The notes under the pieces were generated by a model. It was not told where the DNA came from. It searched no databases and was given only the letters and a program-made list of their open reading frames with translations. A stretch of 64,000 nucleotides of DNA from an uncultured Spirochaetales bacterium. GTDB lineage: Bacteria; Myxococcota_A; UBA9160; JAFDET01. Shown in pieces: positions 1-64,000 of the stretch. The DNA is taken from positions 33,516 to 97,515 of the forward strand of contig CAYTZH010000010.1 of assembly GCA_964442285.1 (NCBI GenBank), written 5' to 3'. The position numbers and the translations under genes were made by a program. Positions within the stretch are counted from its first letter, which is position 1. Every line of letters begins with the position of its first letter.

Positions 1-1581
1 CACCACCGCCGGACACTGCTCGGCGAACGAGGAGGTCACCCGGTAGGCCACGGTCATGAAGCGGGCCGCGTGGAGGCTCTTGTCCACGTGCTCGTAGGAG
101 GCCTCGGCGAGGTCCTCGAGGCTCGACGGCGCGAAGGGCATGAACTCCGTGCGCTGGAGCTTCTTGTTGAGCCAGTCGTTGATCGTGGGATCGGTGGGGG
201 CGTACAGGATGGAGCGGTTGCCGAGGGCGCGGGGTCCGTACTCCATGGCGCCGGCGAAGCGCGCCACCACCCGGTTCGCCATCAGCTCGTCGACCACGGC
301 CTCCTCGAGGTCCGCGGGCCGCTCGAAGGCCACGTCGGCCGCACGCAGGGCGCCCTCGATCTCCCGCTCGTTGTACTCGGGGCCGAGGTAGACGTGGGGG
401 ATGGCCTGGGGCTTCACCTCCACCGTCTCGGCCAGGCGCAGGAAGGCCGCCCCGACCGAGAGGCCGCCGTCGCCCATGTTGGGATGGATGAAGGTCTGGC
501 GCGCCCAGGGCAGCTCCGCCAGGCACGCATTCACCCGCACGTTCGCGAACACGCCGCCCGCCATGGCGACCTGGCCGTCGAAGCTCTCGGGGCCGATCAC
601 CCGGACTGCGTTGCTGACCCACGCACACAGGATCTCCTCGGTGAAGGCCTGGACGCCCGCGGCCATGTCCTCGCGCGAGTGGCGGGCGGCCAGGGCGTCC
701 ACCTGCTCGCGCAGCCAGTGGTAGTGGGAGAGCTTCCAGAAGTGGTCGAGGCGGGGGAGGATGAAGCGCGCGGCCTGGCCCGGATGGCGGGCGTAGAAGC
801 CGGTGGCCGACCAGTCGCCGGCCTTGTGGGCGATCCCGCAGCCGTCCTCGGTGAGCCCCACCAGGGCGCGGAAGGACGGCAGCGTGGCGTCCGGGTCGCC
901 GTGGGCGGCCAGGCCCGTGATCTTGCCCTCGTGGCGGTTCGGCTTGAAGCCCAGGGCCCGGGTGACCTCCGAGTACACGGCGCCGACGCTCGCGTCCGCC
1001 GCGAGGACGGACGCCGTGCGCAGGAGGCGGCCGTCGCGGGCGAGGGAGATCGAGCCCGAGTCCTCGTCGCCGGCGCCGTCGCTGGTGACGACCAGGGCCT
1101 TCTCGAAGCCGGACGTGTAGTACGCCGACGAGGCGTGGCAGGTGTGGTGCCCGTAGCGCTTCGCCGGCGCCGTGATGCCGAACTGGCTGCGCAGGCGGTC
1201 GGCGAGGAGCCGCTCGCCCTCGGCGACGCTGGCCCGCCGCGACCGGGGGGCGAGGGCGATCCAGGCCTGGCGTCCGAGGCGGGGCAGCAGGCGGGCCTTC
1301 TCGGCGGTGGACATGGCGTCGATCGCCGTGTGGCGGTTCCCGGCCAGCAGGAAGCGCATGTAGTCGGCGTCGAGGGGGCGGATCGAGGTCCAGGCCACCG
1401 CCTCGATCTGGGAGGCCTCGGCGCCCGCCAGGCGGAGCACCTCGGCGATAGCGCGCTCGGGGAAGGTGTAGGAGAACTTGACCCGGTCGAGGCGCTCCTC
1501 CTGCACGCAGCAGAGCACGCCCGACTCCGTCACGAGCGCGGCACTCGCATCGTGGCTGAGGTTGAGGCCGAGAACGAGCAT
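1..1581 (-). CDS. Carbamoyltransferase (NodU/CmcH family), paralog 1; C-terminal end runs off the window
   Basis: Not in the ORF track because there is no stop in the window. My reverse-strand translation from the ATG at 1581..1579 reads MLVLGLNLSHDASAALVTESGVLCCVQEERLDRVKF. Further on it reads KRYGHHTCHASSAYYTSGFEKALVVTSDGAGDEDSG. These are the same N-terminal and HHxxHAxSA / TxDGxG signatures as the full-length paralogs at 25087 and 41677. The frame is open for all 527 codons. The listed + ORF 70..1605 is its antisense shadow. Confidence 0.85.
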   Translation of the reverse strand, partial: MLVLGLNLSHDASAALVTESGVLCCVQEERLDRVKFSYTFPERAIAEVLRLAGAEASQIEAVAWTSIRPLDADYMRFLLAGNRHTAIDAMSTAEKARLLPRLGRQAWIALAPRSRRASVAEGERLLADRLRSQFGITAPAKRYGHHTCHASSAYYTSGFEKALVVTSDGAGDEDSGSISLARDGRLLRTASVLAADASVGAVYSEVTRALGFKPNRHEGKITGLAAHGDPDATLPSFRALVGLTEDGCGIAHKAGDWSATGFYARHPGQAARFILPRLDHFWKLSHYHWLREQVDALAARHSREDMAAGVQAFTEEILCAWVSNAVRVIGPESFDGQVAMAGGVFANVRVNACLAELPWARQTFIHPNMGDGGLSVGAAFLRLAETVEVKPQAIPHVYLGPEYNEREIEGALRAADVAFERPADLEEAVVDELMANRVVARFAGAMEYGPRALGNRSILYAPTDPTINDWLNKKLQRTEFMPFAPSSLEDLAEASYEHVDKSLHAARFMTVAYRVTSSFAEQCPAVV

Positions 1582-1765
1582 CGGGACCGCTGCTCCTCGC
1601 GCTGAGAACGCTCCGAGATACCAGAAGGGTACATCGTCCGCAAATCGCCCGACCTGTGGCTCGATCGCGGCGCGCGCCGGCCCGACGGCGTCCGCGGCGC
1701 GCGCGGGCGAACGTCCCTCGGGTCCGTTTCCGAGGCCTTGGGCCCGGTTCTGCGCGGTCTCGCGT

Positions 1766-1792
1766 TGGCAACGGCCTGGCAACAAAGTGGCA
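1766..1792 (+). promoter_or_regulatory. Candidate sigma54-type promoter(s): TGGCA repeated three times at exact 11-bp spacing
   Basis: The sequence TGGCAACGGCCTGGCAACAAAGTGGCA has TGGCA at 1766, 1777 and 1788. Each adjacent pair has the GG-N10-GC geometry of -24/-12 promoters (consensus TGGCAC-N5-TTGCA). It lies about 105 nt upstream of the SGNH gene ATG at 1897, in a 315-bp divergent intergenic region. Confidence 0.35.
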
Positions 1793-1896
1793 GATTCGAG
1801 GCGCAGGGCTCGTGGTGGACCCGCATCCGCCCGCCTTCCGGGTGTCCCCCGCTTCCGGACTCTCCTACAATCCGCGCCCACGGTGGGGCGCTGGTG

Positions 1897-3039
1897 ATGC
1901 GATCTCGGGCAGAACGGCTCGCGGCCGGCTATCGCGGTCTGGCCATCCTGGTCCTGAACACGTTGCTCCTGCTGGTCCTGCTTGAGGTGGTCGCCGGAAT
2001 CGCCATTGGCTGGTCGGACCAGAGCGTCCCCCGGAAGTCGCTGCTCCCGTACTACCAGGCTCAGGAGTGGAACGTCGACTTCTGGGCGGACTACCGCGCG
2101 GAGCGCGAGAAGCCCCTGCGGCAGTACGCACCCTACGTGGGCTGGCGTCGGGTGCCCTTCCGGGGAAAGCTGGTGAACATCGAGCCCGACGGGCGGCGGC
2201 GCACGCCGGGTGCGGAGTGCGTGCCCGGCGCGCTTCGCGTCTGGGCCTTCGGGGGCTCCACCATGGAGGGAGAGGGCGCTCCGGACTGGGGCACGATCCC
2301 GGCCCACCTCCAGGAGCGGCTGGACGAACGCCACGAGCGGCCGGTCTGCGTCGTGAACCTCGGGCAAGGAGGCTGGGTCTCCACCCAGGAGGTCATCGAG
2401 CTCGCCCTGAGGCTGAGGGACGGCGAGCGGCCCGACGTCGCCGTCTTCTATGACGGCATCAACGACGTCTTTGCCGCCTACCAATCACGACGCGCTGGCG
2501 TGCACCAGAACCTGGAGGGCGTGCGACGGCGTTTCGACGGGGATTCCTTTCTCGTGGAGGCTGTGCTGCGCTCCCACACCGCGGATCTGCTCGGACGCAT
2601 CGCCCATCGCCTGCGCGGGCGACGGCCGCGCCATGCGTGGGATGGACAGGAGGTGGACGTGGAGGCGCTCGCCGCGGAGGTGGTCGATAGCTATCTGGGC
2701 AACGTCCGGACGGCCCGGGCCCTGGCGGCTCGCTTCGGCTTCCGGGCGCTCTTCTTCTGGCAGCCGCTCCTCATGGTGGAGCAGAAGCCGCTCTCGCAGA
2801 TCGAGACCCTCCTCCTCTCGCGCCAAGATCCGAAACTCGTTGCGCTCTACCGAGCCGTCTACGCGCGGATGGCCCGGGTGGCCGAGCGCGAGCTGGACCT
2901 CCACGACATCTCGGACGTCTTCTCCCAGGTGGAGGAGGGGGTGTACAGCGATCCCTACCACGTGACCCCCGAAGCCAACGCCCTGCTCGCGCGGCGGATG
3001 CTCGCGCTGGCGGGTCCCCTCGGGCCTCCTCAGGACTGA
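1897..3039 (+). CDS. Membrane-anchored SGNH/GDSL-type hydrolase or acyl-modifying enzyme (paralog a)
   Basis: Internal ATG at 1897 of ORF 1738..3039. N-terminal TM segment LAILVLNTLLLLVLLEVVAGIAIGW. SGNH-like blocks VWAFGGSTMEG (block I, GGS for GDS), NLGQGGW (block II) and FYDGINDV (block III). Confidence 0.75.
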   Translation: MRSRAERLAAGYRGLAILVLNTLLLLVLLEVVAGIAIGWSDQSVPRKSLLPYYQAQEWNVDFWADYRAEREKPLRQYAPYVGWRRVPFRGKLVNIEPDGRRRTPGAECVPGALRVWAFGGSTMEGEGAPDWGTIPAHLQERLDERHERPVCVVNLGQGGWVSTQEVIELALRLRDGERPDVAVFYDGINDVFAAYQSRRAGVHQNLEGVRRRFDGDSFLVEAVLRSHTADLLGRIAHRLRGRRPRHAWDGQEVDVEALAAEVVDSYLGNVRTARALAARFGFRALFFWQPLLMVEQKPLSQIETLLLSRQDPKLVALYRAVYARMARVAERELDLHDISDVFSQVEEGVYSDPYHVTPEANALLARRMLALAGPLGPPQD

Positions 3040-3467
3040 ACGGGGCGTGACGGCGGCGACGGCGCGGCGATCCGATCGACCGCGCGGCGACCGATCCAGG
3101 CGCCGAGCGCATAGTACGGGAAGTCCCACCAGCCGAACGTGGTGCCCACCAGGGTCCGGCCGAGGAAGTTGCGTCGCGCCGCCTCCAGGACCCAAGCGTC
3201 TGAAAGCTGGCTGAACTCGAGCGCGCACGTGGCCGCGAGGACACCCCAGGCGACGCGGGAGGTCGGCCATGCCGGGCGCACGAGCTTGACCACCCCGATC
3301 CAGAACGCGACATACAGCACGCCGCCGAGCCGATGGTTCACCCAGAAGGCGGCCGGTCCCGCGTAGAACTTCGTGGCGAACCCGACCGGGACCAGCAGGA
3401 GCAGTCCCACTGCGACCCGCCGCTTCAGGACGGACGCGTCGAGCGGCGCACCCCGAGTCCGGCTCAC
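3030..3467 (-). CDS. DUF2809-like small polytopic membrane protein
   Basis: ORF 3030..3467 with a GTG start directly after the upstream stop. The pattern KFYAGPAAFWVNHRLGGVLYV ... EFSQL ... LGRTLVGTTFGWWDFPYYALGA matches my recollection of DUF2809 proteins. Its 3' end overlaps the convergent SGNH gene by 10 nt. Confidence 0.6.
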   Translation of the reverse strand: MSRTRGAPLDASVLKRRVAVGLLLLVPVGFATKFYAGPAAFWVNHRLGGVLYVAFWIGVVKLVRPAWPTSRVAWGVLAATCALEFSQLSDAWVLEAARRNFLGRTLVGTTFGWWDFPYYALGAWIGRRAVDRIAAPSPPSRPVQS

Positions 3468-4571
3468 TCAGGTCGTGCGGGCGCCGAGGTCGTCGACCCA
3501 GGCTGGAAACTCCCGGGCGATCTCGGCCACCCGATCCTCTTCGAAGTAGCCCGATTCGTGGCAGCGGCGCCGGCCGGCCGCGGCCACCCGCCGGCGCTCC
3601 TCCGGATCGGCCAGGTAGCGTCGGCACTGGGCCAGAAGCTCGTCGGGACCTTCGAAGAAGGCGGCTTCTTCCCCTTCCCGGAAGAAGCCGGCCACCACGG
3701 GGTTCCGCTGGTGCAGGAGGAAGGCCCCCAGGGCCGGGATCTGGAAGGTCCGCGACGCGGTGTGGTTTCGGTTCTGGGTCGAGACGATGCCGAGATTGAT
3801 GTCGAACGACACGATCGCTCGGCCGTACTCCTCGCCCCACACACCCCGATACTGGCACACCCCCTGTAGCTCCGACCTGGCCCGGGCGCTCTCCCAGTTC
3901 GGGCCGTAGATCTTCAGAGGGATGTGCGCCCGGATCAGGTGCAGCAGAAGCTCCTCGGTGTAGGGCTCCCAGTGGCCGATGAACCCGACCGGCGCACCCA
4001 CGGCAGCACGCTCCTCCGCCGTCATGGGACTCGGTTCCGGAACGGCGCGGTTGGCGCACAGTTCCATGTGATACACCCGCGGTAGCCCGTCGCGGCGGAA
4101 CTCCTCGACGTTGTGCAGGTTCGAGGTGATGTGAACGTCGTAGTCGCGGAGGCCGCGGAGGAGGAACCGCCAGTGAAGCCAGTGCATCCGGGTGTCGGCC
4201 CGCCAGTCGTCGGTGTTGTGGTACACGAGAACGCCGCCGAGCCGACGCAGCTCGCGTAGGGTCTGGGGGAACACGAAGACGCCCTTCTCGATCCAGACGA
4301 TCTGGGGTCGAAAGCGCCGAGCGCGCTCCAGGATCTCGCGGTTGAAGCGGTGCACACCGGGCGTGCGCAGGGTCCAGAACGTGAGCCGCGACAGGATGGG
4401 GTTCGCGCTCTCGACGTAGTCGCGCTGGTCGATCGATTCCACCTGGTGGCCGAAGTGGACGAGCGCATCACGCCGCGCCCGGGTGGTGAGGAAGGGGCGG
4501 AGGCTGCCGATGAAGAGGATGCGGAACGGGTCCAAGGGCGTGCGGGTCCGTGGCGTGGCGGAGGATGACAC
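3468..4571 (-). CDS. CgeB-like glycosyltransferase (GT1-fold, DUF3880/Glyco_trans_1_2-like)
   Basis: ORF 3468..4571. Coding-like composition. The C-terminal part RTFQIPALGAFLLHQRNPVVAGFFREGEEAAFFEGPDELLAQCRRYLADPEERRRVAAAG is typical of CgeB/spore-maturation-type glycosyltransferases. Confidence 0.6.
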   Translation of the reverse strand: MSSSATPRTRTPLDPFRILFIGSLRPFLTTRARRDALVHFGHQVESIDQRDYVESANPILSRLTFWTLRTPGVHRFNREILERARRFRPQIVWIEKGVFVFPQTLRELRRLGGVLVYHNTDDWRADTRMHWLHWRFLLRGLRDYDVHITSNLHNVEEFRRDGLPRVYHMELCANRAVPEPSPMTAEERAAVGAPVGFIGHWEPYTEELLLHLIRAHIPLKIYGPNWESARARSELQGVCQYRGVWGEEYGRAIVSFDINLGIVSTQNRNHTASRTFQIPALGAFLLHQRNPVVAGFFREGEEAAFFEGPDELLAQCRRYLADPEERRRVAAAGRRRCHESGYFEEDRVAEIAREFPAWVDDLGARTT

Positions 4572-4720
4572 GCGCCGCTCGCGGCGTGCCGAAGGGATAG
4601 CACACGGCCTCGCATCGAGGTCGCGGGCCCGCTCCGGCGACGCGCTTTACGTTCCAACCCGGTTCTGCTACTTCAGCGCGTCGGCCCGATCAGTGGGTCC
4701 GGTGTCCGCTGCGGGAGCCC

Positions 4721-6019
4721 ATGAACCCGATCCGACGCAGGCTGGCGGACCGCCGCGCGGCCGCTCGCGACGCGCGCGGCGCTGCCTACGCCGAGGCGGC
4801 CCACGACGCCTTGGGGCGTCTCAGCCAGCAGCTCGAGCGCTTCAACCGCTGCTGGAGCGAGATCTCGCGCCACGTTCCCTACTACGCCGCCCAGCTGCGT
4901 GCCGGTGCGCTCCCGGTACGCTTCGACAGCTGGGCGGAGGTGCTCGAGCGGCTGCCGGTGGCCGATCGTCGCTTCGCCCAGACCCACGGCGCGGCGCTCG
5001 CGGACACGCGCCGACCGCCCGACTTCCAGCGCATGACCGGCGGATCCTCTGCGGAGCCCGTCCAGCTGCCGGCCTGGGACGAGGAGCGCGCCGCGCTCGA
5101 TCCGGACACATGGCTCGGCCGCAGCTGGTACGGCATCGAGCCCGCCGACGGGCTGTTCATGATCTGGGGGCACAGCCACCTGCTGGGTCACGGGCTCCGG
5201 GGGCGCTGGAACGCGCGCAAGCGCCAGCTCCAGGACGCCCTGCTCGGGACCATCCGGTTCTCGGCCTACGACATGTCGCCCGCGGCCATGGACCGCGCCG
5301 CCCGGTCCCTCGAGCGGTCGGCAGCCCGTTGGGTGATCGGCTACTCCGTCGCCCTCGACCGCTTCGCACGTCTCCGGGAGGGTCGGCCCCTGGCGTGCGA
5401 CGAGCTCAAGGCCGTGGTGGCCACCGCCGAGGCGCTCCCCGCGGACGACTCGGAGTCCCGCCTTCGCGAGGTGTTCCAGGCGCCGGTGGCGATGGAGTAC
5501 GGCGCGGTCGAGACGGGCCTGGTGGCGCACACCCGGCCCGAGGGCGGCTACGGGGCGTTCTGGCTCTCCTACTTCCTCGAGGCGGCGGAGCCCGGGCCCC
5601 GCGGCGGACGCGTGCTGCGGGTGACGAGCCTCTATCCCCGCTGCTTTCCGCTCCTCCGCTACGACCTGGGCGACGAGGTCGAGGCACCGGACGTCGAGCT
5701 CGGCGCGACCCGCTTCAGCCGGGTCCTCGGACGCTGCAACGACTACGTGGAGCTGGCCGGGGGCGTCCACATCCACTCCGAGGCCATCACCCACTGCGTG
5801 CGCGGCTTGGCGTCGGTGCAGGCCTTCCAGCTCGTCCAGGAGGGCGCCGCCATCGAGCTGCGGGTCGTCCCGCGCGGACGGCTCGACGAGGCCGACCGCG
5901 CCGGGATCCGCGATCGGCTCGCGCGCATCCACCCCGATCTCGGTCGGGCGGACGTCGCGCCGGTCGAGCAGCTGTACCAGACCCGGGCCGGCAAGACACC
6001 CATGATCCTGAGGCGCTGA
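4721..6019 (+). CDS. CapK / F390-synthetase / phenylacetate-CoA-ligase-like adenylate-forming enzyme (paralog 1, degenerate P-loop)
   Basis: ORF 4721..6019, with RBS GGGAG before the ATG. Family-like N-terminus and the LYPRCFPLLRYDLGDEV motif. The P-loop position reads TGGSSAEP rather than SSGTTG. Confidence 0.6.
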   Translation: MNPIRRRLADRRAAARDARGAAYAEAAHDALGRLSQQLERFNRCWSEISRHVPYYAAQLRAGALPVRFDSWAEVLERLPVADRRFAQTHGAALADTRRPPDFQRMTGGSSAEPVQLPAWDEERAALDPDTWLGRSWYGIEPADGLFMIWGHSHLLGHGLRGRWNARKRQLQDALLGTIRFSAYDMSPAAMDRAARSLERSAARWVIGYSVALDRFARLREGRPLACDELKAVVATAEALPADDSESRLREVFQAPVAMEYGAVETGLVAHTRPEGGYGAFWLSYFLEAAEPGPRGGRVLRVTSLYPRCFPLLRYDLGDEVEAPDVELGATRFSRVLGRCNDYVELAGGVHIHSEAITHCVRGLASVQAFQLVQEGAAIELRVVPRGRLDEADRAGIRDRLARIHPDLGRADVAPVEQLYQTRAGKTPMILRR

Positions 6020-6025
6020 GGGTCG

Positions 6026-7129
6026 GTGACCGCGAACGCCGGGCGGGGCCTGCGACTCCTGCTGCTGCACACCGACGGCTACGGGACGCCGGGCGGAATG
6101 GCCGCGTTCAACCGCGGCTTCGTCGCGGCGGCCCTGGCCAGCGGTCGCACCGCGCGGGTGAGCGTCGTCTCGATGTTCGACGGCCCCGGGAGACCGGACG
6201 TGCCCCCGGAGGTCACCTGGTACCCGGTGCCGCCGGGCGACAAGGTCGGCTACGCCAGGCGCGCCCTGGCGGCGGCGGCGCGGGGCTTCGATCTGGTCGT
6301 CTGCGGTCACATCAACCTCATGCCCCTGGGCCTCGCCGCGGCCCGCCTGGCCCGAGCCCGGCTCTGGACCCAGAGCCACGGCATCGAGATCTGGCAGCCG
6401 CCCCGCGGCCGGCTGCACCGCTGGAGCTTCGAGCACAACGATCGGGTGCTCACGGTGAGTGCGTTCTCCCGCGCACGCATTCTGGAGTGGGCGCGCCTGG
6501 CACCCGAGCGCGTCCAGGTGATCCACAACACGGTCGATCCCGACCGCTTCACCCTGGGCCCGCGCAACCCCGAGCTCGTGGCCCGCTACGGGCTGGCGGG
6601 GCGCCGGGTGCTGATGACCGTGGCCCGTCTCGCGGCCTCCGAGCAGCGCAAGGGACACGATCGGGTGATCGCCGTGATGCCCAAGGTGGTGGAGGCGATC
6701 CCGAACGCCACCTATCTGATCGTCGGCGACGGCGATGACCGGCCCCGACTCGAGGCCCTGGTGCGGGACCACGGGATGGCGGACCGGGTGGTCTTCACCG
6801 GGTTCGTGGACGACCTGTGCGAGCACTACCGGCTCGCCGACCTCTACGTGATGCCGAGCCGCGGGGACGGCTTCGGGATCGTCTTCCTTGAGGCCGCGTG
6901 CTGCGGGGTGCCCTCGCTGGGGAGCAGCGACGATGCGGGAGGGGAGGTCGCCACGCGCCTCGGCGGGCGCGCCACCGCGAGCGGCGATCCGGACCGGCTC
7001 GCCGCCGCCATCGTGGAAGGGCTGCGAGACGCGGGGCCGCCGGATCCGGACCTCCGCGGCCGCGCGATCGAGCTCTACGGGCCGGAGCGGTACCGCGCCC
7101 GCGTCGGCGAGCTGCTGGCCACGCTCTGA
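6026..7129 (+). CDS. Glycosyltransferase family 4 (GT-B)
   Basis: ORF 6026..7129, GTG start. C-terminal GT4 signature LYVMPSRGDGFGIVFLEAACCGVPSLGSS (E-x7-E region). Confidence 0.8.
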   Translation: MTANAGRGLRLLLLHTDGYGTPGGMAAFNRGFVAAALASGRTARVSVVSMFDGPGRPDVPPEVTWYPVPPGDKVGYARRALAAAARGFDLVVCGHINLMPLGLAAARLARARLWTQSHGIEIWQPPRGRLHRWSFEHNDRVLTVSAFSRARILEWARLAPERVQVIHNTVDPDRFTLGPRNPELVARYGLAGRRVLMTVARLAASEQRKGHDRVIAVMPKVVEAIPNATYLIVGDGDDRPRLEALVRDHGMADRVVFTGFVDDLCEHYRLADLYVMPSRGDGFGIVFLEAACCGVPSLGSSDDAGGEVATRLGGRATASGDPDRLAAAIVEGLRDAGPPDPDLRGRAIELYGPERYRARVGELLATL

Positions 7130-7139
7130 GCGGACCGCG

Positions 7140-8294
7140 TCAGCCGCGCTTCTTGCGCAGGACCTTGCGCTGCTGGTTCTGGAAGCGGTTGGCGGTGAGG
7201 AAGTCGTCGTTGATCGTGCAGCCTTCGTAGAGCTGCAACGCATAGGCCGGGTGGTTGGGCGCCGCGCGCAGGCCGTTGAACCCCTCGATCGTGCAGCCCC
7301 GGACGGTCGCGTGGGCGTTCTCGTTGAGCTGGATGGCGTTCCCATGGCGGCCGGCGGCGCGCAGGATGCAGTTCACCACACGCACCCCTTTCACGTTGTA
7401 GTAGAGGCTGATGCCGTGCCCGCCCTGGGTGGCCCGGCCGAAGCCCAGGCTCTTGTCGATGGTGGAGTCGTGGATCCAGACGTCTTCGGCGGGGTCGGGG
7501 TGGACCGCGTCGAACGCCACCTGGTTGGTCCCCTGGATCGAGAAGTTCATGCCGGTGAGCCGGGCCACCTCCACCCGTTTGGGGTGCACGAGCTTGCAGC
7601 TTCCGCTCAGCTCGCCGGTGGCGCGGCAGTCGAGGACCTTGGCGTCGCGCAGCTCGGTCAGGGCGAAGCCGGGTCCGCCGATCTTCACGCCCGGGCGACT
7701 CGGGCTCGGCGCCGGGTCGAGACCCCAGGTGTCGTGGACCCGCACGCGCTCGATGCGCAGGCGCCGGCTGGGCGCGTACTGCTCCGTCCGCACGCCCATC
7801 ATGCAGCTGTGGATCTCGACGTCGCGGATCACCCCGTCGTCGAGGCCGTGGCCCACGATTCCTTCGCGCGGAAACCCGTGGATCAGCGCGTTTTCGATCC
7901 GCAGCCTCGGCGCCTTCTGGATCTTGATTGCCGCCAGGCTGGCACAGACGCCGGGGGGGGCGCCCAGCCGCTCGCTGCCGAGGTTCCACCGCCTCTGCCA
8001 ACGCGACGCACCCACCAGCTCGACATTGCGCAATGTGATGTTCGGGTTGGCGATCCAGAGCGCCGCCATGGTCGACTCGAACCGGAAGTCCGGAGCGAGC
8101 ACGAGGCGGAGGTTCTCGAGTGTCTCTCCGGCGGTCAGCGAGAGCGGCTTTCGCAGGACCCGGGTCTCCCGCGGTCCGGAGGCCACGGCAGGCGAGCTGG
8201 CGGCGCGGGCCGTGCACCCCGTCGGCAGCAGACACGCACCGGCGAGGGCGAGACCGGCGCGGGAGGTGCGCAACAGGAATTCCCGTCGATCCAT
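7140..8294 (-). CDS. Tat-signal right-handed beta-helix protein; putative secreted polysaccharide lyase or depolymerase
   Basis: Internal ATG at 8294 of ORF 7140..8444, with GGAG 5-8 nt upstream. N-terminus MDRREFLLRTSRAGLALAGACLLPTGCTARAAS carries a twin-arginine motif (RREFL). The body shows repetitive beta-helix-like turns such as NITLRNVEL, RIENALIHGF, IRDVEIHSC, RIERVRVHDT, VRVVNCIL and TVRGCTIEGF. Confidence 0.65.
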   Translation of the reverse strand: MDRREFLLRTSRAGLALAGACLLPTGCTARAASSPAVASGPRETRVLRKPLSLTAGETLENLRLVLAPDFRFESTMAALWIANPNITLRNVELVGASRWQRRWNLGSERLGAPPGVCASLAAIKIQKAPRLRIENALIHGFPREGIVGHGLDDGVIRDVEIHSCMMGVRTEQYAPSRRLRIERVRVHDTWGLDPAPSPSRPGVKIGGPGFALTELRDAKVLDCRATGELSGSCKLVHPKRVEVARLTGMNFSIQGTNQVAFDAVHPDPAEDVWIHDSTIDKSLGFGRATQGGHGISLYYNVKGVRVVNCILRAAGRHGNAIQLNENAHATVRGCTIEGFNGLRAAPNHPAYALQLYEGCTINDDFLTANRFQNQQRKVLRKKRG

Positions 8295-8419
8295 GTCGCT
8301 CCGAGAGTAGCCGAGGCCCTCGCAGGGAGCGGCGTTCCCTGCGGGGGGCCGTCGGCCGAGCACTGGTGGCGTAGGAACACGAGGCCTGCGAGAATTATGG
8401 GTTACCCGCGCCTGCGGCC

Positions 8420-9589
8420 TTGCTGGAAGATCGGTTGGTGTCACGCGTCGCCCAGTCGCTCCTGGTCCTCGTCCTCGTCCTCGCGATGGTCGAGGTCTCG
8501 CTCCAGGGCTTCTACTTCCTGACCACAGGCGGCTTCCTTCCGCGACGGGTCGCGCTCCCGATGTTCGCGCCCGACCCCGATGCCAGCTTCTGGCTGAAGC
8601 CGGACAACAGCTTCACCCACAAGACCCAGGAGTTCCAGGCGAGTGTCCACGTGAACGGCCAGGGCTTCCGGGTGGCCGACCCCTCGCACCTCCATCCGCT
8701 CGCGAAGCCGCCCGCCACCTTCCGCATCATGCTGCTCGGGGCCTCCTACCCGTTCGGGTGGGGCGTCGACTTCGAGCACTCCTTCGCGGCTCGCCTCGTG
8801 CGCCTGCTCGAGGGAGGAGGCTATGCCGACGGGCTCCCGATCGAGCTGATCAACGCCTGCGTCCCCGGCCTCATCCCCGGCTCGAACCTGGCCTGGTACG
8901 AGAATCAGGGCAGCGCATTCCGGCCCGACCTCGTGATCCAGGTGGTCACGGGCACCATGGCGATCACCGAAGAGCGCAACACGTCCACCGTGGACGAGGA
9001 CGGCTACATCGTCCCGGCCGGCATGACCGCGCGGGGGTGGGCCGAGTACTATCTGAAGAAGCTGGGCATCGTCTTCTATCCCTGGCTCGTGGTCACCCGT
9101 CTCGAGGACCAGCTCCGCGCGTCGGGCGAGGACGCGGCGCCGGTGGAGGAGGTCTCGTCCTTCGAGGGCTTCGACCCGGCGGCTCCGGAGCTCGAGCCGT
9201 CCTTCCGCTTCTACCGGCGCCTGGAGCGCTCCGTCGCGGCCAGCGGCGCGCGCCTGCTGGTGCTCTTCACGCCCGTGAGTCACCGGATCCACCCGGAGGA
9301 CGTGGCGCGCTGGCGCCTGAAGGGCCAGCCGCCCGTCGGAGAGCGGATCGAGTTCAACCGCGATTTCTGCCGCCACCTGTCGGCGACCGGCATCGACTGC
9401 GTGGACGTGACGCCGGCGCTCCTGGCGGCGGCCCGGGCGTCCGACGAGCGACTCTACTACTGGCTCGACAGCCACTGGACGATCCAAGGCAACCGGGTCG
9501 TCGCCGACTCGGTGGCGACGCACATGCTGCCCGGGAGCGGCCCCGCGCCTGCAGACGGGTCGGTCGCCTCCGAGGCGACCCTCCGCTGA
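8420..9589 (+). CDS. Membrane-anchored SGNH/AlgX-AlgJ-like protein (paralog b)
   Basis: ORF 8420..9589, TTG start; alternative starts TTG 8435 and GTG 8438. TM segment SLLVLVLVLAMVEVSLQGFYFL. C-terminal YYWLDSHWTIQGNRVVADSV resembles the D-x-H-W motif of AlgX/AlgJ-type SGNH-like O-acyl-modifying proteins. Confidence 0.65.
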   Translation: MLEDRLVSRVAQSLLVLVLVLAMVEVSLQGFYFLTTGGFLPRRVALPMFAPDPDASFWLKPDNSFTHKTQEFQASVHVNGQGFRVADPSHLHPLAKPPATFRIMLLGASYPFGWGVDFEHSFAARLVRLLEGGGYADGLPIELINACVPGLIPGSNLAWYENQGSAFRPDLVIQVVTGTMAITEERNTSTVDEDGYIVPAGMTARGWAEYYLKKLGIVFYPWLVVTRLEDQLRASGEDAAPVEEVSSFEGFDPAAPELEPSFRFYRRLERSVAASGARLLVLFTPVSHRIHPEDVARWRLKGQPPVGERIEFNRDFCRHLSATGIDCVDVTPALLAAARASDERLYYWLDSHWTIQGNRVVADSVATHMLPGSGPAPADGSVASEATLR

Positions 9590-9612
9590 GGCGAGGCGGC
9601 CCCGCCGGGCCG
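9562..9612. terminator. Two GC-rich hairpins at a convergent gene junction; possible bidirectional terminator, no U-tract
   Basis: Perfect 9-bp inverted repeat GGTCGCCTC-c-GAGGCGACC at 9562..9580, inside the last codons of the + gene. A second hairpin CGGCCC-cgcc-GGGCCG at 9597..9612 lies between the stop codons at 9589 and 9615. Confidence 0.25.
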
Positions 9613-9614
9613 GC

Positions 9615-11264
9615 TCAGCGTCGGCCTTCGGACCGGAGCCGCGCTAGGTTCGACCGGATCTCCGGTCGGTCCGCCAGGGCGAGGGCCCTGCGGTAGTAGG
9701 CCTCCGCCTCCTTCGCGCCGCCGATGCGGAAGTAGGCGGCGTTTCCGAGGTACACGAGGGCGAGAACGTCCTCCGGGTCCTTCTCGATCCGCTCCTCGAG
9801 CTCCTTCACCATACGGTCGTACTTCCAGAGGTCGCGATCCCCGACCCGCGCCGGGTCGAAGCCGATCCCGAGCCATTCTCCGACGTCCAGGGGATCCGCG
9901 GCGAGCTGCTCGAGATCCGCCAGGCGGCCCGCGACGTAGGCATCCAGCGCGAAGTCCGCCGTGGGCGCGGGCACGAGCTCCTCGTCGACCAGCTTCCGGA
10001 ACAGGCCCTCGGCCACCCGCACGTTGCCCTGGGGCGTGAGGTGCACGTAGTCGTAGAAGTCGTCGAAGCCGACGATCCCGCTCTCGGCCTCCTCGGAGAG
10101 GTGCTCGATGGTGTCGAAGAGGGGGAGTCTGCGGTCCTGCGCCACCGCCCGGACCGAGTCGGCCATGCGGTCCAGGGCGCGCCGCAGGTGGGGATCCTCG
10201 TTCATCGACGCGCGGTAGTCCTCGCGCGCGGCGCCGAAGTCCCCCAGCGCGGCCGCCGCCGCGGCGCGGCGGAACAGCAGGTCGTAGCGCTCGTCGGTCC
10301 CGGCGGAGGCGATCCGCTCGTCCAGCACCCGCCGCGCGCGGGCGTACAGGCCCGCCGTGCTAGTGCTCTCGCCGCCGACGAGCTCCGCCGCCCAGCCTTC
10401 TGGCAGGTCTTCGCGGCCGCGCCACTCCCAATTGGCAGCCACGGTCATCGGGATCATCCGGGTGTTCGCCTCGGCGCAGGCGGCGGCCATCGCGTCGATG
10501 TTGTCCCGGTAGCGCGCGACGACCTCGGCGATCTCCTCCGAACTCACCTCGACTTCCTGGATGATGGTGTTCTGGGTGACCCGGAGGTCGTCGTGGGAAA
10601 GGTCCTGGTCGGCCAGCGACGGGGTCTTCGGCGCCCCGCGGATGGCGCGGTTCACGGTGCGGTACAGGTTCGTCCCGATCAGTGCGTCGAGGAGGCCCGT
10701 GGTCCAGCCGGCGCGGGCCTCCGCGAACTTTTCGGCGTGCAGCTCGAGGAACTCGTTGTTGCCGGAGTAGACGAGCACCAGGTCCGGTTCGTAGCGGCGG
10801 GCAGCCTCCGCGACCAGCAGCTTCACCTGCTTCGAGGCCAGGGCCACGATGCCGAGGTTGAGGACCTCGACCCGGCGATCCGGGTAGGCGCGCTCGAGCA
10901 TGCGCGCCAGCTCGCGGCTGAAGGTGGCGTTGGGGCTGTAGCCGAGCCCCGCGGTGGCCGAGCCGCCGAAGCTGAAGACCCGCAGGGAGCTCGCCGGCTT
11001 CTCCCGCAGGATGCGTTGATACGGCAGCCGACGGTCGGCGGTCCGGTAGACCGGTGTGCCGTCGGCCAGCTGCGCCGGCTCCAGGATCGGGAAGTAGATC
11101 TGCTGGTACTTGAGCCGAGACGCCCGGGACGGGTCGGGCGCGCCGATCCCGAGCAACCGGAGACCGCCCTCGACCGCGGCGAGGAACAGCAACGTCACCA
11201 GGACGGACCCGACGAGAAGCAGCAGATTACCGGTCGGGGAGGAGCGGGGCGCCGGCTCGGTCAT
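9615..11264 (-). CDS. Membrane-anchored SGNH-like domain fused to a C-terminal TPR region (paralog c)
   Basis: ORF 9615..11264. TM segment NLLLLVGSVLVTLLFLAAVEGGL. Block I RVFSFGGSATAG and block III LVYSGNNEF. TPR-like tail LALVYLGNAAYFRIGGAKEAEAYYRRALAL. Confidence 0.7.
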   Translation of the reverse strand: MTEPAPRSSPTGNLLLLVGSVLVTLLFLAAVEGGLRLLGIGAPDPSRASRLKYQQIYFPILEPAQLADGTPVYRTADRRLPYQRILREKPASSLRVFSFGGSATAGLGYSPNATFSRELARMLERAYPDRRVEVLNLGIVALASKQVKLLVAEAARRYEPDLVLVYSGNNEFLELHAEKFAEARAGWTTGLLDALIGTNLYRTVNRAIRGAPKTPSLADQDLSHDDLRVTQNTIIQEVEVSSEEIAEVVARYRDNIDAMAAACAEANTRMIPMTVAANWEWRGREDLPEGWAAELVGGESTSTAGLYARARRVLDERIASAGTDERYDLLFRRAAAAAALGDFGAAREDYRASMNEDPHLRRALDRMADSVRAVAQDRRLPLFDTIEHLSEEAESGIVGFDDFYDYVHLTPQGNVRVAEGLFRKLVDEELVPAPTADFALDAYVAGRLADLEQLAADPLDVGEWLGIGFDPARVGDRDLWKYDRMVKELEERIEKDPEDVLALVYLGNAAYFRIGGAKEAEAYYRRALALADRPEIRSNLARLRSEGRR

Positions 11265-11272
11265 GCGGAGGC

Positions 11273-11461
11273 TCAGTCGAATCCGTCGTAGTCGAACGGG
11301 AGCTCATTCTCTTCGCCCGCGAACAGGGCGGTGACCGCGACGCTTCCGAGGAGGATTCCGAGCAGCACGAGCGCGATCATTGCCGCCCGCTTGAGGGTGG
11401 CTCCGAAGGAGGAGCCCGCCGGTGCGGGCTCGGCTGCGGAGGACTGTTTGTCGGAGGCCAT
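11273..11461 (-). CDS. Small single-pass membrane protein (62 aa), hypothetical
   Basis: ORF 11273..11461. Central TM segment AAMIALVLLGILLGSVAVTALFAG and an acidic tail EENELPFDYDGFD. It sits 8 nt upstream of the SGNH-TPR gene and is preceded by a consensus -10 box. Confidence 0.5.
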   Translation of the reverse strand: MASDKQSSAAEPAPAGSSFGATLKRAAMIALVLLGILLGSVAVTALFAGEENELPFDYDGFD

Positions 11462-11470
11462 CGGCGGCGG

Positions 11471-11499
11471 ATTATACGCGCTCGCCAGCGGCCGACCAA
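11471..11499 (-). promoter_or_regulatory. Candidate sigma70-type promoter TTGGTC-N17-TATAAT giving a near-leaderless transcript
   Basis: On the minus strand, TATAAT (11476..11471) is a perfect -10 in a roughly 70% GC context. TTGGTC (11499..11494) lies exactly 17 nt upstream. Only 9 nt separate the -10 from the ATG at 11461. Confidence 0.4.
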
Positions 11500-11581
11500 G
11501 AGCGGATCTTCGTCGCGCGCAACGGGCGCGCAGCCCGTGCGCAGCGGCCCGCCCGGGTCGGGTGAGCTACACCTGCGAGCC

Positions 11582-12802
11582 GTGCAGCCCGGCCTGGATC
11601 GCATCCTTCCCCTCGAGGCGCCCATTCGCAGCTATGCCTGGGGCTCGCGAAGCGTGCTGGCCGAGATGCAGGGTCGACCGACCCCGTCGGCCGAGCCCGA
11701 GGCCGAGCTCTGGGTCGGCGCCCATCCCCTGGCCCCCGCGCGCGTCCGCAGCGGCGCGGGCGAGGTCCCGCTGCCCGACTGGATCGCTTGCGATCCGGAG
11801 GCGGTGCTGGGGACCGACGTGGTGCGGCGCTTCGGCCCGGCGCTTCCGTTCCTGCTCAAGATCCTCGCCGTCGAGCAGCCGCTCTCCCTCCAGGCGCACC
11901 CGGACGCCGCCCAGGCCCGGGCCGGCTTCGAGCGGGAGAACCGCGCAGGCGTCCCTCTGCAGGCGCCCGAGCGCTCCTACAAGGACCCGCAGCCCAAGCC
12001 CGAGCTGGTCTGCGCCCTGACCCCGTTCGAGGCGCTGAAGGGCTTCCGGGAGCCCGGCGAGACCCGTGCCCGGCTCGAGGCCCTCGGGGTGTCCGCGCTC
12101 GCGGCGGCCCTCGCGCCCCTGGTCGAGCGGACCGACGCGGAGGGCTGGCGCGCCAGCTTCGAGAACCTGCTGCGCACGCCCGCCGAGCGGCGGCGGGGAC
12201 TCGTGGCGGCCGTCGTCGCCGCGGCCCGGGAGCGGGCCGACGCGGACGAGGCCTTCTCGTGGGTCGTGCGGCTTGCCGGGGCGCATCCCGAGGACCTCGG
12301 GGTCCTGGCGCCGCTCTACCTCCACTGGGTGCGGCTCGCGCCCGGAGAGGCCCTCTTCCTGCCGGCGGGAGAGCTCCACTGCTACCTCCACGGCACGGCC
12401 CTGGAGCTCATGGCCAACTCCGACAACGTGCTGCGCGGCGGCCTCACGCCGAAGCACGTCGACGTGGACGAGCTGCTCCACATCGGGGTATTCCAGCCGG
12501 GAGACCCCGTGCCCCTGCGTCCCTGCGACGGGGTGTACGCCACGCCGGCGGCCGAGTTCGAGCTGGCGGTGCGCGACGTGGCGCCAGGTGTCCCGGTCCG
12601 CGGCGCCGACCCGGGTGCGGTCGCGCTGCTCCTGTGCACCGCGGGCCGCCTCCGGGTCGTCCCGGAGCGAGGCGAGCCGCTGCCGCTCACCCCGGCGAGC
12701 GCGCTGCTCGTGCCGGCCGCGGCACCCGCCTATCACCTCGAGGGCGACGGGCGCCTGTTCCGGGCCTCGGTTCCGGCGTCGAGCGGGTCGGGAGCGGCCT
12801 AG
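11582..12802 (+). CDS. manA: Mannose-6-phosphate isomerase, class I
   Basis: ORF 11537..12802. I prefer the GTG at 11582, which gives MQPGLDRILPLEAPIRSYAWGS and resembles ManA N-termini (YAWGS). Signature LPFLLKILAVEQPLSLQAHPD. GTG 11537 is an alternative start. Confidence 0.85.
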   Translation: MQPGLDRILPLEAPIRSYAWGSRSVLAEMQGRPTPSAEPEAELWVGAHPLAPARVRSGAGEVPLPDWIACDPEAVLGTDVVRRFGPALPFLLKILAVEQPLSLQAHPDAAQARAGFERENRAGVPLQAPERSYKDPQPKPELVCALTPFEALKGFREPGETRARLEALGVSALAAALAPLVERTDAEGWRASFENLLRTPAERRRGLVAAVVAAARERADADEAFSWVVRLAGAHPEDLGVLAPLYLHWVRLAPGEALFLPAGELHCYLHGTALELMANSDNVLRGGLTPKHVDVDELLHIGVFQPGDPVPLRPCDGVYATPAAEFELAVRDVAPGVPVRGADPGAVALLLCTAGRLRVVPERGEPLPLTPASALLVPAAAPAYHLEGDGRLFRASVPASSGSGAA

Positions 12803-14139
12803 CCCGGCTCCTCGCCGGGGTCCGGGCGTCGGCGGGCGAAGGCGCCCGAGAGGGCCATGCTCGTGAGGCAGGCGGCGGTCATGGAGCCGAGGGTGGCGAT
12901 CGCCGCACCCTTCGCCCCGTAGGACGGGATCAGCAGGAAGTAGAGGACGAGCGCCGAGCTGGCGCCGGCGATCTGGACCACGAGCAGCCGCTCCGTGCGG
13001 CGATGGGCCAGGATCGTGTTGGAGAAGGCGTCCTCGATGCCGCGGACCGCATAGGCGGCACCGATCCAGATGAACAGGTCGCTGCCACCGCGGAACGCCT
13101 CTCCCAGCAGGAGTCCGGCCAGCAGCTCGGACAACAGATAGACCGCCACCAGCCCGCCGGCGAAGATCGCGCCCGAGATTCCGACCCAGGTGAGCAGGGT
13201 GCGCCGCTCCTTGCTTCGATCCGCCGTCGATGCGGCGTCGAACAGGACCGGGCGCAGCGTGTTGCTCACGATGTTCGCCACGACCACGAAGGGCTGGTTC
13301 GCGATGCCGTACGTGGCCGAGTAGATGCCGGCGGACTCCGCCCCCGCCAGCTCCGCCAGGATGTAGCGATCGCTCATGTTGATCACCCAGCCGAGGACGG
13401 CCTGGGGGATCAGGGGGTTGGCGAAGCGCAGGATGTCGCGACGGAGCCGCGTCGTCCAGGACGGGTCCGCGGCGAGCGGATCCCCCGGCACCCGCACCAC
13501 CAGCCTTCGGAAGATGACGTTCACCACGGCCCCGCCCACGAAGTAGCCGAGCAGCACGCTGGCGGCGCTCGGCCCGAAGAGGAGCACGCCGCCCACCGCC
13601 GCCATCATCCGGAGCCAGGCGTCCGAGGCCGCCCACAGGCCGAAGGCGGCCTGTCGGCGCGTGGCGTTGAGCTGGTTCGCCTCGAAGGCGTGCTGCACGT
13701 CCACCAGCAGGACGGCGCACAGGAGCACGAAGGTCACGAACCGGGTCTCGGTCTCCGTCAGGCCGATCCAGAGGGCGCCGCCGACCAGCAGCATGGCGGC
13801 GGTGATCGCATAGCGGCGGCCCAGCATACCGACGAGGAGTCGTCGGAAGTCGGCGATCCGGCCCGCGTTGCGCGCCTCCGGCAGGAACCGCAGGGTGGCG
13901 TGGAGGATCGGGGCGCAGAGGATGTGGTTGCCGAGGAGTGCCAGGCCGCCCAGCAGGACGACCTCGGCGAACACGCTGGGGGAGAGGAGCTCGGTGAGCA
14001 GGCGGAGGCCGACCAGCCGGCCCGCGATCGACAGCAGCTGCGTGGCGGCGACCCAGGCCCCCTGCCGGACCACGGGGGTGTCCCGGAGGCGCTGCAGCAG
14101 CGGGGGACGGGAGGAGCGCGTGGCATCGCCTTCGGGCAC
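12799..14139 (-). CDS. Wzx-type flippase / polysaccharide biosynthesis protein (MOP superfamily)
   Basis: ORF 12799..14139. About 12 hydrophobic segments throughout and a PST-family-like layout. The 3' end overlaps convergent manA by 4 nt. Confidence 0.75.
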   Translation of the reverse strand: MPEGDATRSSRPPLLQRLRDTPVVRQGAWVAATQLLSIAGRLVGLRLLTELLSPSVFAEVVLLGGLALLGNHILCAPILHATLRFLPEARNAGRIADFRRLLVGMLGRRYAITAAMLLVGGALWIGLTETETRFVTFVLLCAVLLVDVQHAFEANQLNATRRQAAFGLWAASDAWLRMMAAVGGVLLFGPSAASVLLGYFVGGAVVNVIFRRLVVRVPGDPLAADPSWTTRLRRDILRFANPLIPQAVLGWVINMSDRYILAELAGAESAGIYSATYGIANQPFVVVANIVSNTLRPVLFDAASTADRSKERRTLLTWVGISGAIFAGGLVAVYLLSELLAGLLLGEAFRGGSDLFIWIGAAYAVRGIEDAFSNTILAHRRTERLLVVQIAGASSALVLYFLLIPSYGAKGAAIATLGSMTAACLTSMALSGAFARRRPDPGEEPG

Positions 14140-14148
14140 GGGTCCCGC

Positions 14149-14940
14149 TCAGGCGCGGCGGAACTCGAAGATGCCGCAGCCGCAGTCCAGGCCGAAGGAG
14201 TCCGTGGCGTCGACCTCCGGGCGGGGGACGTCGGCGTGCAGGTCCCCGGCATCGTCGACGTAGGAGAAGGCCTCCAGGTGCAGCCGCCCCTTGGCCCAGC
14301 CGAGCACCGTGCCGACCGAGATCACCCGATGGCTGTTGAACTCCACCCGCTCCCGTCCGATCGGCACCGAGACGTACAGGATCCCCTCCTCGGCCAGCAT
14401 CGACACGAGTGCGTCGAACGCCCTGCTGTGGCCGACCGCGTCGACGGTGTCCCCGTAGCGGCCGAGTCCGACGTGCTCGATCGCGTGGAGGCTCGACACC
14501 GACTCGCAAGCGCCCCGCCATTCGTCCGGGAGGTCGAGGAGGTCGGCCTGGTGGAAGCGCACGCCGGGCACCCGGCTGGTCTGGGGCCGGATGTCGAGCA
14601 CGTCGATCTCGCGGAAGCTCGCCACGTGGGCCACGAAGCCATCGACCCGGGATCCCACGTCGATGTGGCGCGCGGGCGCGCGCTGGAAGATCCGCCGCGC
14701 CACGTGCAGATCCTGGTGGAAGTAGGCGCCGGAGGCCTCCCCGCTGGCGTCGAAGCGGTCCGCGAGGGCCGGGTAGGAGAACGCCAGCGGAGGGCTCGCC
14801 TCCAGGGTGCGGGCGTGGGCCCGGTAGCGCCGGTAGTCCGAGACGGCTGCGGGCAGGCCCTTGCAGGCGTTCAGGAAACGCAGGGGAACGAAGCCGAAGG
14901 CGTTGAGCCAACGGAGCACGGGCATCAGCCAGCGCTTCAT
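14149..14940 (-). CDS. Putative class I SAM-dependent methyltransferase (DUF268-like)
   Basis: Internal ATG at 14940 of ORF 14149..15600, in an ATGA overlap with the GT11 stop. Sequence MKRWLMPVLRWLNAFGF ... HIDVGSRVDGFVAHVASFREIDVLDIRP ... SLHAIEHVGLGRYGD is consistent with a methyltransferase fold. Confidence 0.5.
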   Translation of the reverse strand: MKRWLMPVLRWLNAFGFVPLRFLNACKGLPAAVSDYRRYRAHARTLEASPPLAFSYPALADRFDASGEASGAYFHQDLHVARRIFQRAPARHIDVGSRVDGFVAHVASFREIDVLDIRPQTSRVPGVRFHQADLLDLPDEWRGACESVSSLHAIEHVGLGRYGDTVDAVGHSRAFDALVSMLAEEGILYVSVPIGRERVEFNSHRVISVGTVLGWAKGRLHLEAFSYVDDAGDLHADVPRPEVDATDSFGLDCGCGIFEFRRA

Positions 14941-15866
14941 CGGAGCTCCTCCTCGGCGGGCAGCACCAGCTCTCCGGGGATCTCTGTCCATCCCTCCGCC
15001 ACCCAGTCCTCGTTCAGGTGGCGTACACAGGACGGGACGATGACGCGTTTTCCTGCAGCCGTCGAGAGCCAGGCCCCCCACCAGCTGAAGGAGCTGTTGG
15101 CCAGGACGAATCGACGGCACTGGGACATCAGCCAGAGGTCCTCGTAGTTCTTCGTCTCTCCGTCGACGGTGTTGTGGGTGACGTGCACGGTGCGGAACGG
15201 GATCTCCAGGTTGGACCGGATCCAGTCGGGATAGTCGGAGAAGCAGTACACGGTCGGGTCGGAGAGCCCCTCGACAGCCAATGCGAGGGCACGCCGGTAG
15301 TAGTCCACCGGGAGGGAGGGGACCGAGGCGGCCGGTCTGGGCGATGCCACGGCGCCGACGCCGTGGAGGCGCCGGGCGTGCAGGCAGACGGCATCGCGGG
15401 AGCGGATCTCCTCGGCCAGGGCGCGATTCGCGGCGTCGTGGGGTGTCACGATGCGGAGCTCCTCGAGAAGCTCGGCCCGGATGTGCCCGAAGTAGCGCTC
15501 GGACTGCCAGTAGCCCTCGAGGTAGGCGCCGTCCCGGGGCGGCGCGGCCAGGAGACGTTCCTCCACGCGGGCCGGCGGCTCCTCGATGTAGGTCCGCCAC
15601 CCGAAGGGGAGCAGCCGCTGGCTCCGGCGAACGACCTTCCGCCGGAGCCGGCCGAGGGTACCGAGGAAGCAGCGGCTGGGATCCGCCTCGCGGACGTCCG
15701 CCGCGAAGTGGTGCAGGAGCGAATGGCCCCGGCCGAAGTTGTCCGTGGCCGCGGCCGAGACGACGTCATAGGCCGGCTCGAGTCCGTGTCGGCTTGCGAT
15801 CCCGCGCAAGGCGGCGTAGATGAAGAGCTGGTTGCCGAGGCCCCCCTGGACGCGGGCGATGATCAC
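14937..15866 (-). CDS. GT11 alpha-1,2-fucosyltransferase
   Basis: ORF 14937..15866. The N-terminal MIIARVQGGLGNQLFIYA and C-terminal LANSSFSWWGAWL motifs are hallmarks of GT11 (FutC/WbgL-type). Confidence 0.85.
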   Translation of the reverse strand: MIIARVQGGLGNQLFIYAALRGIASRHGLEPAYDVVSAAATDNFGRGHSLLHHFAADVREADPSRCFLGTLGRLRRKVVRRSQRLLPFGWRTYIEEPPARVEERLLAAPPRDGAYLEGYWQSERYFGHIRAELLEELRIVTPHDAANRALAEEIRSRDAVCLHARRLHGVGAVASPRPAASVPSLPVDYYRRALALAVEGLSDPTVYCFSDYPDWIRSNLEIPFRTVHVTHNTVDGETKNYEDLWLMSQCRRFVLANSSFSWWGAWLSTAAGKRVIVPSCVRHLNEDWVAEGWTEIPGELVLPAEEELR

Positions 15867-16645
15867 GATGCCGGCCCCGCGCGGAAGCGCTCGGCGAAGC
15901 GGGCGAGGTCGGCCGTCACCTCCTCCCGGGTCAGCAGGTAGGGGCCCGAGCGTCCGAAGACCTCGCCGTGGCGCGTGCGCATGTCGTACCGGGCGTGGGG
16001 CCCCGCGTCGGGATCCGCGGGCGGTAGCGTCACTCCCAGCGCCTCCGCGGCCAGGTCACCCATGCGCGCGGGCTCGGTCGCCAGGTTGAGCAGCGACAGC
16101 CCGGCCGCCAGGGCGGTCTGGAGGTCGTCCCAGAGCCGGCCGACCTCGTAGAACTGCATCACCGCCTCGCCGTCCACGAAGCGGAAGTCGCGGTGCAGGA
16201 TGTCGAAGATCATGTTCTTGCGCAGGCCGTCGCCGAAGAGCCCCGGGAGCCGCACCACCAGCGCCTCGAAGCGCTCGCGGACGAACTGCTCCAGCAGGAA
16301 GCGGTGCAGGCTGTAGGGCCGGAGCCCGGTCTCGTCGATCGGCGTGTCCTCGACCACGGCGTCCACCCGGGGGTAGACGTCGATCGTCGACAGCAGGATG
16401 AAGCGGTCCGCCTGGACCTCCTTCAGGGCGCCGAGCAGGAGATCCAGGGCGCGGCGGTCGGAAGCCGGGTCGCGGTTGGCCTGGAACTTCAGGCTCGACG
16501 GCGCGGCGCAGTAGAGCGCGGCGAACCGCCGTCCGCGGATCTCGTCGATGGTCGTCGAGCGATACGTGCGATCGAAGGCTGCGCGGGACCGCAGCGCGGT
16601 TCCGACGAACCCGCTCGCCCCGATGAGTCCGACCTCTCTGCCCAT
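15863..16645 (-). CDS. NAD(P)-dependent epimerase/reductase (extended SDR-like)
   Basis: ORF 15863..16645. Rossmann motif LIGASGFVG. ATGA overlap with the next gene. Confidence 0.6.
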   Translation of the reverse strand: MGREVGLIGASGFVGTALRSRAAFDRTYRSTTIDEIRGRRFAALYCAAPSSLKFQANRDPASDRRALDLLLGALKEVQADRFILLSTIDVYPRVDAVVEDTPIDETGLRPYSLHRFLLEQFVRERFEALVVRLPGLFGDGLRKNMIFDILHRDFRFVDGEAVMQFYEVGRLWDDLQTALAAGLSLLNLATEPARMGDLAAEALGVTLPPADPDAGPHARYDMRTRHGEVFGRSGPYLLTREEVTADLARFAERFRAGPAS

Positions 16646-16655
16646 GGAAGGTGGA

Positions 16656-17822
16656 TCAGGCGGCGTCGTACTCGCGAATCGCGTGGATGATCCGGTCGAC
16701 GTCGCGGTCGGTGAGGTCCGAGTGGATCGGGATCAGGATCGTGTCCTCGTCGGCCCGAGCGGTCTGCGGCAGGTCTCTCGGGCCCGCGCCGAAGATCGCG
16801 TACCGGTCGTTCCGGCGGTTGTTGACGTTCACCATGATGCCGCGCTCACGCAGGAACTTCGCGAAGGAGAGACGGTCCTGAACGTGGACGGGGAAGATCT
16901 GGAAGTTCGGCGTACGATCGCTCTCGTAGCGCAGCAGGGTCAGCTTCTTCAGCCCCTTCAGCTCGTCGCGGTAGCGCAGGCCGACCTCCCGCCGGCGGGC
17001 GAGCGGGCCGTCGAAGTGCTGCATGCCGACCAGGCCCAGCGTGGCCGTGATGTCGTTCATGTTGTACTTGAAGCCGAGCTCGTCGATCTCGTCGGGGAGC
17101 GGGTCGATGAGGTTGGTCTTCTTCTCCTCGCGATCCACGCCGTACCAGACCTTCCGCTTCAGCTTCTTGTAGTTGTCCTCGCTCGCCGTACAGATCAGTC
17201 CGCCGTCGCCCGCGGTGACGATCTTCACCACCTGGAGCGAGAACGTCACGTAGTCGCCCTTGGCGCCGATGAAATCGTCCCGGTACTTTGCGCCCAGGGC
17301 GTGGGCCGAGTCCTCGACGAGCGGCAGGCCGTGCTTCGCCGCAACGGCCCGCAGGGCGTCCAGGTCGCAGGCGTAGCCGCCGTAGTGGACGCACACGATC
17401 GCCTTCGTCCGGTCCGTGATCCTGGCCTCGACGCTCTCCGGGTCGAGGTTGAGCGTGTCGTAGTCGATGTCGGCGAAGACCGGCGTCGCGCCCTGCTCCA
17501 GGATGGACGTATTGGTGGCGATGAAGGTGTAGGGAGTGCTCACCACCTCGTCGCCCGGGCCCACGCCGATGGCCGCATAGGAGGCGCGAAGCGCGGCGGT
17601 CCCGTTCGTGCACGCCACCACGTAGGGAGAGCCGAAGCGCTGTCGCACGTGCTCGCGGAGCGCCTTCTCCTGCTTGCCGGTGTTGATCCACTTCGAGCGA
17701 AGGACCTCGGTCACGGCCGGCCCCGCCTCGTCGGGGACGTAGGTCGACCACGGACGGATCAGCTCCTCCCCGAACTCGTAGTCCTTGCGGTCCGCCACGG
17801 ACGGCTTGGCAACACTCGACAT
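16656..17822 (-). CDS. DegT/DnrJ/EryC1/StrS-family sugar aminotransferase (PLP-dependent)
   Basis: ORF 16656..17822. Motifs ACTNGTAALRASY, DEVVSTPYTFIATN, and VTFSLQVVKIVTAGDGG carrying the catalytic Lys. Confidence 0.85.
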   Translation of the reverse strand: MSSVAKPSVADRKDYEFGEELIRPWSTYVPDEAGPAVTEVLRSKWINTGKQEKALREHVRQRFGSPYVVACTNGTAALRASYAAIGVGPGDEVVSTPYTFIATNTSILEQGATPVFADIDYDTLNLDPESVEARITDRTKAIVCVHYGGYACDLDALRAVAAKHGLPLVEDSAHALGAKYRDDFIGAKGDYVTFSLQVVKIVTAGDGGLICTASEDNYKKLKRKVWYGVDREEKKTNLIDPLPDEIDELGFKYNMNDITATLGLVGMQHFDGPLARRREVGLRYRDELKGLKKLTLLRYESDRTPNFQIFPVHVQDRLSFAKFLRERGIMVNVNNRRNDRYAIFGAGPRDLPQTARADEDTILIPIHSDLTDRDVDRIIHAIREYDAA

Positions 17823-17823
17823 C

Positions 17824-18756
17824 TCAGCTCTCCCAGAGGACCGAACGGTAGTAGGTGACGGTTTCCCGAATCCCGGTCTCGTGATCGGTGAACCGGAAGC
17901 CCGGGAGCCATTCCCGGAACCTGCGATCGTCCAGGATCTTGAACGGGGCGCCGTCCTGGTAGGTGGTATTGAACTCGAGGCTCCCCTCGTAGTCGAGGGC
18001 CTTCTTGATCAGCTCCGCGGACTCCCCGATCGAGTAGCCCTTGTTGCGACCGATGTTCACGGGCTCGACGAGGGACTCGTTGCGGGCGACGGCTTCGGCG
18101 AGGACCTCGGCGATGTCGACGATGTATCCCCACTCCCGCACCGGCTTTCCGGTGCCCCAGATCTCGAACGAGGCCGCTCCCTTCCGCTGGGCCTGCATCA
18201 TCCGGATGATCATCCCGTTGAGGGCGTGGGTGCGGTTCGGGTCGGTGTAGTCGCCCGGACCGAAGGCGTTCGGCACCAGCAGGTTGACGGTACGCGTGCC
18301 GTACTGGCGTTCGAAGGATCGCGAGAGGATGTAGATGAAGCGCTTGGCGTTTCCGTAGGCGAGCACCGAATCGTGGACCGGCCCGCTCCACCACTGGTCT
18401 TCCACGTGCTTGTTGGCGTCGCCGGGGTAGGAGCAGTTGGACAGCGGGTTCACGACGAGTGCCTCCGGGCACTCGAGTCGGACCGCCTCGTAGAGATTGA
18501 GTGCCATGCGGGTGTTGTCCTGGAAGACCTCGCCCGCGTGGTCGCTGACGTAGTGGAGGCTGCCGACGTGCGCCGAGGCGTTGACGATCGCGGCCGGCGC
18601 CTCGTCTCTCAGGCATGCGCGGACGGCGTCGATATCCCGGAGGTCGACGCCGGTGCGGCGGGAGGCCGCGACGGGAGCGAAGCCACCCTTTTCCTCGAGC
18701 ACCCGGATCACGTGTTTGCCCAGGAACCCGGATCCGCCGAATACGACCGTCTTCAT
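17824..18756 (-). CDS. GDP-L-fucose synthase-like NAD-dependent epimerase/reductase
   Basis: Internal ATG at 18756 of ORF 17824..18930, with RBS GGGAAGG upstream. Sequence MKTVVFGGSGFLGKHV, the YxxxK element AYGNAKR, and an Fcl-like tail FNTTYQDGAPFKILDDRRFREWLPGF. Confidence 0.7.
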   Translation of the reverse strand: MKTVVFGGSGFLGKHVIRVLEEKGGFAPVAASRRTGVDLRDIDAVRACLRDEAPAAIVNASAHVGSLHYVSDHAGEVFQDNTRMALNLYEAVRLECPEALVVNPLSNCSYPGDANKHVEDQWWSGPVHDSVLAYGNAKRFIYILSRSFERQYGTRTVNLLVPNAFGPGDYTDPNRTHALNGMIIRMMQAQRKGAASFEIWGTGKPVREWGYIVDIAEVLAEAVARNESLVEPVNIGRNKGYSIGESAELIKKALDYEGSLEFNTTYQDGAPFKILDDRRFREWLPGFRFTDHETGIRETVTYYRSVLWES

Positions 18757-18766
18757 GGCGCCTTCC

Positions 18767-19699
18767 CTAGACGTTCCGGTAGATGCTGCGGTGCTCGAGG
18801 ACCGGAACGGCCTCGATGAGCTCTTCGATGCCCTCCTCGACGCGCACGTCGCAGGAGAAGCCCAGGCGGTTGATCTTGTCGTACGAGACGACGTAGTTGC
18901 GCTTGTCCTTGTCCTCGCCGATGTCGGCAAAGTGGAGGTAGTAGTCCACCTTCCCCTTGATCATCAGGGCGACGTCTTCCTTGCTGTAGTTGTTCCGGTC
19001 GTCGCCGATGTTGAAGACCTCGCCCTTCATCTTGTCGGCGTTGTCGACCGCGAAGGCGAAGCTCTTGGCCATGTCGTCGACATGGATGAAGGTGCGCTTG
19101 AAGTGCTTCTCGAACATGATGAGGTACTGGTTCACGACGGCTTCGTAGACGAAGTCGTTGATCAGCAGGTCCAGTCTCATCCGCGGCGAGAGGCCGAACG
19201 CCGTCGCGAAGCGATACGCGATGGTGGTGTTGTGGTCCATCAGGAGCTGCTCGGCCTCGGTCTTGGTGCGGCCGTAGAGACTCAAGGGGTTGAGGGGCGT
19301 CTCCTCGGTGCAGACGCCCTCGACGTGGCCGTAGTTGCTGCCGGTGGAGGCGTACAGGACGAGCTGTTGCCGGGAGAGGAGCCCGGAGAGCGTCCTGGCC
19401 GACTCGAGGTTCGTGGTGACCGCCAGATCCGGGTTCTTCTCGCAGGCCGGGAACCCGACGATGGCGGCCAGGTGGATCACGACGTCCGCATCCGCGACCA
19501 GGGGGCGGAGGGTCTCGGCGCTCCGCGCGTCGCCCTTCAGGAACCGGAAGCGGCGGTTCCGGAAGAACGGGATCATCGCGTGGCCGTTCTCGTACATCAG
19601 CAGGTCGAGGACGGTGACTGCGTGCCCTTCGTCCAGCAGTCGGCCGACCAGGACCGATCCCACATAGCCCGCGCCGCCGGTCACCAGGATCTTCGCCAT
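18767..19699 (-). CDS. NAD-dependent sugar epimerase/dehydratase (extended SDR)
   Basis: ORF 18767..19699. Motifs MAKILVTGGAGYVGS and the YxxxK element LYGRTK. This is the lowest-GC gene in the window, at about 52-60% on hand-counted lines. Confidence 0.8.
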   Translation of the reverse strand: MAKILVTGGAGYVGSVLVGRLLDEGHAVTVLDLLMYENGHAMIPFFRNRRFRFLKGDARSAETLRPLVADADVVIHLAAIVGFPACEKNPDLAVTTNLESARTLSGLLSRQQLVLYASTGSNYGHVEGVCTEETPLNPLSLYGRTKTEAEQLLMDHNTTIAYRFATAFGLSPRMRLDLLINDFVYEAVVNQYLIMFEKHFKRTFIHVDDMAKSFAFAVDNADKMKGEVFNIGDDRNNYSKEDVALMIKGKVDYYLHFADIGEDKDKRNYVVSYDKINRLGFSCDVRVEEGIEELIEAVPVLEHRSIYRNV

Positions 19700-19937
19700 C
19701 GGATACCTCTCTCGCGGCCTCGCAGGCCGAACGCGGCGTCGCCACCGTTTCGCGGGCCCCGGGAGCTCGTTCGCGGCCCCACCGCTCTAGTGGCGCTCTC
19801 CCGAGCAAAGGTGTCGGCGGCCTCGGCAATGGACGCAGCGGCCCGCCGAACCCGCAACCATAGGAAAGATTCCCGGCCCTCGCCGCGTGCGCGGGCCTCC
19901 TTCGGGCCAGGGGCGCAACCCCTGCGCAACCGCCTCG

Positions 19938-21131
19938 CTAGCGGAACGCAACGGGGGACTCCGTTCCGGCGGGCGGCGGCAGCAGCCCGCTCTCGACGAG
20001 CCCCTCGGCCAACGCCTCGCCGTAGATCCGATGGCCCAGCGCGTTCCAGTGGGGGTCGAAGGGGATCCGGATCTCCGCCTGGCTCGGGATGCGCTCCTTC
20101 CAGCGTGCGTACGTGCCGAAATCCTGCACGCCCAGCTCCCGACCCAGCAGCAGGCTCCAGGGCCCGTCGGTCATGAGGACGTCGAACGCGGCGCCTTCCG
20201 CCTCGGCCGCGCGTCGCATCGCTTCGACGAGAGAGGCCGTGAGGCGGAAGACGTAGCTCTCTGGATCGGGCACGTCGACGAGGTCCTCGAAGTCGCCGTA
20301 CGAGCCGGCCCGCAGGATCTGCTGCGTCAGCTGGGGGGCGGCGGCGACGATGTGGACGAGCGCGGTGGCGAAGCCGCTGCGGCAGACGATCTCGTCTCGG
20401 ATCCAGAGGACGAAGCGCGTCTTCCACGGCACCGTCAGCTCGCGACGGTTGCCCGAAGTGTCCAGCCGGATGTTGGCAGTGTACTCGAACCGCGGGACCG
20501 GCGTCCCACGCAGCTCCGCAGTGCCGTCGGCTCGGATCCCGAAGTAGGGCTTCCCATACACTCGAAAAGGGCGATGGATCGTCATGTTGTCGTCGAGATC
20601 GTTGCCGTTGAACCAGTAGAGCACCAGGTCCGGCTCGTACTTCAATCCCTCGTCGGCGATGAACAAGTAGGCCTGGTCCGTGCCCCAGCCCCGGGTCCCG
20701 CCGTTGATGAACTCGACCGCGTGGCCCCGTTCGCGGAGGGCACGTTCGGCGACCCGGGTGAAGACCGCTTCGGGCGGAACCTCGAATCCGACCACCGCGG
20801 AGTCGCCCACCACCAGGACCCGGAAGACGTCCGGGTCGGACCGATACGGCAGCTCGCGCTCGCGGAGCCCCTTGGAGTTGATCCTGATGGGCTGCTCCAC
20901 CCCGAGCTTGACGAAGACGACCTCGCCGTCCGGGACGTGGTGCCACCCCCAGCGGGGGTGGTGGGTGAAGACGTCGTACGCCGGGTGCAGGGGGCGGATG
21001 CCCATGATCCAGCGCGAGGCCGCTTCGCCGATCGCGAAGGTGATGGCGCAGAAGAGGAGCACCTTTCCGAGCAGCGCGAGCAGCCGCCGCGGGATCGAGC
21101 GCGCTCTGCCGGGGGGTCCGTGCTCAGACAT
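19938..21131 (-). CDS. Membrane-anchored SGNH/GDSL hydrolase (paralog d, canonical motifs)
   Basis: Internal ATG at 21131 of ORF 19938..21206, overlapping the upstream stop by 8 nt. TM segment LLALLGKVLLFCAITFAIGEAA. Block I VLVVGDSAVVG, block II INGGTRGWGTDQ, block III WFNGNDL, block V FDPHWNALGH. Confidence 0.8.
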   Translation of the reverse strand: MSEHGPPGRARSIPRRLLALLGKVLLFCAITFAIGEAASRWIMGIRPLHPAYDVFTHHPRWGWHHVPDGEVVFVKLGVEQPIRINSKGLRERELPYRSDPDVFRVLVVGDSAVVGFEVPPEAVFTRVAERALRERGHAVEFINGGTRGWGTDQAYLFIADEGLKYEPDLVLYWFNGNDLDDNMTIHRPFRVYGKPYFGIRADGTAELRGTPVPRFEYTANIRLDTSGNRRELTVPWKTRFVLWIRDEIVCRSGFATALVHIVAAAPQLTQQILRAGSYGDFEDLVDVPDPESYVFRLTASLVEAMRRAAEAEGAAFDVLMTDGPWSLLLGRELGVQDFGTYARWKERIPSQAEIRIPFDPHWNALGHRIYGEALAEGLVESGLLPPPAGTESPVAFR

Positions 21132-22677
21132 GGCGTGAGACGCCCGACTCCGCCCCCTGCCAGTCCAGGTCGTCGGCCAGCGCGCGACGCGAGCCCCGCA
21201 GCGCACCCAGGGCGATGTGCATGAGGATGACCGGTGCCACCGCGAAGAGCAGGGTGCCGTACGAGGAGGCGACGTTGGCCATGAACCCGAAGCCGATCTG
21301 CTGCAGGGAGACCACCATGACGAGGACGCCGGGCGCGACGAGCGGACGCCGGCCGCAGGTCTCGTGCAGGATGCGGATGAGGAGTCCGATCAGGAACATG
21401 CCGCCGATGATCCCCGGCCAGCCGAAGTTGAGATAGAAATCGCCCACCTGGGTCGGGCCGGTGGAGGATCTGATGCCTGGCCCGGAGCCGTATACCTCCG
21501 TGATCCATCCGCCGATGTCCATGACGGGTTTGCCGGGCCAGATCAGACGCGGGACCGGGAAGAGCAGCAGGATGTAGAGGGTCTTCCCGTACTGGAACGG
21601 GACCTCGCGCGGGGTCTCGCGGATGATCACCGACGTCACCCCGACGCCATCGAAACGCCGCTTGGCGCGCTCGAACCCGTCGAGGAGGAGCGCCTCGGGC
21701 TTGTTCGAGCCCACGAACTCCTGGACCTGGGAGAGGGCCGCCCCCGGGTTCCGCGCCAGGGCGCCCACGCCCTGCGGGAGCAGGCCCTCCTTCACGAACT
21801 CCGAGATGGGATACACCCCGAAGAGCGCGAAGGCGCCGATGGCGATCAGCCGCAGGGGCAGCCGGGCCTTCAGCACCATCCATGTGACCACCACCACACC
21901 GGGCCCGATGAGCATCGCCTCCTTGGATCCGGTCAGCGTCCCGATCAGCATGTTGGCGGGGACGTTGAAGGCGAGCACGATCAACGCGCCCCGGGAGCGG
22001 TACTTCAGGTACGCATACGTCATCAAGACGTTCACGTAGATGTAGCTGGAGGCCAGCGTCGAGATGACCCCCGAGCCCAGCTCCGACGGGACGAGACCCG
22101 CCATCGACGCCAGGGCGATCGCCCAGCCCAGGGGCAGCATGATGGCGGACACGAGGATGATGTCCGCGAGGCTCCACTCGCGCTGGAAGCGGGGTACGGC
22201 CCGGCCGACCAGCCGGCCCACGGGCGAAACGTATGTCAGGAGCACCACCGACATGGCGAGCAGGCCCGCCAGCTGCCCGCGGATCACGTGCTGGGGCAGG
22301 AGGTTGCTGAAGGCGAGTCCGGCCGCGTCGGTGGGACCGAACGCCGGGATGTAGAGGAAGAAGACCGAGCTCACCCAGTAGCCCATGAAGGCGAGCAGGA
22401 AGATCGAGAGCACGAGGTGGCGGTGGCGCGGCGGGCGGAGGCGATCGAAGCCGAGGGGGATCAGGCCGAGCACGATCGTGACCACGGCCAGGGACAGCAT
22501 GGTGAAATCGGGGCCGTCGAGCTCGGCGATGAGGCCGGCCGCGAAGATGCCCACGACCAGGACCACCGTGAACACGAGGAACAGCAGGGCCTCTGCGGGC
22601 CGTTGGGCGCGCTCCGGGGCCTCGGCGGTCTCCGGCGCGGCCAGCGGGGGCAGCGCGTTGGGGTCGGGATCGGGCAT
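21124..22677 (-). CDS. Polytopic membrane protein; putative Wzy-type EPS polymerase or O-antigen-ligase-like protein
   Basis: Internal ATG at 22677 of ORF 21124..22929, with GGAG/GAGGA upstream. At least 10 hydrophobic segments plus one large hydrophilic loop (EFVGSNKPEALLLDGFERAKRRFDGVGVTSVIIRETPREVPFQYG). Confidence 0.6.
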   Translation of the reverse strand: MPDPDPNALPPLAAPETAEAPERAQRPAEALLFLVFTVVLVVGIFAAGLIAELDGPDFTMLSLAVVTIVLGLIPLGFDRLRPPRHRHLVLSIFLLAFMGYWVSSVFFLYIPAFGPTDAAGLAFSNLLPQHVIRGQLAGLLAMSVVLLTYVSPVGRLVGRAVPRFQREWSLADIILVSAIMLPLGWAIALASMAGLVPSELGSGVISTLASSYIYVNVLMTYAYLKYRSRGALIVLAFNVPANMLIGTLTGSKEAMLIGPGVVVVTWMVLKARLPLRLIAIGAFALFGVYPISEFVKEGLLPQGVGALARNPGAALSQVQEFVGSNKPEALLLDGFERAKRRFDGVGVTSVIIRETPREVPFQYGKTLYILLLFPVPRLIWPGKPVMDIGGWITEVYGSGPGIRSSTGPTQVGDFYLNFGWPGIIGGMFLIGLLIRILHETCGRRPLVAPGVLVMVVSLQQIGFGFMANVASSYGTLLFAVAPVILMHIALGALRGSRRALADDLDWQGAESGVSRHV

Positions 22678-22931
22678 TGGGTCCTCTGGACTCCCAGACA
22701 CCACGGCCAGCGAGTGGGTCGACTTGAGGCGACCCGGGGCCCGGATTCTAGAGGCTCGCCTGTCGGCACGCACCATGGCAGAGCCGGGCGGCGAAGCTGC
22801 CGGCTCGCTGCGGGTCGGCTGCGCACGGCGTGCGTTCGCCGCCCCATCAGCCGCCCCCGCCCCCCCCGCGGCGCCGGGAGCCGGGCTATAGTGCAGGGCC
22901 GCGCGCCGCCCCCCGAGGGCCTGCGCCACAG

Positions 22932-22955
22932 GCAGACTGCGGCGGAGCAGTCTGC
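22932..22955. promoter_or_regulatory. Perfect 9-bp inverted repeat GCAGACTGC-N6-GCAGTCTGC just upstream of the GT4 start
   Basis: Read directly: gcagactgc (22932..22940), ggcgga, gcagtctgc (22947..22955). It lies 19 nt before the ATG at 22974 in a 296-bp divergent intergenic region. It could be an operator or a 5'-UTR hairpin. Confidence 0.3.
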
Positions 22956-22973
22956 GCCCAGAGCAGGGTGGGC

Positions 22974-24092
22974 ATGCGCCGGACGTCCCAGGCCTCGGTT
23001 CTGATCAACGCGCTCACCGTCATCGACGGTGGGGGCCGCAGCTACATCACGAACCTGCTCCGGGAGCTCGACGCGGACCCCCGGGGATTCCGCTTCACGG
23101 TGCTGGCCGCCGAAGGGCAGCTCACGGAACGGGACACGGGCCGCTCCCAGCTCCTGACGCTGCGCCTCGCCGGCGACCACCGCGCCCTGCAGCTCCTGCA
23201 GCGGGTGGCCTTCGAGCAGGTCGTCCTGCCCTGGCGGGCCCGGGCCTACGACCTCCTGTACTGCGTGGCCGACATGGTGCCCCTGGCGACCAGCGTGCCC
23301 ACCGTGGTGGCCCTGCGGAACCTCAACATCTACGACGACACCTACTACAACACGCCCCGGCTGCGCGCCCTGCGCATGCTGGTGCCGCTCGGCCTGCGCC
23401 GGGCCCGTCGCATGATCTTCCCGTCCCAGGCGGCGGCGGATGCCATCGCGCCCCGGGTCGGGATCTCCGCCGAGCAGGTTGCCGTGGTGCGCTACGGCAT
23501 CGCCCGCGAGGCCTTCGACGCCCCCGACGACCCGGTCGACGCCGGCGCTCCCTACCTCTTCCTGCCCGCCGCCCTCGAGCGCCACAAGAACATGGAGGTG
23601 CTGCTGCGCGGGCTGCCCCGGGTGTCGGACCCGACGCTCCAGCTCTGGATCGCCGGTCAGTCCCAGACCGATCCGGTCTACGCCGCCGAGATCCGGGACC
23701 TGGCGGCGAGCCTCGGCCTCGACGAGCGCGTGCGCTTCCTCGGGCCCGTGCCCTACAAGGACGTGGTGCGCTATCACCGCCACGCCGTCGCCCTGGTGTT
23801 CCCCTCGAAGATCGAGACCTTCGGGCACCCGCTGCTCGAGGCCATGCTGGCCGAGACGCCGATCGTGGCCGCCGACATTCCCGCCTTCCGCGAGATCGCC
23901 GGGGACGCGGCGCTCTTCTTCGCGCCCGACGACGTGGACGGCCTGGTCGCCGGCGTGGAGCGGGTGCTGGGCGACGCCTCCTCGCGTAGCCAGCGCGTCG
24001 AGCTGGGTCGCAAGCGCGCCTCCGAGTTCACCTGGAAGCGCTCGGTGGATCGTCTCTGCCAGGTGTTCGAGGAGGCGCTGGGGGCGGGATGA
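22974..24092 (+). CDS. Glycosyltransferase family 4
   Basis: Internal ATG at 22974 of ORF 22830..24092. GT4 C-terminal signature ALVFPSKIETFGHPLLEAMLAETPIVAADIPAFREI. Confidence 0.8.
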   Translation: MRRTSQASVLINALTVIDGGGRSYITNLLRELDADPRGFRFTVLAAEGQLTERDTGRSQLLTLRLAGDHRALQLLQRVAFEQVVLPWRARAYDLLYCVADMVPLATSVPTVVALRNLNIYDDTYYNTPRLRALRMLVPLGLRRARRMIFPSQAAADAIAPRVGISAEQVAVVRYGIAREAFDAPDDPVDAGAPYLFLPAALERHKNMEVLLRGLPRVSDPTLQLWIAGQSQTDPVYAAEIRDLAASLGLDERVRFLGPVPYKDVVRYHRHAVALVFPSKIETFGHPLLEAMLAETPIVAADIPAFREIAGDAALFFAPDDVDGLVAGVERVLGDASSRSQRVELGRKRASEFTWKRSVDRLCQVFEEALGAG

Positions 24093-25090
24093 ACCGCCAG
24101 CTCTTCGAGCACCACCCGGTGCTGGGGCATCGGTTCATCCCCGGACTGCGGGCGCGCGTGGACCACGAAGCCGGCGGCTACCTGATGCGCACGAACGCGT
24201 CGGGCTTCCGCTGCCGACACCCCTTCGAGAAGGCCCCGACACCGGGACGGCGCCGGGTGCTCCTGTTCGGCGACTCCTACACCGCCGGCGACGGCGTGAG
24301 CGACAAGCACCGCTACGGCGAGCGGCTGGAGGCGCTGCGGCCGGACCTGGAGGTCTACAACTTCGGACTCCCCGGCAGCGGCACCGATCAGCAGTACCTG
24401 GCCTGGCGGGAGTTCGCCCGGGACGTCGCCTGCGACGCCGTGGTGCTCGCCGTCATGGTGGAGAACGTCCGCCGGGTGGCCGCGCGCTACCGGCCCTACA
24501 CGGATCGCGACGGCACACCTCGCGTCTTCGCCAAGCCGTGGTTCGAGCTCGACGCCGACGGCGCGCTCACGCTCCGCGGTGTGCCCGTGCGCAAGACGCC
24601 GATCCCGGAGGCGGAGCTGCCCGCGGAAGAGCGGGCGTCGGTGGACGAGAGCGGCCGCGCCGCCTGGCTGCGCCGGGCGGTGAACCGGCTCGGCCCCGAC
24701 GTGAAGGACGTGGCCCAGCGCCTCACCCGCTACCAGCCCCTTCCCGAGTACGACGAAGCCGACCACCCCGCGTGGCGCCTGCTCTCCGAGGTGCTGCGCC
24801 GCTGGGTCGGCGAGATCGAGGCGCCGGTGCTGCTCTTCCCGATTCCCCTCTACCAGTACGTGGAGGAGACCGCCTCGGCCCAGGCCTACCGCGCCCGCTT
24901 CCGCGAGCTGGCGGACGAGACCGGCGCCGCCTTCTGCGATCCCCTGCCCGATCTCCAGCTGCCGCCGCGGCCGGAGCGGCGCGGGTTCCGCTTCCGTGAG
25001 GATCCGCACCCCACACCCGCGGCCCACGCGGTGCTCGCCCGGGCGCTCGCCCGCGGGCTGGCGCCCGTGCTCGAACGGGGCGCCGCGTGA
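24089..25090 (+). CDS. SGNH/GDSL hydrolase (paralog e; no TM anchor)
   Basis: ORF 24089..25090, in an ATGA overlap with the GT4 gene. Block I VLLFGDSYTAGDGV, block II NFGLPGSGTDQQ, block V REDPHPTPAAH. It is coupled by a GTGA overlap to the following carbamoyltransferase. Confidence 0.8.
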   Translation: MNRQLFEHHPVLGHRFIPGLRARVDHEAGGYLMRTNASGFRCRHPFEKAPTPGRRRVLLFGDSYTAGDGVSDKHRYGERLEALRPDLEVYNFGLPGSGTDQQYLAWREFARDVACDAVVLAVMVENVRRVAARYRPYTDRDGTPRVFAKPWFELDADGALTLRGVPVRKTPIPEAELPAEERASVDESGRAAWLRRAVNRLGPDVKDVAQRLTRYQPLPEYDEADHPAWRLLSEVLRRWVGEIEAPVLLFPIPLYQYVEETASAQAYRARFRELADETGAAFCDPLPDLQLPPRPERRGFRFREDPHPTPAAHAVLARALARGLAPVLERGAA

Positions 25091-26922
25091 GCCACCACGT
25101 GCTCGGCATCTCCGCCTTCTACCACGACGCGGCCGCGGCCCTGGTGCGCGACGGCGAGATCGTGGCGTGCGCCCAGGAAGAGCGCTTCACCCGCAAGAAG
25201 CACGATCCGCGCTTCCCGCGCCACGCCATCGCCTACTGCCTCGAGGAGGCCTTCATCGAGAACGACGAGCTGGATGCGGTGGTCTTCTACGACCATCCGC
25301 TGCTCACCCTGGACCGGGTGCTGCAGTCGCTGCTGGCCGTGGCCCCCGAGGGCGAGGACCTGTGGCGCAAGGCGGCCCCGTCGGTGCTCGGGGTGAAGCT
25401 CTTCGTCGACCGCTACGTGCGCGACGTGCTCAAGACCGACGTGCCCGTGCTCTTCGCCCGCCATCACCTCTCCCACGCGGCCAGTGCCTTCTACCCGTCG
25501 CCCTTCGAGCGGGCCGCCGTGCTCACGGTCGACGGCGTGGGCGAGTGGGCCACCACGAGCCTGGCCGTGGGCGAGGGGGAGCACATCGAGGTCCGCAAGG
25601 AGATCCACTACCCCCACAGCCTGGGTCTCCTCTACAGCGCCTTCACCTACTTCTGCGGCTTCAAGGTGAATTCGGGCGAGTACAAGCTGATGGGCCTCGC
25701 GCCCTATGGCGAGCCCCGCTACGCCGACGCGATCCGGCACGAGCTGATCGATACGAGGCCCGACGGCTCGTTCCGCCTGAACCTCGACGCCTTCGGCTTC
25801 CTCGACAGCGACCGCATGACGAACGCCCGCTTCGACGCCCTCTTCGGGGGGCCGCCGCGGGCGCCCGAGTCGCGCATCAGCCGCCGCGAGATGGACCTGG
25901 CGGCGTCGGTGCAGGCGGTCACCGAGGACGTCATGCGCGGTCTCGCGCGCCACGCCCTGGAGCTCGCGGGCTGCCGCGACCTCTGTCTGGCCGGCGGCGT
26001 GGCGCTCAACTGCGTGGCCAACGGCAAGCTGCTGCTCGAGGGCGTGGCCGACCGCGTCTGGATCCAGCCGGCCGCCGGCGACGCGGGGGGCGCCCTGGGC
26101 GCGGCGCTGGTGGGGAGCCTGCGCCGCTTCGGGGCCCGGCGGGTGCGCTCGCCGGGGGGCGGCGACGCCCAGCACGGGAGCTACCTGGGCCCGGCCTGGT
26201 CCGCTGCCGAGATCCGCGCCTTCCTGGACCGCCACGACTACCCCTTCGAGGTCGTGGAGGGCCTCGACGCGCGCGCGGAGCGGGTGGCGGCGGCGCTCGC
26301 CGACGGGCAGGTCGTCGGCTGGATGAGCGGCCGCATGGAGTTCGGGCCGCGCTCGCTCGGCGGCCGCTCGATCCTGGGCGACCCCCGCAACCCCGAGACC
26401 CAGGTGCGCATGAACCGGAAGATCAAGTACCGGGAGTCGTTCCGGCCCTTCGCGCCCAGCGTGCTGGCCGAGCGCTGCGGCGACTGGTTCGAGCTCGACG
26501 CGGAGAGCCCCTACATGCTGCTGGTGGCCCCCGTGCGGGAGGGGCTGCGCAAGTCGCCGCCGCCGCCCGAGACCGACGACGCCGACGACCTGCTCGCCCG
26601 GGTGCGCCAGGCCCGCAGCGAGATCCCGGCGGTCACCCACGTGGACTACAGCGCGCGGGTGCAGACGGTGCACCGGGAGACGAACCCCGCGTACCACGCG
26701 GTGCTGTCCGCCTTCGAGCGCCTCACCGGCTGTCCCGTGGTGGTCAACACCTCCTTCAACGTGCGCGGCGAGCCCATCGTCTGCTCGCCGGAGGACGCCT
26801 ATCGCTGCTTCATGCGCACCGAGATGGACCTGCTGGTGCTCGGCGACTGCCTGCTGCGCAAGGCGGAGCAGCCGCCGATCCTGGACGACGAGTCGTGGAA
26901 GGACGAGTATGAGCTCGACTGA
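25087..26922 (+). CDS. Carbamoyltransferase (NodU/CmcH family), paralog 2
   Basis: ORF 25087..26922, GTG start. Sequence HHVLGISAFYHDAAAALVRDGEIVACAQEERFTRKKHD, then HHLSHAASAFYPSPF and TVDGVGEW, plus the C-terminal domain VNTSFNVRGEPIVCSPEDA. Confidence 0.9.
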   Translation: MSHHVLGISAFYHDAAAALVRDGEIVACAQEERFTRKKHDPRFPRHAIAYCLEEAFIENDELDAVVFYDHPLLTLDRVLQSLLAVAPEGEDLWRKAAPSVLGVKLFVDRYVRDVLKTDVPVLFARHHLSHAASAFYPSPFERAAVLTVDGVGEWATTSLAVGEGEHIEVRKEIHYPHSLGLLYSAFTYFCGFKVNSGEYKLMGLAPYGEPRYADAIRHELIDTRPDGSFRLNLDAFGFLDSDRMTNARFDALFGGPPRAPESRISRREMDLAASVQAVTEDVMRGLARHALELAGCRDLCLAGGVALNCVANGKLLLEGVADRVWIQPAAGDAGGALGAALVGSLRRFGARRVRSPGGGDAQHGSYLGPAWSAAEIRAFLDRHDYPFEVVEGLDARAERVAAALADGQVVGWMSGRMEFGPRSLGGRSILGDPRNPETQVRMNRKIKYRESFRPFAPSVLAERCGDWFELDAESPYMLLVAPVREGLRKSPPPPETDDADDLLARVRQARSEIPAVTHVDYSARVQTVHRETNPAYHAVLSAFERLTGCPVVVNTSFNVRGEPIVCSPEDAYRCFMRTEMDLLVLGDCLLRKAEQPPILDDESWKDEYELD

Positions 26923-27256
26923 CGGCGGCAGGGGCGCCCGCGCCGTATCGCGCTTCTGGCAGCGCCGGCTGCGGCCGGCGGCGGAGCGGCTGAAGGCGCG
27001 CGGGGTCGGGTTCTTCCCCCGCGGCCCCGAGCGCGAGGCGGAGAGCTGGTACGTGGCGGGCCCTCCGGCGGAGGCACCGGAGCTGGTCGAGATCCCCCTC
27101 GACGGCTGCGCCGACCTGCTGCGGCGTCACTGGGAGGAGGCCGGGCTCCCGGAGCTGGCCGCCCTGGCCGACGAGCTCGTGGAGCTCGCCCGGGCCTGCG
27201 AGATCGAGGCCGAGGAGTCGGCCGACGTCTCGCCCTTCGTCTACGTCATGTACTGA
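26909..27256 (+). CDS. Hypothetical 115-aa protein encoded immediately 3' of carbamoyltransferase 2; C-terminal tail PFVYVMY
   Basis: ORF 26909..27256 overlaps the carbamoyltransferase 3' end by 14 nt. High third-position GC in this frame. Acidic helical C-terminal half LAALADELVELARACEIEAEESADVSPFVYVMY. I do not recognise a family. Confidence 0.55.
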   Translation: MSSTDGGRGARAVSRFWQRRLRPAAERLKARGVGFFPRGPEREAESWYVAGPPAEAPELVEIPLDGCADLLRRHWEEAGLPELAALADELVELARACEIEAEESADVSPFVYVMY

Positions 27257-27265
27257 GCGGTCGGT

Positions 27266-28504
27266 TCAGCGGCCCGCCAGCCCGGCGAGGAGGCCCGCGA
27301 AGCGGGTGCCGATCACGCGGCGGTCGAAGGCGCCCGCCACGAAGGCGCGGCCGCGGGCGCCGTCGCGGTCGGCCCGGGCGGGGTCGCGCAGGTAGGCGAG
27401 CATGGCGTCCGCCAGGGCGTCGGGATCGCCGGGCGTCACCACGGTTCCCCCCTCGGCCCGCTCCACCGTCTCCGCTCCCTCGCCGCCCGCCTGATACAGG
27501 ACCGGCCGGCCGCTGGCGAGGGACTCGTAGAGCTTCGACGGCACGGTGCTCGTGTCCTTGCGGGGGCGCAGGGTGACCAGCACGCCGGTGGCGCGACGCA
27601 GCAGCGAGAAGACCGCGGCCCGCGGCTGGCGCGGCACGAACACGACCCGATCGAGCGCCCGTCGCGCGACCTGCGCGCGCAAGTCCGCCTCGCGGGGCCC
27701 CTCGCCCACGAGGACGAGCTGGGTCGTGGCGTAGGCCTCGGGATCCTTCTCCCGCAGGCGTGCGAAGGCGTCCACGACGATGTCCAGGCCCTGGGGCGTG
27801 TTCAGGATGCCCGCGTAGGCGAAGTAGCGGCCGTCGGGCGCGAGCGGGGCGAAGTCCGCCGGCAGCGGCTGCTTCGACTCGGCGTCGAAGAGGGCCACGT
27901 CGACCCCGTTGGGGAGCACGTGGATCTTCTCTGGGGAGACGCCGATCTCCACCAGCCGCGCCTTCCAGCCCTCGGTGACGGCGCTGATGGCGTCGGCCGA
28001 GCGGTAGAGGGCGCGCGCGAGGGCCTCGAAGGCCCAGATCAGGACCGGGTTGGTGAGGCGACCGCTCTGCACGATGGCCTCGGGCCAGATGTCGCGCACG
28101 TCGAGCACCATGGGCACCCGGCGGGTCCACGCCGCCACCAGGCCCGGGATGCCCACGCTCGGCGGCGGCGTGGTGGCGACCACCACGTCCGGGCGCAGGC
28201 TCCGGTCGAAGAGCACCCGCAGGCAGGCCGAGAGCAGGAAGCTGGCGTAGGCCAGCGGGCGACCGCCGCGACCCGAACGTGTGTAGATCGGGCAGCGCTT
28301 CACGGTGACGCCGTCGCGGGTCTCGCTGAAGAAGCCCCGGCCGCGGTAGCCCTCGTGGATCGCACCGCCCGGGAAGTGGGGGAGGCCGGTCACCACCGTC
28401 ACGTCGTGGCCGTCGGCGATCCAGCGCTGGGCGAAGTCGTGGAAGCGTCCCGCCGGGGCGCCCATGTCGGGCGGGAAGTACTGCGAGACGACGAGGATCC
28501 TCAT
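27266..28504 (-). CDS. Glycosyltransferase family 4 (WcaI-like)
   Basis: Internal ATG at 28504 of ORF 27266..29977, in an ATGA overlap with the upstream stop. N-terminus MRILVVSQYFPPDMGAPAGRFHDFAQRW is typical of WcaI-type GT4. Also VPSKLYESLASGRPVL. Confidence 0.8.
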   Translation of the reverse strand: MRILVVSQYFPPDMGAPAGRFHDFAQRWIADGHDVTVVTGLPHFPGGAIHEGYRGRGFFSETRDGVTVKRCPIYTRSGRGGRPLAYASFLLSACLRVLFDRSLRPDVVVATTPPPSVGIPGLVAAWTRRVPMVLDVRDIWPEAIVQSGRLTNPVLIWAFEALARALYRSADAISAVTEGWKARLVEIGVSPEKIHVLPNGVDVALFDAESKQPLPADFAPLAPDGRYFAYAGILNTPQGLDIVVDAFARLREKDPEAYATTQLVLVGEGPREADLRAQVARRALDRVVFVPRQPRAAVFSLLRRATGVLVTLRPRKDTSTVPSKLYESLASGRPVLYQAGGEGAETVERAEGGTVVTPGDPDALADAMLAYLRDPARADRDGARGRAFVAGAFDRRVIGTRFAGLLAGLAGR

Positions 28505-29913
28505 TCGTCGACGAGCTCGGGAAGCTGCAGGGGCGCGCAGGGGAAGACCAGGGCGTCGGCCTCGGGAAGGCCGCGCCCGAGGGTCTCGACCAGCGCCGCC
28601 CAGTCGCGGAAGAGGTGCCCGCCGCGGTACTTGCGCCGGAAGCCCCAGTCCGGGAAGCGCTCGGACCAGACCAGGGTCCGGGCGTCGCCGGGCGACGGGG
28701 CGGGCGCGGCCACGTCGGGCGGCAGCCGGCCTTCGCCCGCGGCGAAGGCGGCGTAGGCCAGGTGGTTCATGTGGAAGTAGCAGGTGCGCGCCGCGAGCAC
28801 GGGCGTCGGCAGGGCCCGGGCCAGGCCCCGCAGCCAGGCGGACCAGGCGCGGGGCTCGCGGAGCCAGCCGGGCAGGTTGCGCAGCAGCCGGCGCGGGTCG
28901 ACGCCGCTGCCCATGCCCATGCCGTGGTAGAAGACCCCGTCGCTGGCGGCGTTCACCGCCACGGTCCAGGGCGCGTCGAACTTCTTCGCGATGGTGATGC
29001 TCTTGCCCATCTGGATCGGATCCGTGTCGAGGGGGAAGGCGTTCACGACCACCGCCTGCGCGCGGTCGGCCAGCGCCCGCGGCACGGGCGTGCGGCCGAT
29101 CTCCCGGGCGCGGCGGGCGGCGGCCCGATGGGCCTCCACCGGGTCGCCCGTCCAGAGGCCCGCCAGCTCGGCCCGACCGTTCATCACCGCGCACACCGCG
29201 GCATGCACGCCCACCTGGCGCGCGACGGCCTCGGACCAGGCGCGCCGGTCGAGGCGGCCCCCGGCCGCCTCGAGGCTGCCGACCTCCCGGGGCGGCAGGC
29301 TGCCGTGGAAGTGGGCGATGGTCAGGCGGCCCGCGACCCCGGGCACCACCATCTTGGCGCCGCCGCCGAAGCCGGTCTCGTTGTGGGGGATCACGCCGCC
29401 CACGACGATCCGCAGGTCCGCCTCGAGGAAGTGCCGGTTCAGGTAGACCGGGCCGCCCGCCACGTGTCCCACGAAGCGGACGTCGGGTCCCATGAAGTCG
29501 TGCATGACCACGGCGCCCGCCCGCTCCGCGGCCGGACCGAGCTTGCGCGCGGTCTCGTCGGCGGTCATGGGGCGGTGGGCGGCGGTGCCCACCAGGAGGG
29601 TGACGGCGTCCCCGCCGAGGCCGCCCGCGGCGAGGGCGTCCAGCAGCCGGGGCAGGAAGCGGTGCACGGGCGTCGGCCGGGTGAGGTCGTCCACGGCGAT
29701 CACCGCGCAGCGGCGCCCCCGGGCCAGCTCCGTCAGGGGCGGGCCGCCCACGGGTGCCGCGAACGCCCGCGCGATCGCCGCCTCGTCCGCGGCCGGGGCA
29801 TCCTCCGGGTCGAGCCGATGCAGCCGCCAGCCCGGCGGGAACGCGAGCTCCCGGTCGGGGAGATCGGTCCAGGCGCCGAACGGAAGGGCCACGCGCGGAG
29901 GCTCGGGGCTCAT
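28501..29913 (-). CDS. LarA-like (DUF2088, lactate-racemase N-terminal domain family) protein
   Basis: ORF 28501..29913. Motifs AVDDLTRPTP (the D-x-T-R-P motif), GTAAHRPMT, and GVIPHNETGFGGGAKMVVPG followed by TIAHFH. These correspond to the His/Lys/His positions I recall for the nickel-pincer-nucleotide site of LarA. Confidence 0.65.
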   Translation of the reverse strand: MSPEPPRVALPFGAWTDLPDRELAFPPGWRLHRLDPEDAPAADEAAIARAFAAPVGGPPLTELARGRRCAVIAVDDLTRPTPVHRFLPRLLDALAAGGLGGDAVTLLVGTAAHRPMTADETARKLGPAAERAGAVVMHDFMGPDVRFVGHVAGGPVYLNRHFLEADLRIVVGGVIPHNETGFGGGAKMVVPGVAGRLTIAHFHGSLPPREVGSLEAAGGRLDRRAWSEAVARQVGVHAAVCAVMNGRAELAGLWTGDPVEAHRAAARRAREIGRTPVPRALADRAQAVVVNAFPLDTDPIQMGKSITIAKKFDAPWTVAVNAASDGVFYHGMGMGSGVDPRRLLRNLPGWLREPRAWSAWLRGLARALPTPVLAARTCYFHMNHLAYAAFAAGEGRLPPDVAAPAPSPGDARTLVWSERFPDWGFRRKYRGGHLFRDWAALVETLGRGLPEADALVFPCAPLQLPELVDE

Positions 29914-29919
29914 GCTCCT

Positions 29920-29955
29920 CCTTCGGTCGCCGAGGCGGGCTCGGGGCGCCGAAGG
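29920..29955 (-). promoter_or_regulatory. 5'-UTR stem-loop partly sequestering the Shine-Dalgarno of the LarA-like gene
   Basis: The minus-strand RNA reads CCUUCGG-cgcc-CCGAG-cccgc-CUCGG-cga-CCGAAGG-AGGAGC-AUG. It forms a 7-bp outer stem plus a 5-bp inner stem. The 3' arm CCGAAGG is the 5' part of the SD AAGGAGGAG. Confidence 0.3.
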
Positions 29956-30051
29956 GATACCCCATCCCGGCCCGCACCGCGCCCGCCCCGTGCGCTCCCC
30001 CGCGCCACTTTGCGGGCCACGGCGCGGCCCCGCGCGCTACCCTGCGGCGCC

Positions 30052-31263
30052 ATGGCGCCTCCGGCAGCGAGTCTCCCCGGAGCGGTGGTCTTCACCGTGT
30101 CGCCCACGGGTCTCGCCGTGGCGCGCTCGCTCGCGCCCCGGGGCGTCGCGGTCTGGGGCGTCGACCCCGACCGCTGGGAGATCGGCCACGCTTCCCGCTG
30201 GTTGCGCCGCGATCCGCGCTTCTCCTTCCTGCCGCCGGGCCCGGCGCTGCTGGAGGCCCTGCTGGCGTTCGGGGCCGAGCAGGCCCAGCGGCCGGTGCTC
30301 TTCCTGGGCGGCGACCCCTACATGGACTTCGTCGCCGAGCACCACGAGCGGCTCCGGGATCGCTTCGTGCTGGCCGAATCCATGCGACCCGAGGTCCTGA
30401 GCGTCCTGCTCAACAAACGGACCTTCTACGAGCGTTGTCAGCGTCTGGGGGCGGCCATGCCCACCACCTATTTCCCGAGCGATGTCGCCGAGGCGCGCGC
30501 GGCGTCGGCGGAGCTGCGCTACCCGGCCATCGTGAAGCCCACCCACGCCCACCTCGTGCGCCAGCGACTCGGCGGCAACAAGCTGGTGGAAGTGGGCGAC
30601 GCCGAAGCCCTCGTCGCCTGGTGGGAGCGCTTCCGCGCGTGGGGCACCGACTCGGTGCTGCAGGAGATCATCCCCGGGCCCGAGCGCAACATCATGGTGG
30701 GCGGGGTCTACATGGATGCGCAGCTCCGCTGTCGATCCCTCTTCACCGGCCGGAAGAATCGGCAGTATCCGCCCTGGTACGGCTCCGGCTCCTACATGGA
30801 GGCCTGCTGGTCCGACGAGATCGCCGCGCTCTCCGAGGACCTCCTGCAGCGCCTCGAGTACCGCGGCGTGGCCGGGACCGAGTTCAAGTGGGACGAGCGG
30901 GACGGCGTCTGGAAGCTGATCGAGGTGAATCCGCGTCCCACGCTCTGGTTCGCCCTCACCCGCGCCGCCGGCGTCGACGTGGTCTGGGACGCCTACTGCG
31001 ATCTGCTCGGTCGTCCCAACGAGGTGCACGTCAATTGCCAGGACGATCGCGCCCGCTGGCAGCTCCTGGTCCGCGACCTGGTGAGCAGCTGGCACTTCCT
31101 GCGCCACGAGGACCTCGGCCTGCGGGAGTACTGGCGCACCGTGGTGGATCCCCGCGGCAAGGAGTACGCGGTGCTCTCCCTCCGGGATCCGGGCACCCTG
31201 TTCGCGTATCCTCTGAACAGCTTCTCCAAGTGGTGGAACCACGTCCGTCGGAGATCCTCGTGA
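30052..31263 (+). CDS. ATP-grasp domain ligase (carboxylate-amine ligase-like)
   Basis: Internal ATG at 30052 of ORF 28615..31263. Motifs RYPAIVKPTH, SVLQEIIPGPERN and KLIEVNPRP, matching the ATP-grasp K, E-x-I-x-G and E-x-N elements. Confidence 0.75.
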   Translation: MAPPAASLPGAVVFTVSPTGLAVARSLAPRGVAVWGVDPDRWEIGHASRWLRRDPRFSFLPPGPALLEALLAFGAEQAQRPVLFLGGDPYMDFVAEHHERLRDRFVLAESMRPEVLSVLLNKRTFYERCQRLGAAMPTTYFPSDVAEARAASAELRYPAIVKPTHAHLVRQRLGGNKLVEVGDAEALVAWWERFRAWGTDSVLQEIIPGPERNIMVGGVYMDAQLRCRSLFTGRKNRQYPPWYGSGSYMEACWSDEIAALSEDLLQRLEYRGVAGTEFKWDERDGVWKLIEVNPRPTLWFALTRAAGVDVVWDAYCDLLGRPNEVHVNCQDDRARWQLLVRDLVSSWHFLRHEDLGLREYWRTVVDPRGKEYAVLSLRDPGTLFAYPLNSFSKWWNHVRRRSS

Positions 31264-32234
31264 GCGTCGGCAGCGATCCGATCCCGAACATGATGACCGT
31301 CGACGTGGAGGACTGGTTCCACATCCTCGACGCCGACGAGGCGCCGGACCGGGAGGGCTGGGCCGCGCTCGAGTCGCGGGTCGTCGCCAACACCGAGCGC
31401 CTGCTCGCGCTCTTCGCGGCGGCGGAGGTGCGCACCACCTGCTTCATCGTCGGCTGGGTGGCCTGGCGCTGCCCGGAGCTCGTGCGGCGGATCGCCGACG
31501 CCGGCCACGAGGTGGCCTCCCACAGCTTCTGGCACGAGATCCTTCACCGCCACGACCGCGCCTCCCTGGCCCGCGACCTCGAGCGCTCCCGGAAGCTGCT
31601 GCAGGACCTCTCCGGGCAGCCGGTGCGGGGCTTCCGCGCCCCCGGCGCCTCGGTCACGGCGGAGACGGCCTGGGCCTTCGACGTGCTGGTGGAGCAGGGC
31701 TTCGCCTACGACGCCTCGATCTGCCCCGGCGTGTCGAGCCACGGCGGCTTCCGCTCGCCCTTCCCGGGGCCCCACCGGGTGCGCTGCGAGGCCGGCGAGC
31801 TGGTGGAGATCCCGTCCTCCACCGCCGAGCTGGGCGGGCGCCGGATCCCCTACGCCGGCGGCGGCTACCTGCGCCTGTTCCCGTACCTGCTGATCCGGGG
31901 CGCCCTGCGTCGGGACAACCGCGCCGGTCGCCCCGCCAACGTGTACCTGCATCCGCGGGAGATCGATCCGGCGCAGCCGCGCATGGCGCTGCCCGCCAAG
32001 CGCCGCTTCAAGTACTACGTGGGCCTGCGCAGCACCGAGGAGAAGGTGCGGGCGCTGCTGCGCGACTTCCGCTGGACCTCGTGCGCGGACTGGATCGCGC
32101 GCTTCGGGCCGGCCGAGGGGACCGACGTCCTGGACGTGCGCGCGACCGCGGCGGAGCACCCGCCCGCGCCCGATCCGGCGCGCGTACCGCCCGCGCCCCC
32201 GCTCGAGGCCTACGCCGAGAGCGTGGCCTCGTAG
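31260..32234 (+). CDS. XrtA/PEP-CTERM-locus-type polysaccharide deacetylase (CE4/DUF3473-like)
   Basis: Part of ORF 29754..32234. The GTG at 31260 overlaps the ATP-grasp stop (GTGA); alternative ATGs at 31290 and 31293. Motifs MMTVDVEDWFH, VASHSFWHE (H-x-x-x-H) and VRGFRAPGAS. Confidence 0.8.
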   Translation: MSVGSDPIPNMMTVDVEDWFHILDADEAPDREGWAALESRVVANTERLLALFAAAEVRTTCFIVGWVAWRCPELVRRIADAGHEVASHSFWHEILHRHDRASLARDLERSRKLLQDLSGQPVRGFRAPGASVTAETAWAFDVLVEQGFAYDASICPGVSSHGGFRSPFPGPHRVRCEAGELVEIPSSTAELGGRRIPYAGGGYLRLFPYLLIRGALRRDNRAGRPANVYLHPREIDPAQPRMALPAKRRFKYYVGLRSTEEKVRALLRDFRWTSCADWIARFGPAEGTDVLDVRATAAEHPPAPDPARVPPAPPLEAYAESVAS

Positions 32235-34858
32235 ACGCCCGTCACCCCGTCCACCGCCTGCAGGGCCACCTCGCGCACCCGGCGGCGCACGCCGTCGGCG
32301 GCGAGCGCCGCCGGCACGTCGACGCTGGCCCGTCGGTAGGGGAGGGAGGAGCGCAGCCGCAGGGTGTCGCCCGCACGCTCGGCGGTGATGCCGCTCGCCG
32401 CGCCGTCGACGGCGTCCGCCGCCACCACCAGCTCCCAGGCCGCGTCCCGCGCGTCCACCCGGAAGCGCAGCGGGCCGGGCTCCACCGGCGAGCGCCGCGC
32501 CGGCCAGCGCTCGCCGTCGCGCTCGATCCAGGCCTCGCGGACCCGTCCGAAGAGCCAGGCCGGGGGCAGCACCGTCACCTCCCGGGGCTGCTCCGCCGAC
32601 ACCGGGATGTCGCGGCCCACCAGCCGCAGCACGTAGCGATAGGTCTCCTGCCCCGCGTCGGGCGCCGCCAGCTCCACCACCTCCTCGTCGCGCCAGGCCA
32701 GCAGCCGGGGCGTGTAGCGCTCGTACCAGGCGAGCACCGCGTCCCGGGTGCGGGAGAAGCGTACCTCCGGGTGGGCGCGGGCCACGTGGGCCAGGTGGTC
32801 GCGGATCGTGGCCCAGTCGCCGTAGCCCGCCTCGAGGGAGTCCCACTGCCGACCCATGCGCCAGTTAATGAACTTGTCGTGGGTCATGGCGCAGATCACG
32901 TGCACGCCGGGGAGCGCGCCGCCCTCCGGCGTGCGCAGGGCGTCGATCCGACCGTCGACGTAGCCGTTCAGCACGCCCACGTCCGAGAGGAAGTCGGCCT
33001 CGATGTTGAACTCGGCGCGGATCTCCAGGGCCCGCATGCGCTCGGGGCCGGCCGCCGGCTGGCGCGGATCGCCGTCGACCGGGTAGGTGGCCCGGGCCAT
33101 CGGCCGGTGGTAGAGCCGCGGCTTCGGCACGTCGCTGTCCGCCAGCAGCTCGAGCCGCTGGAGCAGGGCGAGGGAGCGCGCGCGCTCGGGGGCGTCCTCG
33201 CCGAAGTCGAAGGAGCCGGCGCGGAAGCAGGTGACCCGGAAGCGCGGGTCGCCCAGGCGCCCGAGGGCCTCGAGCGCGCCGATGCCGCGCCAGGTGGCCC
33301 AGGCGCGGGAGCCCTCCAGCGCGGCGTCGCCCAGGGCGGGGAAGGCGCGGCTCCAGAACCCGCGCTGGGGCAGCGGCGTCTCGAGGAACGCCGCGGGCGT
33401 GGTCACCCGGTCCGACTCGGGATCGAAGCCGTGGCAGAAGACGTCGGTGCCCGGGTCGTGGAAGGCGTGGCAGTGCAGGCCCAGGTCGTTGCCGTTCGCC
33501 ACCGCCTCGATCAGGTGCTCGGCGCTGGCGTCGGCGACCGCCTGCCAGGTGTCGCCGCGGGACTGGCGCGCGGCCCAGGGCACCAGGTGGAGGGAGCCCA
33601 CGTCCACCATGTGGGTCCAGGCCGCGCCCTGCTCGTTGGCCACCTGCTCGGCGAAGCGCGACTTGTCCACCAGGGTCTTGCGCGCCGCCTCGGCGTCGGT
33701 GGCCTCGCGCTCGTCGTAGAGCTCGTGGTCCTCGGTGATCGTGTAGTGGATCTCGCCAGGCTCCCGGTCGGGAACGCCGAACGCCAGCGACAGCCGCTCC
33801 ACCCGGGCTCCCGAGGCCAGCGCCAGCTCCAGGCGCCACGGCCGACCGCCGGCCACGGCGTCGGGCCGGAGAGCGGTCACGCGCACCGTGAGCGACGTGT
33901 TGCCCTCCGCCACCGGAATCCGCCCCCGCGGCTCGCAGAGGAGTCCGTGGCCGCAGGGCTCGAGCACGTGGAGCCCGGCCGCACCCCCGGAGACCTGGAC
34001 CCCGACCTCGATCTCGACGGATTCGCCGACCTCGAGCGCGGCCGGGCGGGTGCCGGAGACCGACAGCCTCAGGTGGGCCACGTGCCCGCTCCCGGACAGG
34101 CGCTCCAGACCGACGATGGCCGCGTCGCACCCGGGGTCGAGGGCCAGGGCGCGGCCCCAGGCCTCCCGGGCGCGCTCCGGCGCCGCGTGCTCGCAGGCGT
34201 CGCCCAGCTCGGACCAGACGGCGACGTCCAGGGGGTCCAGGTCCGCGGCGCGCTCCAGGGCGCCCTCCGCCAGGCTCGCGACGCCGGAGGCCAGGGCGCG
34301 GCGGCCGAGGGCGAGCCAGAGGTCCGCGCGACCGCCGTCGAGCCGGCCGGCCTCGTCGAGCAGGCGCTCCTCCCGCGCGCGGTCGCCGGCCCGGGCCGCC
34401 GCGGCGGCCAGGTGGAGCAGGCCGTCCACCCGGCTGCCCAGGGGCGCGTCCGACTTGCGCAGCGCGGCCTCGGCGTCGCCGAAGCGCCCCTCGGCCAGGA
34501 GCTTCTCGAGGTCCTCGGAGGGGCCGCCGCCCTGGCGACGCGAGCGGCGCCAGGCCAGGGTGGTGCGCAGGGCGCCGAGCACCGAGGTCTCGAGGGTGTT
34601 GTGGGCGAGGTGCTCGAAGGCGTCCCGGTGCCGGGCCGCCGCGCCCGCATCGCCCCGGGCCTCGGCGCGGGCGGCGAGCAGCCGGTGGGCGTCCCGCGCC
34701 CCGGGGTGGATGCGCAAGGCGGCCCAGGCGGCCCCGGGCAGCCAGGACCCCACCCGCACGAGGCCCGCCGCGGTCAGCTCCCGCGCCGCCCGCCGCAGCA
34801 CGAAGGCGTCGTGGGCCGTGACCTGGCGCAGCAGCAGCGCGAGCTCGCGTCGCTTCAC
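32210..34858 (-). CDS. 882-aa multidomain hypothetical protein: N-terminal TPR-like region, middle beta-sandwich-like region, C-terminal divergent deacetylase-like region
   Basis: Part of ORF 32210..35383. The GTG at 34858 overlaps the upstream stop (GTGA). There is no signal peptide or TM segment. TPR-like helices occupy roughly residues 1-300. C-terminal motifs IHYTITEDHELY, LGLHCHAFHD and CFRAGSFDFG parallel TVDVEDWF, SHSFWHE and FRAPGAS of the neighbouring deacetylase. The fold assignment is an inference. Confidence 0.55.
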   Translation of the reverse strand: MKRRELALLLRQVTAHDAFVLRRAARELTAAGLVRVGSWLPGAAWAALRIHPGARDAHRLLAARAEARGDAGAAARHRDAFEHLAHNTLETSVLGALRTTLAWRRSRRQGGGPSEDLEKLLAEGRFGDAEAALRKSDAPLGSRVDGLLHLAAAAARAGDRAREERLLDEAGRLDGGRADLWLALGRRALASGVASLAEGALERAADLDPLDVAVWSELGDACEHAAPERAREAWGRALALDPGCDAAIVGLERLSGSGHVAHLRLSVSGTRPAALEVGESVEIEVGVQVSGGAAGLHVLEPCGHGLLCEPRGRIPVAEGNTSLTVRVTALRPDAVAGGRPWRLELALASGARVERLSLAFGVPDREPGEIHYTITEDHELYDEREATDAEAARKTLVDKSRFAEQVANEQGAAWTHMVDVGSLHLVPWAARQSRGDTWQAVADASAEHLIEAVANGNDLGLHCHAFHDPGTDVFCHGFDPESDRVTTPAAFLETPLPQRGFWSRAFPALGDAALEGSRAWATWRGIGALEALGRLGDPRFRVTCFRAGSFDFGEDAPERARSLALLQRLELLADSDVPKPRLYHRPMARATYPVDGDPRQPAAGPERMRALEIRAEFNIEADFLSDVGVLNGYVDGRIDALRTPEGGALPGVHVICAMTHDKFINWRMGRQWDSLEAGYGDWATIRDHLAHVARAHPEVRFSRTRDAVLAWYERYTPRLLAWRDEEVVELAAPDAGQETYRYVLRLVGRDIPVSAEQPREVTVLPPAWLFGRVREAWIERDGERWPARRSPVEPGPLRFRVDARDAAWELVVAADAVDGAASGITAERAGDTLRLRSSLPYRRASVDVPAALAADGVRRRVREVALQAVDGVTGVYEATLSA

Positions 34859-36258
34859 GCCAGGCGGCCCGTCTCGAGCTGCGACACCACGGCGCGGAAC
34901 TTCCCGTTGGGAAGCCGCGGGATGGCGTCGACCACCTCGTAGGCGATCTCGATCTCGTGACCCAGGCGGCTGCGGAACTCGGCGTCGAGCTCCTTGCGGG
35001 CCGCGTCGTCGAAGCCCGCCCGCGGGACCAGGCGCACCACGATCCGGTCCCGGCTGGACTGCACGATCTGCGCCTCCTTCACCTCGAGGGCGTCCTTGAA
35101 GACGTGGTCCATCCGCCCGATGCGGCGGCCATCGGGGGTCACCACGAAGTCCTCGATGCGCCCGTCGATCCGCTCCAGGAGCGGGCGCGCCCGACCACAG
35201 GGACAGCTCGCCCGCTTGAGCAGCGTGGCCACGTCGCCGGTGCGGTAGCGCAGCAGCGGCATGGCGCGATTGGCGAAGCCGGTGGAGATCACCTCGCCGC
35301 GCACCCAGTCCTCGGTCTCCTCGTGGGGATCGATCTCCACCACGCCGAACTCGGTGTCGACGTGGTAGTGGCCGGCCGGGCACTGCAGCACCGATACGCT
35401 GAACTCGGAGTTGCCGTAGCGGTCGGCCACGACGGCGCCGGTCGCCTGGGCGATCCGATCGCGATGGAAGTCCAGCAGCGTCTCCGACGACGGGAACACG
35501 GCGCGGGGCGCCGCGGCGCCGAGGTCGATCCCGCGGTCGAGCAGGTGCTGGGAGATCAGTCCCAGCGAGGAAGGATAGCCCTGCCAGAAGCGGTAGCCGG
35601 GTCGCTGCAGCTCCCGGGCGTAGGCGTCCAGGAACTCGGCGCGCATGTGGTAGAGCGAGAAGATCATCCGGGAGCGCGCCCGGTCGTAGCGCCAGAACGG
35701 CGGGCGGGCCTGGGTGAAGGGGACCGCCATCTGGCCGCCGAAGGCGGCGAAGCGGTCGCCGAGCTTCACGCCGTACCAGCCCCGCTGGCGCCAGATCACG
35801 CCGTACTCCCAGCCCAGCGCCTCCCGGGTGTGGAAGAGCCGCAGGGCCGTGCCGGTGGTGCCGCTCGAGTGCCCGCCGATGATCTGGCGCTCCGGGATGC
35901 CCTCGCTCTTCAGCGCCTCGGCGTTCTCCCGCACCGTCTCCTTGGGGAGGAAGGGGACCTTGGCCAGATCGTCGCTGCCGCGGATCGAGGCCGGATCGAT
36001 GCCCTCCCGCGTGAACAGGGTGCGGTAGTAGGGCACCGTGCGAGCCGCCCAGAGGATCATCTCCCGCAGCCGCCGGTCCTGGTCCTCGCGGATCTGCTCC
36101 GGGGAGTTGAAGTCGGTCCGCTCGAGCTCGTCGAGGATGCGGCGGAACGGTGCGCCGAAGCGGTGCCGGTAGCTGCGCCAGCCCCAGGCCGCCACCGCCA
36201 GCTCCTGGGCGGCGATGGGAAGCCGGTCGTACAGGCGGTGCATGCGGCTTCGCGCCAT
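34855..36258 (-). CDS. CapK / F390-synthetase / phenylacetate-CoA-ligase-like adenylate-forming enzyme (paralog 2, intact P-loop)
   Basis: ORF 34855..36258. P-loop GGHSSGTTGTAL, motif LLRYRTGDVATL, and C-terminal LPNGKFRAV. Confidence 0.75.
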   Translation of the reverse strand: MARSRMHRLYDRLPIAAQELAVAAWGWRSYRHRFGAPFRRILDELERTDFNSPEQIREDQDRRLREMILWAARTVPYYRTLFTREGIDPASIRGSDDLAKVPFLPKETVRENAEALKSEGIPERQIIGGHSSGTTGTALRLFHTREALGWEYGVIWRQRGWYGVKLGDRFAAFGGQMAVPFTQARPPFWRYDRARSRMIFSLYHMRAEFLDAYARELQRPGYRFWQGYPSSLGLISQHLLDRGIDLGAAAPRAVFPSSETLLDFHRDRIAQATGAVVADRYGNSEFSVSVLQCPAGHYHVDTEFGVVEIDPHEETEDWVRGEVISTGFANRAMPLLRYRTGDVATLLKRASCPCGRARPLLERIDGRIEDFVVTPDGRRIGRMDHVFKDALEVKEAQIVQSSRDRIVVRLVPRAGFDDAARKELDAEFRSRLGHEIEIAYEVVDAIPRLPNGKFRAVVSQLETGRLA

Positions 36259-36262
36259 GGCA

Positions 36263-38410
36263 TCAGACCGCGGAGGGCGCTCCGCTGGCGAGCGAGGCCA
36301 GGGCGGCCAGGCAGGCCCGGGTGGTGGCGGCCGACTGCTCGAAGGGGATCGGCATCGGGCCGCCCTCGCGCACGGCCGCGAGGAAGCGCCGCATCTCCTC
36401 GGCGAAGCCCTTGTCCTGGTTGGCCGAGCGGTCCTTCTGGATGCGACCCCCGCGGACCCGCTCGAGGGTGCGGAAGTCGTCGAGCACCGCCAGCCGCCCT
36501 TCGCCGAAGACCTCGAGCCGCTCCTTCGGGTAGCGGCTGTCGCCGAGCGCCGTGTAGACCACGCTGCCCAGCGAGCCGTCGGCGAAGCGCAGGCTGATCG
36601 CGACGTTGTCGTCGCCGCGATAGCGGTCGTCGCCCGCGATGCTCTCGGCGTGCACGCGGACCGGCGGCGCGCCCGCCAGGAACTGCAGCAGGTCGACGAA
36701 GTGGCAGACCTCGCCGCGGATGCGGCCCCCGCCCTCGGCGGGGTCGTGGATCCAGTGGTCGCCGGGGATGAAGCCCGCGTTGATGCGGTACTGCATCACC
36801 AGGGGATGGGTGCGGTCGGCGAAGTGCTCCGCGAGCTTCGCCACCAGGGGCGCGAAGCGGCGGTTGAAGCCCACCATCACGTCGCCGCGCGCGCCGGCGC
36901 GGGCGGCTTCGATGGCCGCCAGCTCCTCCTCGCACAGGCAGAGGGGCTTCTCGGTGAAGACGTGCTTGCCCGCTTCGAGGCCGCGCCGGACCAGGGGCGC
37001 GTGGAGGTCGTGGCGGGTGAGCACGAACACCGCGTCCACGTCCGGATGCGCCACCACCTCCTCGGTCTCGGCGGTGGCGAGCCGGAAGCCGTGCTGCTCG
37101 CCGATGCGGCGGGCGGTCATGCCGCCGGCGGAGGCGATGGCGACGTTCTCCGTCCCGCCCGCCTCCTGGAGGGCGGGCAGCAGCACCGACTGCCCGAAGC
37201 TCCCGGCGCCCACCAGGCCCACCCGCACGCGGTCCCGCCCCAGGGGCTCGGCGGACAGCGCCACCGACGACGCCGGCGGCCTGGGGGCCTCGTCGTCGGC
37301 GTCGTACTCGAGCACGACCCCCAGGTACGGCTCGCGGCCCCCGGAGATCAGGCCGTAGGCGTCGAGGGCCGCGTCGATCCCGAAGCGGTGCGTGACCAGC
37401 CGCCGCGTGTCCAGACGGCCGTCCGCCGCCAGGTCCAGGAAGGCCTCGAGGTTGCGCTGCTCGGTCCAGCGCACGTGGCCCAGGGGGTAGTCGACGCCGC
37501 GCTCCTCGTAGTCCGGGTCGTAGCGTCCGGGGCCGTAGGACATGGACATCCGCAGGTCGAGCTCCTTGCGGTAGTAGGTCGAGCGGGGGACCTGCATCCC
37601 CACCAGGCCGACCACCACCACCCGGCCGCGCAGGCGGGAGATCTCGCCGGCGACCTCCAGCGGCCCGGCGTCCGGCGTCGACGCGGCCACGATCACCGCG
37701 TCCATGCCCTGGCCCAGGGAGAACTGCGCGGCGGCGGTCTCGAGGTCGTCGGAGACGGCGCGGTGGGCCCCGAGCTCCTCGGCCAGCTTGGCCCGCTCGC
37801 CGTTCGGATCGAAGCCCAGCACCCGGCAGCCGCCCGCCCGCAGCAGCTGCACCGTGAGCTGTCCGATGAGCCCCAGGCCGATCACCGCCACCCGCTCGCC
37901 CAGGGTGGGCTCGGCCTGCCGGACTCCTTGGAGCGCGATGGCGCCCACGGTGGCGAACGCGGCGCTCTCCATGTCCACGCCGTCGGGAATCCGCACGACC
38001 AGGTTGCGCGGGACGTAGTTGTAGTCGGCGTGGTTGGCGTAGCCGGCGCCGGCACAGGCGACGCGGTCGCCCACCTGCAGCTCGGAGACCTCCTCGCCCA
38101 CGCCGACCACGATCCCGGCGCTCGAGTAGCCCAGGGGGATCGGCGTCTCGAGCTTGGTGCGCACCTTCTGGAGCGTGTTCATCACGCCCTGCTTGCGGGC
38201 CGTGGTGATCACCTTGCGCACCAGGTCCGGGCGGGCCCGGGCCTTGGCCACCAGGCTCTTGCGGGCCAGGTCCACCACCATCTTCTCGGTGCCGGCCGAC
38301 ACCAGGGAACGCACCGTGCGCACGAGCACGCCCTGGGGCCGCAGCGCGGGCGGCGGGACGTCCTCCACCTTCATCTCGCCGGTCCGGTACGACTGGATCA
38401 GCTGGCGCAT
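36263..38410 (-). CDS. Bi-domain oxidoreductase: N-terminal zinc-type alcohol dehydrogenase (MDR) fused to a C-terminal Gfo/Idh/MocA domain
   Basis: Internal ATG at 38410 of ORF 36263..38866. The MDR part has GYSSAGIVVGVGEEVSELQVGDRVA and VAVIGLGLIGQL. The Gfo/Idh/MocA part has VRVGLVGAGSFGQSVLLPAL and GKHVFTEKPLC. Confidence 0.8.
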   Translation of the reverse strand: MRQLIQSYRTGEMKVEDVPPPALRPQGVLVRTVRSLVSAGTEKMVVDLARKSLVAKARARPDLVRKVITTARKQGVMNTLQKVRTKLETPIPLGYSSAGIVVGVGEEVSELQVGDRVACAGAGYANHADYNYVPRNLVVRIPDGVDMESAAFATVGAIALQGVRQAEPTLGERVAVIGLGLIGQLTVQLLRAGGCRVLGFDPNGERAKLAEELGAHRAVSDDLETAAAQFSLGQGMDAVIVAASTPDAGPLEVAGEISRLRGRVVVVGLVGMQVPRSTYYRKELDLRMSMSYGPGRYDPDYEERGVDYPLGHVRWTEQRNLEAFLDLAADGRLDTRRLVTHRFGIDAALDAYGLISGGREPYLGVVLEYDADDEAPRPPASSVALSAEPLGRDRVRVGLVGAGSFGQSVLLPALQEAGGTENVAIASAGGMTARRIGEQHGFRLATAETEEVVAHPDVDAVFVLTRHDLHAPLVRRGLEAGKHVFTEKPLCLCEEELAAIEAARAGARGDVMVGFNRRFAPLVAKLAEHFADRTHPLVMQYRINAGFIPGDHWIHDPAEGGGRIRGEVCHFVDLLQFLAGAPPVRVHAESIAGDDRYRGDDNVAISLRFADGSLGSVVYTALGDSRYPKERLEVFGEGRLAVLDDFRTLERVRGGRIQKDRSANQDKGFAEEMRRFLAAVREGGPMPIPFEQSAATTRACLAALASLASGAPSAV

Positions 38411-39888
38411 GCCCGGGCTTCCGGCTCCCGCTCGATGTGACCCTTCCAGCCGGGGTGGGCCTCGAAGTGGAGGTTCAGGTCGATGTCGGAGAAGCGCATC
38501 CGGCGCTCTCCCGCCTCGTCGATCCAACACACCTCGAGGCTCTCGGGCTCGCCCCGGAAGGCGGTGATCCGCAGGCCGCCGGCGAGCTCCTCCAGGGCCC
38601 GGCGCAGCAGCGGGATCCGCCGCCACTCGAAGCCCATGATCCAGGTGAGCACCACGTCGACGCAGCCCCCGTCCTCGCCCGCGGCCAGCAGGCCCAGGGG
38701 GCGCGGGTCCGGCCCCATGGGCCCCTGGCCCTCGCCGGCCACGATGCCGTCGTAGACGTTGAGCACGCGGCGGGTGGACGCCTGCCCGAGGCGGCCCTCC
38801 TTGTCGGCGTGATAGAAGACCTTGTTGAGATCCAGGCAGGTGCGCCAGATGGTGTCGTTGCCCCACCAGTTGCCGGAGCGGGTCCGCTGGCCCAGGCCGC
38901 TGGCCTCCTCGGCGGCCCGGATCCGGCGGAACACCGCGCCCCCGATGCCGCGCTTGAGCAGCCGGCGGGCGAACTCGCCGCCGAAGGCGCGGAGCCGGGC
39001 GTAGGCGTCCGGCCGGGGGAACTCGTCGCCGCCCCCGGACTGGAAGCCTGCCCGGTAGTGGGGCAGCCAGTTCTTGTCGCCATTGATGCCGATGAGGTTC
39101 TTCATCGACAGGGTCACGCCAGCCTTCTTGTGGGTCTTGATCTTGGGCACGTTGATGGCCAGGTCGGCCGACAGCACCGTGCGCGCCACCAGGTACTCGT
39201 TCACGCCCCGGCTGTGGTGCTGGATCGTGACCTCCTCGTCGTAGTCGGCGCCCCGCAGCAGCCGCAGGTGCCGCTCGGACATGCTCTGGAACTCACTGGC
39301 AGTCCCGAGGTCGGCGGCCACGTAGCCCTTGGGATCGCCCGGCAGCTTGCGCTTCTCCGTCTGCACGCCGTGGGTGTGGCGGCCGAACTCGACCCGCAGG
39401 TCCCGGAAGGGCACCTCGAGGCCGATCTCCGTGTACCAGCCCAGGAACTCCGCGAGGCGGAGCTTCTCGAGCAGCACCTCGATCTCGCAGTCGTACTGGG
39501 GCGCGTCGGCGACCACCACCGAGCCGCCGGGGCCGACGGCCTTCCAGGCGTAGTCGATCAGCGGCCGCAGCACGGCGGGATGCGTGACCACCGCCTCGAC
39601 GGAATCGCCGTGGGTCTCGTTGAAGTGGCGCACGAAGTTCGGCTTCAGCACCACGCTCCCACCGGGCGTCACCAGGTCCGAGAGGGGCGACCAGTCGGGC
39701 GTGCCGAAGCGCGCGGCGTCGTAGCCCAGGCCCCGGAGCATCCGGCGGACCCCCGCGTAGATGCGGTTGCGGGGCTCGGTGTCCCCGGGCAGGAAGCCCA
39801 GCTCCGGATAGCGCTCCGGCGGGTGGTAGGGCAGGGGAAGGTCGTAGTCCTTCTGGCCCGTGAAGTGGATGACCGGCAGCGGCAGCAT
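38398..39888 (-). CDS. DUF362 domain protein
   Basis: ORF 38398..39888, with a perfect SD AAGGAGG before the ATG. Motifs SVVLKPNFV, INVPKIKTHKKAGVTLSMKNLIG and YDGIVAGEGQGP are typical of DUF362. Confidence 0.7.
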   Translation of the reverse strand: MLPLPVIHFTGQKDYDLPLPYHPPERYPELGFLPGDTEPRNRIYAGVRRMLRGLGYDAARFGTPDWSPLSDLVTPGGSVVLKPNFVRHFNETHGDSVEAVVTHPAVLRPLIDYAWKAVGPGGSVVVADAPQYDCEIEVLLEKLRLAEFLGWYTEIGLEVPFRDLRVEFGRHTHGVQTEKRKLPGDPKGYVAADLGTASEFQSMSERHLRLLRGADYDEEVTIQHHSRGVNEYLVARTVLSADLAINVPKIKTHKKAGVTLSMKNLIGINGDKNWLPHYRAGFQSGGGDEFPRPDAYARLRAFGGEFARRLLKRGIGGAVFRRIRAAEEASGLGQRTRSGNWWGNDTIWRTCLDLNKVFYHADKEGRLGQASTRRVLNVYDGIVAGEGQGPMGPDPRPLGLLAAGEDGGCVDVVLTWIMGFEWRRIPLLRRALEELAGGLRITAFRGEPESLEVCWIDEAGERRMRFSDIDLNLHFEAHPGWKGHIEREPEARACAS

Positions 39889-39902
39889 GTTCCTCCTTCT
39901 CG

Positions 39903-40565
39903 CTATTCCGGCACGAACGCGGACAGCCGCGCCACGACCCGCGGCGCGAACTCCTCGAAGGCGCGGTCCGCGGCCGCCTCGCCCCCGCTTCCCAGCGGGA
40001 TCGTGAACCGCACGAGGGCGCCGTCGGTCCTCCCCCGGGTCGCGCGATCCCAGAACAGGTCCACGATCTTGCGCCAGTCCTCGGCGATCACGCGGCCGCG
40101 GGAATGGTACCAGTAGTAGACCGCCTGCCGCGCGGGCCCCTTGGCGATCACGAAGCGCTTGATCCGCGCCGGTCGCTCGGGCATCCCCGGCATGTCGACC
40201 TCGAGCTGGCGGGCCCCCACGATGTCCCAGCCCGAGCCCGGCAGGCAGTGCTTCGGCGGATGGATGGCGTTCTCGCCGGCCCCGCCGCCCTCCCGGCGGA
40301 CCTGGGTGGCGTGGTAGCCGACGTAGAGATTCACCAGGGCGCGCGGCTCGTTGCGCACGAAGTTGCAGAGCAGGTAGTCGGTCACGCCGAGGTTGCGGAC
40401 CACCGGCGCCTCCAGCGCCTCGCGGCCCGCGCAGCGCCAGGCCCCCAGGGCGTCCGGGAAGGCCTCGAAGCGCTGGCGCTCCGGCACCACCTCCCCGGTG
40501 GCGAGGCCGTGGTAGACGTAGAGGTTCAGGCCCAGGAAGGCCGCGGCCACCAGGTAGCGGGTCAC
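39903..40565 (-). CDS. epsI: EpsI-family exosortase-associated protein
   Basis: ORF 39903..40610. I prefer the GTG at 40565, which overlaps the xrtA stop (GTGA) and gives MTRYLVAAAFLGLNLYVY; the ATG at 40610 is the alternative. The signature AIHPPKHCLPGSGW matches EpsI (H-x-P-x-x-C-L-P-G-x-G-W). Confidence 0.85.
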   Translation of the reverse strand: MTRYLVAAAFLGLNLYVYHGLATGEVVPERQRFEAFPDALGAWRCAGREALEAPVVRNLGVTDYLLCNFVRNEPRALVNLYVGYHATQVRREGGGAGENAIHPPKHCLPGSGWDIVGARQLEVDMPGMPERPARIKRFVIAKGPARQAVYYWYHSRGRVIAEDWRKIVDLFWDRATRGRTDGALVRFTIPLGSGGEAAADRAFEEFAPRVVARLSAFVPE

Positions 40566-41473
40566 GGCCGGGCCTCCGCGGGGCGCCCCGGGCCGCCCGG
40601 GCGTGGCCACAGGCGCGCCAGCAGTGCGGCCTCGGCCAGGAGCAGGGCGAAGGCCAGCCCGAAGGTGAACAGCCCCTCGGTCTCGTGGATGGCGCCCTCC
40701 GCCATCTCCTGGCCGAAGCGGTGGGTCAGGATCCCCGTCAGCGCCACCCGCAGGGCATTGACCAGGATCGCGATCGGGAGCGTGGAGAGCACGATGACGC
40801 CGCGCTCCAGCCAGGACTTCCGGAAGAAGTAGGCGAACACGACGCCCAGGGTGAGCAGCGCCATGAGCGAGCGGAGACCGCTGCAGGCGTCCTGGACGAA
40901 GAGCGTGACCTCGGCGAGGTGGATGATGTTGCCCTCGCGCAGGGCGGGGATGCCCAGCTCGTGGAGCAGCCGCACCGCCATGTCGGCGGCGAACAGCTGC
41001 AGCGGGAACGAGACGACGTTCACCAGGGACTGGGGCAGCGGGATCATCAGGAACAGGAAGAGCAGCGGGAAGGCCAGGACCCGGTAGGCGTCCCGGCCGA
41101 GGAGCAGCAGCACCAGGCCGTTGCAGGTGAGCACGAACCCCGTCCGCATGCTCATCTGCTCGACGCCCAGCCGGCCGACGGCCAGGGCCAGGACCCCCGC
41201 GGCCAGCACCGGCACGCCCCAGACGCTGGCCCGGAACGCGGTCCGCGCCAGGTCGTGGCGCCGCTCCCAGGCGAAGTAGAGCGCCAGGGGCGCCACCACG
41301 AAGCCGTGGGAGTAGCTGTCGTCGGTGGACCAGTGGCGCGCCATGTGACGGAGCACGGGTGCGTACACCGCCGTGGCCCCGACGAGGGCGACGGCGGTGG
41401 CGGCGAGCGCCGTTCGCGGAGACGCGCCCGGGCGGGCCGGGGGCCCGCCCGGGCTGTACGACTCCGTCGTCAA
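40562..41473 (-). CDS. xrtA: Exosortase (XrtA/EpsH type)
   Basis: ORF 40562..41473, TTG start. Motifs DDSYSHGF, LMIPLP, QDACSGLRS (catalytic Cys), VNALRVA (Arg) and AIHETEG (His). It is followed directly by epsI, and prsT lies in the same locus. Confidence 0.85.
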   Translation of the reverse strand: MTTESYSPGGPPARPGASPRTALAATAVALVGATAVYAPVLRHMARHWSTDDSYSHGFVVAPLALYFAWERRHDLARTAFRASVWGVPVLAAGVLALAVGRLGVEQMSMRTGFVLTCNGLVLLLLGRDAYRVLAFPLLFLFLMIPLPQSLVNVVSFPLQLFAADMAVRLLHELGIPALREGNIIHLAEVTLFVQDACSGLRSLMALLTLGVVFAYFFRKSWLERGVIVLSTLPIAILVNALRVALTGILTHRFGQEMAEGAIHETEGLFTFGLAFALLLAEAALLARLWPRPGGPGRPAEARP

Positions 41474-41492
41474 TGCCCCGGGTCCCGCCCCG

Positions 41493-41668
41493 CTAGAAGA
41501 GGGCGTAGATGAACGGCGCGACTGCAGAGCCCTCGGTCAGGACGATGAGCACCGAGAGCAGCAGCATCACCACCACGATCGGGCCGAGCCACCACTTCTT
41601 GCGGACCTTCATGAAGGTCCAGAGCTCGCCGAAGATCCCCAGCCGGCTTCCACCCGCCTTCGCCATGT
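41493..41668 (-). CDS. SxtK/DUF5989-like small membrane protein; N-terminus out of frame (G6 run) or expressed as a 39-aa form by ATGA-coupled reinitiation
   Basis: Below the ORF-track size cutoff. The frame ending at TAG 41495..41493 reads (G)IFGELWTFMKVRKKWWLGPIVVVMLLLSVLIVLTEGSAVAPFIYALF. The only in-frame ATG is at 41612 (39 aa). A well-placed ATG at 41668 (RBS GGAGAG) is in another frame and stops after 19 codons at TGA 41611..41609. A C6 run (G6 on the coding strand) lies at 41637..41642. Confidence 0.55.
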
Positions 41669-41676
41669 CTCTCTCC

Positions 41677-43416
41677 TCAGTCGAGCTCGTAGAGCTCTCG
41701 CCAGTCCACGTCTTCGCGCAGCTCCGGCTGGTCGCGCTTCCGCAGCACCTGGTTGCCCAGCACCAGCACGTCCATCTCGGTGCGCATGAAGCAGAGATAG
41801 GCGTCCCGGGGCGTGCACACGATCGGCTCGCCGCGGACGTTGAACGAGGTGTTGATCAGCACCGGGCAGCCCGTGCGCTGGTCGAAGGCCTGGAGCAGGT
41901 CGTAGAACTCGGCGTGGCTCTCCCGGGTGACCGTCTGCAGGCGGGCCGAGCCGTCCACGTGGGTCACGGCCGGCACCTCGCGGCCCTCGCGCACCTGGCA
42001 GACCAGCAGCATGTAGGGGCTCTCGCGGTCGATGTCGAACCACTCCCCCGCCTTCTCCGCCAGACAGGCGGGCGCGAAGGGCCGGAAGCTCTCGCGGTAC
42101 TTGATCTTGAGGTTGACCCGCTTCCAGTTCTCCTCGTCCCGGGCGTCGGCCAGGATGCTGCGGCTGCCCAGGGAGCGCGGACCCCACTCCATGCGTCCCT
42201 GGAACCAGCCCACGACGGCCCGCTCCTCGTCGATGAGGCGGGCCGTCTCCCGGATCATCTCGTCCCGGGGCAGCGTCTGGTAGACCGCCCCCGCGCCGTC
42301 GAGGAAGCTGCGGATGGCGTCGTCGTCGAAGGCGGGGCCCCAGTAGGCGTGATCCATGCGGCAGCGGCGCGGGTTACCCAGCACGCAGTTGTCGATGAAC
42401 AGGGCCACGCCGAGGGCGCTGCCCGCGTCGCCCGCGGCCGGCTGGATCCAGAGCTCCTCGAAGGGCCCCTCGCGGATGATCCGGCCGTTGGCGACGCAGT
42501 TGAGGGCCACGCCGCCCGCCATGCAGAGGTTCTTCATGCCGGTGCGGGCGTGGAGGTCCCGCACCATGCGCAGCACCACCTCCTCGGTGACCGCCTGCAC
42601 GCTGGCCGCCATGTCCCAGTGGAACTGCTCCATGGGCGACTCGGGCTCGCGCCGGGGCTGCCCGAAGAGCTCGGCGAAGCGCTTGTTGGTCATGGTCAGG
42701 CCGTAGTCGTAGGCGAAGTACTTCATGTCGAGCTTGAAGGAGCCGTCCTCGCGGATGTCGATCAGCTCCTTCTTGATCAGGTCGGCGTACTTCGGCGTGC
42801 CGTAGGGCGCGGCGCCCATGACCTTGTACTCGGCGCTGTTGACCTTGAAGCCCAGGTAGTAGGTGAAGGCGCTGTAGAGCAGACCCAGGCTGTGGGGGAA
42901 GCGGATCTCGTGCAGCAGCTCGAGCTGGTTGCCGCGACCGACGCCGAAGGTCGCCGTCGCCCACTCGCCCACGCCGTCGAGGGTGAGCACGGCCGCCTCC
43001 TCGAAGGGGGAGGGGAGGAAGGCCGCGGCGGCGTGACTCTGGTGGTGCTCCGCGAAGAGCACCTCGCCCGTGTAGCCGAGCTTGCTGGCGATCTGGTTCG
43101 GGACCCAGAGCTTCTCCTTCAGCCAGATCGGGATGGCCTTGGTGAACGACGGCAGGGAGCGCGGGAAGGTGGCGATGTACGTGGTGAGCATGCGCTCGAA
43201 CTTCACGAACGGCTTGTCGTAGAAGGCCACGTAGTCGACGTCGTCGATGTCGAGGCCGGCCTCCGCCAGGCAGTAGCGGGTGGCCTCCACCGGCAGCTCC
43301 GGGTCGTGGCGCCTGCGGGTGAAGCGCTCCTCGTGGGCCGCGGCGACCAGCTCGCCGTCGCGCAGCAGGGCGGCGGCGGCGTCGTGGTAGAAGCAGGAGA
43401 TGCCGAGGATGTTCAC
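41677..43416 (-). CDS. Carbamoyltransferase (NodU/CmcH/SxtI-like), paralog 3
   Basis: ORF 41677..43416, GTG start with RBS GGAGA. Sequence MNILGISCFYHDAAAALLRDGELVAAAHEERFTRRRHD, then HHQSHAAAAFLPSPF and TLDGVGEW, plus INTSFNVRGEPIVCTPRDA. Confidence 0.9.
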   Translation of the reverse strand: MNILGISCFYHDAAAALLRDGELVAAAHEERFTRRRHDPELPVEATRYCLAEAGLDIDDVDYVAFYDKPFVKFERMLTTYIATFPRSLPSFTKAIPIWLKEKLWVPNQIASKLGYTGEVLFAEHHQSHAAAAFLPSPFEEAAVLTLDGVGEWATATFGVGRGNQLELLHEIRFPHSLGLLYSAFTYYLGFKVNSAEYKVMGAAPYGTPKYADLIKKELIDIREDGSFKLDMKYFAYDYGLTMTNKRFAELFGQPRREPESPMEQFHWDMAASVQAVTEEVVLRMVRDLHARTGMKNLCMAGGVALNCVANGRIIREGPFEELWIQPAAGDAGSALGVALFIDNCVLGNPRRCRMDHAYWGPAFDDDAIRSFLDGAGAVYQTLPRDEMIRETARLIDEERAVVGWFQGRMEWGPRSLGSRSILADARDEENWKRVNLKIKYRESFRPFAPACLAEKAGEWFDIDRESPYMLLVCQVREGREVPAVTHVDGSARLQTVTRESHAEFYDLLQAFDQRTGCPVLINTSFNVRGEPIVCTPRDAYLCFMRTEMDVLVLGNQVLRKRDQPELREDVDWRELYELD

Positions 43417-43465
43417 GTGGGGGTCTCCGTTCGCGGCGCCGGACGTCCGGACGCGCGGGCCGTTC

Positions 43466-43744
43466 TCAGGACTGCGTCTTCGCGCGCTCCAGCTCGGCGG
43501 GCGCCGCCTCCGCCTCGTTCCAGGCCGTATCCGGCTCGCGCAGGCCGCGCTTGGCGAGCAGGTCCTGCCGGCCGATGTTGACGATCGTGGCCGCGATCCC
43601 GATCGCGGAGGCGTAGAAGAGCGACAGGATCACCTGGGTCTGCACCTCGCCGAAGTGGGCGACGATGCGCATCCAGCCGTGTCCGAAGGGCCGCAGCGGT
43701 GCGAGCACACGCCGCCAGCCGACTGTCTCCACGGCCGCGCTCAT
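43466..43744 (-). CDS. 92-aa membrane protein, SxtJ-like (C-terminal-half resemblance)
   Basis: C-terminal part of shadow ORF 43466..44980. The ATG at 43744 overlaps the wecB stop (ATGA). The sequence MSAAVETVGWRRVLAPLRPFGHGWMRIVAHFGEVQTQVILSLFYASAIGIAATIVNIGRQDLLAKRG resembles the conserved W..lg..n..iiL.l.y..v..P......r..g.D.L region I recall for SxtJ-family proteins. Confidence 0.5.
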   Translation of the reverse strand: MSAAVETVGWRRVLAPLRPFGHGWMRIVAHFGEVQTQVILSLFYASAIGIAATIVNIGRQDLLAKRGLREPDTAWNEAEAAPAELERAKTQS

Positions 43745-44886
43745 GAGGCCTCCCGCCCGCCGGTCCCCGGCTCCGGGGGCCCGCACAGGTCCCGTTGTAG
43801 CACGTCCACGATCCGGGCCGCGGCGCGTCCGTCCCAGCGTTCCGGGACGCGACCGGCCTTCGACTCGCCGTCGAGGATCTTGGTGACCTCGCTGCGGATG
43901 GTGGCCGGGTCGCGACCCACCAGCGTATTCGTTCCCTCGCTGAGCGTCACCGGCCGCTCCGTGTTCTCGCGCAGGGTGAGGCAGGGAACGCCGAGCACCG
44001 TGGTCTCCTCCTGGACGCCGCCGGAATCCGTGAGCACCAGCTTTGCATCGGCCATCAGCCGCAGGAAATCGAGGTATCCCAGGGGCTCGGTGGTGCGAAG
44101 CCGGGGCTCGCGCCCGCCGAGCAGGCGCGCGATGGCCGCACGGGTCCGCGGATGGACCGGGAACACCAGGGGAATCTCGCCGTGGATCTCCTCCAGCACG
44201 CCGAACAGCGCCCGCAGGTGGGTGGGGTCGTCCACGTTGGCCGGCCGGTGCAGGGTGAGCAGGCCGTAGCCCCCGGGGGTCAGGCCCAGCCGTCCCAGGG
44301 TGTCCCGCTCCCGGGCCCGCGCGAGATGGGCGCGCAGGGTGTCGATCATGACGTTGCCGGCGAAGTGGATCCGCTCGGGGGCCACGCCCTCCCGGAGCAG
44401 GTTCTGCTCGGCCGCGGGCTCCGTGGTGAAGCACCAGTCGGAGATGGCATCGGTGAGCACCCGGTTGATCTCTTCGGGCATGGTCCGGTCGAAGGAGCGC
44501 AGTCCGGCCTCCACGTGGGCCACCGGGATCCCGAGCTTGACGGCGGCGAGCGCGGAGGCCAGGGAGCTGTTGACGTCGCCCACCACCACCACGACATCCG
44601 CCGGGGACTCCTGGAGCAGGACCTCCATCTGGCGCAGGACCTCGGCCGTCTGGGCCCCGTGGGGACCCGAGCCGACGCCGAGATTGCGGTCCGGCTCCGG
44701 GATCCCGAGGTCCTGGAAGAAGTCCTCCGACATGGCGCGGTCGTAGTGCTGACCGGTGTGGACGAGGGTCACGCCGAAGGCGTCCCGGGCCCGGAGCTCG
44801 CGCAGGAGCGGGGCGATCTTCATGAAGTTCGGTCTCGCGCCCGCGACGGCGAGGATCCTCGGACGGGGCCGGTGCTCGAGGGCCAT
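43741..44886 (-). CDS. wecB: UDP-N-acetylglucosamine 2-epimerase (non-hydrolysing)
   Basis: Internal ATG at 44886 of ORF 43741..45006, with RBS GGAGA. Motifs ILAVAGARPNFMKIAPL, HTGQHYD, VVVVGDVNSSLA, VAHVEAGLRSFD and TDSGGVQEE. Confidence 0.9.
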   Translation of the reverse strand: MALEHRPRPRILAVAGARPNFMKIAPLLRELRARDAFGVTLVHTGQHYDRAMSEDFFQDLGIPEPDRNLGVGSGPHGAQTAEVLRQMEVLLQESPADVVVVVGDVNSSLASALAAVKLGIPVAHVEAGLRSFDRTMPEEINRVLTDAISDWCFTTEPAAEQNLLREGVAPERIHFAGNVMIDTLRAHLARARERDTLGRLGLTPGGYGLLTLHRPANVDDPTHLRALFGVLEEIHGEIPLVFPVHPRTRAAIARLLGGREPRLRTTEPLGYLDFLRLMADAKLVLTDSGGVQEETTVLGVPCLTLRENTERPVTLSEGTNTLVGRDPATIRSEVTKILDGESKAGRVPERWDGRAAARIVDVLQRDLCGPPEPGTGGREAS

Positions 44887-44957
44887 GATCTCCTGCTCTT
44901 CTCCCCGCTTCTCCCCGCGGGTGGTGGGTTGCGGGCGGTGCCTCGGGCTTCGTGAAA

Positions 44958-44975
44958 TTTGCGAGAAGCGTGCCA
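44958..44975 (-). promoter_or_regulatory. Sigma54 (-24/-12) promoter for the wecB ... xrtA-epsI operon
   Basis: The minus strand reads TGGCACGCTTCTCGCAAA. GG and GC are in the exact -24/-12 register of the consensus TGGCAC-N5-TTGCA, with one -12 mismatch. The -12 GC lies about 75 nt upstream of the wecB ATG. Two sigma54-activator genes are in the window. Confidence 0.65.
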
Positions 44976-45188
44976 GGCACCTCGCCGAGGCGCTCGGAGC
45001 CGGCACCTCAAAGCCCTAAAGTATTGCGTTCGTCTCGCGAAAGGGAATGGGGCTGCCTCTGTGTGCCGCAGGACGGAAAATCCGTTCCCACGTGCCGAAC
45101 CAGTTCCCACAAGTGGAAGGGGTTTACATATGGGCCGAAGCCCGCAAACTCCGTTCGGCCGTGTGGGCCCTCGAGGGGAGGCCGCTGA

Positions 45189-45206
45189 CGGCACGGCGAT
45201 CGCAAA
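45189..45206 (+). promoter_or_regulatory. Sigma54 (-24/-12) promoter for the response-regulator/export operon
   Basis: The plus strand reads CGGCACGGCGATCGCAAA. It has the same GGCACG-N4-TCGCAAA architecture as the divergent promoter. The -12 GC lies about 60 nt upstream of the ATG at 45264. Confidence 0.6.
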
Positions 45207-45263
45207 GCCTCCCGCGACCGGAACGTAGGGAAGCAGCCTCGTCCGCGGAGGAATGACGCCGGA

Positions 45264-46688
45264 ATGTCCGAGCCTTTTCGCGTTCTCGTGATCGACGACG
45301 ATCCCGGGGTCCGCGACTACCTGGAGGCCCTGGTGACGCGCCAGGGCTACGAGGTCTTTGCCGCCGCGGGTGGTGAGGAGGCGCTGCAGTCCCTCGAGCA
45401 GAGCCGGCCCGACCTGGTGACCCTCGACGTGGTGCTGCCCGGCATGGATGGTCTCGAGACACTCCGCCAGCTCAAGCAGAAGCTGGCCGACGTGCCGGTC
45501 ATCATGCTCTCGGGCCACGGCCAGGCCCGCACCATCGTCGAGGCCATGAAGCTCGGCGCCTCGGACTTCCTGCGCAAGCCGTTCGAGGTGGAGGAGCTCG
45601 AGCTGGCCTTCCAGAAGGCGCTCGAGAAGCGCGCCCTGAAGCAGGAGGTGGAGGACCTCCGGCGCCGCTCCCGGGGCGAGTCGGAGCGCATGATCCTCTT
45701 CGGGGACAACGAGAAGATGCGCGGGGTGCGCGAGATCATCGAGCAGGTCGCCGACACCGACATCACCGTCCTGATCCGGGGCCCGAGCGGCACCGGCAAG
45801 GAGGTGGTGGCCCGCAGCATCTTCGAGCTGTCGAGCCGTCGCGACCGTCCCTTCGTCAAGGTCAACTGCGCCGCGCTCCCCTCGGAGCTCCTGGAGAGCG
45901 AGCTCTTCGGCTTCGAGAAGGGGGCCTTCACGGGCGCCCAGAAGCGCAAGCTCGGCAAGTTCGAGTACGCGAACCACGGCACCATCTTCCTGGACGAGAT
46001 CAGCGAGATGCACCCCAACCTCCAGGCCAAGCTCCTGCAGGTGCTCCAGGACGGGGAGTTCTCGCGCCTCGGCGGGGAGAGCGACATCCGCGTCGACACC
46101 CGGGTGCTGGCCGCCACCAACCGCAACCTGGAGGAGGCGGTGCGCGACGGGTCGTTCCGCGAGGACCTCTTCTACCGCCTCAACGTGGTCGCCATCCAGA
46201 TCCCGCCGCTGCAGGATCGGCGCGACAGCATCCCGCTGCTGGTGGACCACTTCCTGCGCAAGTACAACGAGCAGTACAAGAAGGAGGTGAAGCAGCTCTC
46301 CTCCGAGACCCTGGCCGTATTCATGCAGTACGGCTGGCCCGGCAACGTCCGGGAGCTCGAGAACATGGTGAAGCGCATGGTGGTGCTCGGGAACGAGGAC
46401 ACCGTGCTGGAGGACATCCGCCTCCAGGCTGCGCGGGCCGAGACCGCCGACGCGGAGGCCGACGACCCCCTGGACCTGACCGAGCTCGACGCCGACCTGG
46501 CCGACGGCAAGGGCATCGACCTCAAGTCGATCGCCAAGCGGGCGGCCCAGCTGGCGGAGAAGCGGGTGATCGAGAAGGTGCTCGCCCAGACCCGGTGGAA
46601 CCGCAAGGAGGCCGCCGAGCGTCTGCAGATCAGCTACAAGGCGCTGCTCTACAAGATGAAGGAGAACGGGCTCAGCGAGGGCCGCTGA
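45264..46688 (+). CDS. Sigma54-dependent response regulator (NtrC family: REC + AAA+ + Fis-type HTH), orphan copy heading the export operon
   Basis: ORF 45264..46688. REC domain VLVIDDD and DLVTLDVVLPGMDG. Walker A GPSGTGKE, the sigma54-contact loop GAFTGA, and the C-terminal HTH NRKEAAERLQISYKALLYKMKENGL. Confidence 0.9.
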   Translation: MSEPFRVLVIDDDPGVRDYLEALVTRQGYEVFAAAGGEEALQSLEQSRPDLVTLDVVLPGMDGLETLRQLKQKLADVPVIMLSGHGQARTIVEAMKLGASDFLRKPFEVEELELAFQKALEKRALKQEVEDLRRRSRGESERMILFGDNEKMRGVREIIEQVADTDITVLIRGPSGTGKEVVARSIFELSSRRDRPFVKVNCAALPSELLESELFGFEKGAFTGAQKRKLGKFEYANHGTIFLDEISEMHPNLQAKLLQVLQDGEFSRLGGESDIRVDTRVLAATNRNLEEAVRDGSFREDLFYRLNVVAIQIPPLQDRRDSIPLLVDHFLRKYNEQYKKEVKQLSSETLAVFMQYGWPGNVRELENMVKRMVVLGNEDTVLEDIRLQAARAETADAEADDPLDLTELDADLADGKGIDLKSIAKRAAQLAEKRVIEKVLAQTRWNRKEAAERLQISYKALLYKMKENGLSEGR

Positions 46689-46709
46689 GCGCGTTTCCAG
46701 GGAGCCCCG

Positions 46710-47312
46710 ATGTCCAAGCGTTTCGGTCGGCGAATCCCCCTCGCCTGCATCCTGGTCGTCCTCGCCACGGCGTGCGCGAGCCGCGTGGTGCCCCCGCCCC
46801 CGGAAGTGGACGTGCTCGAGCGGGACACCTACGTGATCGGGCACTCCGACGTCCTGCGGATCGACGTCTGGAAGCAGCCCGAGCTCTCGGTGGCGAACGT
46901 GCCGGTGCGGCCCGACGGCAAGATCTCGGTGCCGCTGATCGACGACGTGCAGGCGGCGGGGCTGACGCCCGAAGAGCTCAAGGAGCTGCTCACCAAGGCG
47001 ATGGCCGAGTACGTCACCGCGCCCGACGTCACCGTCCTCGTGATCGCGATCAACAGCAAGACCATCCACCTGATGGGCGAGATCGTGCGCCCCAACGCCT
47101 ACATCGTCTCCCGGGACATGCGGGTGCTGGACGCCCTCGCCGTCGCCGGTGGGTTCACCGCCTACTCGAACAAGCGGCGGATCAAGATCCTGCGCCCGAG
47201 CCCCGCCGGCATCGCCGAGTACCGCTTCGACTACGAGGCCTATCTCGACGGCAAGACGCCCGAGGCGAACATCCTGCTCTATCCCGGCGACACCATCGTG
47301 GTGCCCGACTGA
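46710..47312 (+). CDS. Polysaccharide export protein (Wza/EpsE-like; Poly_export + SLBB), lipoprotein
   Basis: ORF 46710..47312. Signal and lipobox ILVVLATAC. Motifs YVIGHSDVLRIDVW and PVRPDGKISVPLIDDVQAAGLTPEEL. Confidence 0.85.
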   Translation: MSKRFGRRIPLACILVVLATACASRVVPPPPEVDVLERDTYVIGHSDVLRIDVWKQPELSVANVPVRPDGKISVPLIDDVQAAGLTPEELKELLTKAMAEYVTAPDVTVLVIAINSKTIHLMGEIVRPNAYIVSRDMRVLDALAVAGGFTAYSNKRRIKILRPSPAGIAEYRFDYEAYLDGKTPEANILLYPGDTIVVPD

Positions 47313-47314
47313 CC

Positions 47315-49117
47315 ATGGGACGGGTCCAAGCTGTCGCCGCCTGCGCCTCGGCCGCGCTCCTGGTGCTCGGGTCTCCGGGCGCCGCGCACGAGGTCCAGAT
47401 CGGCCTGCAGACGACCATGGACTACGACAGCAACATCTTCAACAGCGCCGGCGACGTGACCGACGACGGGATCTGGCGCTTCAGTCCCTCGATCCGGCTC
47501 CTCCACGAGCAGGGCGACTTCACCTACGACGTCCGCTTCGTCCCGCGCTTCGAGACTTTCATCGTCCAGTCGGATCTCGAGGCCTGGGACTACAACGTGG
47601 CGGCCCTCTTCGGCCTGCGGCTGGGCCCGCGGACGCAGATTCGGCTCTCCGAGCGCTTCCTCCAGACCCGCAGCCTCAACCGCGCCGAGGTCCTCCTGAC
47701 CCCGGAGGAGCAGGTCGAGCTCGGCGTAATCGGTCAGCCCGACATCGAGTTCAACCGCAACCTGACCAAGCAGAACGTAGTGGATCTCTCCCTCACCCAC
47801 GGCTTCAGCGAGCGGCTCACGGGGAACCTCGTCGGGCAGTACTCGATCTTCATCCCGGAGTTGGAGAACAACTTCACCAGCAGCACGTACGCGGCCACCG
47901 GCAGCCTCGACTACGCCCTGACCCGGCGGACCAGCATCGGGGGCGGTCTCGGCTACACCCACCAGCTCTTCGAACAGACGACCACGCAGGACACGACGAC
48001 GACCGACTTCTATCGCCTGTTCGGCCGGCTCACCCACCAGATCGATCCGACCCTGACCGTGAGCCTGCAGGCCGGCCCCAGCTTCATCGACTCCGACACC
48101 GCGGACGACATCACCCAGCAGACGGTGCTCCGATTCCCGGCCCGCAACCTCACCACCAGCACCGAGCCGGACCGGCTGAACCTGCTCGACCCGGGGCTCT
48201 GCCCGACGCTCGACGACGGCACGCCGTTCAACGCCAACACCTGCGGAATCTTCCAGGGCAACCGGCGGCTCGAGTTCGAGCGGACACAGAACGTGATGAT
48301 CCAGGGCGTCGCCGGCCAGGTGAACGGCTTCTACATCGACAGCCAGGTGCTGCGGACCGACGTCCTGGATCAGGTGGTCGACATCTCCCTGGTGGGCGAT
48401 CGCCCCGATTCCGGCTCCAACATCACCTTCTTCGCCGCGGCCTCGGTCGTCAAGTCGTGGGAGACCGTGACCGCCGCGCTGCGCTACACCCGGCGGGACA
48501 GCGGCAGCAGCGGCTTCGGCACGAGCACGATCGTGGACACGGTCACGGGGACTCTCAGCTGGGAGCCCGCCCGCAAGTGGCGGCTCAGCCTGAGCGGGAT
48601 CTGGACCCAGCAGTCGTCCGCCACCGAGCAGGCCGTCAACCGGGTCACCCTGCGGCCCCTGACCCTGCGCGAGCTCAACGAGGAGTTCGGCGGGGTCCTC
48701 AACCCGGAGGAGAGCGCGAGCGCCATCCTGCGCGATCCGGACGACGACCTGGTGCTGCTGGTCGAGAACCTGAACAACGGCCTTCCCGGCAACCCGCTCG
48801 GTCCGGACGGCGACGACCGCTTCGACCTGAGCGAGCTCCCGGACGCCCAGGAGCTCACGGACGAGGCCCTGGACACCGTGGTCGGGGCCGAGGTGGTCGC
48901 CCTGCGCCGGGTCACGATCGACGACGCCATCGACATCCAGACCTTCGGCGCCACGGTCCGGCTGGAGCGGGAGCTGACCCGGCAGTCTCGGGTCTTCCTC
49001 GACCTCGCCTACCGCCGCCAGGACAGCGCCCGCGGAAGCGTCACCGGAGGCGTCGTCCTGAACACCTACAGGGCCAGCCTGGGATTCGTCTGGACGTTCG
49101 ATCCCTGGCGGTTCTGA
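47315..49117 (+). CDS. Outer-membrane beta-barrel protein of PEP-CTERM/EPS loci (600 aa)
   Basis: Internal ATG at 47315 of ORF 46595..49117. Signal peptide MGRVQAVAACASAALLVLGSPGAAHE. Alternating beta-strand pattern and an aromatic C-terminus LGFVWTFDPWRF. An acidic insert lies around 48664..48876. Confidence 0.7.
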   Translation: MGRVQAVAACASAALLVLGSPGAAHEVQIGLQTTMDYDSNIFNSAGDVTDDGIWRFSPSIRLLHEQGDFTYDVRFVPRFETFIVQSDLEAWDYNVAALFGLRLGPRTQIRLSERFLQTRSLNRAEVLLTPEEQVELGVIGQPDIEFNRNLTKQNVVDLSLTHGFSERLTGNLVGQYSIFIPELENNFTSSTYAATGSLDYALTRRTSIGGGLGYTHQLFEQTTTQDTTTTDFYRLFGRLTHQIDPTLTVSLQAGPSFIDSDTADDITQQTVLRFPARNLTTSTEPDRLNLLDPGLCPTLDDGTPFNANTCGIFQGNRRLEFERTQNVMIQGVAGQVNGFYIDSQVLRTDVLDQVVDISLVGDRPDSGSNITFFAAASVVKSWETVTAALRYTRRDSGSSGFGTSTIVDTVTGTLSWEPARKWRLSLSGIWTQQSSATEQAVNRVTLRPLTLRELNEEFGGVLNPEESASAILRDPDDDLVLLVENLNNGLPGNPLGPDGDDRFDLSELPDAQELTDEALDTVVGAEVVALRRVTIDDAIDIQTFGATVRLERELTRQSRVFLDLAYRRQDSARGSVTGGVVLNTYRASLGFVWTFDPWRF

Positions 49118-49165
49118 GGCATCTCTCCCCCCAACTCCGCGGAAAAGCAGGCGAAAAGGACGACC

Positions 49166-50806
49166 ATGAACGCGCAAGAGGGTCTTCAGCTTCCGGATCT
49201 CCGAGGAATGCTCACCCGGCGTGCCCCCGTGGCTGCCGCCGTGGCCGGGGCGGTCTTCCTGCTCTCCATCGTCCTGGCCGCCGTGCTGCCGAACCAGTAC
49301 GAGGCCTCCACGACCATCCTCGTCGAGCCCCAGACCATCTCGACGCAGCTGGTCGAGGCCCAGATGGCCAGCACCGACCTCAACGCGCGCCTCCACCTGA
49401 TGTCCATGCAGATCCTCTCGCGGCCCCGGCTCTCGCGGATCATCGACGACCTCGATCTCTACGAGGACGAGTCGGAGCAGATGACCCGGGCCGAGGTCAT
49501 CGAGCTGATGCGGGACCAGATCCGGGTGGAGCCGGTGCTCCCGGAGCTCGAGCAGACCCTCCGCACCGTCCGCCGCGACATCCAGATCAACACCTTCCGG
49601 CTCTTCTTCCAGAGCGATCGGGCGGCGCTGGCCGCCAAGGTGGCCAATCGGCTGGCGAGCGACTTCACCGACGAGCACATCCGCGAGCGGGTGAACGTCA
49701 CGAGCGACACCGCGGAGTTCATCGAGGCGGAGCTCGCCCGGCTGGCCGTCCAGATCCAGGACGTGGAGAGCCGCATCGCCCAGGTGAAGGCGGAGAACCC
49801 GGGCAAGCTCCCCGAGGACTTCAGCGCCAACCAGCGGCTGTACGAGCGGGCCGTGGACAACCTGCGCCTCGCCCAGCGGAAGCTGGCGGAGGCCGAGAGC
49901 GACGAGGCCTTCTATCGGCAGCAGGCCGCCGTTTCGTCGAACGTCTATCCCCAGGACGCCGCGAGCCCCGAGCGCCGGCTCGACCTGCTCGAGCTCCAGC
50001 TCGCCGAGTACCTCTCCCGCGGGCTGACGGAGAAGCACCCGGACATCGTGGCGACCCGCCTGGAGATCGAGCAGGTGAAGCGCACCGTCGCCGCCGGGGC
50101 CGACCTGGAGGGTGGCGAGCCGCCCAAGAGCGTGGCCCAGCAGACCGCCGAGTCCGAGCAGCGCCGGGCGGCCCTCCAGGTGCGCGCGACCCAGGAGGAG
50201 ATCGGCCGGCTCGAGGCGCAGGTGGCGGAGGTGCAGACCCGCATGGCGGAGACGCCCCGGGTCGCGGAGCAGCTGGCGGCCCTGGAGCGCGACTACGAGC
50301 ATCTGTTCGAGAGCTTCCAGAGCTACAGCAACAAGCGTCTCGAGGCGGCGGTCTCGGCGAACATGGAGCGGCGCCAGAAGGGCGAGCAGTTCCGGGTGCT
50401 GGAGCAGGCCGTTCCGCCCCCGAGCCCCACTTCGCCGAACCGGCCGTTGATCGTGCTGCTGGGGCTGTTCCTGGGCGTGGCCCTGGGCGCGGGCGTCGGC
50501 GTCCTGATGGAGGCCGCGGACCCCTCGTTCCACGTGGCCCGGGACCTCCAGACCGCCTTCCGGATCCCGGTGCTGGCCCAGATCCCGAACATCTTCCTGG
50601 AGTCGGACCGGGTGGCCCAGCGCCGTCGGCGGGCCGTGGTGGCGGCCGCCACGGTGGCGATCGTCGGCGTGGTGCTGATGGGCGCGGCCGCCGGCTACTT
50701 CGTGGTGAACGGGGCACCGGGATGGCTCAGCGGCGGCGACGAGGCCGAGCAGTCGGAGCCGGCGCCGGACGCGGCGGCCCTCGCGGGGCCGGGGCGGACG
50801 GTCTAG
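49166..50806 (+). CDS. Polysaccharide chain-length determinant (PCP/Wzz-GumC type, PEP-CTERM-locus subfamily-like)
   Basis: ORF 49166..50806. An N-terminal TM segment is followed by NQYEASTTILVEP. A long coiled-coil periplasmic region follows, then the P-rich motif AVPPPSPTSPNRPL before the C-terminal TM segment. Confidence 0.85.
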   Translation: MNAQEGLQLPDLRGMLTRRAPVAAAVAGAVFLLSIVLAAVLPNQYEASTTILVEPQTISTQLVEAQMASTDLNARLHLMSMQILSRPRLSRIIDDLDLYEDESEQMTRAEVIELMRDQIRVEPVLPELEQTLRTVRRDIQINTFRLFFQSDRAALAAKVANRLASDFTDEHIRERVNVTSDTAEFIEAELARLAVQIQDVESRIAQVKAENPGKLPEDFSANQRLYERAVDNLRLAQRKLAEAESDEAFYRQQAAVSSNVYPQDAASPERRLDLLELQLAEYLSRGLTEKHPDIVATRLEIEQVKRTVAAGADLEGGEPPKSVAQQTAESEQRRAALQVRATQEEIGRLEAQVAEVQTRMAETPRVAEQLAALERDYEHLFESFQSYSNKRLEAAVSANMERRQKGEQFRVLEQAVPPPSPTSPNRPLIVLLGLFLGVALGAGVGVLMEAADPSFHVARDLQTAFRIPVLAQIPNIFLESDRVAQRRRRAVVAAATVAIVGVVLMGAAAGYFVVNGAPGWLSGGDEAEQSEPAPDAAALAGPGRTV

Positions 50807-50821
50807 GAGGCGGGGCGGCCG

Positions 50822-51718
50822 ATGTACCTGGAGTACTACGGGCTCGTCCGAGGGCCCTTCGAGATGACGCCCGACCCGTCCTTCCTCTACCTGGGGGAGA
50901 CCCACCGGGAGGGGCTGGCGACCCTCGTCTACGGCGTCCGCTCCCGGAAGGGCTTCCTCCTGCTCACCGGCGAGGTGGGGACCGGGAAGACCACGCTGCT
51001 CCACGCCCTGCTCTCCCAGCTCGACGCCAGCACCGCCTCGGCCTTCATGTTCAACCCCCGACTCGAGCCCCTGGACTTCTTCCGGATGCTCTTCGACGAG
51101 TACGGGCTGGAGGAGGGGTGCGAGACCAAGGCCGAGTACCTGATGGCGCTCAACCGCTTCCTGATCGAGCGGCTCGAGCGCGACCAGCCCACCCTGCTCA
51201 TCGTGGACGAGGCGCAGAACCTCTCGCCCGAGATGCTCGAGGAGATCCGGCTGCTCTCCAACCTGGAGACCTCCACCTCGAAGCTCATCCAGATCATGCT
51301 GGTGGGACAGCCGGAGCTGAAGGAGCTGCTCGCCCGTCCCGAGCTGCGCCAGCTCCGGCAGCGAATCGTGCTCCGGCACCACCTGCGTCCGTTCGATGCA
51401 GAGGAGACCACCTCCTATGTGCAGGAGCGGCTGCGACTTGCGGGCTACACGGGAAAGGGGATCTTCAAGCGTTCGGCGCTGGCGGCGCTGTACGAGGTCA
51501 CGGGGGGCGTCCCCCGGCTCGTCAACGTCGTCTGCGACGGGGCTCTGCTGCTCGGCTACGCCCGGGATTGGAGCACCCTCGGACGCGAGGCCATCCTCGA
51601 GGTGGCTCGGGATCTGGACTTGATCGAGGCGGGGGCGTCCCCTGCGGGGACCCCGGCTTCCGGAGAGTCGGGCCGAGGGGAACGGCGCCGACGCGGCCTA
51701 TTCGGGATGTTCCGCTGA
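50822..51718 (+). CDS. ExeA-like AAA ATPase (XrtA/PEP-CTERM system-associated ATPase type)
   Basis: ORF 50822..51718. N-terminus MYLEYYGLVRGPFEMTPDPSFLY, Walker A GEVGTGKTT, and Walker B LLIVDEAQNL. Confidence 0.85.
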   Translation: MYLEYYGLVRGPFEMTPDPSFLYLGETHREGLATLVYGVRSRKGFLLLTGEVGTGKTTLLHALLSQLDASTASAFMFNPRLEPLDFFRMLFDEYGLEEGCETKAEYLMALNRFLIERLERDQPTLLIVDEAQNLSPEMLEEIRLLSNLETSTSKLIQIMLVGQPELKELLARPELRQLRQRIVLRHHLRPFDAEETTSYVQERLRLAGYTGKGIFKRSALAALYEVTGGVPRLVNVVCDGALLLGYARDWSTLGREAILEVARDLDLIEAGASPAGTPASGESGRGERRRRGLFGMFR

Positions 51719-51740
51719 GCGGAGCCCGGGGAGCAGAGCC

Positions 51741-52595
51741 ATGGCCAAGGTATACGATGCCCTGCGAAGGGCGGAGGAGCAGCGGCAGAGCCGCGCCGGA
51801 GAGGCCCAACAGCCCGGGGTGGCCGCCCCCCTGAAGTGGGAGCCCCCGGCCTCGGCCGCCAAGGTGTCCAAACCGCCGTTCTGGCAGGTCTGGCGCCGCT
51901 TCCGCCGCCGCGCCGCGCCCGCCGACGTCGGCGGCGACGTGAACAAGCGCCGCATCTCCCTGCTCCAGCCCGACTCCTTCGTGGCCGAGCAGTTCCGCAC
52001 CCTGCGCGCCCGGATCGACTCCATCGCGGCCGAGCGACCCATCCGCACGGTGGTCGTGACCAGCCCCATGGCGGGGGAGGGCAAGAGCACCGCGGCGATC
52101 AACCTGGCCCTGGTCACGGCCATGCAGCTGGAGCGCCGGGTCTGCCTCGTGGACTGCGACATGCGCAAGCCCAAGGTCCACCGGGCCCTGGGTCTGCAGC
52201 CCGAGGTGGGGCTGGCCGAGGTGCTCTCCGGCGAGGCGCCGCTCGAGAAGGCCCTGATCCCCGTAGAGGGCGTCGGTCTGCAGGTCCTCGCGGTGCGGCG
52301 GCAGCCGTCGAACCCCGCGGAGCTCCTCACCACGGACCGGATGCGGGAGACCATCGAGGAGCTTGCGCGCAGCTTCGATCGCGTCATCCTGGACACCCCC
52401 GCGGCCCTGGCGCTCCCGGACGCCAAGATCGTGAGCGACCTCTGCGACGGGATCGTGATGGTCGTGCGGGCGGACGTGACCCCGCAGCAGGACGTGGAGT
52501 CCACGCTCGACTTCCTGGACCGCCGGCGGCTGCTGGGCCTGGTCCTCAACGGAGCCGAGGTCCCCCAGGGGCGCTACGCTTACTACCCCGGCTGA
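51741..52595 (+). CDS. BY-kinase-type tyrosine autokinase domain protein (EpsG-like)
   Basis: ORF 51741..52595. Walker A SPMAGEGKST, Walker A' CLVDCDMRKP, and Walker B VILDTPA. A short C-terminal Tyr cluster GRYAYYPG. Confidence 0.8.
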   Translation: MAKVYDALRRAEEQRQSRAGEAQQPGVAAPLKWEPPASAAKVSKPPFWQVWRRFRRRAAPADVGGDVNKRRISLLQPDSFVAEQFRTLRARIDSIAAERPIRTVVVTSPMAGEGKSTAAINLALVTAMQLERRVCLVDCDMRKPKVHRALGLQPEVGLAEVLSGEAPLEKALIPVEGVGLQVLAVRRQPSNPAELLTTDRMRETIEELARSFDRVILDTPAALALPDAKIVSDLCDGIVMVVRADVTPQQDVESTLDFLDRRRLLGLVLNGAEVPQGRYAYYPG

Positions 52596-52648
52596 TCGCG
52601 GCGGACATTCCCGACGGCGGCCGCGGACCCGTCGCCACGGAGCACTCG

Positions 52649-53761
52649 GTGAAGGCATCGGTCGACCTCGGCGCGCTCCTGGTCTCCTTCGTCGTAGCCC
52701 TGACCGTGGCCGCCCTGGCCACGCCCATCGTCTCGCGCCTGGCGCGCGCCTTCGAGGTCATCGACAAGCCGGGCGAGCGCAAGGTGAACGAGCGGGCCAA
52801 CATCCCCCTGCTCGGGGGCATCGCGGTGGCCCTGGGCGTCTTCGTCGGGCTCTCCGTGGCCGTGCTGCTCACCGGCGACCAGGTCGAGTACCGGGAGCAC
52901 CTCGAGGCCCTGCTGATCGGCGGGACGCTCCTGCTCGGGATCGGGGCCTACGACGATCGCTTCGCACTCCCCGCCACGCCCAAGTTCGCGGTGCAGATCG
53001 CCGTGGCGGCCATCGCCATCTACTACGGCTTCTCGATCGCCTACTTCCGGGATCCGCTCACCCAGACCTCCTGGGCCCTGCCCACGGCCGTGGTCTGGAT
53101 CCTCACGACCCTGTGGATCGTGGGGATCACCAACGCCATGAACCTGATCGACGGCCTGGACGGGCTGGCCACCGGCGTGGGGGCCATCATCGCGGCCACC
53201 CTCACCCTGGTCTGCTACCAGGCGGGTGAGCCCCTGGGCGTGTATCTCGGCGTCGTCTTCGTCGGGGCCCTGCTCGGGTTCCTGCCCTTCAACTTCCAGC
53301 CCGCGCGCATCTTCCTGGGCGACACCGGGGCGCTGTTCATCGGCTACGTCCTGGCACTGCTGGCCCTGGAGGGCTACCGGAAGTTCTCCGTGCTGACCTT
53401 CGTCGTCCCCATCCTGGCGCTGGCCGTGCCGCTCCTCGACACGGTCCTCTCGGTGCTGCGCCGGCTGCGACGCGGGAAGAACCCCTTCACGGCGGACCGC
53501 CTGCACATGCACCACCGCCTGCTGCAGTCCGAGGGCTCCCAGCGGGCTGCCGTGCTCTCGATCTACTTCCTCACGGCCTGCTTCTGCGTGATCGCCCTCT
53601 CGTTCACGAACCTGGAGGGCTTCGCGGCGATCGTGTTCCTGGCGGCCGTGATCCTGCTGACCATCCGCCTGCTCCGGAACCTCGGCTTCTTCGACCCGCC
53701 GCCCGACGAGGGCGAGCCGGCGCCGCGGGCGGCGGCGTCCGGGGAGGGCAAGGGGTCGTGA
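52649..53761 (+). CDS. WecA/MraY-family polyprenyl-phosphate N-acetylhexosamine-1-phosphate transferase (initiating transferase)
   Basis: The GTG at 52649 lies within ORF 51836..53761. Motifs [33 protein letters not shown] and RLHMHH. Confidence 0.85.
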
Positions 53762-54756
53762 GCGGCTGCGCGCTGATCACCGGCGTGACGGGCCAGGACG
53801 GCTCCTACCTGGCGGAGCTCCTGCTCGACCACGGCTACGAGGTCCACGGGATGGTGCGGCGCTCCAGCACCGAGAGCTTCGAGCGCATCGCCCACCTCCG
53901 CGGCCGGCTCGTCCTGCACCAGGCCGACCTGCTGGACCAGATCTCGCTGGTGAACCTGCTGCGGGAGGTCCGGCCCCGGGAGGTCTACAACCTCGCCGCC
54001 CAGTCGTTCGTGCCCACGTCGTGGCTGCAGCCGTCGCTCACGGGTGAGTTCACCGCGCTGGGTGTCACCCGCATGCTCGATGCGGTGCGGCTGGTCGATC
54101 CGGAGATCCGCTTCTACCAGGCCTCCAGCTCCGAGATGTTCGGGAAGGTGCGCGAGACGCCCCAGAACGAGGAGACGCCGTTCCACCCCCGCAGCCCCTA
54201 CGGCGTGGCCAAGGCCTACGGCCACTGGATCACCGTGAACTACCGGGAGAGCTTCGGCCTCTACGCCGTGTCCGGCATCCTCTTCAACCACGAGTCGCCG
54301 CGTCGGGGCCGGGAGTTCGTCACCCGCAAGATCAGCGAGACGGTCGCGCGCATCGCCCTCGGCCTGGAGGACCGGCTGGCCCTGGGCAACCTGGACGCCA
54401 AGCGCGACTGGGGCTACGCGCCCGAGTACGTCGACGCCATGTGGCGCATGCTCCAGCAGGACCGGGCGCGCGACTACGTGATCGGGACCGGCCGGCACCA
54501 CTCGGTGAAGGAGTTCGTCGACATCGCGTTCTCCCACGTGGGCCTCGATCCCGGCGACTTCGTGCGGATCGAGCCCTCCCTGGTGCGGCCGGCGGAGGTG
54601 GACACCCTGCTGGCGGATCCTTCCCGGGCCCGCGAGGAGCTCGGCTGGGCGCCCCGCACCGCCTTCGCGGACCTGGTCCGGATCATGGTGGACGCCGACC
54701 TGGAGGCCCAGGAGCGCGCCAGCGGACGCCGCCGCGGAGCGCCCGGCACCCGATGA
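53758..54756 (+). CDS. gmd: GDP-mannose 4,6-dehydratase
   Basis: ORF 53758..54756, with a GTGA overlap. Motifs [35 protein letters not shown] and [10 protein letters not shown]. Confidence 0.9.
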
Positions 54757-55703
54757 GTCGCCGCGCACTCGTCACGGGCGGCGCCGGCTTCATCGGTAGC
54801 CACCTGGTGGAGGGTCTGCTGGCGGCCGGCTGGGCCGTGCGGATCCTGGACGACTTCTCGACCGGGCGCACAGAGAACCTGGCGGGCGTCAGCGGCGACG
54901 TGGACGTCCGTCGGGGAGACATCCGGGAGCCGGCCACGGTGGCCGCCGCGCTCGACGGCGTCGAGGTGGTCTTCCACGAGGCGGCGATCCCTTCGGTGCC
55001 CCAGAGCGTGGACGATCCCCGCGGCACCGACGCCGTGAACGTCCACGGGACGCTCGAGCTGCTGGAGGGGGCCCGGCGCGCCGGCGTGGCCCGCTTCGTG
55101 CTCGCGGCCTCCTGCGCCGCCTACGGCGACGGCCCGGAGCTCCCCAAGCACGAGGGGCTGGTGCCGCGTCCCGCCTCGCCCTACGCCCTGCAGAAGGTGA
55201 CCTGCGAGCACTACGGCCGGCTCTACAGCGAGCTCCACGGTCTGCCCACGGTGAGCCTGCGCTACTTCAACGTCTACGGGCCGCGCCAGAATCCCGACGG
55301 GGAGTACGCCGCGGCGGTCCCCATCTTCGTCCGCGCGTTCACCAAGGGCGAGGCGCCGACGATCTTCGGCGATGGCGGCCAGACGCGCGACTTCGTGTAC
55401 GTGGGCGACGTGGTCCGGGCCAACCTGCTGGCGGTCGAATCGGAGGCGGCCGTGGGGCGTGTGGTGAACGTGGCGAGCGGGGCCCGCACGAGCATCCGGG
55501 ACCTGGTCCGCGAGATCCGCGCGCTCACCGGGTCGCGCCTCGAGCCTCGCTCGGCGCCGCCCCGGGCGGGAGACGTCCGCGACAGCGTGGCGGACCTGGA
55601 AGTCGCCCGCCGCGTGCTCGGCTACACGCCGAGCGTCGACCTGCGCGAGGGGCTCCGGCGGACGCTCGAGGGCGCCCGCACACAACCGGGAGGGGGGGCA
55701 TGA
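54753..55703 (+). CDS. NAD-dependent nucleotide-sugar 4-epimerase (GalE/WbpP-like)
   Basis: Internal ATG at 54753 of ORF 54441..55703, with an ATGA overlap. Motifs [21 protein letters not shown] and [10 protein letters not shown]. Confidence 0.8.
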
Positions 55704-57010
55704 ACATCAGTGTGATCGGGACCGGCTACGTGGGGCTGGTCACCGGGGCCTGCTTCGCCGAGTTCGGCGTGCAGGTCACCTGCGTGGACAACGACGCCGA
55801 GAAGATCGCGGCGCTCGACCGGGGAGAGATCCCCATCTACGAGCCCGGTCTCGACGATCTCGTCAAGCGCAACGTGCGCGAGGGGCGGCTGCACTTCAGC
55901 ACCGACACCGCCGAGTCGGTGCGCAACTCCCTGGTGGTGTTCATCGCGGTGGGCACGCCGCCCAAGGCCGACGGCAGCACCGACCTCACCTACGTCGAGC
56001 AGGTGTCGCGGGAGATCGGACGGAACCTGGACAGCTACAAGGTGATCGTCACCAAGAGCACCGTCCCGGTGGGCACCTCCGGCAAGGTGAAGGCGTGGGT
56101 GCAGGCCGAGCTCGACCGGGCCGGTGCCGGCGCCCGCTTCTCGGTGGCCTCGAACCCCGAGTTCCTGCGGGAGGGCGCCGCCATCGGCGACTTCATGCGG
56201 CCCGACCGGGTGGTGATCGGCGCCGAGGACGACTCGGCCCGGGCGATCATGCAGGATCTCTACCGCCCGCTCTACCTGAACGAGACGCCCTTCGTCGTCA
56301 CCAACATTCCGACCGCCGAGCTCACCAAGTACGCCGCCAACGCCTTCCTGGCCACCAAGATCTCCTTCATCAACGAGATGGCCAATTTGTGCGAGCGGGT
56401 CGGCGGCGACGTCCAGGCCATCGCCCGCGGCATCGGGCTCGACCGGCGCATCGGACCGAAGTTCCTCCACGCGGGACCGGGCTTCGGGGGCTCGTGCTTC
56501 CCCAAGGACACGCGCTCGGCGGCCCACTTCGCCCACGAGGCCGGCGAGCGGCTCGAGGTGGTGGAGGCGGTGATCCGCGCCAACGAGCGCCAGCGCGAGC
56601 GGATGACCGAGAAGATCCGTCAGGCCGTCGGGGGTGACGCCCGCGATCGTACCATCGCGGTGCTGGGACTCTCGTTCAAGCCGGAGACCGACGACATCCG
56701 CGACGCGCCCGCCATCGACATCGTGCGGGCGCTCCTGTCCGACGGTGCGGAGGTGCGCGCCTTCGACCCGGTGGCCATGCCCAACACCGAGCCGGTGCTG
56801 CCCGAGGTCACCTACTGCAAGAATGCCTACGAGGCCTGCGAGGGCGCCGATGCGCTGGTGATCATCACCGAGTGGAACCAGTTCCGGATGCTCGATCTCG
56901 AGCGGATCCGCGCCACCCTGCGGGAGCCGCTGGTGATCGACCTGCGCAACGTGTACGAGCCCGAGTCGATGCACGCCGCCGGCTTCCGCTACGTCAGCGT
57001 CGGGCGATGA
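55700..57010 (+). CDS. ugd: UDP-glucose 6-dehydrogenase
   Basis: ORF 55700..57010, with an ATGA overlap. Motifs [27 protein letters not shown] and GFGGSCFPKD (catalytic Cys). Confidence 0.9.
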   Translation: MNISVIGTGYVGLVTGACFAEFGVQVTCVDNDAEKIAALDRGEIPIYEPGLDDLVKRNVREGRLHFSTDTAESVRNSLVVFIAVGTPPKADGSTDLTYVEQVSREIGRNLDSYKVIVTKSTVPVGTSGKVKAWVQAELDRAGAGARFSVASNPEFLREGAAIGDFMRPDRVVIGAEDDSARAIMQDLYRPLYLNETPFVVTNIPTAELTKYAANAFLATKISFINEMANLCERVGGDVQAIARGIGLDRRIGPKFLHAGPGFGGSCFPKDTRSAAHFAHEAGERLEVVEAVIRANERQRERMTEKIRQAVGGDARDRTIAVLGLSFKPETDDIRDAPAIDIVRALLSDGAEVRAFDPVAMPNTEPVLPEVTYCKNAYEACEGADALVIITEWNQFRMLDLERIRATLREPLVIDLRNVYEPESMHAAGFRYVSVGR

Positions 57011-58101
57011 GCCGATCGGCGTCCCAGCCGCGCATCCACGCCGTGGTGCTGGCGGGGGGTGCCGGGGAGCGGTTCTGGCCCGCCTCCCGGCAGCGCGTGC
57101 CGAAGCCCTTTCTCGCGCTCGGGGAGGACCGCAGCCTGATCGAGGCCACCCTCGACCGGGTGCGGCGCTTCGCCGCCCCCGACGATTGCTGGGTGGTCTG
57201 TGGCGAGGAGCACCGGCGTTCGGTGATCCGCATCACCGGATTGCCGCCCCGACGGGTGCTGGTGGAGCCCCGTCGGCGCAACACGGCCATGGCGGTGGGG
57301 CTGGCCGCGCTGCGCATCGCCGCGGAGGATCCGAGGGCCGTGATGGCGATCCTCCCCGCCGACCACCGGATCCCCGATGAGACGGCCTTCTCCCGCGCCA
57401 TGCTGCGGGCTGCCCGCGCGGCGGCGACGGCCGACGTGCTCGTCACCCTGGGGGTTCGCCCGACGCGTCCCGAGACGGGTTATGGCTACATTCAGGTCGG
57501 GAAAGCGGTGGGGTCCGCCTACCGGGGACTTCACCGTGTGCGCCGGTTTGTCGAAAAGCCGGACGAGGCCCGGGCCAGGCGCTTCCTTCGCTCCGGAGGG
57601 TTTCTCTGGAACGCCGGCATCTTCGTGTGGTCGGCGGAGACGATCCTCGGGGAGATCGAGCGCTGCGCGCCGGACCTGCACCGGGCGCTGGCTCCGGTAC
57701 GCCGCACGCCGCGGGGACGCGGCGCCGCCGATGCGATCCGTCGCGCGTACGCGCGCGCGCCGTCGCTGCCGGTGGACGTGGCGATCCTGGAGCGAAGCCG
57801 GCGGGTGTGGACACTGCCGGTGGGCTTCCGGTGGAGCGACGTGGGCACCTGGCAGTCCCTGGCCGAGGAGCTGGGCGTGCGGGCCGGCCAGAACCGGGTG
57901 CTGGGAGGAGACGTGCTGATGCACGATGCTTCCGGGAACCTGGTCTGGGGGCACCGACGCACGATCGCGTTGGTCGGCGTCGAGGGCCTCGCGGTGGTCG
58001 ACACCGGCGACGCCCTGCTGGTGGCGCGGCTGGACCGCAGCCCGGCCGTCCGCGAGATCGTGGCGGCGCTGCGAGCCGCGGACCGGGAGGATCTGACCTA
58101 G
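57007..58101 (+). CDS. manC: Mannose-1-phosphate guanylyltransferase (nucleotidyltransferase-only form)
   Basis: Internal ATG at 57007 of ORF 56872..58101, with an ATGA overlap. Motifs AVVLAGGAGERFWPASR, GYGYIQ, FVEKPD, LWNAGIFVW and WSDVGTW. Confidence 0.85.
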   Translation: MSRSASQPRIHAVVLAGGAGERFWPASRQRVPKPFLALGEDRSLIEATLDRVRRFAAPDDCWVVCGEEHRRSVIRITGLPPRRVLVEPRRRNTAMAVGLAALRIAAEDPRAVMAILPADHRIPDETAFSRAMLRAARAAATADVLVTLGVRPTRPETGYGYIQVGKAVGSAYRGLHRVRRFVEKPDEARARRFLRSGGFLWNAGIFVWSAETILGEIERCAPDLHRALAPVRRTPRGRGAADAIRRAYARAPSLPVDVAILERSRRVWTLPVGFRWSDVGTWQSLAEELGVRAGQNRVLGGDVLMHDASGNLVWGHRRTIALVGVEGLAVVDTGDALLVARLDRSPAVREIVAALRAADREDLT

Positions 58102-58136
58102 GCGTCCCGGAGACGGGGAGCCGGGGGAGGACGGAC

Positions 58137-58799
58137 ATGGCGACGGAGCACACGGTGCAGTCCCTGCGGCGGATCCCGCTCTTTGCCGGGGTCTCCGACG
58201 AGGATCTCGCGAACATGGCGTTGCACCTGATCGAGCGGAAGTACCCGCGCAACGCCACGATCGTGGAGGAGGGCCTCCCCGGCGACTACATGTACGTGAT
58301 CCACAGCGGTCGCGTGAAGGTGACCAAGCTCTCCGAGGACGGGCGCGAGAAGATCCTGGAGATGCTCGGCGAGGGCTCCTTCTTCGGGGAGATGGCGCTG
58401 CTCGACCAGGCGCCGCGCTCCGCGTCGGTCAAGACCCTCGCCCCGTCGCGGCTGCTCGCCTTGTCCCGGGCCGACTTCCAGTCGCTCCTGCGCCGCACTC
58501 CGGACCTCGCCATGGCGGTGATCCAGGAGCTCACCCGCCGCCTGCGGGAGACCAACGAGCAGGCCAGCTCGCTTTCGTTCCTGCGCGTGAAGGACCGCAC
58601 CAAGGGCCTCCTGCGCCGGCTCGCCGAGGAGCGGGAGGGACCGGCCGAGCGCCGGGTCACGCCCCAGCTCACCCATCAGCAGATCGCCGACATGATCGGC
58701 ACCTCCCGGGAGACGGTGACCCGGGTGGTGAAGGAGCTGAAGCAGGACGGCTGGCTCGAGCAGAAGGGCAAGCAGTACCTGGTTCCCGCCGAGGCCTGA
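58137..58799 (+). CDS. Crp/Fnr-family transcriptional regulator
   Basis: Internal ATG at 58137 of ORF 57627..58799, with RBS GGGGGAGGA. The cNMP-binding-like region contains IPLFAGVSDEDL and FFGEMALLD. The HTH is THQQIADMIGTSRETVTRVVKEL. Confidence 0.85.
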   Translation: MATEHTVQSLRRIPLFAGVSDEDLANMALHLIERKYPRNATIVEEGLPGDYMYVIHSGRVKVTKLSEDGREKILEMLGEGSFFGEMALLDQAPRSASVKTLAPSRLLALSRADFQSLLRRTPDLAMAVIQELTRRLRETNEQASSLSFLRVKDRTKGLLRRLAEEREGPAERRVTPQLTHQQIADMIGTSRETVTRVVKELKQDGWLEQKGKQYLVPAEA

Positions 58800-58845
58800 G
58801 CCCCGGGCGCCTCAGGCGACCCCCCGATCCACCGATACGTCCCGC

Positions 58846-60026
58846 ATGGCGTTGCGGGACGCGACCTACGCCGATCGACTGATCGACGCCCTGTCCTCGG
58901 GGCTCCTCGCCATCGACGGCGAGGGCGCGGTCGTCGTCGCCAACGCGGCCGTGCCCCGGATCCTGCGGCTCTCCGAGGAAGACCCCAGCCCGTGGATCGG
59001 GCGGCCGGTCGTCGAGGTGCTGCGGGACCGCCCCCAGGTGGCCGCGGTGCTGCTCGACGCCCTGGACGGTCGCGAGCGCCCCTCCCGCGCCGAGCTGGTC
59101 CTCGAGGCGCGCGGCGGCCTTCCGACGACCACCATCGGCTTCACCCTGACGCCGCTGCTCTGCCGCGAGGGTGCCATCGCCGGGGCCGCGATGCAGTTCC
59201 GCGACGTGACGCCCTACGAGCGCCTCGGCGAGCGGGAGCGCCTGCGCGACCGGCTGGCCGCCCTGGGCGAGATGGCGGCGGGCCTGGCCCACGAGCTCCG
59301 GAATCCGCTCGCGGGTCTCGGCGTCCTCGCGGGTCTCCTGCGCCGCCGGGTCGCCGACCGCCCCGAGGCCCTGGCTGTCGTCGAAGAGCTCAGCGCGGGC
59401 CTGCGCGGGATGACGGGCACCCTGAACGAGACCCTGGACTTCGTGCGGCCCCTGGCGCCCTCACCCGAGACCCTGGATCCGGAGTCCCTCCTCGAGGCCT
59501 GCCTCGAACGGGCCCTGGCCCGGGTGCCCTTCAAGGGACGCATCGATCGGGCCTACGCCGACGCCCTGCCCCAGCTGGTGGCCGATCCCCAGGCGCTGCG
59601 CTCGGCGCTCACCGACCTGATCGTGAACGCCCTCGAGGCGATGGCGACGCTTCCGGATGACGCCGATCCGCGGCTCGCGCTGTCGATCCGGGCAGAGGTC
59701 CATCCCACGGCCGGGCCCCCCGTGCGCGTGCGCGGGACCCTGCCGGCGGGCCCGGCGCCGGAGGCGCGCTGCGAGCTCGTCTTCGCGATCGGCGACTCCG
59801 GTCCCGGCGTGCCGCCGGATCTGCGCGACCGGATCTTCTATCCGTTCTTCACCACGAAGGGCGAGGGCTCGGGAATCGGCCTGGCCAACGCCCAGAAGGT
59901 GGCGGCGAGTCACGGCGGCGTCGTCGCGCTCGAGAGCCGCGAGGGCGAGGGAAGCGTCTTCGAGGTGCGGCTGCCCCTCGGCCCGGGCGGCGAGGGTGCC
60001 TCGGGAGCGGGCGGCGAGGGCGGGTC

Positions 60027-60030
<4 letters not shown>
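58846..60030 (+). CDS. Soluble PAS-domain sensor histidine kinase (NtrB-like); PrsK position but no membrane domain
   Basis: ORF 58846..60030. No hydrophobic segments. PAS-like N-terminus. H-box LAHELRNPL, and G-boxes DSGPGVP and GSGIGLA. Confidence 0.85.
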
Positions 60031-61499
<1,469 letters not shown>

Positions 61500-61549
61500 C
61501 AATCCGGGCTGCCCCGACTTCCGCTGCGGGGTCCCCCGGAGGTCACGCC

Positions 61550-64000
61550 ATGGCTCGCCGGCCCACGTCCGCGCGTCTCGCATCCGCCTTCCTGTCCTGC
61601 CTGGTCGCCCTGGGGGCCAGCCTCCTGCTCGCCTGTGCCAGCGACGAGGAGCGGCTGCAGGAGCACCTCGCGCAGGGCGACAGCTACCGCGAGGAGGAGA
61701 AGTACGCCGAGGCGATCATCGAGTACAAGAACGTGCTCAAGATCGACCCGAACAACGCCCAGGCGCACTTCGGTCTGGCCGACGCCTTCTTGCGCACGAG
61801 CCGCCTGCGCCAGGGTTACTGGGAGCTGCGGGAGGCGGTGCGGCTCGATCCCAGCAACGCGGCCGCCCGCCTGCAGTACGGGCACCTCTCCCGGCTCGCG
61901 GGTGAGCTGGAGGAGGCCCTCGCCCAGGCGGATGCGGTGATCGAGATCGATCCGGACAGACCGGCGGCCTATCTGCTGCGGGGGCAGTCCCTCGACGGGC
62001 TGAAGCGCTACGACGAGGCGCAGATCAGCTACGAGGAGGCGGTCGAGCGCTTTCCCGAGGATCCCGCGCCGCTGCTGCTCCTCGCGAACTTCCATCTTCG
62101 CCAGGGCGACCCGGAGCTGGCGGAGCCCTTGTTCCGCAAGCTCACCGAGGTCGAGCCCAGCTTCAACTCCTGGGCGGCGCTCGCCGGATTCCTGGCCCGG
62201 GAGAACCGGGACGAGGAGGCCGAGGCGGCCTATCGGAAGGCGCAGGAGCTCGCCGACGAGGAACAGGTGAGCATCAGCCACCGGGTGCTCGCGAGCTTCT
62301 ACTACGCCCGCGAGCGCTTCGACGAGGCGGAGTCCGTCCTCCAGGCCGCGCTCGAGAAGCGCCCGGGCGACCTGGACCTGATCTACGTGCTGGCCCGCTT
62401 CTACGCCGCCCGGGGCGAGTCCGACCGGGCCGACGCCATGATCGAGGAGGCCACCCGCGCGCAGCCGGACGACGTGCGTCCCTATCTGGTCCTCTCCGCG
62501 TACCGCGGGCGCCAGAACGACCTGCCGGGGGCGTTGGCGGCGGCCGAGCAGGCCCTGGACGTGGATCCCGAGAGCCGCCCGGCGAAGCTCCGCAAGGCCG
62601 AGCTGCTGCTGGACATCGGCTACCGCAACGATGACACCGCCAAGATCGCCCAGGGTCGGAGCATCGTGAACGCGGTGCTGTCGAAGGACCCGTCGAGTCC
62701 GGAGGCCCTGTTCGTCCGCGCCAAGACCCACCTCGCGGAGGCGGCACCCGCCGAGGCGATCACGGACCTGCGGCGCGCGATCGACCTCAAGCCGGACTGG
62801 GCCGAGGCCCACTACATGCTGGGCTCCGCCCTCTTCGTCCAGCGCGATCTGAATGCGGCCCGGGTCGAGGTGGCGCGCGCCCTCGAGATCGACGGTCAGA
62901 TGGTGGAGGCGCGCAAGATCCTGGCCCGGATCCACGCCGCCCTCGGCGATCACGAGCTCGCGGTGGAGGCAGCGGACAAGGTCCTGGAGCAGCAGGAAGA
63001 CCTGACGACCCGCCTGCTGGTGGCCCAGTCGCTGGTCCGACTCGGCCGCAACGACGAGGCCAAGGAGATCCTCGAGTCCATCCCGGCCGGGGAGCAGAGC
63101 GGGGAGACCCTCTATGCCCTCGGCCGCATCCAGGTCATCGAGGGCGATGCGGTGAAGGCGCGCGACTACTTCGAGCGCGCCAACGCGGCGCTCCCGCACC
63201 AGGCCGACATCCTCGACGCCCTGCTGCAGCTCGATCTGCGGGAGCGGCGGGCGGAGGAGTCCCTGAACCGCATCTCCGCCGCGGTGGAGGCGCAGCCCGA
63301 GGCCTCGAAGCTCAAGCATCTCCAGGGGCTCACCTACCTGGTGCTGGGCCGGGGCAGCGATGCGGAGAATGCGTTCCGGAGGGCGATCGAGCTGGATCCC
63401 AACGCGCTGGCGGCCTACCAGAGCCTGGCCCAGTACCTGGCCCGGAGCGGCCGGCGCGAGGAGGTGCTGGCCACCTACGAGAAGGCGGCCGCCCAGCGGC
63501 CCGACGCCGCGGGCCTCCAGCTGGTGATGGGCTCGCTCTACGAGGCCTACGGCGACACCGACAAGGCCGTGGAGCACTACGAGAAGGCCATCGCGATCGA
63601 CCCGAACCTGGCCCCGGCCAAGAACAACATGGCCTACATCCTGGCGGAGTCCGAGACCAACCTGGATCGGGCGCTCGACCTGGCCCAGGAGGCCAAGCGC
63701 CTGCTGCCGGACAACGGCCACGTCGCCGACACGCTCGGGTGGGTGCTCTACAAGAAGGGCGTGCCCCAGGCGGCCCTGGGCTACCTGAAGGAGGCGGAGA
63801 GCCTGTTCCGACCGGACGACCCGAACCTGGGCGTGGTCCGCCATCACCTGGCGCTGGCCTACGAGGCCAACGGGGAGCCCGAGCGCGCGCGGGAGGCGCT
63901 GGAGAAGGGCATCGCCGACGTCGAGGCGCTGCGGAATGCCTACCGGGATCGGACCGGGCAGGAGCCCGGAAAGCCCGCCTGGCTGACCGAGATGCAGACC
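61550..64000 (+). CDS. prsT: PEP-CTERM-system TPR-repeat lipoprotein (PrsT-like); 3' end runs off the window
   Basis: Not in the ORF track because there is no stop in the window. My translation from ATG 61550 (RBS GGAGG) gives MARRPTSARLASAFLSCLVALGASLLLACASDEERLQEHLAQGDSYREEEKYAEAIIEYKNVLKIDPNNAQAHFGLADAFL. TPR units continue for all 817 open codons to 64000. The lipobox is LLLAC. The listed ORF 61364..63847(-) is its antisense shadow. Confidence 0.85.
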   Translation, partial: MARRPTSARLASAFLSCLVALGASLLLACASDEERLQEHLAQGDSYREEEKYAEAIIEYKNVLKIDPNNAQAHFGLADAFLRTSRLRQGYWELREAVRLDPSNAAARLQYGHLSRLAGELEEALAQADAVIEIDPDRPAAYLLRGQSLDGLKRYDEAQISYEEAVERFPEDPAPLLLLANFHLRQGDPELAEPLFRKLTEVEPSFNSWAALAGFLARENRDEEAEAAYRKAQELADEEQVSISHRVLASFYYARERFDEAESVLQAALEKRPGDLDLIYVLARFYAARGESDRADAMIEEATRAQPDDVRPYLVLSAYRGRQNDLPGALAAAEQALDVDPESRPAKLRKAELLLDIGYRNDDTAKIAQGRSIVNAVLSKDPSSPEALFVRAKTHLAEAAPAEAITDLRRAIDLKPDWAEAHYMLGSALFVQRDLNAARVEVARALEIDGQMVEARKILARIHAALGDHELAVEAADKVLEQQEDLTTRLLVAQSLVRLGRNDEAKEILESIPAGEQSGETLYALGRIQVIEGDAVKARDYFERANAALPHQADILDALLQLDLRERRAEESLNRISAAVEAQPEASKLKHLQGLTYLVLGRGSDAENAFRRAIELDPNALAAYQSLAQYLARSGRREEVLATYEKAAAQRPDAAGLQLVMGSLYEAYGDTDKAVEHYEKAIAIDPNLAPAKNNMAYILAESETNLDRALDLAQEAKRLLPDNGHVADTLGWVLYKKGVPQAALGYLKEAESLFRPDDPNLGVVRHHLALAYEANGEPERAREALEKGIADVEALRNAYRDRTGQEPGKPAWLTEMQT

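Follow-up and report, generated by a model that had tools for sequence, protein, structure and literature searches.

A LarA-like protein of the nickel-pincer racemase/epimerase superfamily encoded in an XrtA/PEP-CTERM-type exopolysaccharide locus

The exopolysaccharide locus and its gene couplings

The window analysed here, a stretch of DNA of 64 kb from an uncultured and probably myxobacterial organism, holds a gene for a LarA-like protein next to genes of exopolysaccharide (EPS) synthesis. The open reading frame that the initial annotation had proposed at 28501-29913 exists, with the refinement that it lies on the minus strand. The genes and features of the region are as follows, with bit scores set against curated cut-offs.

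27266..28504, minus strand: WcaI-like GT4 glycosyltransferase, 412 aa
28501..29913, minus strand: LarA-like gene (DUF2088 / NPN-dependent 2-hydroxy-acid racemase-epimerase superfamily), 470 aa, of a rare clade
29914..30051, no strand: divergent intergenic region of 138 bp, common to the LarA-like/GT4 and ATP-grasp/deacetylase pairs
30052..31263, plus strand: stand-alone ATP-grasp ligase, 403 aa, COG3919-like
31260..32234, plus strand: XrtA-system polysaccharide deacetylase (CE4 + DUF3473), 324 aa, TIGR03006 298 bits against 276
32210..34858, minus strand: large TPR-like protein, 882 aa, a member of the conserved locus
34855..36243, minus strand: CapK/PaaK/F390-synthetase-like adenylate-forming ligase, 462 aa
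36263..38410, minus strand: fusion of Zn-ADH-like and GFO/IDH/MocA oxidoreductases, 715 aa
38398..39888, minus strand: DUF362 protein, 496 aa
39903..40610, minus strand: EpsI, TIGR02914 96.3 bits against 42.8
40562..41473, minus strand: exosortase XrtA, TIGR03109 215.4 bits against 208

Since EpsI and exosortase XrtA define the XrtA/PEP-CTERM exopolysaccharide type, the locus is assigned to it. XrtA, EpsI and the XrtA-system deacetylase all score above their curated cut-offs, while the chain-length determinant (TIGR03007, 228.8 against 278.9), the export protein (TIGR03027, 141.8 against 180) and the PEP-CTERM-box response regulator (TIGR02915, 404.5 against 502.6) are related to their models but fall below the equivalog cut-offs. 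A UDP-sugar dehydrogenase, WecB and sigma-54 regulators are also present. The region thus resembles classical loci of this type in its exosortase XrtA, EpsI, TIGR03006 deacetylase, sigma-54 regulators, chain-length determinant, export and TPR proteins. In the classical loci a FemAB-like protein (TIGR03019) normally neighbours the TIGR03006 deacetylase; none was found among the window genes scanned, and the deacetylase is instead coupled to the ATP-grasp gene. In another locus (L093), likewise, a TIGR03006-type deacetylase is seen with an ATP-grasp and a GT4 gene and with no FemAB-like neighbour shown beside it.

The LarA-like reading frame has a GC3 of 0.96 and a strong Shine-Dalgarno sequence, GAAGGAGGAG, ahead of its ATG at 29913, and the gene lengths obtained independently from Logan assemblies of the same organism are identical to those of the window. 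Its TGA overlaps the ATG of the GT4 gene in an ATGA (...GAC GAA TGA over ATG AGG ATC...), as the initial annotation had noted, and a WcaI-family glycosyltransferase is indeed the best NCBIfam match of the downstream protein. The pair described there as lying opposite is likewise confirmed on the plus strand, and the GTG start of the deacetylase overlaps the stop of the ATP-grasp gene (GTGA). All four of these proteins are devoid of an N-terminal hydrophobic segment and are therefore taken to be cytoplasmic. Sigma-70-like, terminator-like and sigma-54-like sites were not found in the 138-bp divergent region, the sigma-54 consensus was not enriched, and no Rfam match occurs anywhere in the 64-kb window. 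The absence of larB, larC and larE reported in the initial annotation was borne out by a domain scan, in which no probable gene of the window carries an AIRC/LarB, DUF111/LarC or PP-loop/LarE domain; neither were these genes found in the Pfam-annotated flanks (+/-10 kb) of the six relatives checked.

The DUF362 protein encoded further along the locus belongs to a family that is sister to the N-terminal domain of LarA (PMC11770544, Fig. 2 legend) and could, though with low probability, be another cofactor-dependent enzyme of the EPS pathway that has gone unrecognised. A kinship of this neighbour with the AKR-type nickel-pincer protein NphT (PMC13524815) was considered and rejected, NphT being an aldo-keto reductase and unrelated.

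A LarA-superfamily protein with a distinct specificity region

The translation contains the four motifs that had suggested LarA/DUF2088 membership, namely DDLTRPTP (75-82), GTAAHRP (109-115), PHNETGFGGGAKMVVPG (176-192) and TIAHFH (198-203), and an HMM search upholds that assignment, Pfam Lar_N (PF09861) matching with 140.5 bits, above its gathering score of 23.3. The AlphaFold (AF2) model (pLDDT 93.9) is predicted to adopt the two-domain LarA fold over its full length; all 19 of its 19 significant matches in the PDB are LarA-family structures, with TM scores of 0.72/0.79 to 9EID. Judged by profile and modelled fold, the protein is a bona fide member of the LarA superfamily.

Profile alignment to LarA1 of Lactiplantibacillus plantarum (5HUQ) places D72, R75, H108, H174, K184, H200, Q295 and K298 at D76, R79, H113, H177, K187, H203, Q301 and K304, respectively, so that the NPN-binding R75, K184 and H200 and the catalytic D72, H108, H174 and K298 are all conserved. 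The catalytic His pair, cofactor-tethering Lys and Ni-ligand His that had been claimed from the motifs are accordingly in place as equivalents of His108, His174, Lys184 and His200. Across 38 clade members, aligned down to 34% identity, the predicted NPN-binding R79, K187 (the position of the covalent tether) and H203 (the Ni-ligand position) are invariant, as are the catalytic D76 and H113, and H177, Q301 and K304 are retained in at least 90% of them. The Q295/K298 pair of LarA1 has a presumed carboxylate-binding role, and the conservation of Q301/K304 argues for a free alpha-hydroxy-carboxylate as the probable substrate. K298 of LarA1 is also given as catalytic (PMC7583248).

What sets the protein apart is a specificity signature made up of a His-Asn-Glu loop (H177-N178-E179) and a Gly (G303) ahead of the catalytic Lys. 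The loop, in the form H-N/A-E with the Glu invariant, is confined to the EPS-linked members, relatives elsewhere having other residues or being without the catalytic ones. E179 and G303 together come closer to hexonate epimerases than to malate or 2-hydroxyglutarate racemases, a likeness that weighs against the explanation favoured below as far as the identity of the acid is concerned.

The protein stays about 300 bits or more below every NCBIfam equivalog cut-off. The lactate racemase LarA model (NF033504) gives 149.4 bits against 460, and the loop reads N178-E179 rather than F-F. The LarAH5 and LarAH6 malate racemase models (NF052595 and NF052593) give 152 against 462 and 168 against 500, respectively, and the H/Q-K at the alpha14 positions of these racemases cannot be aligned, as a clade-specific insert replaces the alpha13-alpha14 region. 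The hexonate 2-epimerase model for GntE / LarAH18-20 (NF052594) reaches 17.7 bits against 500; its E-V/S loop is missing, N-E being similar merely in character. On its sequence, then, the protein fits none of the characterised LarA subfamilies.

By sequence, the closest solved structure is that of Mar2 / LarAH6 from Thermoanaerobacterium thermosaccharolyticum (6D6Z, 7S91; E 1.9e-30 with the single sequence and 3.5e-51 with a profile), whose NCBIfam model is also the best scoring (168 bits, with a cut-off of 500) and which has the two-domain fold and the cofactor and catalytic residues in common with the protein described here. Mar2 differs, however, in having Y-K in place of N-E in the loop, Gln in place of Gly ahead of the catalytic Lys, and an alpha13-alpha14 region bearing the malate-binding Lys where the present protein has the insert; moreover, it is catabolic and without polysaccharide context. 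GntE2 / LarAH20, the D-gluconate/D-mannonate 2-epimerase of Thermotoga maritima (4NAR), is alike in its polar acidic loop and the Gly before the Lys (PMC7583248, section 7), but it is matched at E 7.5e-9 over the N-domain only, and it too is catabolic.

The insert, of about 50 residues, occupies the C-terminal domain (about residues 332-380) in place of the specificity helices, was found in no more than 18 proteins of a representative set of 1.84 billion and carries conserved R342, R376 and Y379. Such a lid with conserved Arg could point to a larger, activated substrate, which would count against a free acid. We tentatively assign these proteins, whose carriers are all uncultured metagenome-assembled genomes, to a rare clade of the LarA superfamily that had not been described before. 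Transferring a function from the relatives in Poribacteria and Caldilineaceae was rejected, given that these have neither the lid insert nor the N-E loop and, with their TRAP-transporter contexts, form a different, catabolic group.

Linkage across genomes and parallels with known pathways

Fourteen independent EPS-type loci, which span Myxococcota, Planctomycetia, Anaerolineales, Verrucomicrobiota and one 6.4-Mb genome and differ in gene order, were compared. An ATP-grasp gene lies within 10 kb in 13 of them and a DUF3473 deacetylase in 11. In each of the seven distinct Myxococcota loci the GT4 gene immediately follows the LarA-like gene; this linkage is fixed within Myxococcota only, the ATP-grasp gene (with the DUF3473 deacetylase) being the partner kept most widely across phyla. 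In one locus (L085) the stop of the LarA-like gene overlaps the ATP-grasp start, and in three others (L003, L011, L014) the ATP-grasp gene follows directly, though its product is only 20-26% identical to that of the window. Sampling from the partner side nevertheless returned the ATP-grasp/deacetylase(/GT4) module with no LarA-like gene in four of four loci (L090-L093), which rejects the notion that the pair is always so accompanied and indicates that the module can do without the LarA-like step, a facultative, accessory addition.

The partner protein itself has a predicted ATP-grasp fold, its profile matching 2PN1 at 1e-13 and then CPS, Ddl, VanA, RimK and LysX, and its AF2 model (pLDDT 92.6) giving TM scores of about 0.6 to PurK and biotin carboxylase. 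An attempt to read its substrate from structure returned generic ATP-grasp relatives alone (PurK, biotin carboxylase, CPS, 2PN1), and the name 'D-aspartate ligase' carried by several homologues is an automated annotation.

Two known systems offer parallels to a racemase working with an ATP-grasp ligase. In L. plantarum, larA is part of the larA-E operon with the cofactor genes and not of a polysaccharide locus; here larBCE are not nearby, the polymer is an exopolysaccharide, and the F-F loop is missing (149 bits against 460 in the equivalog model). LarA supplies D-lactate to cell-wall synthesis (Goffin 2005, as cited in PMC11770544), and the route from LarA1 to Ddl resembles our proposal in that a D-hydroxy acid from a LarA enzyme is used by an ATP-grasp ligase, the D-Ala-D-Lac ligase Ddl, to build an envelope precursor (PMC4155827; Goffin 2005 via PMC11770544). 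The racD-aslA operon of Lactococcus/Enterococcus encodes an aspartate racemase and an ATP-grasp D-aspartate ligase; the latter works via an acyl phosphate and acylates an amine group on a precursor of peptidoglycan (PMC4155827). By analogy, a co-encoded racemase may here provide an unusual stereoisomer that passes through an acyl phosphate to an amine. However, RacD is a cofactor-independent racemase of the amino-acid type and not a LarA/NPN enzyme, and the acceptor in that system is the peptidoglycan stem peptide rather than the de-N-acetylated sugar proposed here. The two ATP-grasps belong to one superfamily.

A possible role in polysaccharide tailoring

The explanation we favour, while holding it as tentative, is that the LarA-like protein is a catalytically competent NPN-dependent racemase/epimerase, accessory to a polysaccharide-tailoring module of the cytoplasm that occurs in EPS loci of the XrtA/PEP-CTERM type and of other Wzx/Wzy types. 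Within it we infer that the enzyme would be loaded with its cofactor, that a polar 2-hydroxy acid would be its substrate and that four steps would form a pathway. An amino sugar in an intermediate linked to a nucleotide or a lipid would be de-N-acetylated by the CE4/DUF3473 enzyme; the LarA-like enzyme would invert C2 of the acid, turning the metabolically available isomer into the one that the pathway needs; the ATP-grasp enzyme would activate a carboxylate of the acid as an acyl phosphate and ligate it to the freed amine; and the translationally coupled WcaI-like GT4 would continue chain assembly. Such chemistry has precedents: amino sugars are known whose nitrogen carries a 4-D-malyl or L-malyl group, the D/L configuration separating otherwise similar O-polysaccharides, as is amide-linked 2-hydroxyglutaric acid (PMC3210612), and LarAH enzymes have been proven to act on malate and 2-hydroxyglutarate (PMC7583248).

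An alternative that we consider unlikely, though deserving of attention, is a sugar-acid epimerase that makes a monomer. It would act at C2 of an aldonic-type or polyhydroxylated acid, possibly nucleotide-, phospho- or lipid-activated, and the rare acidic block would be transferred or glycosylated by the coupled GT4, the ATP-grasp/deacetylase pair serving a different step. The specificity positions, nearer to the hexonate epimerase GntE2 than to lactate or malate racemases, speak for it: the N-E loop is polar and acidic (compared with E-S/E-V in GntE, F-F in LarA and Y-K in Mar2), and the Gly ahead of the catalytic Lys is that of GntE2. R342, R376 and Y379 could hold an extra anionic group, the GT4 gene is translationally coupled in the window and adjacent in all Myxococcota loci, and the locus has the GFO/IDH/MocA-type fusion, the UDP-sugar dehydrogenase and WecB. 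Yet the hexonate-epimerase model scores 17.7 bits with 500 required, malate and lactate racemases are the most similar overall, the GT4 linkage stays within Myxococcota whereas that to ATP-grasp crosses phyla, and no characterised LarA homolog in the literature covered acts on an activated substrate. Aldonic acid residues are, moreover, not known to us from the repeat units of bacterial EPS, which weighs against such a monomer. A rather improbable further idea is that the lid insert, through its conserved arginines, fits the NPN site to a substrate that is large, activated or carried by a glycan, such as a sugar bearing a 2-hydroxy-acyl or sugar-acid moiety and linked to a nucleotide or to undecaprenyl diphosphate, the stereocentre being epimerised on the polysaccharide intermediate and not on a free metabolite.

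It seems very improbable that the protein is a relative that works without the cofactor or not as a racemase, having lost NPN chemistry or never been supplied with NPN, and that it acts as a binding or scaffold subunit or in another hydride transfer of the EPS pathway. The lack of larB/C/E in the window and in the relatives' flanks, the remodelled C-terminal specificity region and the loss of H177, Q301 and K304 in a clade-adjacent relative (L015/L086) would all fit it, but that relative has lost the EPS partners as well, and the EPS-linked clade, at 34-68% overall identity, keeps all eight cofactor and catalytic positions unchanged or nearly so, a pattern expected of an active enzyme. LarA homologs are, besides, commonly encoded away from larBCE. 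In a COG survey, 88% of Myxococcota had a larAH gene (PMC11770544). Hardly probable at all is a coincidental location, with the protein a catabolic hydroxy-acid racemase unrelated to the EPS locus. Characterised LarAHs are indeed mostly catabolic, a related clade of the Poribacteria type shows linkage to TRAP transporters as well as to an enolase-superfamily enzyme, and one relative (P0021) lies beside fumarases; however, in at least five lineages the ATP-grasp/deacetylase linkage survives rearrangement, start/stop overlaps with EPS genes occur in the window and in L085, and no catabolic-type transporter or dehydrogenase was seen adjoining the EPS-type members.

LarA-type nickel-pincer enzymes are racemases and epimerases of free 2-hydroxy acids with mostly catabolic roles, apart from the provision of D-lactate for the peptidoglycan of lactobacilli. 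No published link of LarA homologs to polysaccharide synthesis was found in the literature searched, which agrees with the initial annotation, where an EPS role was described as not established. To our knowledge, no enzyme has been assigned to the D/L configuration of hydroxy-acyl groups on bacterial polysaccharides, and the present protein is a candidate source for D- or L-groups of this kind (malyl, 2-hydroxyglutaryl and similar). No function has been assigned to about half of the LarA superfamily (PMC11770544). The clade described here, its genes tied to those of polysaccharide-tailoring enzymes in five or more bacterial lineages, would bring nickel-pincer chemistry to the decoration of exopolysaccharides and, were the glycan-borne substrate to prove true, would provide the first nickel-pincer enzyme in glycan biosynthesis to act on a non-metabolite substrate. 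It would further predict that EPS production is nickel-dependent in the uncultured, mostly Myxococcota-type carriers.

The LarA fold, active site and specificity signature

The 470-aa LarA-like protein is a LarA at the superfamily level. Its Lar_N domain scores 140 bits in the search proposed by the initial annotation, the four motifs quoted there are all present in the translation, and the closest solved structures are the malate racemase Mar2 (LarAH6), an Isosphaera broad-spectrum racemase and Lactobacillus plantarum LarA (LarA1, PDB 5HUQ). In a profile alignment to 5HUQ, with the numbering checked residue by residue, the anticipated H108, H174, K184 and H200 correspond to H113, H177, K187 and H203, and D72, R75, Q295 and K298 of LarA1 lie opposite D76, R79, Q301 and K304. 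None of the eight positions falls below 90% conservation in a 38-member clade alignment in which identity drops to 34%, and some are invariant. Moreover, all 19 significant PDB matches to an AlphaFold model built on this alignment (pLDDT 93.9, pTM 0.92) belong to the LarA family, with TM 0.72/0.79 to 9EID.

Within the superfamily, the protein is outside every characterised LarA group. It reaches 168 and 152 bits against the NCBIfam equivalog models for malate racemase (cut-offs 500 and 462), 149 against lactate racemase (460), 118 against LarAH10 (540) and 18 against hexonate epimerase (500). At the published specificity positions (PMC7583248, section 7; PMC11770544, section 6), the catalytic histidine is followed by N178-E179, unlike the F-F of lactate racemases, the Y-K of Mar2, the E-S/E-V of GntE and the Y-F of 2-hydroxyglutarate racemases. 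The residue preceding the catalytic lysine is G303, as in the hexonate epimerase GntE2, whereas LarA has valine and Mar2 glutamine. In known enzymes, specificity residues of the W358/T359 type come from the alpha13-alpha14 region; here that region is replaced by a segment about 50 residues longer, a lid insert with a GMGMGSG motif, extra helices and conserved R342, R376 and Y379. When residues 326-470 were used as the query, 18 of 1.84 billion representative proteins matched at E <= 1e-3, no canonical LarA among them.

An exosortase-type exopolysaccharide locus

The entire 64 kb is a single exopolysaccharide (EPS) locus of the exosortase (XrtA/PEP-CTERM) type, and the features relevant here are as follows.

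Features of the locus discussed in the text
1..2484 (-), 25087..26922 (+) and 41677..43416 (-): three NodU/CmcH-type carbamoyltransferases
1606..3039, 8420..9589, 9615..11264, 19938..21206 and 24089..25090: SGNH/GDSL/AlgX-like genes
27266..28504 (-): WcaI-like GT4 glycosyltransferase, 412 aa; best model, the WcaI family
28501..29913 (-): LarA-like gene, 470 aa; ORF, GC3, Shine-Dalgarno and Lar_N
30052..31263 (+): ATP-grasp gene, divergent from the LarA-like gene
31260..32234 (+): CE4/DUF3473 deacetylase, above the curated cut-off for 'XrtA system polysaccharide deacetylase'
36263..38410 (-): fusion of a Zn-dependent alcohol-dehydrogenase-like domain and a GFO/IDH/MocA oxidoreductase, 715 aa
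38398..39888 (-): DUF362 protein, 496 aa, in the same locus as the LarA-like gene

The LarA-like ORF is preceded by a strong Shine-Dalgarno sequence and, in a window of 71% G+C, has a GC3 of 0.96, the third-position bias of the window's real genes. Independent gene calls in assemblies of the same organism match the gene lengths. The proposed coupling to the GT4 gene is borne out by the overlap of the LarA-like TGA with the GT4 ATG. The ATP-grasp/deacetylase pair, in which the ATP-grasp stop overlaps the GTG start of the deacetylase, does lie opposite, in a divergent arrangement across a 138-bp intergenic region where no regulatory element was detected. An N-terminal hydrophobic segment is absent from all four proteins.

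The locus markers XrtA and EpsI both pass their cut-offs, and two sigma-54 response regulators and one histidine kinase are present. Polymerisation and export are represented by a chain-length determinant, an export protein, an outer-membrane protein, a PrsT-like TPR protein, a Wzy-like polymerase and a flippase, and precursor synthesis by WecB, a UDP-sugar dehydrogenase, a GDP-mannose dehydratase, DegT and epimerases. Several GT4 genes and one GT11 accompany the three carbamoyltransferases and at least five SGNH/GDSL/AlgX-like genes, a combination from which a polysaccharide with unusually heavy O-carbamoylation and O-acylation is predicted. As the initial annotation had it for the cofactor-synthesis genes larB, larC and larE, no LarB, LarC or LarE domain occurs in any probable gene of the window.

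The published LarA tree takes as its outgroup DUF362, the sister family to the N-terminal domain of LarA (PMC11770544). The DUF362 protein of the locus has a His and a Lys opposite H177 and K187 in a weak pairwise alignment (E 0.013), and no solved structure is related to it by sequence. It is kept with the oxidoreductase fusion and a CapK-like ligase in the related locus L002 and in contigs from assemblies of the source organism (L088/L089); the fusion is also conserved in L001, L002 and the contig of the relative P0021.

One-way association with a tailoring module

The LarA-like clade was found solely in uncultured organisms. The best matches (60-68% identical) are labelled Myxococcota or 'Deltaproteobacteria', with others in Planctomycetia, Anaerolineales, Verrucomicrobiota and Phycisphaerae. 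A WcaI-like GT4 gene directly follows the LarA-like gene in seven of seven distinct Myxococcota loci, which also carry the ATP-grasp/deacetylase pair. Because that pair may be divergent, convergent or 7 kb away, its linkage is a signature of selection rather than of inherited synteny. In distant lineages the GT4 is absent, an ATP-grasp gene (20-28% identical to that of the window) lies directly downstream in L003, L011 and L014 or overlaps the LarA-like stop in L085, and DUF3473 deacetylases are nearby, always within polysaccharide clusters. Of 14 independent loci, 13 have an ATP-grasp gene and 11 a DUF3473 deacetylase within 10 kb of the LarA-like gene.

The H-N/A-E loop, with its glutamate invariant, occurs only in EPS-linked members of the clade. 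A 468-aa relative from a Phycisphaerae MAG (L015/L086, 10001..11407; 46% identical) has no equivalents of H177, Q301 and K304 and no EPS partner genes around it, and is possibly a derivative of the clade with a single histidine or without racemase function. A 442-aa relative in L004 sits amid PhyH dioxygenases and transporters. On the P0021 contig (JGI 3300075153) the order is LarA-like gene, GNAT-type acetyltransferase-like gene, ATP-grasp, class II and then class I fumarase; the fumarases, a source of L-malate, may fit a malate-type substrate, and as a single case could be a coincidence.

A large clade of LarA homologues in MAGs of sponge-associated Poribacteria and Caldilineaceae (L016-L084; about 404 aa, 35-39% identical) retains every catalytic residue and has the loop H-G/K-S/A. 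Unlike the window's protein, it has neither the lid insert nor the N-E loop. TRAP transporter DctQ/DctM genes follow the homologue in 45 of these 69 loci and an enolase-superfamily (MR_MLE) gene is near it in 24, a gene set that looks like a catabolic acid-uptake unit.

Sampled from the partner side, the association is one-directional. ATP-grasp orthologues of 58-60% identity in three loci (L090, L091, L092) have the deacetylase immediately downstream, one of them (L090) adjoining an exosortase, and no LarA-like gene within 10 kb. A fourth locus, L093 (2.55-Mb contig ERZ25074506, 7305..10948), carries the ATP-grasp (67% identity), WcaI-like GT4 (46%), deacetylase (63%) and WecB (72%) and again no LarA-like gene. 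Family sizes are nested, with more than 3,400 matches for the deacetylase, about 230 for the ATP-grasp and about 75 EPS-type LarA-like proteins. Given these loci and sizes, the LarA-like gene is a facultative add-on to a commoner tailoring module. The L093 GT4 is clearly more diverged than those of loci bearing the LarA-like gene (60-75%), a hint that the GT4 may co-vary with the racemase.

A putative hydroxy-acid supply for N-acylation

The lack of N-terminal hydrophobic segments in all four proteins, together with the ATP requirement of the ATP-grasp enzyme, places their expected chemistry in the cytoplasm, where it would act on intermediates linked to nucleotides or lipids. The LarA-like enzyme, with its active site intact and Q301/K304 conserved (the equivalent of the LarA1 Q295/K298 pair that we take to bind the carboxylate), should invert a free alpha-hydroxy acid at C2. 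A CE4 de-N-acetylase yields a free amine on an amino sugar. In the simplest pathway, the deacetylase would expose this amine, the LarA-like enzyme would supply the needed hydroxy-acid stereoisomer, the ATP-grasp enzyme would N-acylate the amine and the coupled GT4 would continue assembly. ATP-grasp enzymes convert a carboxylate into an acyl phosphate, from which the acyl group is transferred to a nucleophile that in most cases is an amine (PMC4155827); the fold matches of this one are generic (PurK, biotin carboxylase, CPS, 2PN1). Loci without the LarA-like gene would take from metabolism an isomer, or a different acid, that is available there anyway; such an accessory role would explain why the module can dispense with the gene.

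Two precedents, one chemical and one mechanistic, support this logic. Amino sugars of O-polysaccharides are N-acylated with 4-D-malyl or L-malyl groups, whose D or L configuration is what distinguishes the otherwise almost identical polymers produced by Pseudoalteromonas rubra and Vibrio vulnificus, and 2-hydroxyglutaric acid has likewise been found in amide linkage (PMC3210612); proven substrates of LarA homologues include malate and 2-hydroxyglutarate (PMC7583248). In the racD-aslA operon a racemase gene is joined by one for an ATP-grasp D-aspartate ligase, which acylates an amine of a peptidoglycan precursor (PMC4155827), and in L. plantarum LarA rescued the supply of D-lactate for the D-Ala-D-Lac ligase (Goffin 2005, as cited in PMC11770544). 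As to the acid itself, overall similarity points to malate racemases, the acidic loop and glycine point to a polyhydroxylated, non-dicarboxylic acid, and the insert, given its conserved arginines, could accommodate a substrate that is larger or carries an extra anionic group. Nickel-pincer-nucleotide loading, the activity of the LarA-like enzyme, the acid and the order of the pathway are predictions.

The kind of enzyme is already known; the clade, its specificity signature, the lid insert and the anabolic EPS context are new. The initial annotation held an EPS-building role for a LarA homologue not to be established, and this agrees with the literature: two superfamily surveys, including their tables of genomic context and taxonomy, the structural papers and the NphT paper of 2026 contain no link of LarA to GT4, CE4 or ATP-grasp genes or to polysaccharide synthesis. 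Supported so far by guilt by association among uncultured bacteria, the clade is a clear, testable extension of nickel-pincer biology.

Follow-up and report, generated by a model that had tools for sequence, protein, structure and literature searches.

The window analysed here, a single stretch of 64 kb of DNA with Myxococcota MAGs as its closest relatives, carries a gene for an ATP-grasp carboxylate-amine ligase whose end overlaps the start of a gene for a CE4/DUF3473 polysaccharide deacetylase, a pairing that is widespread yet unstudied. In our preferred reading, the ATP-grasp ligase occupies, beside this same deacetylase family, the slot held by a FemAB-like transferase in other lineages. 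To judge from their sequences, the two enzymes probably act on an amino sugar, putting a different acyl group in the place of its acetyl group; the best explanation in full, in which two soluble cytoplasmic enzymes, translated together from a conserved cassette, would remodel an N-acetylated amino sugar of an EPS precursor, is one that we rate about evenly balanced. While the logic of deacetylation followed by acylation is already known, its ATP-grasp/deacetylase version is new.

An ATP-grasp ligase gene overlaps a deacetylase gene

The features on which the analysis turns are the following, numbered from the first nucleotide of the window.

28501-29892, reverse strand: LarA-like gene (nickel-pincer type 2-hydroxyacid racemase/epimerase family; Lar_N match), divergent from the ATP-grasp gene
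30052-31263, forward strand: ATP-grasp carboxylate-amine ligase, 403 aa (from translation, motifs and AlphaFold2 fold)
31250-31253, forward strand: GGAG of the coupling site, followed by a 6-nt spacer and by the GTG start at 31260 over the TGA stop at 31261-31263 (read from the sequence)
31260-32234, forward strand: CE4 (NodB-type) plus DUF3473 polysaccharide deacetylase of the TIGR03006 subfamily, 324 aa (from profile matches)
39903-40565, reverse strand: EpsI-family exosortase partner (TIGR02914), a separate ORF with a 4-nt overlap with the exosortase gene
40562-41356, reverse strand: exosortase, XrtA/XrtD-like (from XrtA and XrtD model scores)

The GTGA overlap claimed in an earlier note on this DNA is real, since the deacetylase frame starts with the GTG at 31260-31262, across the stop codon of the ligase gene, with GGAG upstream. 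Alternative deacetylase starts are found at the ATG codons 31290 and 31293, from which the intergenic gap would be only 26 nt. Both reading frames are backed by GC3 frame plots, and the ligase start at ATG 30052 agrees with the N-termini of homologues better than GTG 30085 (database entry P0001). A promoter and terminator scan of positions 29700-32500 returned no match, as expected at 72% GC.

Both proteins retain the residues expected of active enzymes

Translation of the ligase gene yields AIVKP (30526-30540), QEIIPG (30661-30678) and IEVNPR (30919-30936), and that of the deacetylase gene TVDVEDWF (31296-31319), SHSFWHE (31518-31538) and FRAPG (31632-31646); these are all of the motifs named in the earlier note, each present in the protein to which it had been assigned. 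K162 of AIVKP, Q204 and E205 of QEIIPG, and E291-x-N293-x-R295 of IEVNPR are invariant across 32 homologues of the ligase, and the residue signature of the ATP-grasp superfamily, an ATP-binding Lys, a Mg-binding E-x-N and a catalytic Arg, is complete. From the invariant Lys and E-x-N-x-R residues, the ligase is predicted to be catalytically competent. No transmembrane segment was predicted in it (maximum KD19 1.44). An AlphaFold2 model (pLDDT 92.3) matched biotin carboxylase, PurK and CPS in Foldseek (E ~1e-15, TM ~0.6, 10-18% identity), and the three-domain ATP-grasp fold is confirmed at the level of this predicted model. These structural matches are generic and uninformative on substrate; likewise, PDB searches by sequence and fold returned generic ATP-grasp and CE4 matches alone, with no substrate clue.

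Profile scores of the ligase were 47.7 bits for the PRK12767-type model of NCBIfam, below its cut-off of 271, 23.3 bits for PF15632 of Pfam, below its threshold of 29.1, and 20.6 bits against 19.8 for PF02786, no single stretch being significant alone. Homologues numbered 234, with 47-100% identity among the matches listed. Some homologues carry the JGI label 'D-aspartate ligase', and the group corresponds to COG3919 or 'D-aspartate ligase'-like proteins, which lack a dedicated Pfam or NCBIfam model. Our analysis delimits a family of ATP-grasp proteins, thousands strong (2,099 representatives at E<=1e-30), for which there is no curated model. Members of the family are often misannotated as carbamoyl-phosphate synthase.

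The deacetylase scored 298.2 bits against the 'XrtA system polysaccharide deacetylase' model TIGR03006 and passed the curated cut-off of 276.2, which bears out its assignment in the earlier note to the exosortase-associated subfamily. A PF01522 NodB-homology domain (73.5 bits, residues 42-138) is followed C-terminally by DUF3473 (PF11959; 130.1 bits, residues 153-279). In 20 homologues the CE4 motif residues (D, H-x-x-x-H and R-x-P type) show no variation, from which the enzyme is expected to be catalytically competent. Neither a transmembrane segment nor a signal peptide was predicted, pointing to a cytoplasmic location. O-deacetylation is also possible for CE4 enzymes.

The gene pair lies in an exosortase-type locus

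The exosortase gene of the window is located 8.3 kb from the deacetylase gene, so that the two paired genes belong to an EPS locus of the exosortase type. The exosortase scored 210.1 bits against the XrtA model (TIGR03109; cut-off 208), and higher, 232.6 bits, against the N-terminal half of the XrtD model, whose C-terminal half matched the split EpsI-family ORF at 165.7 bits, the cut-off of the XrtD model being 400. The EpsI-family ORF itself scored 96.6 bits against TIGR02914 (cut-off 42.8). Genes resembling PrsT, PrsR, an ATPase, a chain-length protein and a Tyr kinase are also present in the window, most of them scoring slightly under the respective cut-offs. The deacetylase thus shares its locus with an exosortase and markers of the PEP-CTERM system, which is the context called for by membership in TIGR03006. 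No PEP-CTERM/VPLPA-CTERM-like C-terminus was detected when the window was searched by regular expression.

The LarA-like protein matched Lar_N at 140.6 bits and malate/lactate racemase models at 150-168 bits, all of the latter under their cut-offs, and aligned with the malate racemase Mar2 (6d6z; E 2e-30), from which it does not differ at the Lys and His positions. A LarA-like gene adjoins or lies near the ATP-grasp gene in seven further loci (L005, L008, L010, L015, L090, L100 and L102). It is a frequent but not universal accessory, possibly supplying the acyl donor, and its presence is a hint that this donor is a 2-hydroxy acid and not an amino acid. Among the called genes of the window, no racemase of the Asp/Glu type was detected.

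Fusions and remote relatives of the ligase

Members of the ATP-grasp family occur fused to PF01522 deacetylases (P0302, P0374, P0284), to a DegT sugar aminotransferase (P0253) and to GT2 or GT4 (P0241, P0268, P0347, P0331), the closest of these fusions being that with GT2 (P0241, 585 bits). On Priestia plasmids, remote relatives are accompanied by a GT4 and by a PIG-L sugar de-N-acetylase, which has an unrelated fold; the cluster was read on pBM600, and the ATP-grasp homologue was found in 37 Priestia plasmid records. In the cultured bacterium Pacificitalea manganoxidans DY25, the genes for an ATP-grasp relative and a CE4-like protein, with the locus tags CBW24_RS18040 and CBW24_RS18045, share 4 nt.

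These partners bear on what the ligase may join. Since any carboxylate can be the activated partner in ATP-grasp chemistry, the enzyme might instead amidate a sugar carboxylate, activating a uronic acid of the repeat unit at its C6 carboxyl and joining it to an amino acid or to the amine exposed by the deacetylase on an adjacent residue, in the manner of the glucuronamide ligase of the Campylobacter jejuni capsule. The window encodes a UDP-glucose 6-dehydrogenase, a TviC-like uronic acid epimerase and WecB, and a UDP-sugar dehydrogenase is also encoded in L006. Such amidation nevertheless appears unlikely to us: a dehydrogenase like that of the window (g46) was detected near the pair in the window and L006 only, the constant partner of the ligase generates an amine and is not a sugar dehydrogenase, and the fusions of the ligase are with CE4 deacetylases and a DegT aminotransferase, none being with a UDP-sugar-type dehydrogenase. 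The PIG-L de-N-acetylases that partner the remote relatives likewise speak for an amine.

The Priestia plasmids, with their PIG-L deacetylase, GT4, ATP-grasp and kinase-like genes in a BshA/BshB/ligase arrangement, raise the further alternative that the pair makes or modifies a small glycoside metabolite and not a polymer, through a bacillithiol- or mycothiol-like sequence of glycosylation, de-N-acetylation and ligation of an acid to the amine. The pair of L007 indeed has no obvious polysaccharide locus around it, its neighbors being aminotransferase, TauD and MFS transporter genes instead of EPS genes. However, the Priestia ATP-grasp proteins are only ~26% identical to that of the window, the closest fusion partner is the GT2 of P0241, the pair sits in glycosyltransferase-rich polysaccharide clusters in the window and most other loci, and an exosortase directly adjoins it in four distinct loci. 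We regard a small glycoside as an improbable target, and retain an EPS amino sugar as the preferred one.

The pairing is conserved across orthologous loci

Deduplication of ATP-grasp orthologues with enough sequence downstream left 25 loci. In 21 of these, the next gene downstream, in the same orientation, was that for the deacetylase; it lay within 2 kb in 23, and was absent from the remaining two (L095 and L102). Recurring in 21 independent orthologous loci, the adjacency is beyond chance, and the pairing on whose conservation in related genomes the earlier note had staked its model is indeed kept. Paired loci span Myxococcota, Verrucomicrobiia and other MAGs; the long assemblies GCA_054814625.1 and OZ245002.1 hold the pair or a variant of it with ATP-grasp. 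In the gene calls of L001, L004, L005, L006 and L007 the two genes overlap by 1-4 nt or are separated by gaps of 24 and 115 nt. Most of the remote ATP-grasp relatives are without a deacetylase.

The order ATP-grasp, deacetylase, exosortase was found in four distinct loci (L004, L100/L101, L124). Exosortases adjoining the pair score higher as XrtD than as XrtA, and that of L124 is a true XrtD (600 bits; cut-off 400). Strict specificity of the pair for XrtA was considered and rejected, since the pairs of L006 and L007 lie outside exosortase loci. In a neighbor-joining tree of 113 sequences, deacetylases linked to ATP-grasp ligases grouped together and apart from those linked to FemAB. With its deacetylases in a cluster of their own, the pair looks like an old, co-inherited and co-evolving cassette rather than the result of a recent swap in a fixed XrtA module.

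EPS loci often contain members of either family, and the accessory genes around the pair differ between loci, as they might if the two enzymes had different substrates and were adjacent merely through sharing a mobile block of polysaccharide genes. This we consider very unlikely: adjacency, order and strand are constant while the surroundings change, stop/start codon overlaps recur, the deacetylase phylogeny follows the partner, and covalent fusions of both domains exist. A literature search on DUF3473, exosortase or PEP-CTERM together with ATP-grasp yielded nothing relevant on the gene pair.

An ATP-grasp ligase in the possible place of a FemAB-like transferase

The earlier note had seen no FemAB-like ORF near the pair, an absence that extends to the whole 64-kb window. 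NCBIfam searches of its 51 gene calls, with a threshold of E<=1e-5 (E<=1e-3 in the case of ten calls), returned no match to TIGR03019. Nor was any obtained when the entire 64 kb, translated in six frames, was searched at E<=1e-3 with a TIGR03019-derived HMM, built from family members of which three were checked against NCBIfam. Unannotated genes of 352-662 aa located 5' of the ATP-grasp gene in L004-L006 were rejected as hidden Fem-like candidates, as they showed no family matches.

The earlier note had named FemAB as a common companion of the deacetylase. It is a classical neighbor: the deacetylase gene is followed by FemAB in three Betaproteobacteria, Rubrivivax, Thauera and Rhodoferax (PMC3684757), and FemAB adjoins the same deacetylase family in ten FemAB-type loci, none of which has the ATP-grasp gene, with an overlap of 4 nt in all three FemAB loci for which gene calls were available. 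It is not, however, obligatory. Neither FemAB nor ATP-grasp was present in 66 of 80 sampled deacetylase loci, where the commonest neighbor was a methyltransferase, and the exposed amine thus need not be re-acylated.

Mutual exclusion of the two partners was what the earlier note had further proposed to look for in XrtA loci. It holds to the extent that FemAB loci lack the ATP-grasp gene and that no bona fide TIGR03019 gene was found within ~10 kb of an ATP-grasp orthologue or pair; but Fem-like GNATs are fused or adjacent to remote ATP-grasp relatives (P0348, L128, L154 and Azospirillum), indicating that the two classes are not intrinsically exclusive. An iterated exosortase HMM detected exosortases beside ATP-grasp loci alone and none within 10 kb of the sampled FemAB loci, so that the comparison of the same position next to XrtA rests on a literature table (PMC3684757). 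Displacement of FemAB within an XrtA module is thus supported in part only: the absence of FemAB and the conserved pairing are in its favor, whereas the many deacetylase loci with neither partner, the separate cluster of deacetylases, the pairs outside exosortase loci, the XrtD-like exosortases and the Fem-like GNATs beside remote relatives are not.

Proposed mechanism and its implications

The substrates, order of steps and product given here are those that we infer from sequence. In the first step, as expected from its family, the CE4/DUF3473 deacetylase would strip the N-acetyl group from a GlcNAc- or ManNAc-type residue of a nucleotide-linked or undecaprenyl-linked intermediate, freeing the amine. 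In the second, suggested by ATP-grasp chemistry and by the company that the family keeps, the ligase would convert a free carboxylic acid into an acyl phosphate and transfer it to this amine, so that an N-acyl amino sugar results. Candidates for the acid are an amino acid, which is what D-aspartate ligase uses, and a 2-hydroxy acid provided by way of the neighboring LarA-like racemase. N-deacetylation followed by ATP-dependent N-acylation, the model put forward in the earlier note, is thus kept as the best one, with the amino-acid donor weakened by the LarA-like neighbor.

Exosortase/PEP-CTERM systems are widespread in environmental bacteria. The conserved cassette makes a clear and cheap biochemical prediction, deacetylation then ATP-dependent N-acylation, which together with the parallel in FemAB-linked loci renders the chemistry of exosortase-associated polysaccharides testable. 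As a long shot, FemAB or the ATP-grasp ligase might build an aminoacyl branch on a de-N-acetylated EPS sugar, the amine of which would serve as the exosortase nucleophile for PEP-CTERM/VPLPA-CTERM proteins, mirroring the peptidoglycan cross-bridges, built by Fem or Aslfm, to which sortase substrates are attached. Were this so, the cassette would pinpoint the acceptor that has long been sought for exosortase sorting.

Comparison with known systems

The nearest parallel is the pair formed by TIGR03019 FemAB and TIGR03006, in which the same deacetylase family has an immediate, often overlapping neighbor in EPS loci, and in which, as here, that neighbor belongs to a class that forms amide bonds to an amine acceptor. 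The two partnerships differ in that FemAB has a GNAT fold and relies on aminoacyl-tRNA activation, whereas the window ligase, of unrelated fold, is an ATP-grasp enzyme expected to proceed through an acyl phosphate; in the separate clustering of their deacetylases; and in gene order, ATP-grasp being upstream of the deacetylase and FemAB downstream of it in the loci whose order is given by gene calls or by the table of PMC3684757.

On one and the same peptidoglycan cross-bridge amine, Fem transferases and ATP-grasp D-Asp/D-Glu ligases alternate (PMC2655667, PMC2922099). Aslfm, the D-aspartate ligase of Enterococcus faecium and an alternative to Fem transferases (PMC2655667, PMC2922099), is likewise a carboxylate-amine ligase of the ATP-grasp class. 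Its amine acceptor, like the one proposed here, is nucleotide-sugar-linked: in peptidoglycan precursors it attaches D-Asp to the epsilon-amine of Lys. The comparison was made through a Latilactobacillus curvatus ligase encoded beside a racemase and aspS, a probable D-Asp ligase and orthologue of the Aslfm type, and the similarity is remote and confined to the core (25% identity over 225 residues, BLASTP 4e-23, hhalign 98.8%). The Aslfm type is partnered by an amino-acid racemase and has a peptide Lys as acceptor, whereas the window ligase is partnered by a sugar deacetylase, with a LarA-type hydroxyacid racemase homologue adjoining, and would have a sugar amine as acceptor in a Gram-negative EPS context, its surroundings being EPS genes and not cell-wall genes. 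Among curated families and solved structures, the best profile match to the ligase is to PRK12767-type proteins (PDB 2pn1), at 47.7 bits against the cut-off of 271. Entry 2pn1 is a structural-genomics deposit named only as a carbamoylphosphate synthase large subunit (split gene), and is not known to have an assigned function.

Finally, NodB/NodA, LpxC/LpxD, MshB/MshC and BshB/BshC are deacetylate-then-acylate pairs that follow the same logic as that proposed here, a GlcNAc amine being unmasked and a new acyl or aminoacyl group attached. Their second enzymes come from a different family in each pair, being acyltransferases or aaRS-like ligases, and none is known to be an ATP-grasp ligase. As for the first enzymes, NodB is a cytoplasmic CE4 enzyme, as the window deacetylase is predicted to be.

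A coupled ATP-grasp ligase/deacetylase gene pair

Because the window has a G+C content of 72%, genes were called by codon-position GC rather than from raw ORF lists. The two genes of interest are:

30052-31263, + strand, ATP-grasp ligase, 403 aa (AIVKP, QEIIPG, IEVNPR)
31260-32234, + strand, deacetylase, 324 aa (TVDVEDWF, SHSFWHE, FRAPG)

The GTGA overlap proposed in the earlier note was read at 31260-31263, the deacetylase frame being opened by a GTG at 31260, with a GGAG six bases 5′ of it, and the ligase gene ending in a TGA at 31261-31263. The deacetylase gene might instead begin with an ATG at 31290 or 31293, and coupling would remain tight in either case. Neither protein contains a hydrophobic segment fitting a signal peptide or transmembrane helix, which predicts a cytoplasmic location for both.

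The deacetylase (PF01522 + DUF3473) scored 298.2 bits against TIGR03006, the XrtA system polysaccharide deacetylase family (curated NCBIfam cut-off, 276.2), and thus belongs, as suspected, to the subfamily marking PEP-CTERM/XrtA loci. Among solved structures it had only remote matches, which are peptidoglycan and chitin deacetylases of family CE4. For the ligase, neither NCBIfam nor Pfam offers a dedicated curated family; its best NCBIfam match was to a PRK12767-type model (47.7 bits vs a cut-off of 271), and Pfam ATP-grasp models matched marginally. A confident AlphaFold2 model built from 32 homologues (pLDDT 92.3) superposed on biotin carboxylase, PurK and carbamoyl-phosphate synthetase (E ~1e-15, TM ~0.6, 10-18% identity), and the family shows no variation in the ATP-binding Lys or the E-x-N-x-R magnesium/catalytic motif. 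Modelled fold and motifs together indicate a competent ATP-grasp enzyme. An exhaustive HMMER search returned 12,009 family representatives at E<=1e-3 and 2,099 at E<=1e-30; some JGI records name members "predicted ATP-grasp superfamily ATP-dependent carboligase" or "D-aspartate ligase". Tandem duplications of about 800 aa occur among the representatives (P0247, P0256, P0263).

Polysaccharide and exosortase context

The pair lies within a large polysaccharide locus of the window, which also encodes:

28501-29892, - strand, LarA-like racemase homologue
32210-34858, - strand, TPR-like protein of 882 aa, no family
34855-36243, - strand, CapK/PaaK-like adenylating enzyme
36263-38410, - strand, ADH_zinc + GFO/IDH/MocA fusion oxidoreductase
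38398-39888, - strand, DUF362 protein
39903-40565, - strand, EpsI, separate ORF, 165.7 bits on the XrtD model
40562-41356, - strand, exosortase, separate ORF, 4-nt overlap with EpsI

The first five genes form a block found with the pair in six loci from other genomes or metagenomes (L005, L008, L015, L088, L090, L103) and without the ATP-grasp gene in L016 and L074. The exosortase barely passed the XrtA cut-off (210.1 vs 208 bits) and its XrtD score was higher (232.6 bits). Taken together, exosortase and EpsI (39903-41356, -) reached 398 bits on the model of the fused XrtD, whose cut-off is 400, and resemble an XrtD-like system that is intermediate or split. They are followed by PrsT-, PrsR-, export-, chain-length-, ATPase- and Tyr-kinase-like genes, the majority scoring slightly under their own XrtA-system cut-offs.

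The locus further holds three NodU/CmcH-type carbamoyltransferase genes (1-1581, -; 25087-26922, +; 41677-43416, -), the third flanked by tiny ORFs of 57 and 68 aa (41493-41666 and 43466-43672, -) whose counterparts in L015 and L016 are 78-93% and 48-57% identical, respectively. Several SGNH/GDSL-like genes are also present (e.g. 24089-25090).

Conservation of the pairing

In five of five ATP-grasp homologues from different assemblies (57-100% identical), the gene directly downstream, in the same orientation, encoded PF01522 + DUF3473. Metagenomes scanned with the ATP-grasp alignment contributed another 80 loci. Among 25 orthologous loci (near-duplicates removed, at least 590 bits to the ATP-grasp HMM, downstream sequence available), the deacetylase was directly adjacent in 21 and within 2 kb in 23; adjacency dropped among relatives below ~40% identity. 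The observation of the earlier note is confirmed, and the pairing is real, ancient and widespread; nothing describing such a cassette was found in the literature or curated families.

An exosortase comes next after the pair in a Verrucomicrobiia genome. ATP-grasp > deacetylase > exosortase (> EpsI) is the gene order of L004, L100/L101 and L124, the last with a bona fide fused XrtD (600 bits). The exosortases adjacent to the pair are XrtD-like. The polysaccharide locus of L006 contains the pair and lacks an exosortase within 10 kb, and the L007 pair lies outside any obvious exopolysaccharide cluster.

FemAB and ATP-grasp as partners of the deacetylase

The ligase had been proposed as a possible replacement for a FemAB-family protein described as a common companion of this deacetylase. 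That companionship is borne out by published gene data on Rubrivivax, Thauera and Rhodoferax, tabulated with a FemAB-related gene immediately after the PEP-CTERM deacetylase (PMC3684757). No FemAB-like ORF is visible across the 64-kb window, again as stated: none of the 51 called proteins matched TIGR03019 (FemAB family XrtA/PEP-CTERM system-associated protein) in NCBIfam scans, and a FemAB HMM found nothing in the six-frame translation at E<=1e-3. One neighbour cluster supplied the seven full-length sequences for this HMM; NCBIfam confirmed the three that were checked as bona fide TIGR03019 (296-346 bits; cut-off 260).

Scanning 185,579 species genomes with a deacetylase alignment yielded 80 loci. 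ATP-grasp was directly upstream in six, all found in Myxococcota-like, delta- or gammaproteobacterial MAGs and with deacetylases at least 62% identical to that of the window; TIGR03019 was adjacent in seven, both occurred together in none of the 80, and 66 had neither. The commonest neighbour, ahead of FemAB and ATP-grasp, was a SAM-dependent methyltransferase of ~220 aa directly downstream (median ~22 nt) in 38 of the 80 (e.g. L018, 10923-11603, and 37 others in the L017-L087 set). TIGR03006-like deacetylases may, this suggests, generally be paired with an amine-modifying enzyme.

Three more loci, searched from FemAB, read GT2 > deacetylase > FemAB with 4-nt overlaps and lack ATP-grasp. In FemAB-type loci (L172, 6210-10674; L173, 7822-12268; a JGI contig of sample 3300075153) the core is fixed and continues after FemAB into a PF01663 phosphodiesterase-like gene, with the 4-nt overlap at the deacetylase/FemAB junction; L172 has a DegT gene between FemAB and PF01663.

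In a neighbor-joining tree of 113 deacetylases, the ATP-grasp-linked proteins grouped together, apart from FemAB-linked and unpartnered ones; a few unpartnered deacetylases fell inside their cluster, including L011, with a weak GNAT match upstream, and L016. In L016 (10804-12063, Myxococcota chromosome OZ245002.1), an ATP-grasp gene of a different subfamily (PF02655) directly follows, rather than precedes, a deacetylase 61% identical to the window's, in what looks like an independent second pairing. Remote ATP-grasp relatives adjoin or are fused to Fem-like GNATs (L128, L154, P0348, Azospirillum), none of which reaches the TIGR03019 cut-off, the Azospirillum one being known from annotation only.

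The displacement proposal stands in part. Next to this deacetylase family, ATP-grasp takes the genomic position that FemAB has elsewhere, and it does not co-occur with true TIGR03019 within about 10 kb; strict non-orthologous displacement is, however, weakened because most deacetylase loci lack both partners, the deacetylases of the cassette cluster on their own, the cassette also occurs outside exosortase loci, and remote relatives are GNAT-linked. ATP-grasp is one of several alternative deacetylase partners, not a simple swap in a fixed XrtA module.

A possible two-step modification of an amino sugar

Family representatives (P-numbers) are fused to CE4 deacetylase domains (P0302, P0374, P0284), a DegT-type sugar aminotransferase (P0253), GT2/GT4 glycosyltransferases (P0241, P0268, P0347, P0331; the GT2 fusion P0241 being the best match of all at 585 bits), a methyltransferase (P0307), a D-2-hydroxyacid dehydrogenase (P0358) and a PF13480 Fem-like GNAT (P0348). 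Two independent associations come from cultured organisms. On Pacificitalea manganoxidans plasmid pDY25-F, a 33%-identical homologue overlaps a divergent CE4-like gene by 4 nt within an O-antigen-like locus. Priestia megaterium QM B1551 pBM600 (L169, NC_014031, 4028-8222) reads PIG-L deacetylase > GT4 > ATP-grasp > EcKL/APH-like kinase. Here the companion of the ligase is a sugar de-N-acetylase with a second, unrelated fold; the arrangement is reminiscent of bacillithiol or mycothiol synthesis, ATP-grasp standing where the ligase would be. The homologue (~26% identity) is on 37 Priestia plasmid records, usually annotated "carbamoyl-phosphate synthase"; the cluster was read on pBM600 only.

Since the recurring partners are enzymes making a sugar amine, we favour the deacetylase product as the ligase nucleophile. 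Uronic-acid amidation by the ligase is a chemically valid rival for which the window encodes a UDP-glucose dehydrogenase and a TviC-like epimerase, but the association of the pair with these genes is not conserved. The best-supported reading, entirely inferential and given roughly even odds, retains the proposed sequence: the deacetylase would de-N-acetylate an amino sugar, which the ligase would then N-acylate at the expense of ATP.

An amino-acid donor has a competitor. The window ligase matches a Latilactobacillus curvatus "carboxylate--amine ligase" (BLASTP 4e-23, 25% identity; hhalign 98.8%) whose gene has an amino-acid racemase/aspS on one side and an aspartate-metabolism gene on the other, as expected for a D-aspartate ligase. 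The LarA-like gene is divergent from the ligase gene in the window and adjacent or close to it in seven more loci; its product can be aligned to malate and lactate racemases, with the cofactor Lys as well as the His residues retained. This neighbour and the P0358 fusion make a 2-hydroxy acid, rather than an amino acid, a possible donor. Speculatively, if N-acylation does take place, the aminoacyl/acyl branch could be the exosortase acceptor.

In peptidoglycan cross-bridges, Fem transferases (aminoacyl-tRNA-dependent, GNAT fold) add Gly and L-amino acids, and ATP-grasp ligases add D-Asp/D-Glu to an amine that Fem transferases also use (PMC2655667, PMC2922099). The proposed alternation therefore has a real precedent, and the cassette is a variant on an already known logic.

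Follow-up and report, generated by a model that had tools for sequence, protein, structure and literature searches.

Genes for a DUF362 protein, a two-domain oxidoreductase and a CapK/PaaK-type ligase appear, from their recurrence across genomes, to constitute a widespread, uncharacterised polysaccharide-decorating cassette. In the 64,000-nucleotide stretch of DNA analysed here (the window), these three genes are joined to a fourth, encoding an 882-aa multidomain protein (P882), in a coupled block directly downstream of genes for an exosortase and EpsI. The best reading of this arrangement, in which our confidence is evenly balanced, is that the block specifies a cytoplasmic tailoring module that would decorate the exopolysaccharide repeat unit with an amide-linked substituent. 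The evidence does not support a role in protein sorting.

Results

A coupled four-gene block follows exosortase and EpsI

The four-gene block extends from 39888 to 32210 on the minus strand, directly after the exosortase and EpsI genes, and its order is DUF362, MDR plus Gfo/Idh/MocA oxidoreductase, CapK/PaaK-type ligase and P882:

38398..39888, minus strand: DUF362 protein, 496 aa, LarA-like fold, first gene after EpsI (PF04015, 91 bits)
36263..38410, minus strand: bi-domain oxidoreductase, 715 aa, MDR/ADH-like N-terminal half and Gfo/Idh/MocA C-terminal half (Pfam domains)
34855..36258, minus strand: CapK/PaaK-type adenylate-forming ligase, 467 aa (PaaK structure 4r1l, E=5e-21)
32210..34858, minus strand: P882, 882-aa multidomain protein (AF2 model and alignments)
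33745..33759, minus strand: T-E-D-H-E motif of P882, aa 375-379 (alignments A1 and A8)

All four genes have a coding-type GC pattern, with a GC3 of 0.95-0.97. The frames, coordinates and junctions given for them in a first-pass annotation were each borne out by direct reading. The EpsI stop codon, TAG, occupies 39905-39903 and is separated from the DUF362 ATG at 39888 by a 14-nt spacer, cgAGAAGGAGGaac; the DUF362 stop and the oxidoreductase start (ATG at 38410) overlap by 13 nt, ATGCGCCAGCTGA; 4 nt lie between the oxidoreductase TGA and the CapK ATG at 36258; and the CapK stop and the P882 start at 34858 overlap in GTGA. The 13-nt overlap is also present in the orthologous loci L003, L087, L091 and L092, and a 4-nt overlap into the 882-aa gene in L004, L089, L091 and L092. 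Because these overlaps recur, the coupling is conserved and is no chance feature of one genome. A scan of the minus strand from 31500 to 45500 found no terminator-like sites, and a sigma-70 promoter scan gave no match inside the block. The block would form the distal end of a single exopolysaccharide operon, with the order wecB (probably the first gene), small ORF, carbamoyltransferase, DUF5989, exosortase, EpsI, DUF362, oxidoreductase, CapK and P882. The remaining genes of the locus that bear on the analysis are as follows:

43741..44886, minus strand: non-hydrolysing UDP-GlcNAc 2-epimerase, wecB (TIGR00236, 332 vs cutoff 210)
41677..43416, minus strand: NodU/CmcH-type carbamoyltransferase (Carbam_trans_N 335 bits, Carbam_trans_C 243 bits)
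41493..41666, minus strand: small DUF5989 membrane protein, carbamoyltransferase partner (PF19451, 87.8 bits)
40562..41473, minus strand: exosortase (PF09721, 254 bits; TIGR03109 (XrtA), 215.4 vs 208, a narrow pass)
39903..40610, minus strand: EpsI-family protein, directly upstream of the block (PF11984, 157 bits; TIGR02914, 96.3 vs 42.8)
About 31266-32234, plus strand: XrtA-system polysaccharide deacetylase, convergent to the block (TIGR03006, 298 vs 276.2)
30052-31263, plus strand: ATP-grasp ligase, convergent to the block (weak PRK12767 matches)
28501..29913, minus strand: LarA-superfamily homologue (NCBIfam LarA/LarAH models, 118-168 bits, all below cutoffs)
27266..28504, minus strand: WcaI-like GT4 glycosyltransferase, GT4a (NF007640, 174 bits)

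The XrtD and XrtW models score the exosortase at about 231, above its XrtA score yet below their own cutoffs, and further hallmarks of the XrtA system fall below cutoff in the window: the chain-length determinant (TIGR03007, 229 vs 279), the ATPase (TIGR03015, 298 vs 324.5), the tyrosine kinase (TIGR03018, 162 vs 231), the exporter (TIGR03027, 142 vs 180) and PrsR (TIGR02915, 404 vs 503). The DUF5989 gene holds an equivalent position in L003, L086 and L087, and the pair of ATP-grasp ligase and deacetylase recurs in L003, L087, L088 and L089. Sugar-acid genes in the window comprise wecB, a UDP-sugar dehydrogenase gene and one for a TviC-like epimerase; an AsnB-type amidotransferase gene is absent from it.

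DUF362, CapK and the oxidoreductase recur together across phyla

At least 557 species-level genomes, drawn from many phyla, encode relatives of the DUF362 protein. We analysed 80 DUF362 loci, which are the best matches and no random sample of these genomes, and counted 51 as well flanked, each having 4 kb or more of sequence to either side of DUF362. Among these, a CapK gene is nearby in 40/51, an oxidoreductase gene in 35/51, at least one of the two in 50/51 and both in 25/51. The cassette is present in Myxococcota, Planctomycetota, Acidobacteriota, Chloroflexota and other phyla, and GT4a, which adjoins P882, CapK or EpsI in many loci, is its constant companion. The P882 gene is found in none of the 80 best DUF362 loci, and P882 itself has only 19 close protein clusters. 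The suggestion that the four genes work together thus stands for one coupled block and, from synteny and fusions, clearly for three genes; it fails for a fixed quartet, and the unit is better described as a trio with an add-on.

Gene fusions and insertions further define the cassette. A gene for an AsnB-type amidotransferase is present in 25/80 loci, often between DUF362 and the oxidoreductase; three MAGs (L062, L071 and L083) encode an AsnB-CapK fusion, and one locus (L092) an oxidoreductase-CapK fusion. AsnB-type uronic-acid amidotransferases, such as WbpS, WbtH and TIGR03108, occur in O-antigen and XrtA loci. They share a neighbourhood with CapK, although the two belong to different classes, AsnB being an Ntn-amidotransferase/PP-loop enzyme and CapK a member of the ANL superfamily; the many loci in which AsnB lies inside the cassette or is fused to it suggest a common carboxylate substrate. 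Beside the trio there is no conserved gene for an aminotransferase or acyl carrier. In L085, genes for a heparinase II/III-like protein and a UDP-sugar dehydrogenase adjoin it, in keeping with a uronic-acid theme. Literature searches on DUF362, on F390 synthetase/CapK polysaccharide clusters and on heparinase/Gfo/AsnB sets yielded only a note on a LarA outgroup and a paper on VpsH, and a search on exosortase with phenylacetate gave nothing on the cassette beyond these two. Mentions of DUF362 in the TmAT paper are in fact of DUF3623.

The three core proteins

The family assignments of the first-pass annotation for the core proteins were confirmed by Pfam and, for the ligase, by matches to PaaK structures. 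We know of no DUF362 protein with a known activity. When the AF2 model of the window protein (pLDDT 85) was compared with the PDB by Foldseek, the significant matches were all to LarA-family nickel-pincer enzymes (as are all of the top 16; probability up to 1.0, TM 0.23-0.31), and DUF362 and Lar_N share a Pfam clan, CL0471 (PMC11770544). Judged from the model, this similarity is at the level of the fold only. In contrast to LarA, the protein lies outside the Lar_N sequence family, DUF362 being its sole Pfam call, and larB, larC and larE were absent from the window genes scanned. Alignment with the LarA homologue of the window by hhalign (1.3% probability, not significant) pairs H253 and K263 of DUF362 with the presumed catalytic histidine of that homologue and the lysine presumed to tether its cofactor, and leaves the third, Ni-binding histidine unaligned. 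The gene for this LarA homologue comes straight after P882 in L003 and L090, and Lar_N is annotated in its orthologues.

Both halves of the oxidoreductase exceed Pfam cutoffs (ADH_zinc_N, 58.2 bits vs 31.8; ADH_N, 29 bits; GFO_IDH_MocA, 83.5 vs 24; GFO_IDH_MocA_C3, 50 vs 27). Two GxGxxG motifs and an EKP motif can be read in its translation, and it has SAGTE and GYS where Zn-ADH enzymes usually have their Cys and GHE ligands.

The translation of the ligase likewise retains the motifs of the ANL superfamily (SSGTTG, YGNSE, YRTGD, GRIED and PNGK), including the C-terminal lysine of the adenylation set, so that the intact P-loop originally noted is accompanied by the rest of the motif set. Its best solved-structure relatives are phenylacetate-CoA ligases (PaaK), with which it has the core motifs in common. 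The DVU1553, PaaK and F390 models of NCBIfam all match below threshold, however, and identity with PaaK proper was rejected on scores far under the equivalog cutoffs (TIGR02155, 72.7 vs 646; NF041878, 90 vs 700); PaaK serves aromatic catabolism, whereas the genomic context of the window ligase is polysaccharide synthesis. Orthologues with 59-66% identity (L003, L004 and L087) carry an annotated CapK_C domain (PF27533), as do the CapK genes in L085, L086, L089 and L091. Our Pfam scan of the window ligase gave no CapK_C match; because precomputed annotation places the domain on the orthologues, the local Pfam copy presumably lacked this model.

The closest functional precedent is VpsH of Vibrio cholerae, a CapK/PaaK-like protein required for the addition of glycine to GulNAcA in a bactoprenyl-linked disaccharide and proposed to activate a carboxylate at the expense of ATP and then to form an amide; the evidence is genetic and was published in 2026 (PMC13463779). 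As in the window, a PaaK/CapK-type ligase is encoded there within a Wzx/Wzy-type exopolysaccharide locus together with a wecB-type epimerase and a sugar dehydrogenase, and the step is one of tailoring that chain assembly does without (PMC13463779). Unlike the window, the VPS locus has no DUF362, bi-domain oxidoreductase, P882 or exosortase. The likening of the window CapK to VpsH draws on shared family labels.

P882 contains a conserved enzyme-like domain

P882 had been described as an 882-aa TPR protein. This held for about 30% of its length; the other 70% or so is non-TPR and includes a conserved enzyme-like domain, and P882 as a plain TPR protein was therefore rejected. In the AF2 model (pLDDT 84, pTM 0.85), residues 1-255 are helical and TPR-like, 262-361 form a beta-sandwich, approximately 369-715 an alpha/beta domain of catalytic type, and 720-881 further beta-sandwiches. 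Repeats resembling TPRs are confined to about aa 115-255, where designed TPR proteins match at E=2e-21 (aa 143-252) and Foldseek also gives TPR matches; Pfam TPR matches are all below cutoff. P882 is not PrsT, for which TIGR02917 scores 17.8 bits against a cutoff of 312. The family is small, with 155 representatives among 1.84 billion proteins.

The catalytic-type domain is without a Pfam or NCBIfam model. Searches with the window protein or 55 diverse relatives found no Pfam match at E<=10 and none to Polysacc_deac, and profile searches of PDB sequences likewise returned nothing at E<=10. Foldseek matches of full-length P882 were dominated by TPR structures, the others being only a GH66 dextranase and a GH2 glucuronidase; because these non-TPR matches had a TM of at most 0.16, assignment as a glycosidase was dropped. 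The domain is probably deacetylase-like, its similarity to NodB/CE4 being weak. The T, D and E of its T-E-D-H-E motif are invariant throughout the domain family, and in a global hhalign comparison with the XrtA-type CE4 deacetylases this motif aligns with TVDVE, NodB motif 1 (score 19.7, P=9e-4, 277 columns; controls at most 9.3). Five motifs fall in register (TxDxE, (H/N)(D/E)xxxH, FRAxG, DS and xH), the first metal histidine being replaced by Asn in the P882 clade. The signal is confined to global mode; local hhalign gave 0.2-1.6% probability, which is not significant. The XrtA-system deacetylase (TIGR03006) and P882 are alike also in adjoining a carboxylate-activating ligase, which for the former is FemAB-like in classical loci and an ATP-grasp enzyme in the window. 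P882 differs from that deacetylase in having, in addition, a TPR domain and three beta-sandwiches. A 4HBT thioesterase domain is present in four distant members of the P882 family.

A model for the tailoring pathway

The trio may be a portable cytoplasmic sugar-tailoring cassette that moves among polysaccharide loci with the WcaI-like GT4. Gene structure, coupling, fusions, folds and the conservation of the cassette are observed; which substrate is used, that an amide is formed, in what order the steps run and what DUF362 and P882 catalyse are inferred. CapK would adenylate a carboxylate, most likely the C6 carboxyl of a hexosaminuronic acid that derives from UDP-ManNAc(A) or UDP-GalNAcA and is already on the lipid-linked repeat unit, and would next couple an amine to give an amide-decorated sugar acid, as VpsH does with glycine. 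Hydride-transfer steps (oxidation or epimerisation), on the sugar or on a small-molecule partner, would fall to the DUF362 protein with its LarA fold and to the two-domain NAD(P) oxidoreductase. P882 would be a lineage-specific accessory, combining a TPR scaffold with a very divergent NodB/CE4-like domain that probably strips an acyl group from the same residue that CapK targets. The adenylate-ligate route to an amidated sugar acid put forward at the outset fits the VpsH precedent, the recurrent AsnB partner and the sugar-acid genes of the window. A uronic-acid substrate is not secured, because just 3/80 loci have a UDP-sugar dehydrogenase gene no more than 10 kb from DUF362.

Two alternative chemistries can be weighed against amidation. 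In the first, which we consider unlikely, CapK would activate a free small acid, for example a 2-hydroxy acid, and load it onto a sugar amine exposed by P882 or a CE4 enzyme, with an unusual N-acyl amino sugar as the product; the acid would owe its stereochemistry or oxidation state to DUF362, the LarA homologue and the oxidoreductase. PaaK-family enzymes normally activate small free acids, as the PDB matches illustrate, and enzymes of the LarA superfamily act on 2-hydroxy acids (PMC11770544), a LarA homologue being encoded in the window and after P882 in the two loci noted above. CapK and a NodB-like P882 would, moreover, mirror the adjoining pair of deacetylase and ATP-grasp ligase, and the 4HBT domains of distant P882 relatives agree with acyl chemistry of this kind. 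CapK and DUF362, however, mostly occur without the other players (P882 0/80, LarA 0/80, deacetylase 4/80), uronic-acid amidation is the one role for which a CapK-like enzyme of polysaccharide synthesis has a genetic precedent, and the AsnB fusions point to amidation of a sugar carboxylate.

In the second, which we regard as improbable, the trio would make a modified nucleotide sugar before transfer, for example by way of a 3-/4-keto intermediate and its epimerisation, and CapK would form a CoA thioester or be non-catalytic, with no amide formed. The Gfo/Idh/MocA half of the oxidoreductase does resemble inositol 2-dehydrogenase (7e-32) and archaeal UDP-GlcNAc 3-dehydrogenase (7e-17), the GT4 partner is constant and wecB leads the operon. 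Against this, CapK keeps every adenylation motif, its C-terminal lysine included, its fusion partner is an amidotransferase, and the trio lacks the conserved aminotransferase or acyl carrier neighbour.

Exosortase genes are not constant neighbours of the cassette

Attachment of the block to xrtA-epsI had been taken as a hint that its product matters for sorting. A synteny comparison of the quartet with xrtA found the trio conserved across phyla, with neither P882 nor xrt constant. Only 21/51 well-flanked DUF362 loci have exosortase and EpsI genes at a distance of 6 kb or less, and exosortase is absent nearby in 29/50 partnered loci. No exosortase adjoins the cassette in planctomycete and acidobacterial loci or in L085; in three planctomycete-type loci the sole exosortase-like match, at 31-39% identity, is a weak one located 5-8 kb downstream from DUF362, and the others have none. 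The syntenic Myxococcota chromosome of L087 carries an equivalent exopolysaccharide locus that keeps the trio where xrt-epsI is absent, and in L085 the trio sits among ordinary glycosyltransferase and sugar-nucleotide genes. Because the cassette is thus found without exosortase, we judge it very unlikely that these genes are part of the sorting system and that their product is needed for exosortase function, for example as the moiety receiving PEP-CTERM proteins, despite those 21 loci and the translational coupling of the block directly downstream of xrt-epsI in the window, L003, L004, L090, L091 and L092. Adjacency to xrt-epsI would instead reflect a shared exopolysaccharide locus in Myxococcota-like genomes, with no role in PEP-CTERM sorting.

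Discussion

The conserved partners and fusions described here favour a cytoplasmic module that tailors the exopolysaccharide repeat unit by amidation. A tentative and doubtful extension of this reading is that the DUF362 proteins of about 495 aa would be polysaccharide-tailoring, hydride-shuttling epimerases or oxidoreductases, possibly of the nickel-pincer type, that form a unit with CapK and the two-domain dehydrogenase, and that P882 would represent a new divergent NodB-like family, acting on lipid-linked intermediates and coupling cytoplasmic de-acylation to re-acylation or amidation by CapK.

For exosortase biology, the window offers a useful negative: genes joined to an xrt-epsI operon need not concern sorting. 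P882 contributes a conserved enzyme-like domain that is absent from Pfam and NCBIfam models and from PDB sequence matches. The cassette also provides a handle on the attachment of non-sugar substituents to exopolysaccharides in bacteria, a process for which the first genetic evidence, that on VpsH, dates only from 2026. Its presence in hundreds of species, with fixed partners and fusions, makes it a testable handle on the function of DUF362, and the reading, if true, would provide the first function for this large family.

A coupled gene block downstream of epsI

The window, with a GC content of about 72%, is occupied throughout by one large exopolysaccharide (EPS) locus. Frame-specific GC analysis and translation placed the four genes that follow epsI on the minus strand:

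39888-38398, minus strand: DUF362 protein, 496 aa
38410-36263, minus strand: MDR/ADH plus Gfo/Idh/MocA fusion oxidoreductase, 715 aa
36258-34855, minus strand: CapK/PaaK-like ligase, 467 aa
34858-32210, minus strand: P882, a protein of 882 aa

Direct reading of the junctions upheld the first-pass annotation of these genes as a coupled block. A 14-nt spacer carrying AAGGAGG separates the EpsI stop codon from the DUF362 gene, the DUF362 and oxidoreductase genes overlap by 13 nt, a 4-nt gap precedes capK, and the CapK and P882 genes overlap at GTGA. A scan of the minus strand from 31500 to 45500 returned no terminator-like sites. Upstream of the block, on the same strand, lie genes encoding EpsI, an exosortase, a DUF5989 mini-protein, a NodU-type carbamoyltransferase, a 92-aa ORF and WecB.

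The conserved unit is a trio of genes

The DUF362 protein is much commoner and more conserved than P882, with 2778 matches at E ≤ 1e-10, many of them 63-79% identical, and relatives in at least 557 species-representative genomes. To survey synteny, the window proteins were run by tblastn against 80 DUF362 loci, chosen as the best matches rather than at random, and partners were counted in the 51 of these whose flanks reach 4 kb or more on each side of DUF362. Among the 51, 40 have CapK on the same strand at a distance of up to 5 kb and 35 have the bi-domain oxidoreductase; 50 carry at least one partner, and 25 carry the two together. P882 was found by tblastn in none of the 80 loci. The quartet first proposed as a unit is thus a trio, DUF362, oxidoreductase and CapK, plus an add-on, P882.

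The usual order in Myxococcota is xrt, epsI, (GT4), CapK, DUF362, (AsnB), oxidoreductase. An exosortase with EpsI, however, accompanies only 21 of the 51 loci, and in Planctomycetota, Acidobacteriota, Chloroflexota and other phyla DUF362 and CapK, sometimes with the oxidoreductase, occur with no adjoining exosortase. L087, a 5.8-Mb Myxococcota chromosome whose DUF362 is 74% identical to that of the window, has a window-type EPS locus (divergent sigma-54 regulator, exporter, wecB, carbamoyltransferase, DUF5989) in which xrt-epsI is missing and DUF5989 is followed directly by DUF362, oxidoreductase, CapK and GT4. In another genome (L085) CapK, DUF362, the oxidoreductase, a heparinase II/III-like gene and a UDP-sugar dehydrogenase lie amid ordinary glycosyltransferases; across the survey, a UDP-sugar dehydrogenase is rarely within 10 kb of the cassette. 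A block serving PEP-CTERM sorting, a role at which its adjacency to xrtA-epsI had seemed to hint, is poorly supported.

The joint working that the first-pass annotation read from the tight coupling holds for three of the genes: synteny across phyla, a conserved overlap and gene fusions indicate that the trio proteins function together. The 13-nt DUF362/oxidoreductase overlap is kept in four related loci (L003, L087, L091, L092). Three unrelated MAGs, which differ widely in GC content, encode in-frame fusions (~1140 aa) of CapK with AsnB, a glutamine-dependent, asparagine-synthase-like amidotransferase, and L092 encodes an oxidoreductase-CapK fusion:

L062, about 11.4-14.6 kb: AsnB-CapK fusion
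L071, 11473-14904: AsnB-CapK fusion
L083, 11443-14871: AsnB-CapK fusion
L092, 6378-10004: oxidoreductase-CapK fusion, a single 1208-aa ORF with a ~40-aa linker; one instance, which could be an assembly or stop-loss artefact

Eight loci have a stand-alone AsnB gene between DUF362 and the oxidoreductase, and AsnB is present in 25 of the 80 overall.

Properties of the trio proteins

The predicted model of the DUF362 protein (pLDDT 85) matched only LarA-family nickel-pincer enzymes in the PDB. Its invariant H253 and K263 align, in a single profile-profile alignment that is not statistically significant, with two residues of a LarA homologue encoded in the window, which we take to be the catalytic histidine and the cofactor-tethering lysine. 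DUF362 and the LarA N-domain have been placed in one Pfam clan (PMC11770544). The LarA-superfamily homologue (28501-29913, minus strand) lies within the EPS locus and adjoins a GT4 gene. No characterised LarA/LarAH model scores it above cutoff (best 168 against 500 bits). By eye it keeps LarA-like DDLTR, AAHR, PH...GGGAK and AHFH motifs, and the window showed no larB, larC or larE.

Both domains of the oxidoreductase score above Pfam cutoffs, and its MDR half, read directly, is devoid of the usual zinc ligands. The CapK translation keeps every ANL adenylation motif, and its orthologues carry Pfam CapK_C; its closest solved relatives are PaaK ligases, and it scores far below the PaaK cutoffs. 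By family, rather than by sequence comparison, it may be likened to the CapK/PaaK-like VpsH, which is required for addition of glycine to L-GulNAcA on a bactoprenyl-linked disaccharide of Vibrio polysaccharide, a pathway that likewise begins with a wecB/wecC-type ManNAcA module (2026 study; PMC13463779).

P882 contains a probable divergent deacetylase-like domain

The predicted model of P882 (pLDDT 84, pTM 0.85) has the following architecture:

Residues 1-255: TPR-like helices
Residues 262-361: beta-sandwich
Residues ~369-715: alternating beta/alpha domain
Residues 720-881: further beta-sandwiches

P882 is rare, matching only 19 clusters among 5.8 billion, all of ~870-900 aa; the two with a source name are both Myxococcota MAGs. 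Relatives of its catalytic-type domain are few, with 155 representatives among 1.84 billion proteins. The domain gave no Pfam match, even at E ≤ 10, nor did it in 55 diverse family members, and it has no PDB sequence match. T375, D377, E379, H462, H464, R546, G548 and H660 are invariant across the family, and W414 and H416 nearly so. Aligned globally, profile against profile, with the XrtA-type CE4 deacetylase, the domain scored 19.7 (P = 9e-4) across 277 columns, and the five NodB motifs all fell in register; control comparisons with unrelated families, with a reversed profile and with 20 column shuffles reached at most 9.3. Local profile alignments were not significant. From these profiles, the domain is probably, if unproven, a very divergent NodB-like domain. 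Among the 55 diverse members (distant relatives, alignment A5), a 4HBT thioesterase domain occurs in four and NPCBM_assoc, Laminin_G_3 or imelysin domains in others; only 16 have recognisable TPR repeats.

Gene neighbourhoods of P882 and its relatives

Window, L003, L091, L092: full quartet after xrt-epsI
L004: P882 block without the oxidoreductase
L090: DUF362, P882, LarA, GT4; no CapK
L089: CapK, P882, GT4
L001: amidase gene overlapping P882; no exosortase
L088: distant P882 relative amid glycosyltransferases, near CapK and a deacetylase/ATP-grasp pair

Taken together, these contexts indicate that P882 keeps company with amide-bond enzymes and a WcaI-like GT4 glycosyltransferase. Sulfotransferase genes follow P882/GT4 in L090 (four, 15322-21684) and L091 (one, 15364-16227), so those related polymers may be sulfated.

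The surrounding EPS locus

The window exosortase (40562-41473, minus strand) scores barely above the XrtA cutoff (215 against 208 bits), and its XrtD and XrtW model scores exceed its XrtA score. XrtA-system markers (chain-length determinant, ATPase, tyrosine kinase, exporter, PrsR; divergent operon 46710-52595, plus strand) are mostly below cutoffs, and the window has no AsnB-type amidotransferase. On these grounds, the exosortase system looks like a divergent type. The XrtA-system polysaccharide deacetylase has an ATP-grasp ligase as its partner (pair at 30052-32234, plus strand), where classical XrtA loci have a FemAB-like protein; the deacetylase/ATP-grasp pair recurs in L003, L087, L088 and L089.

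Elsewhere in the window are export and chain-length genes, glycosyltransferases, a Wzx-like flippase, a Wzy-like polymerase, acyl-modifying enzymes, and sugar-nucleotide genes including gmd, a TviC-like epimerase and a UDP-sugar dehydrogenase. Two NodU/CmcH-type carbamoyltransferases (25087-26922, plus strand; 41677-43416, minus strand) and several GDSL/AlgX-type acyl-modifying enzymes (8420-9589, 9615-11264, 19938-21131, 24089-25090) suggest that the polymer is heavily decorated. Small minus-strand ORFs flank the second carbamoyltransferase: 41493-41666, a 57-aa DUF5989 membrane protein (87.8 bits), and 43466-43744, the 92-aa ORF, which has no Pfam match. Genes at equivalent positions encode 90 aa (no Pfam match) and a 50-aa DUF5989 protein in L003 and L087, and 73 and 60 aa in L086; the arrangement resembles SxtI/J/K of saxitoxin clusters. 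Between the exporter and chain-length genes, a 600-aa protein (47315-49117, plus strand) has as its only family match a weak autotransporter beta-domain, and L004, L086 and L087 have unannotated genes of 498-544 aa at this position.

The wecB gene and a divergent sigma-54-dependent response regulator gene (45264-46688) share an intergenic region, which contains, about 75 nt ahead of the wecB start, TGGCACGCTTCTCGC (44961-44975, minus strand). This sequence fits a sigma-54-type -24/-12 element at all but one position and is the sole such match in the window, where ~2.3 are expected by chance; judged from this element, the entire wecB-to-P882 operon may be sigma-54 dependent.

A candidate tailoring cassette

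On the best-supported reading, the trio would act in the cytoplasm as a cassette that tailors a single residue of the EPS repeat unit. CapK would activate a carboxylate and build an amide on it; in the simplest case, which is also that of VpsH, the carboxylate would belong to a hexosaminuronic acid. In the chief competing reading, a de-N-acetylated amino sugar would be re-acylated, the incoming group being a small hydroxy acid. The link to LarA and the resemblance to the adjoining deacetylase/ATP-grasp pair lend weight to this alternative; most cassettes, however, have no nearby deacetylase. In the tailoring cassette, DUF362 and the oxidoreductase would contribute redox or epimerisation chemistry, to which P882 may add, in one lineage, a de-acylation step.
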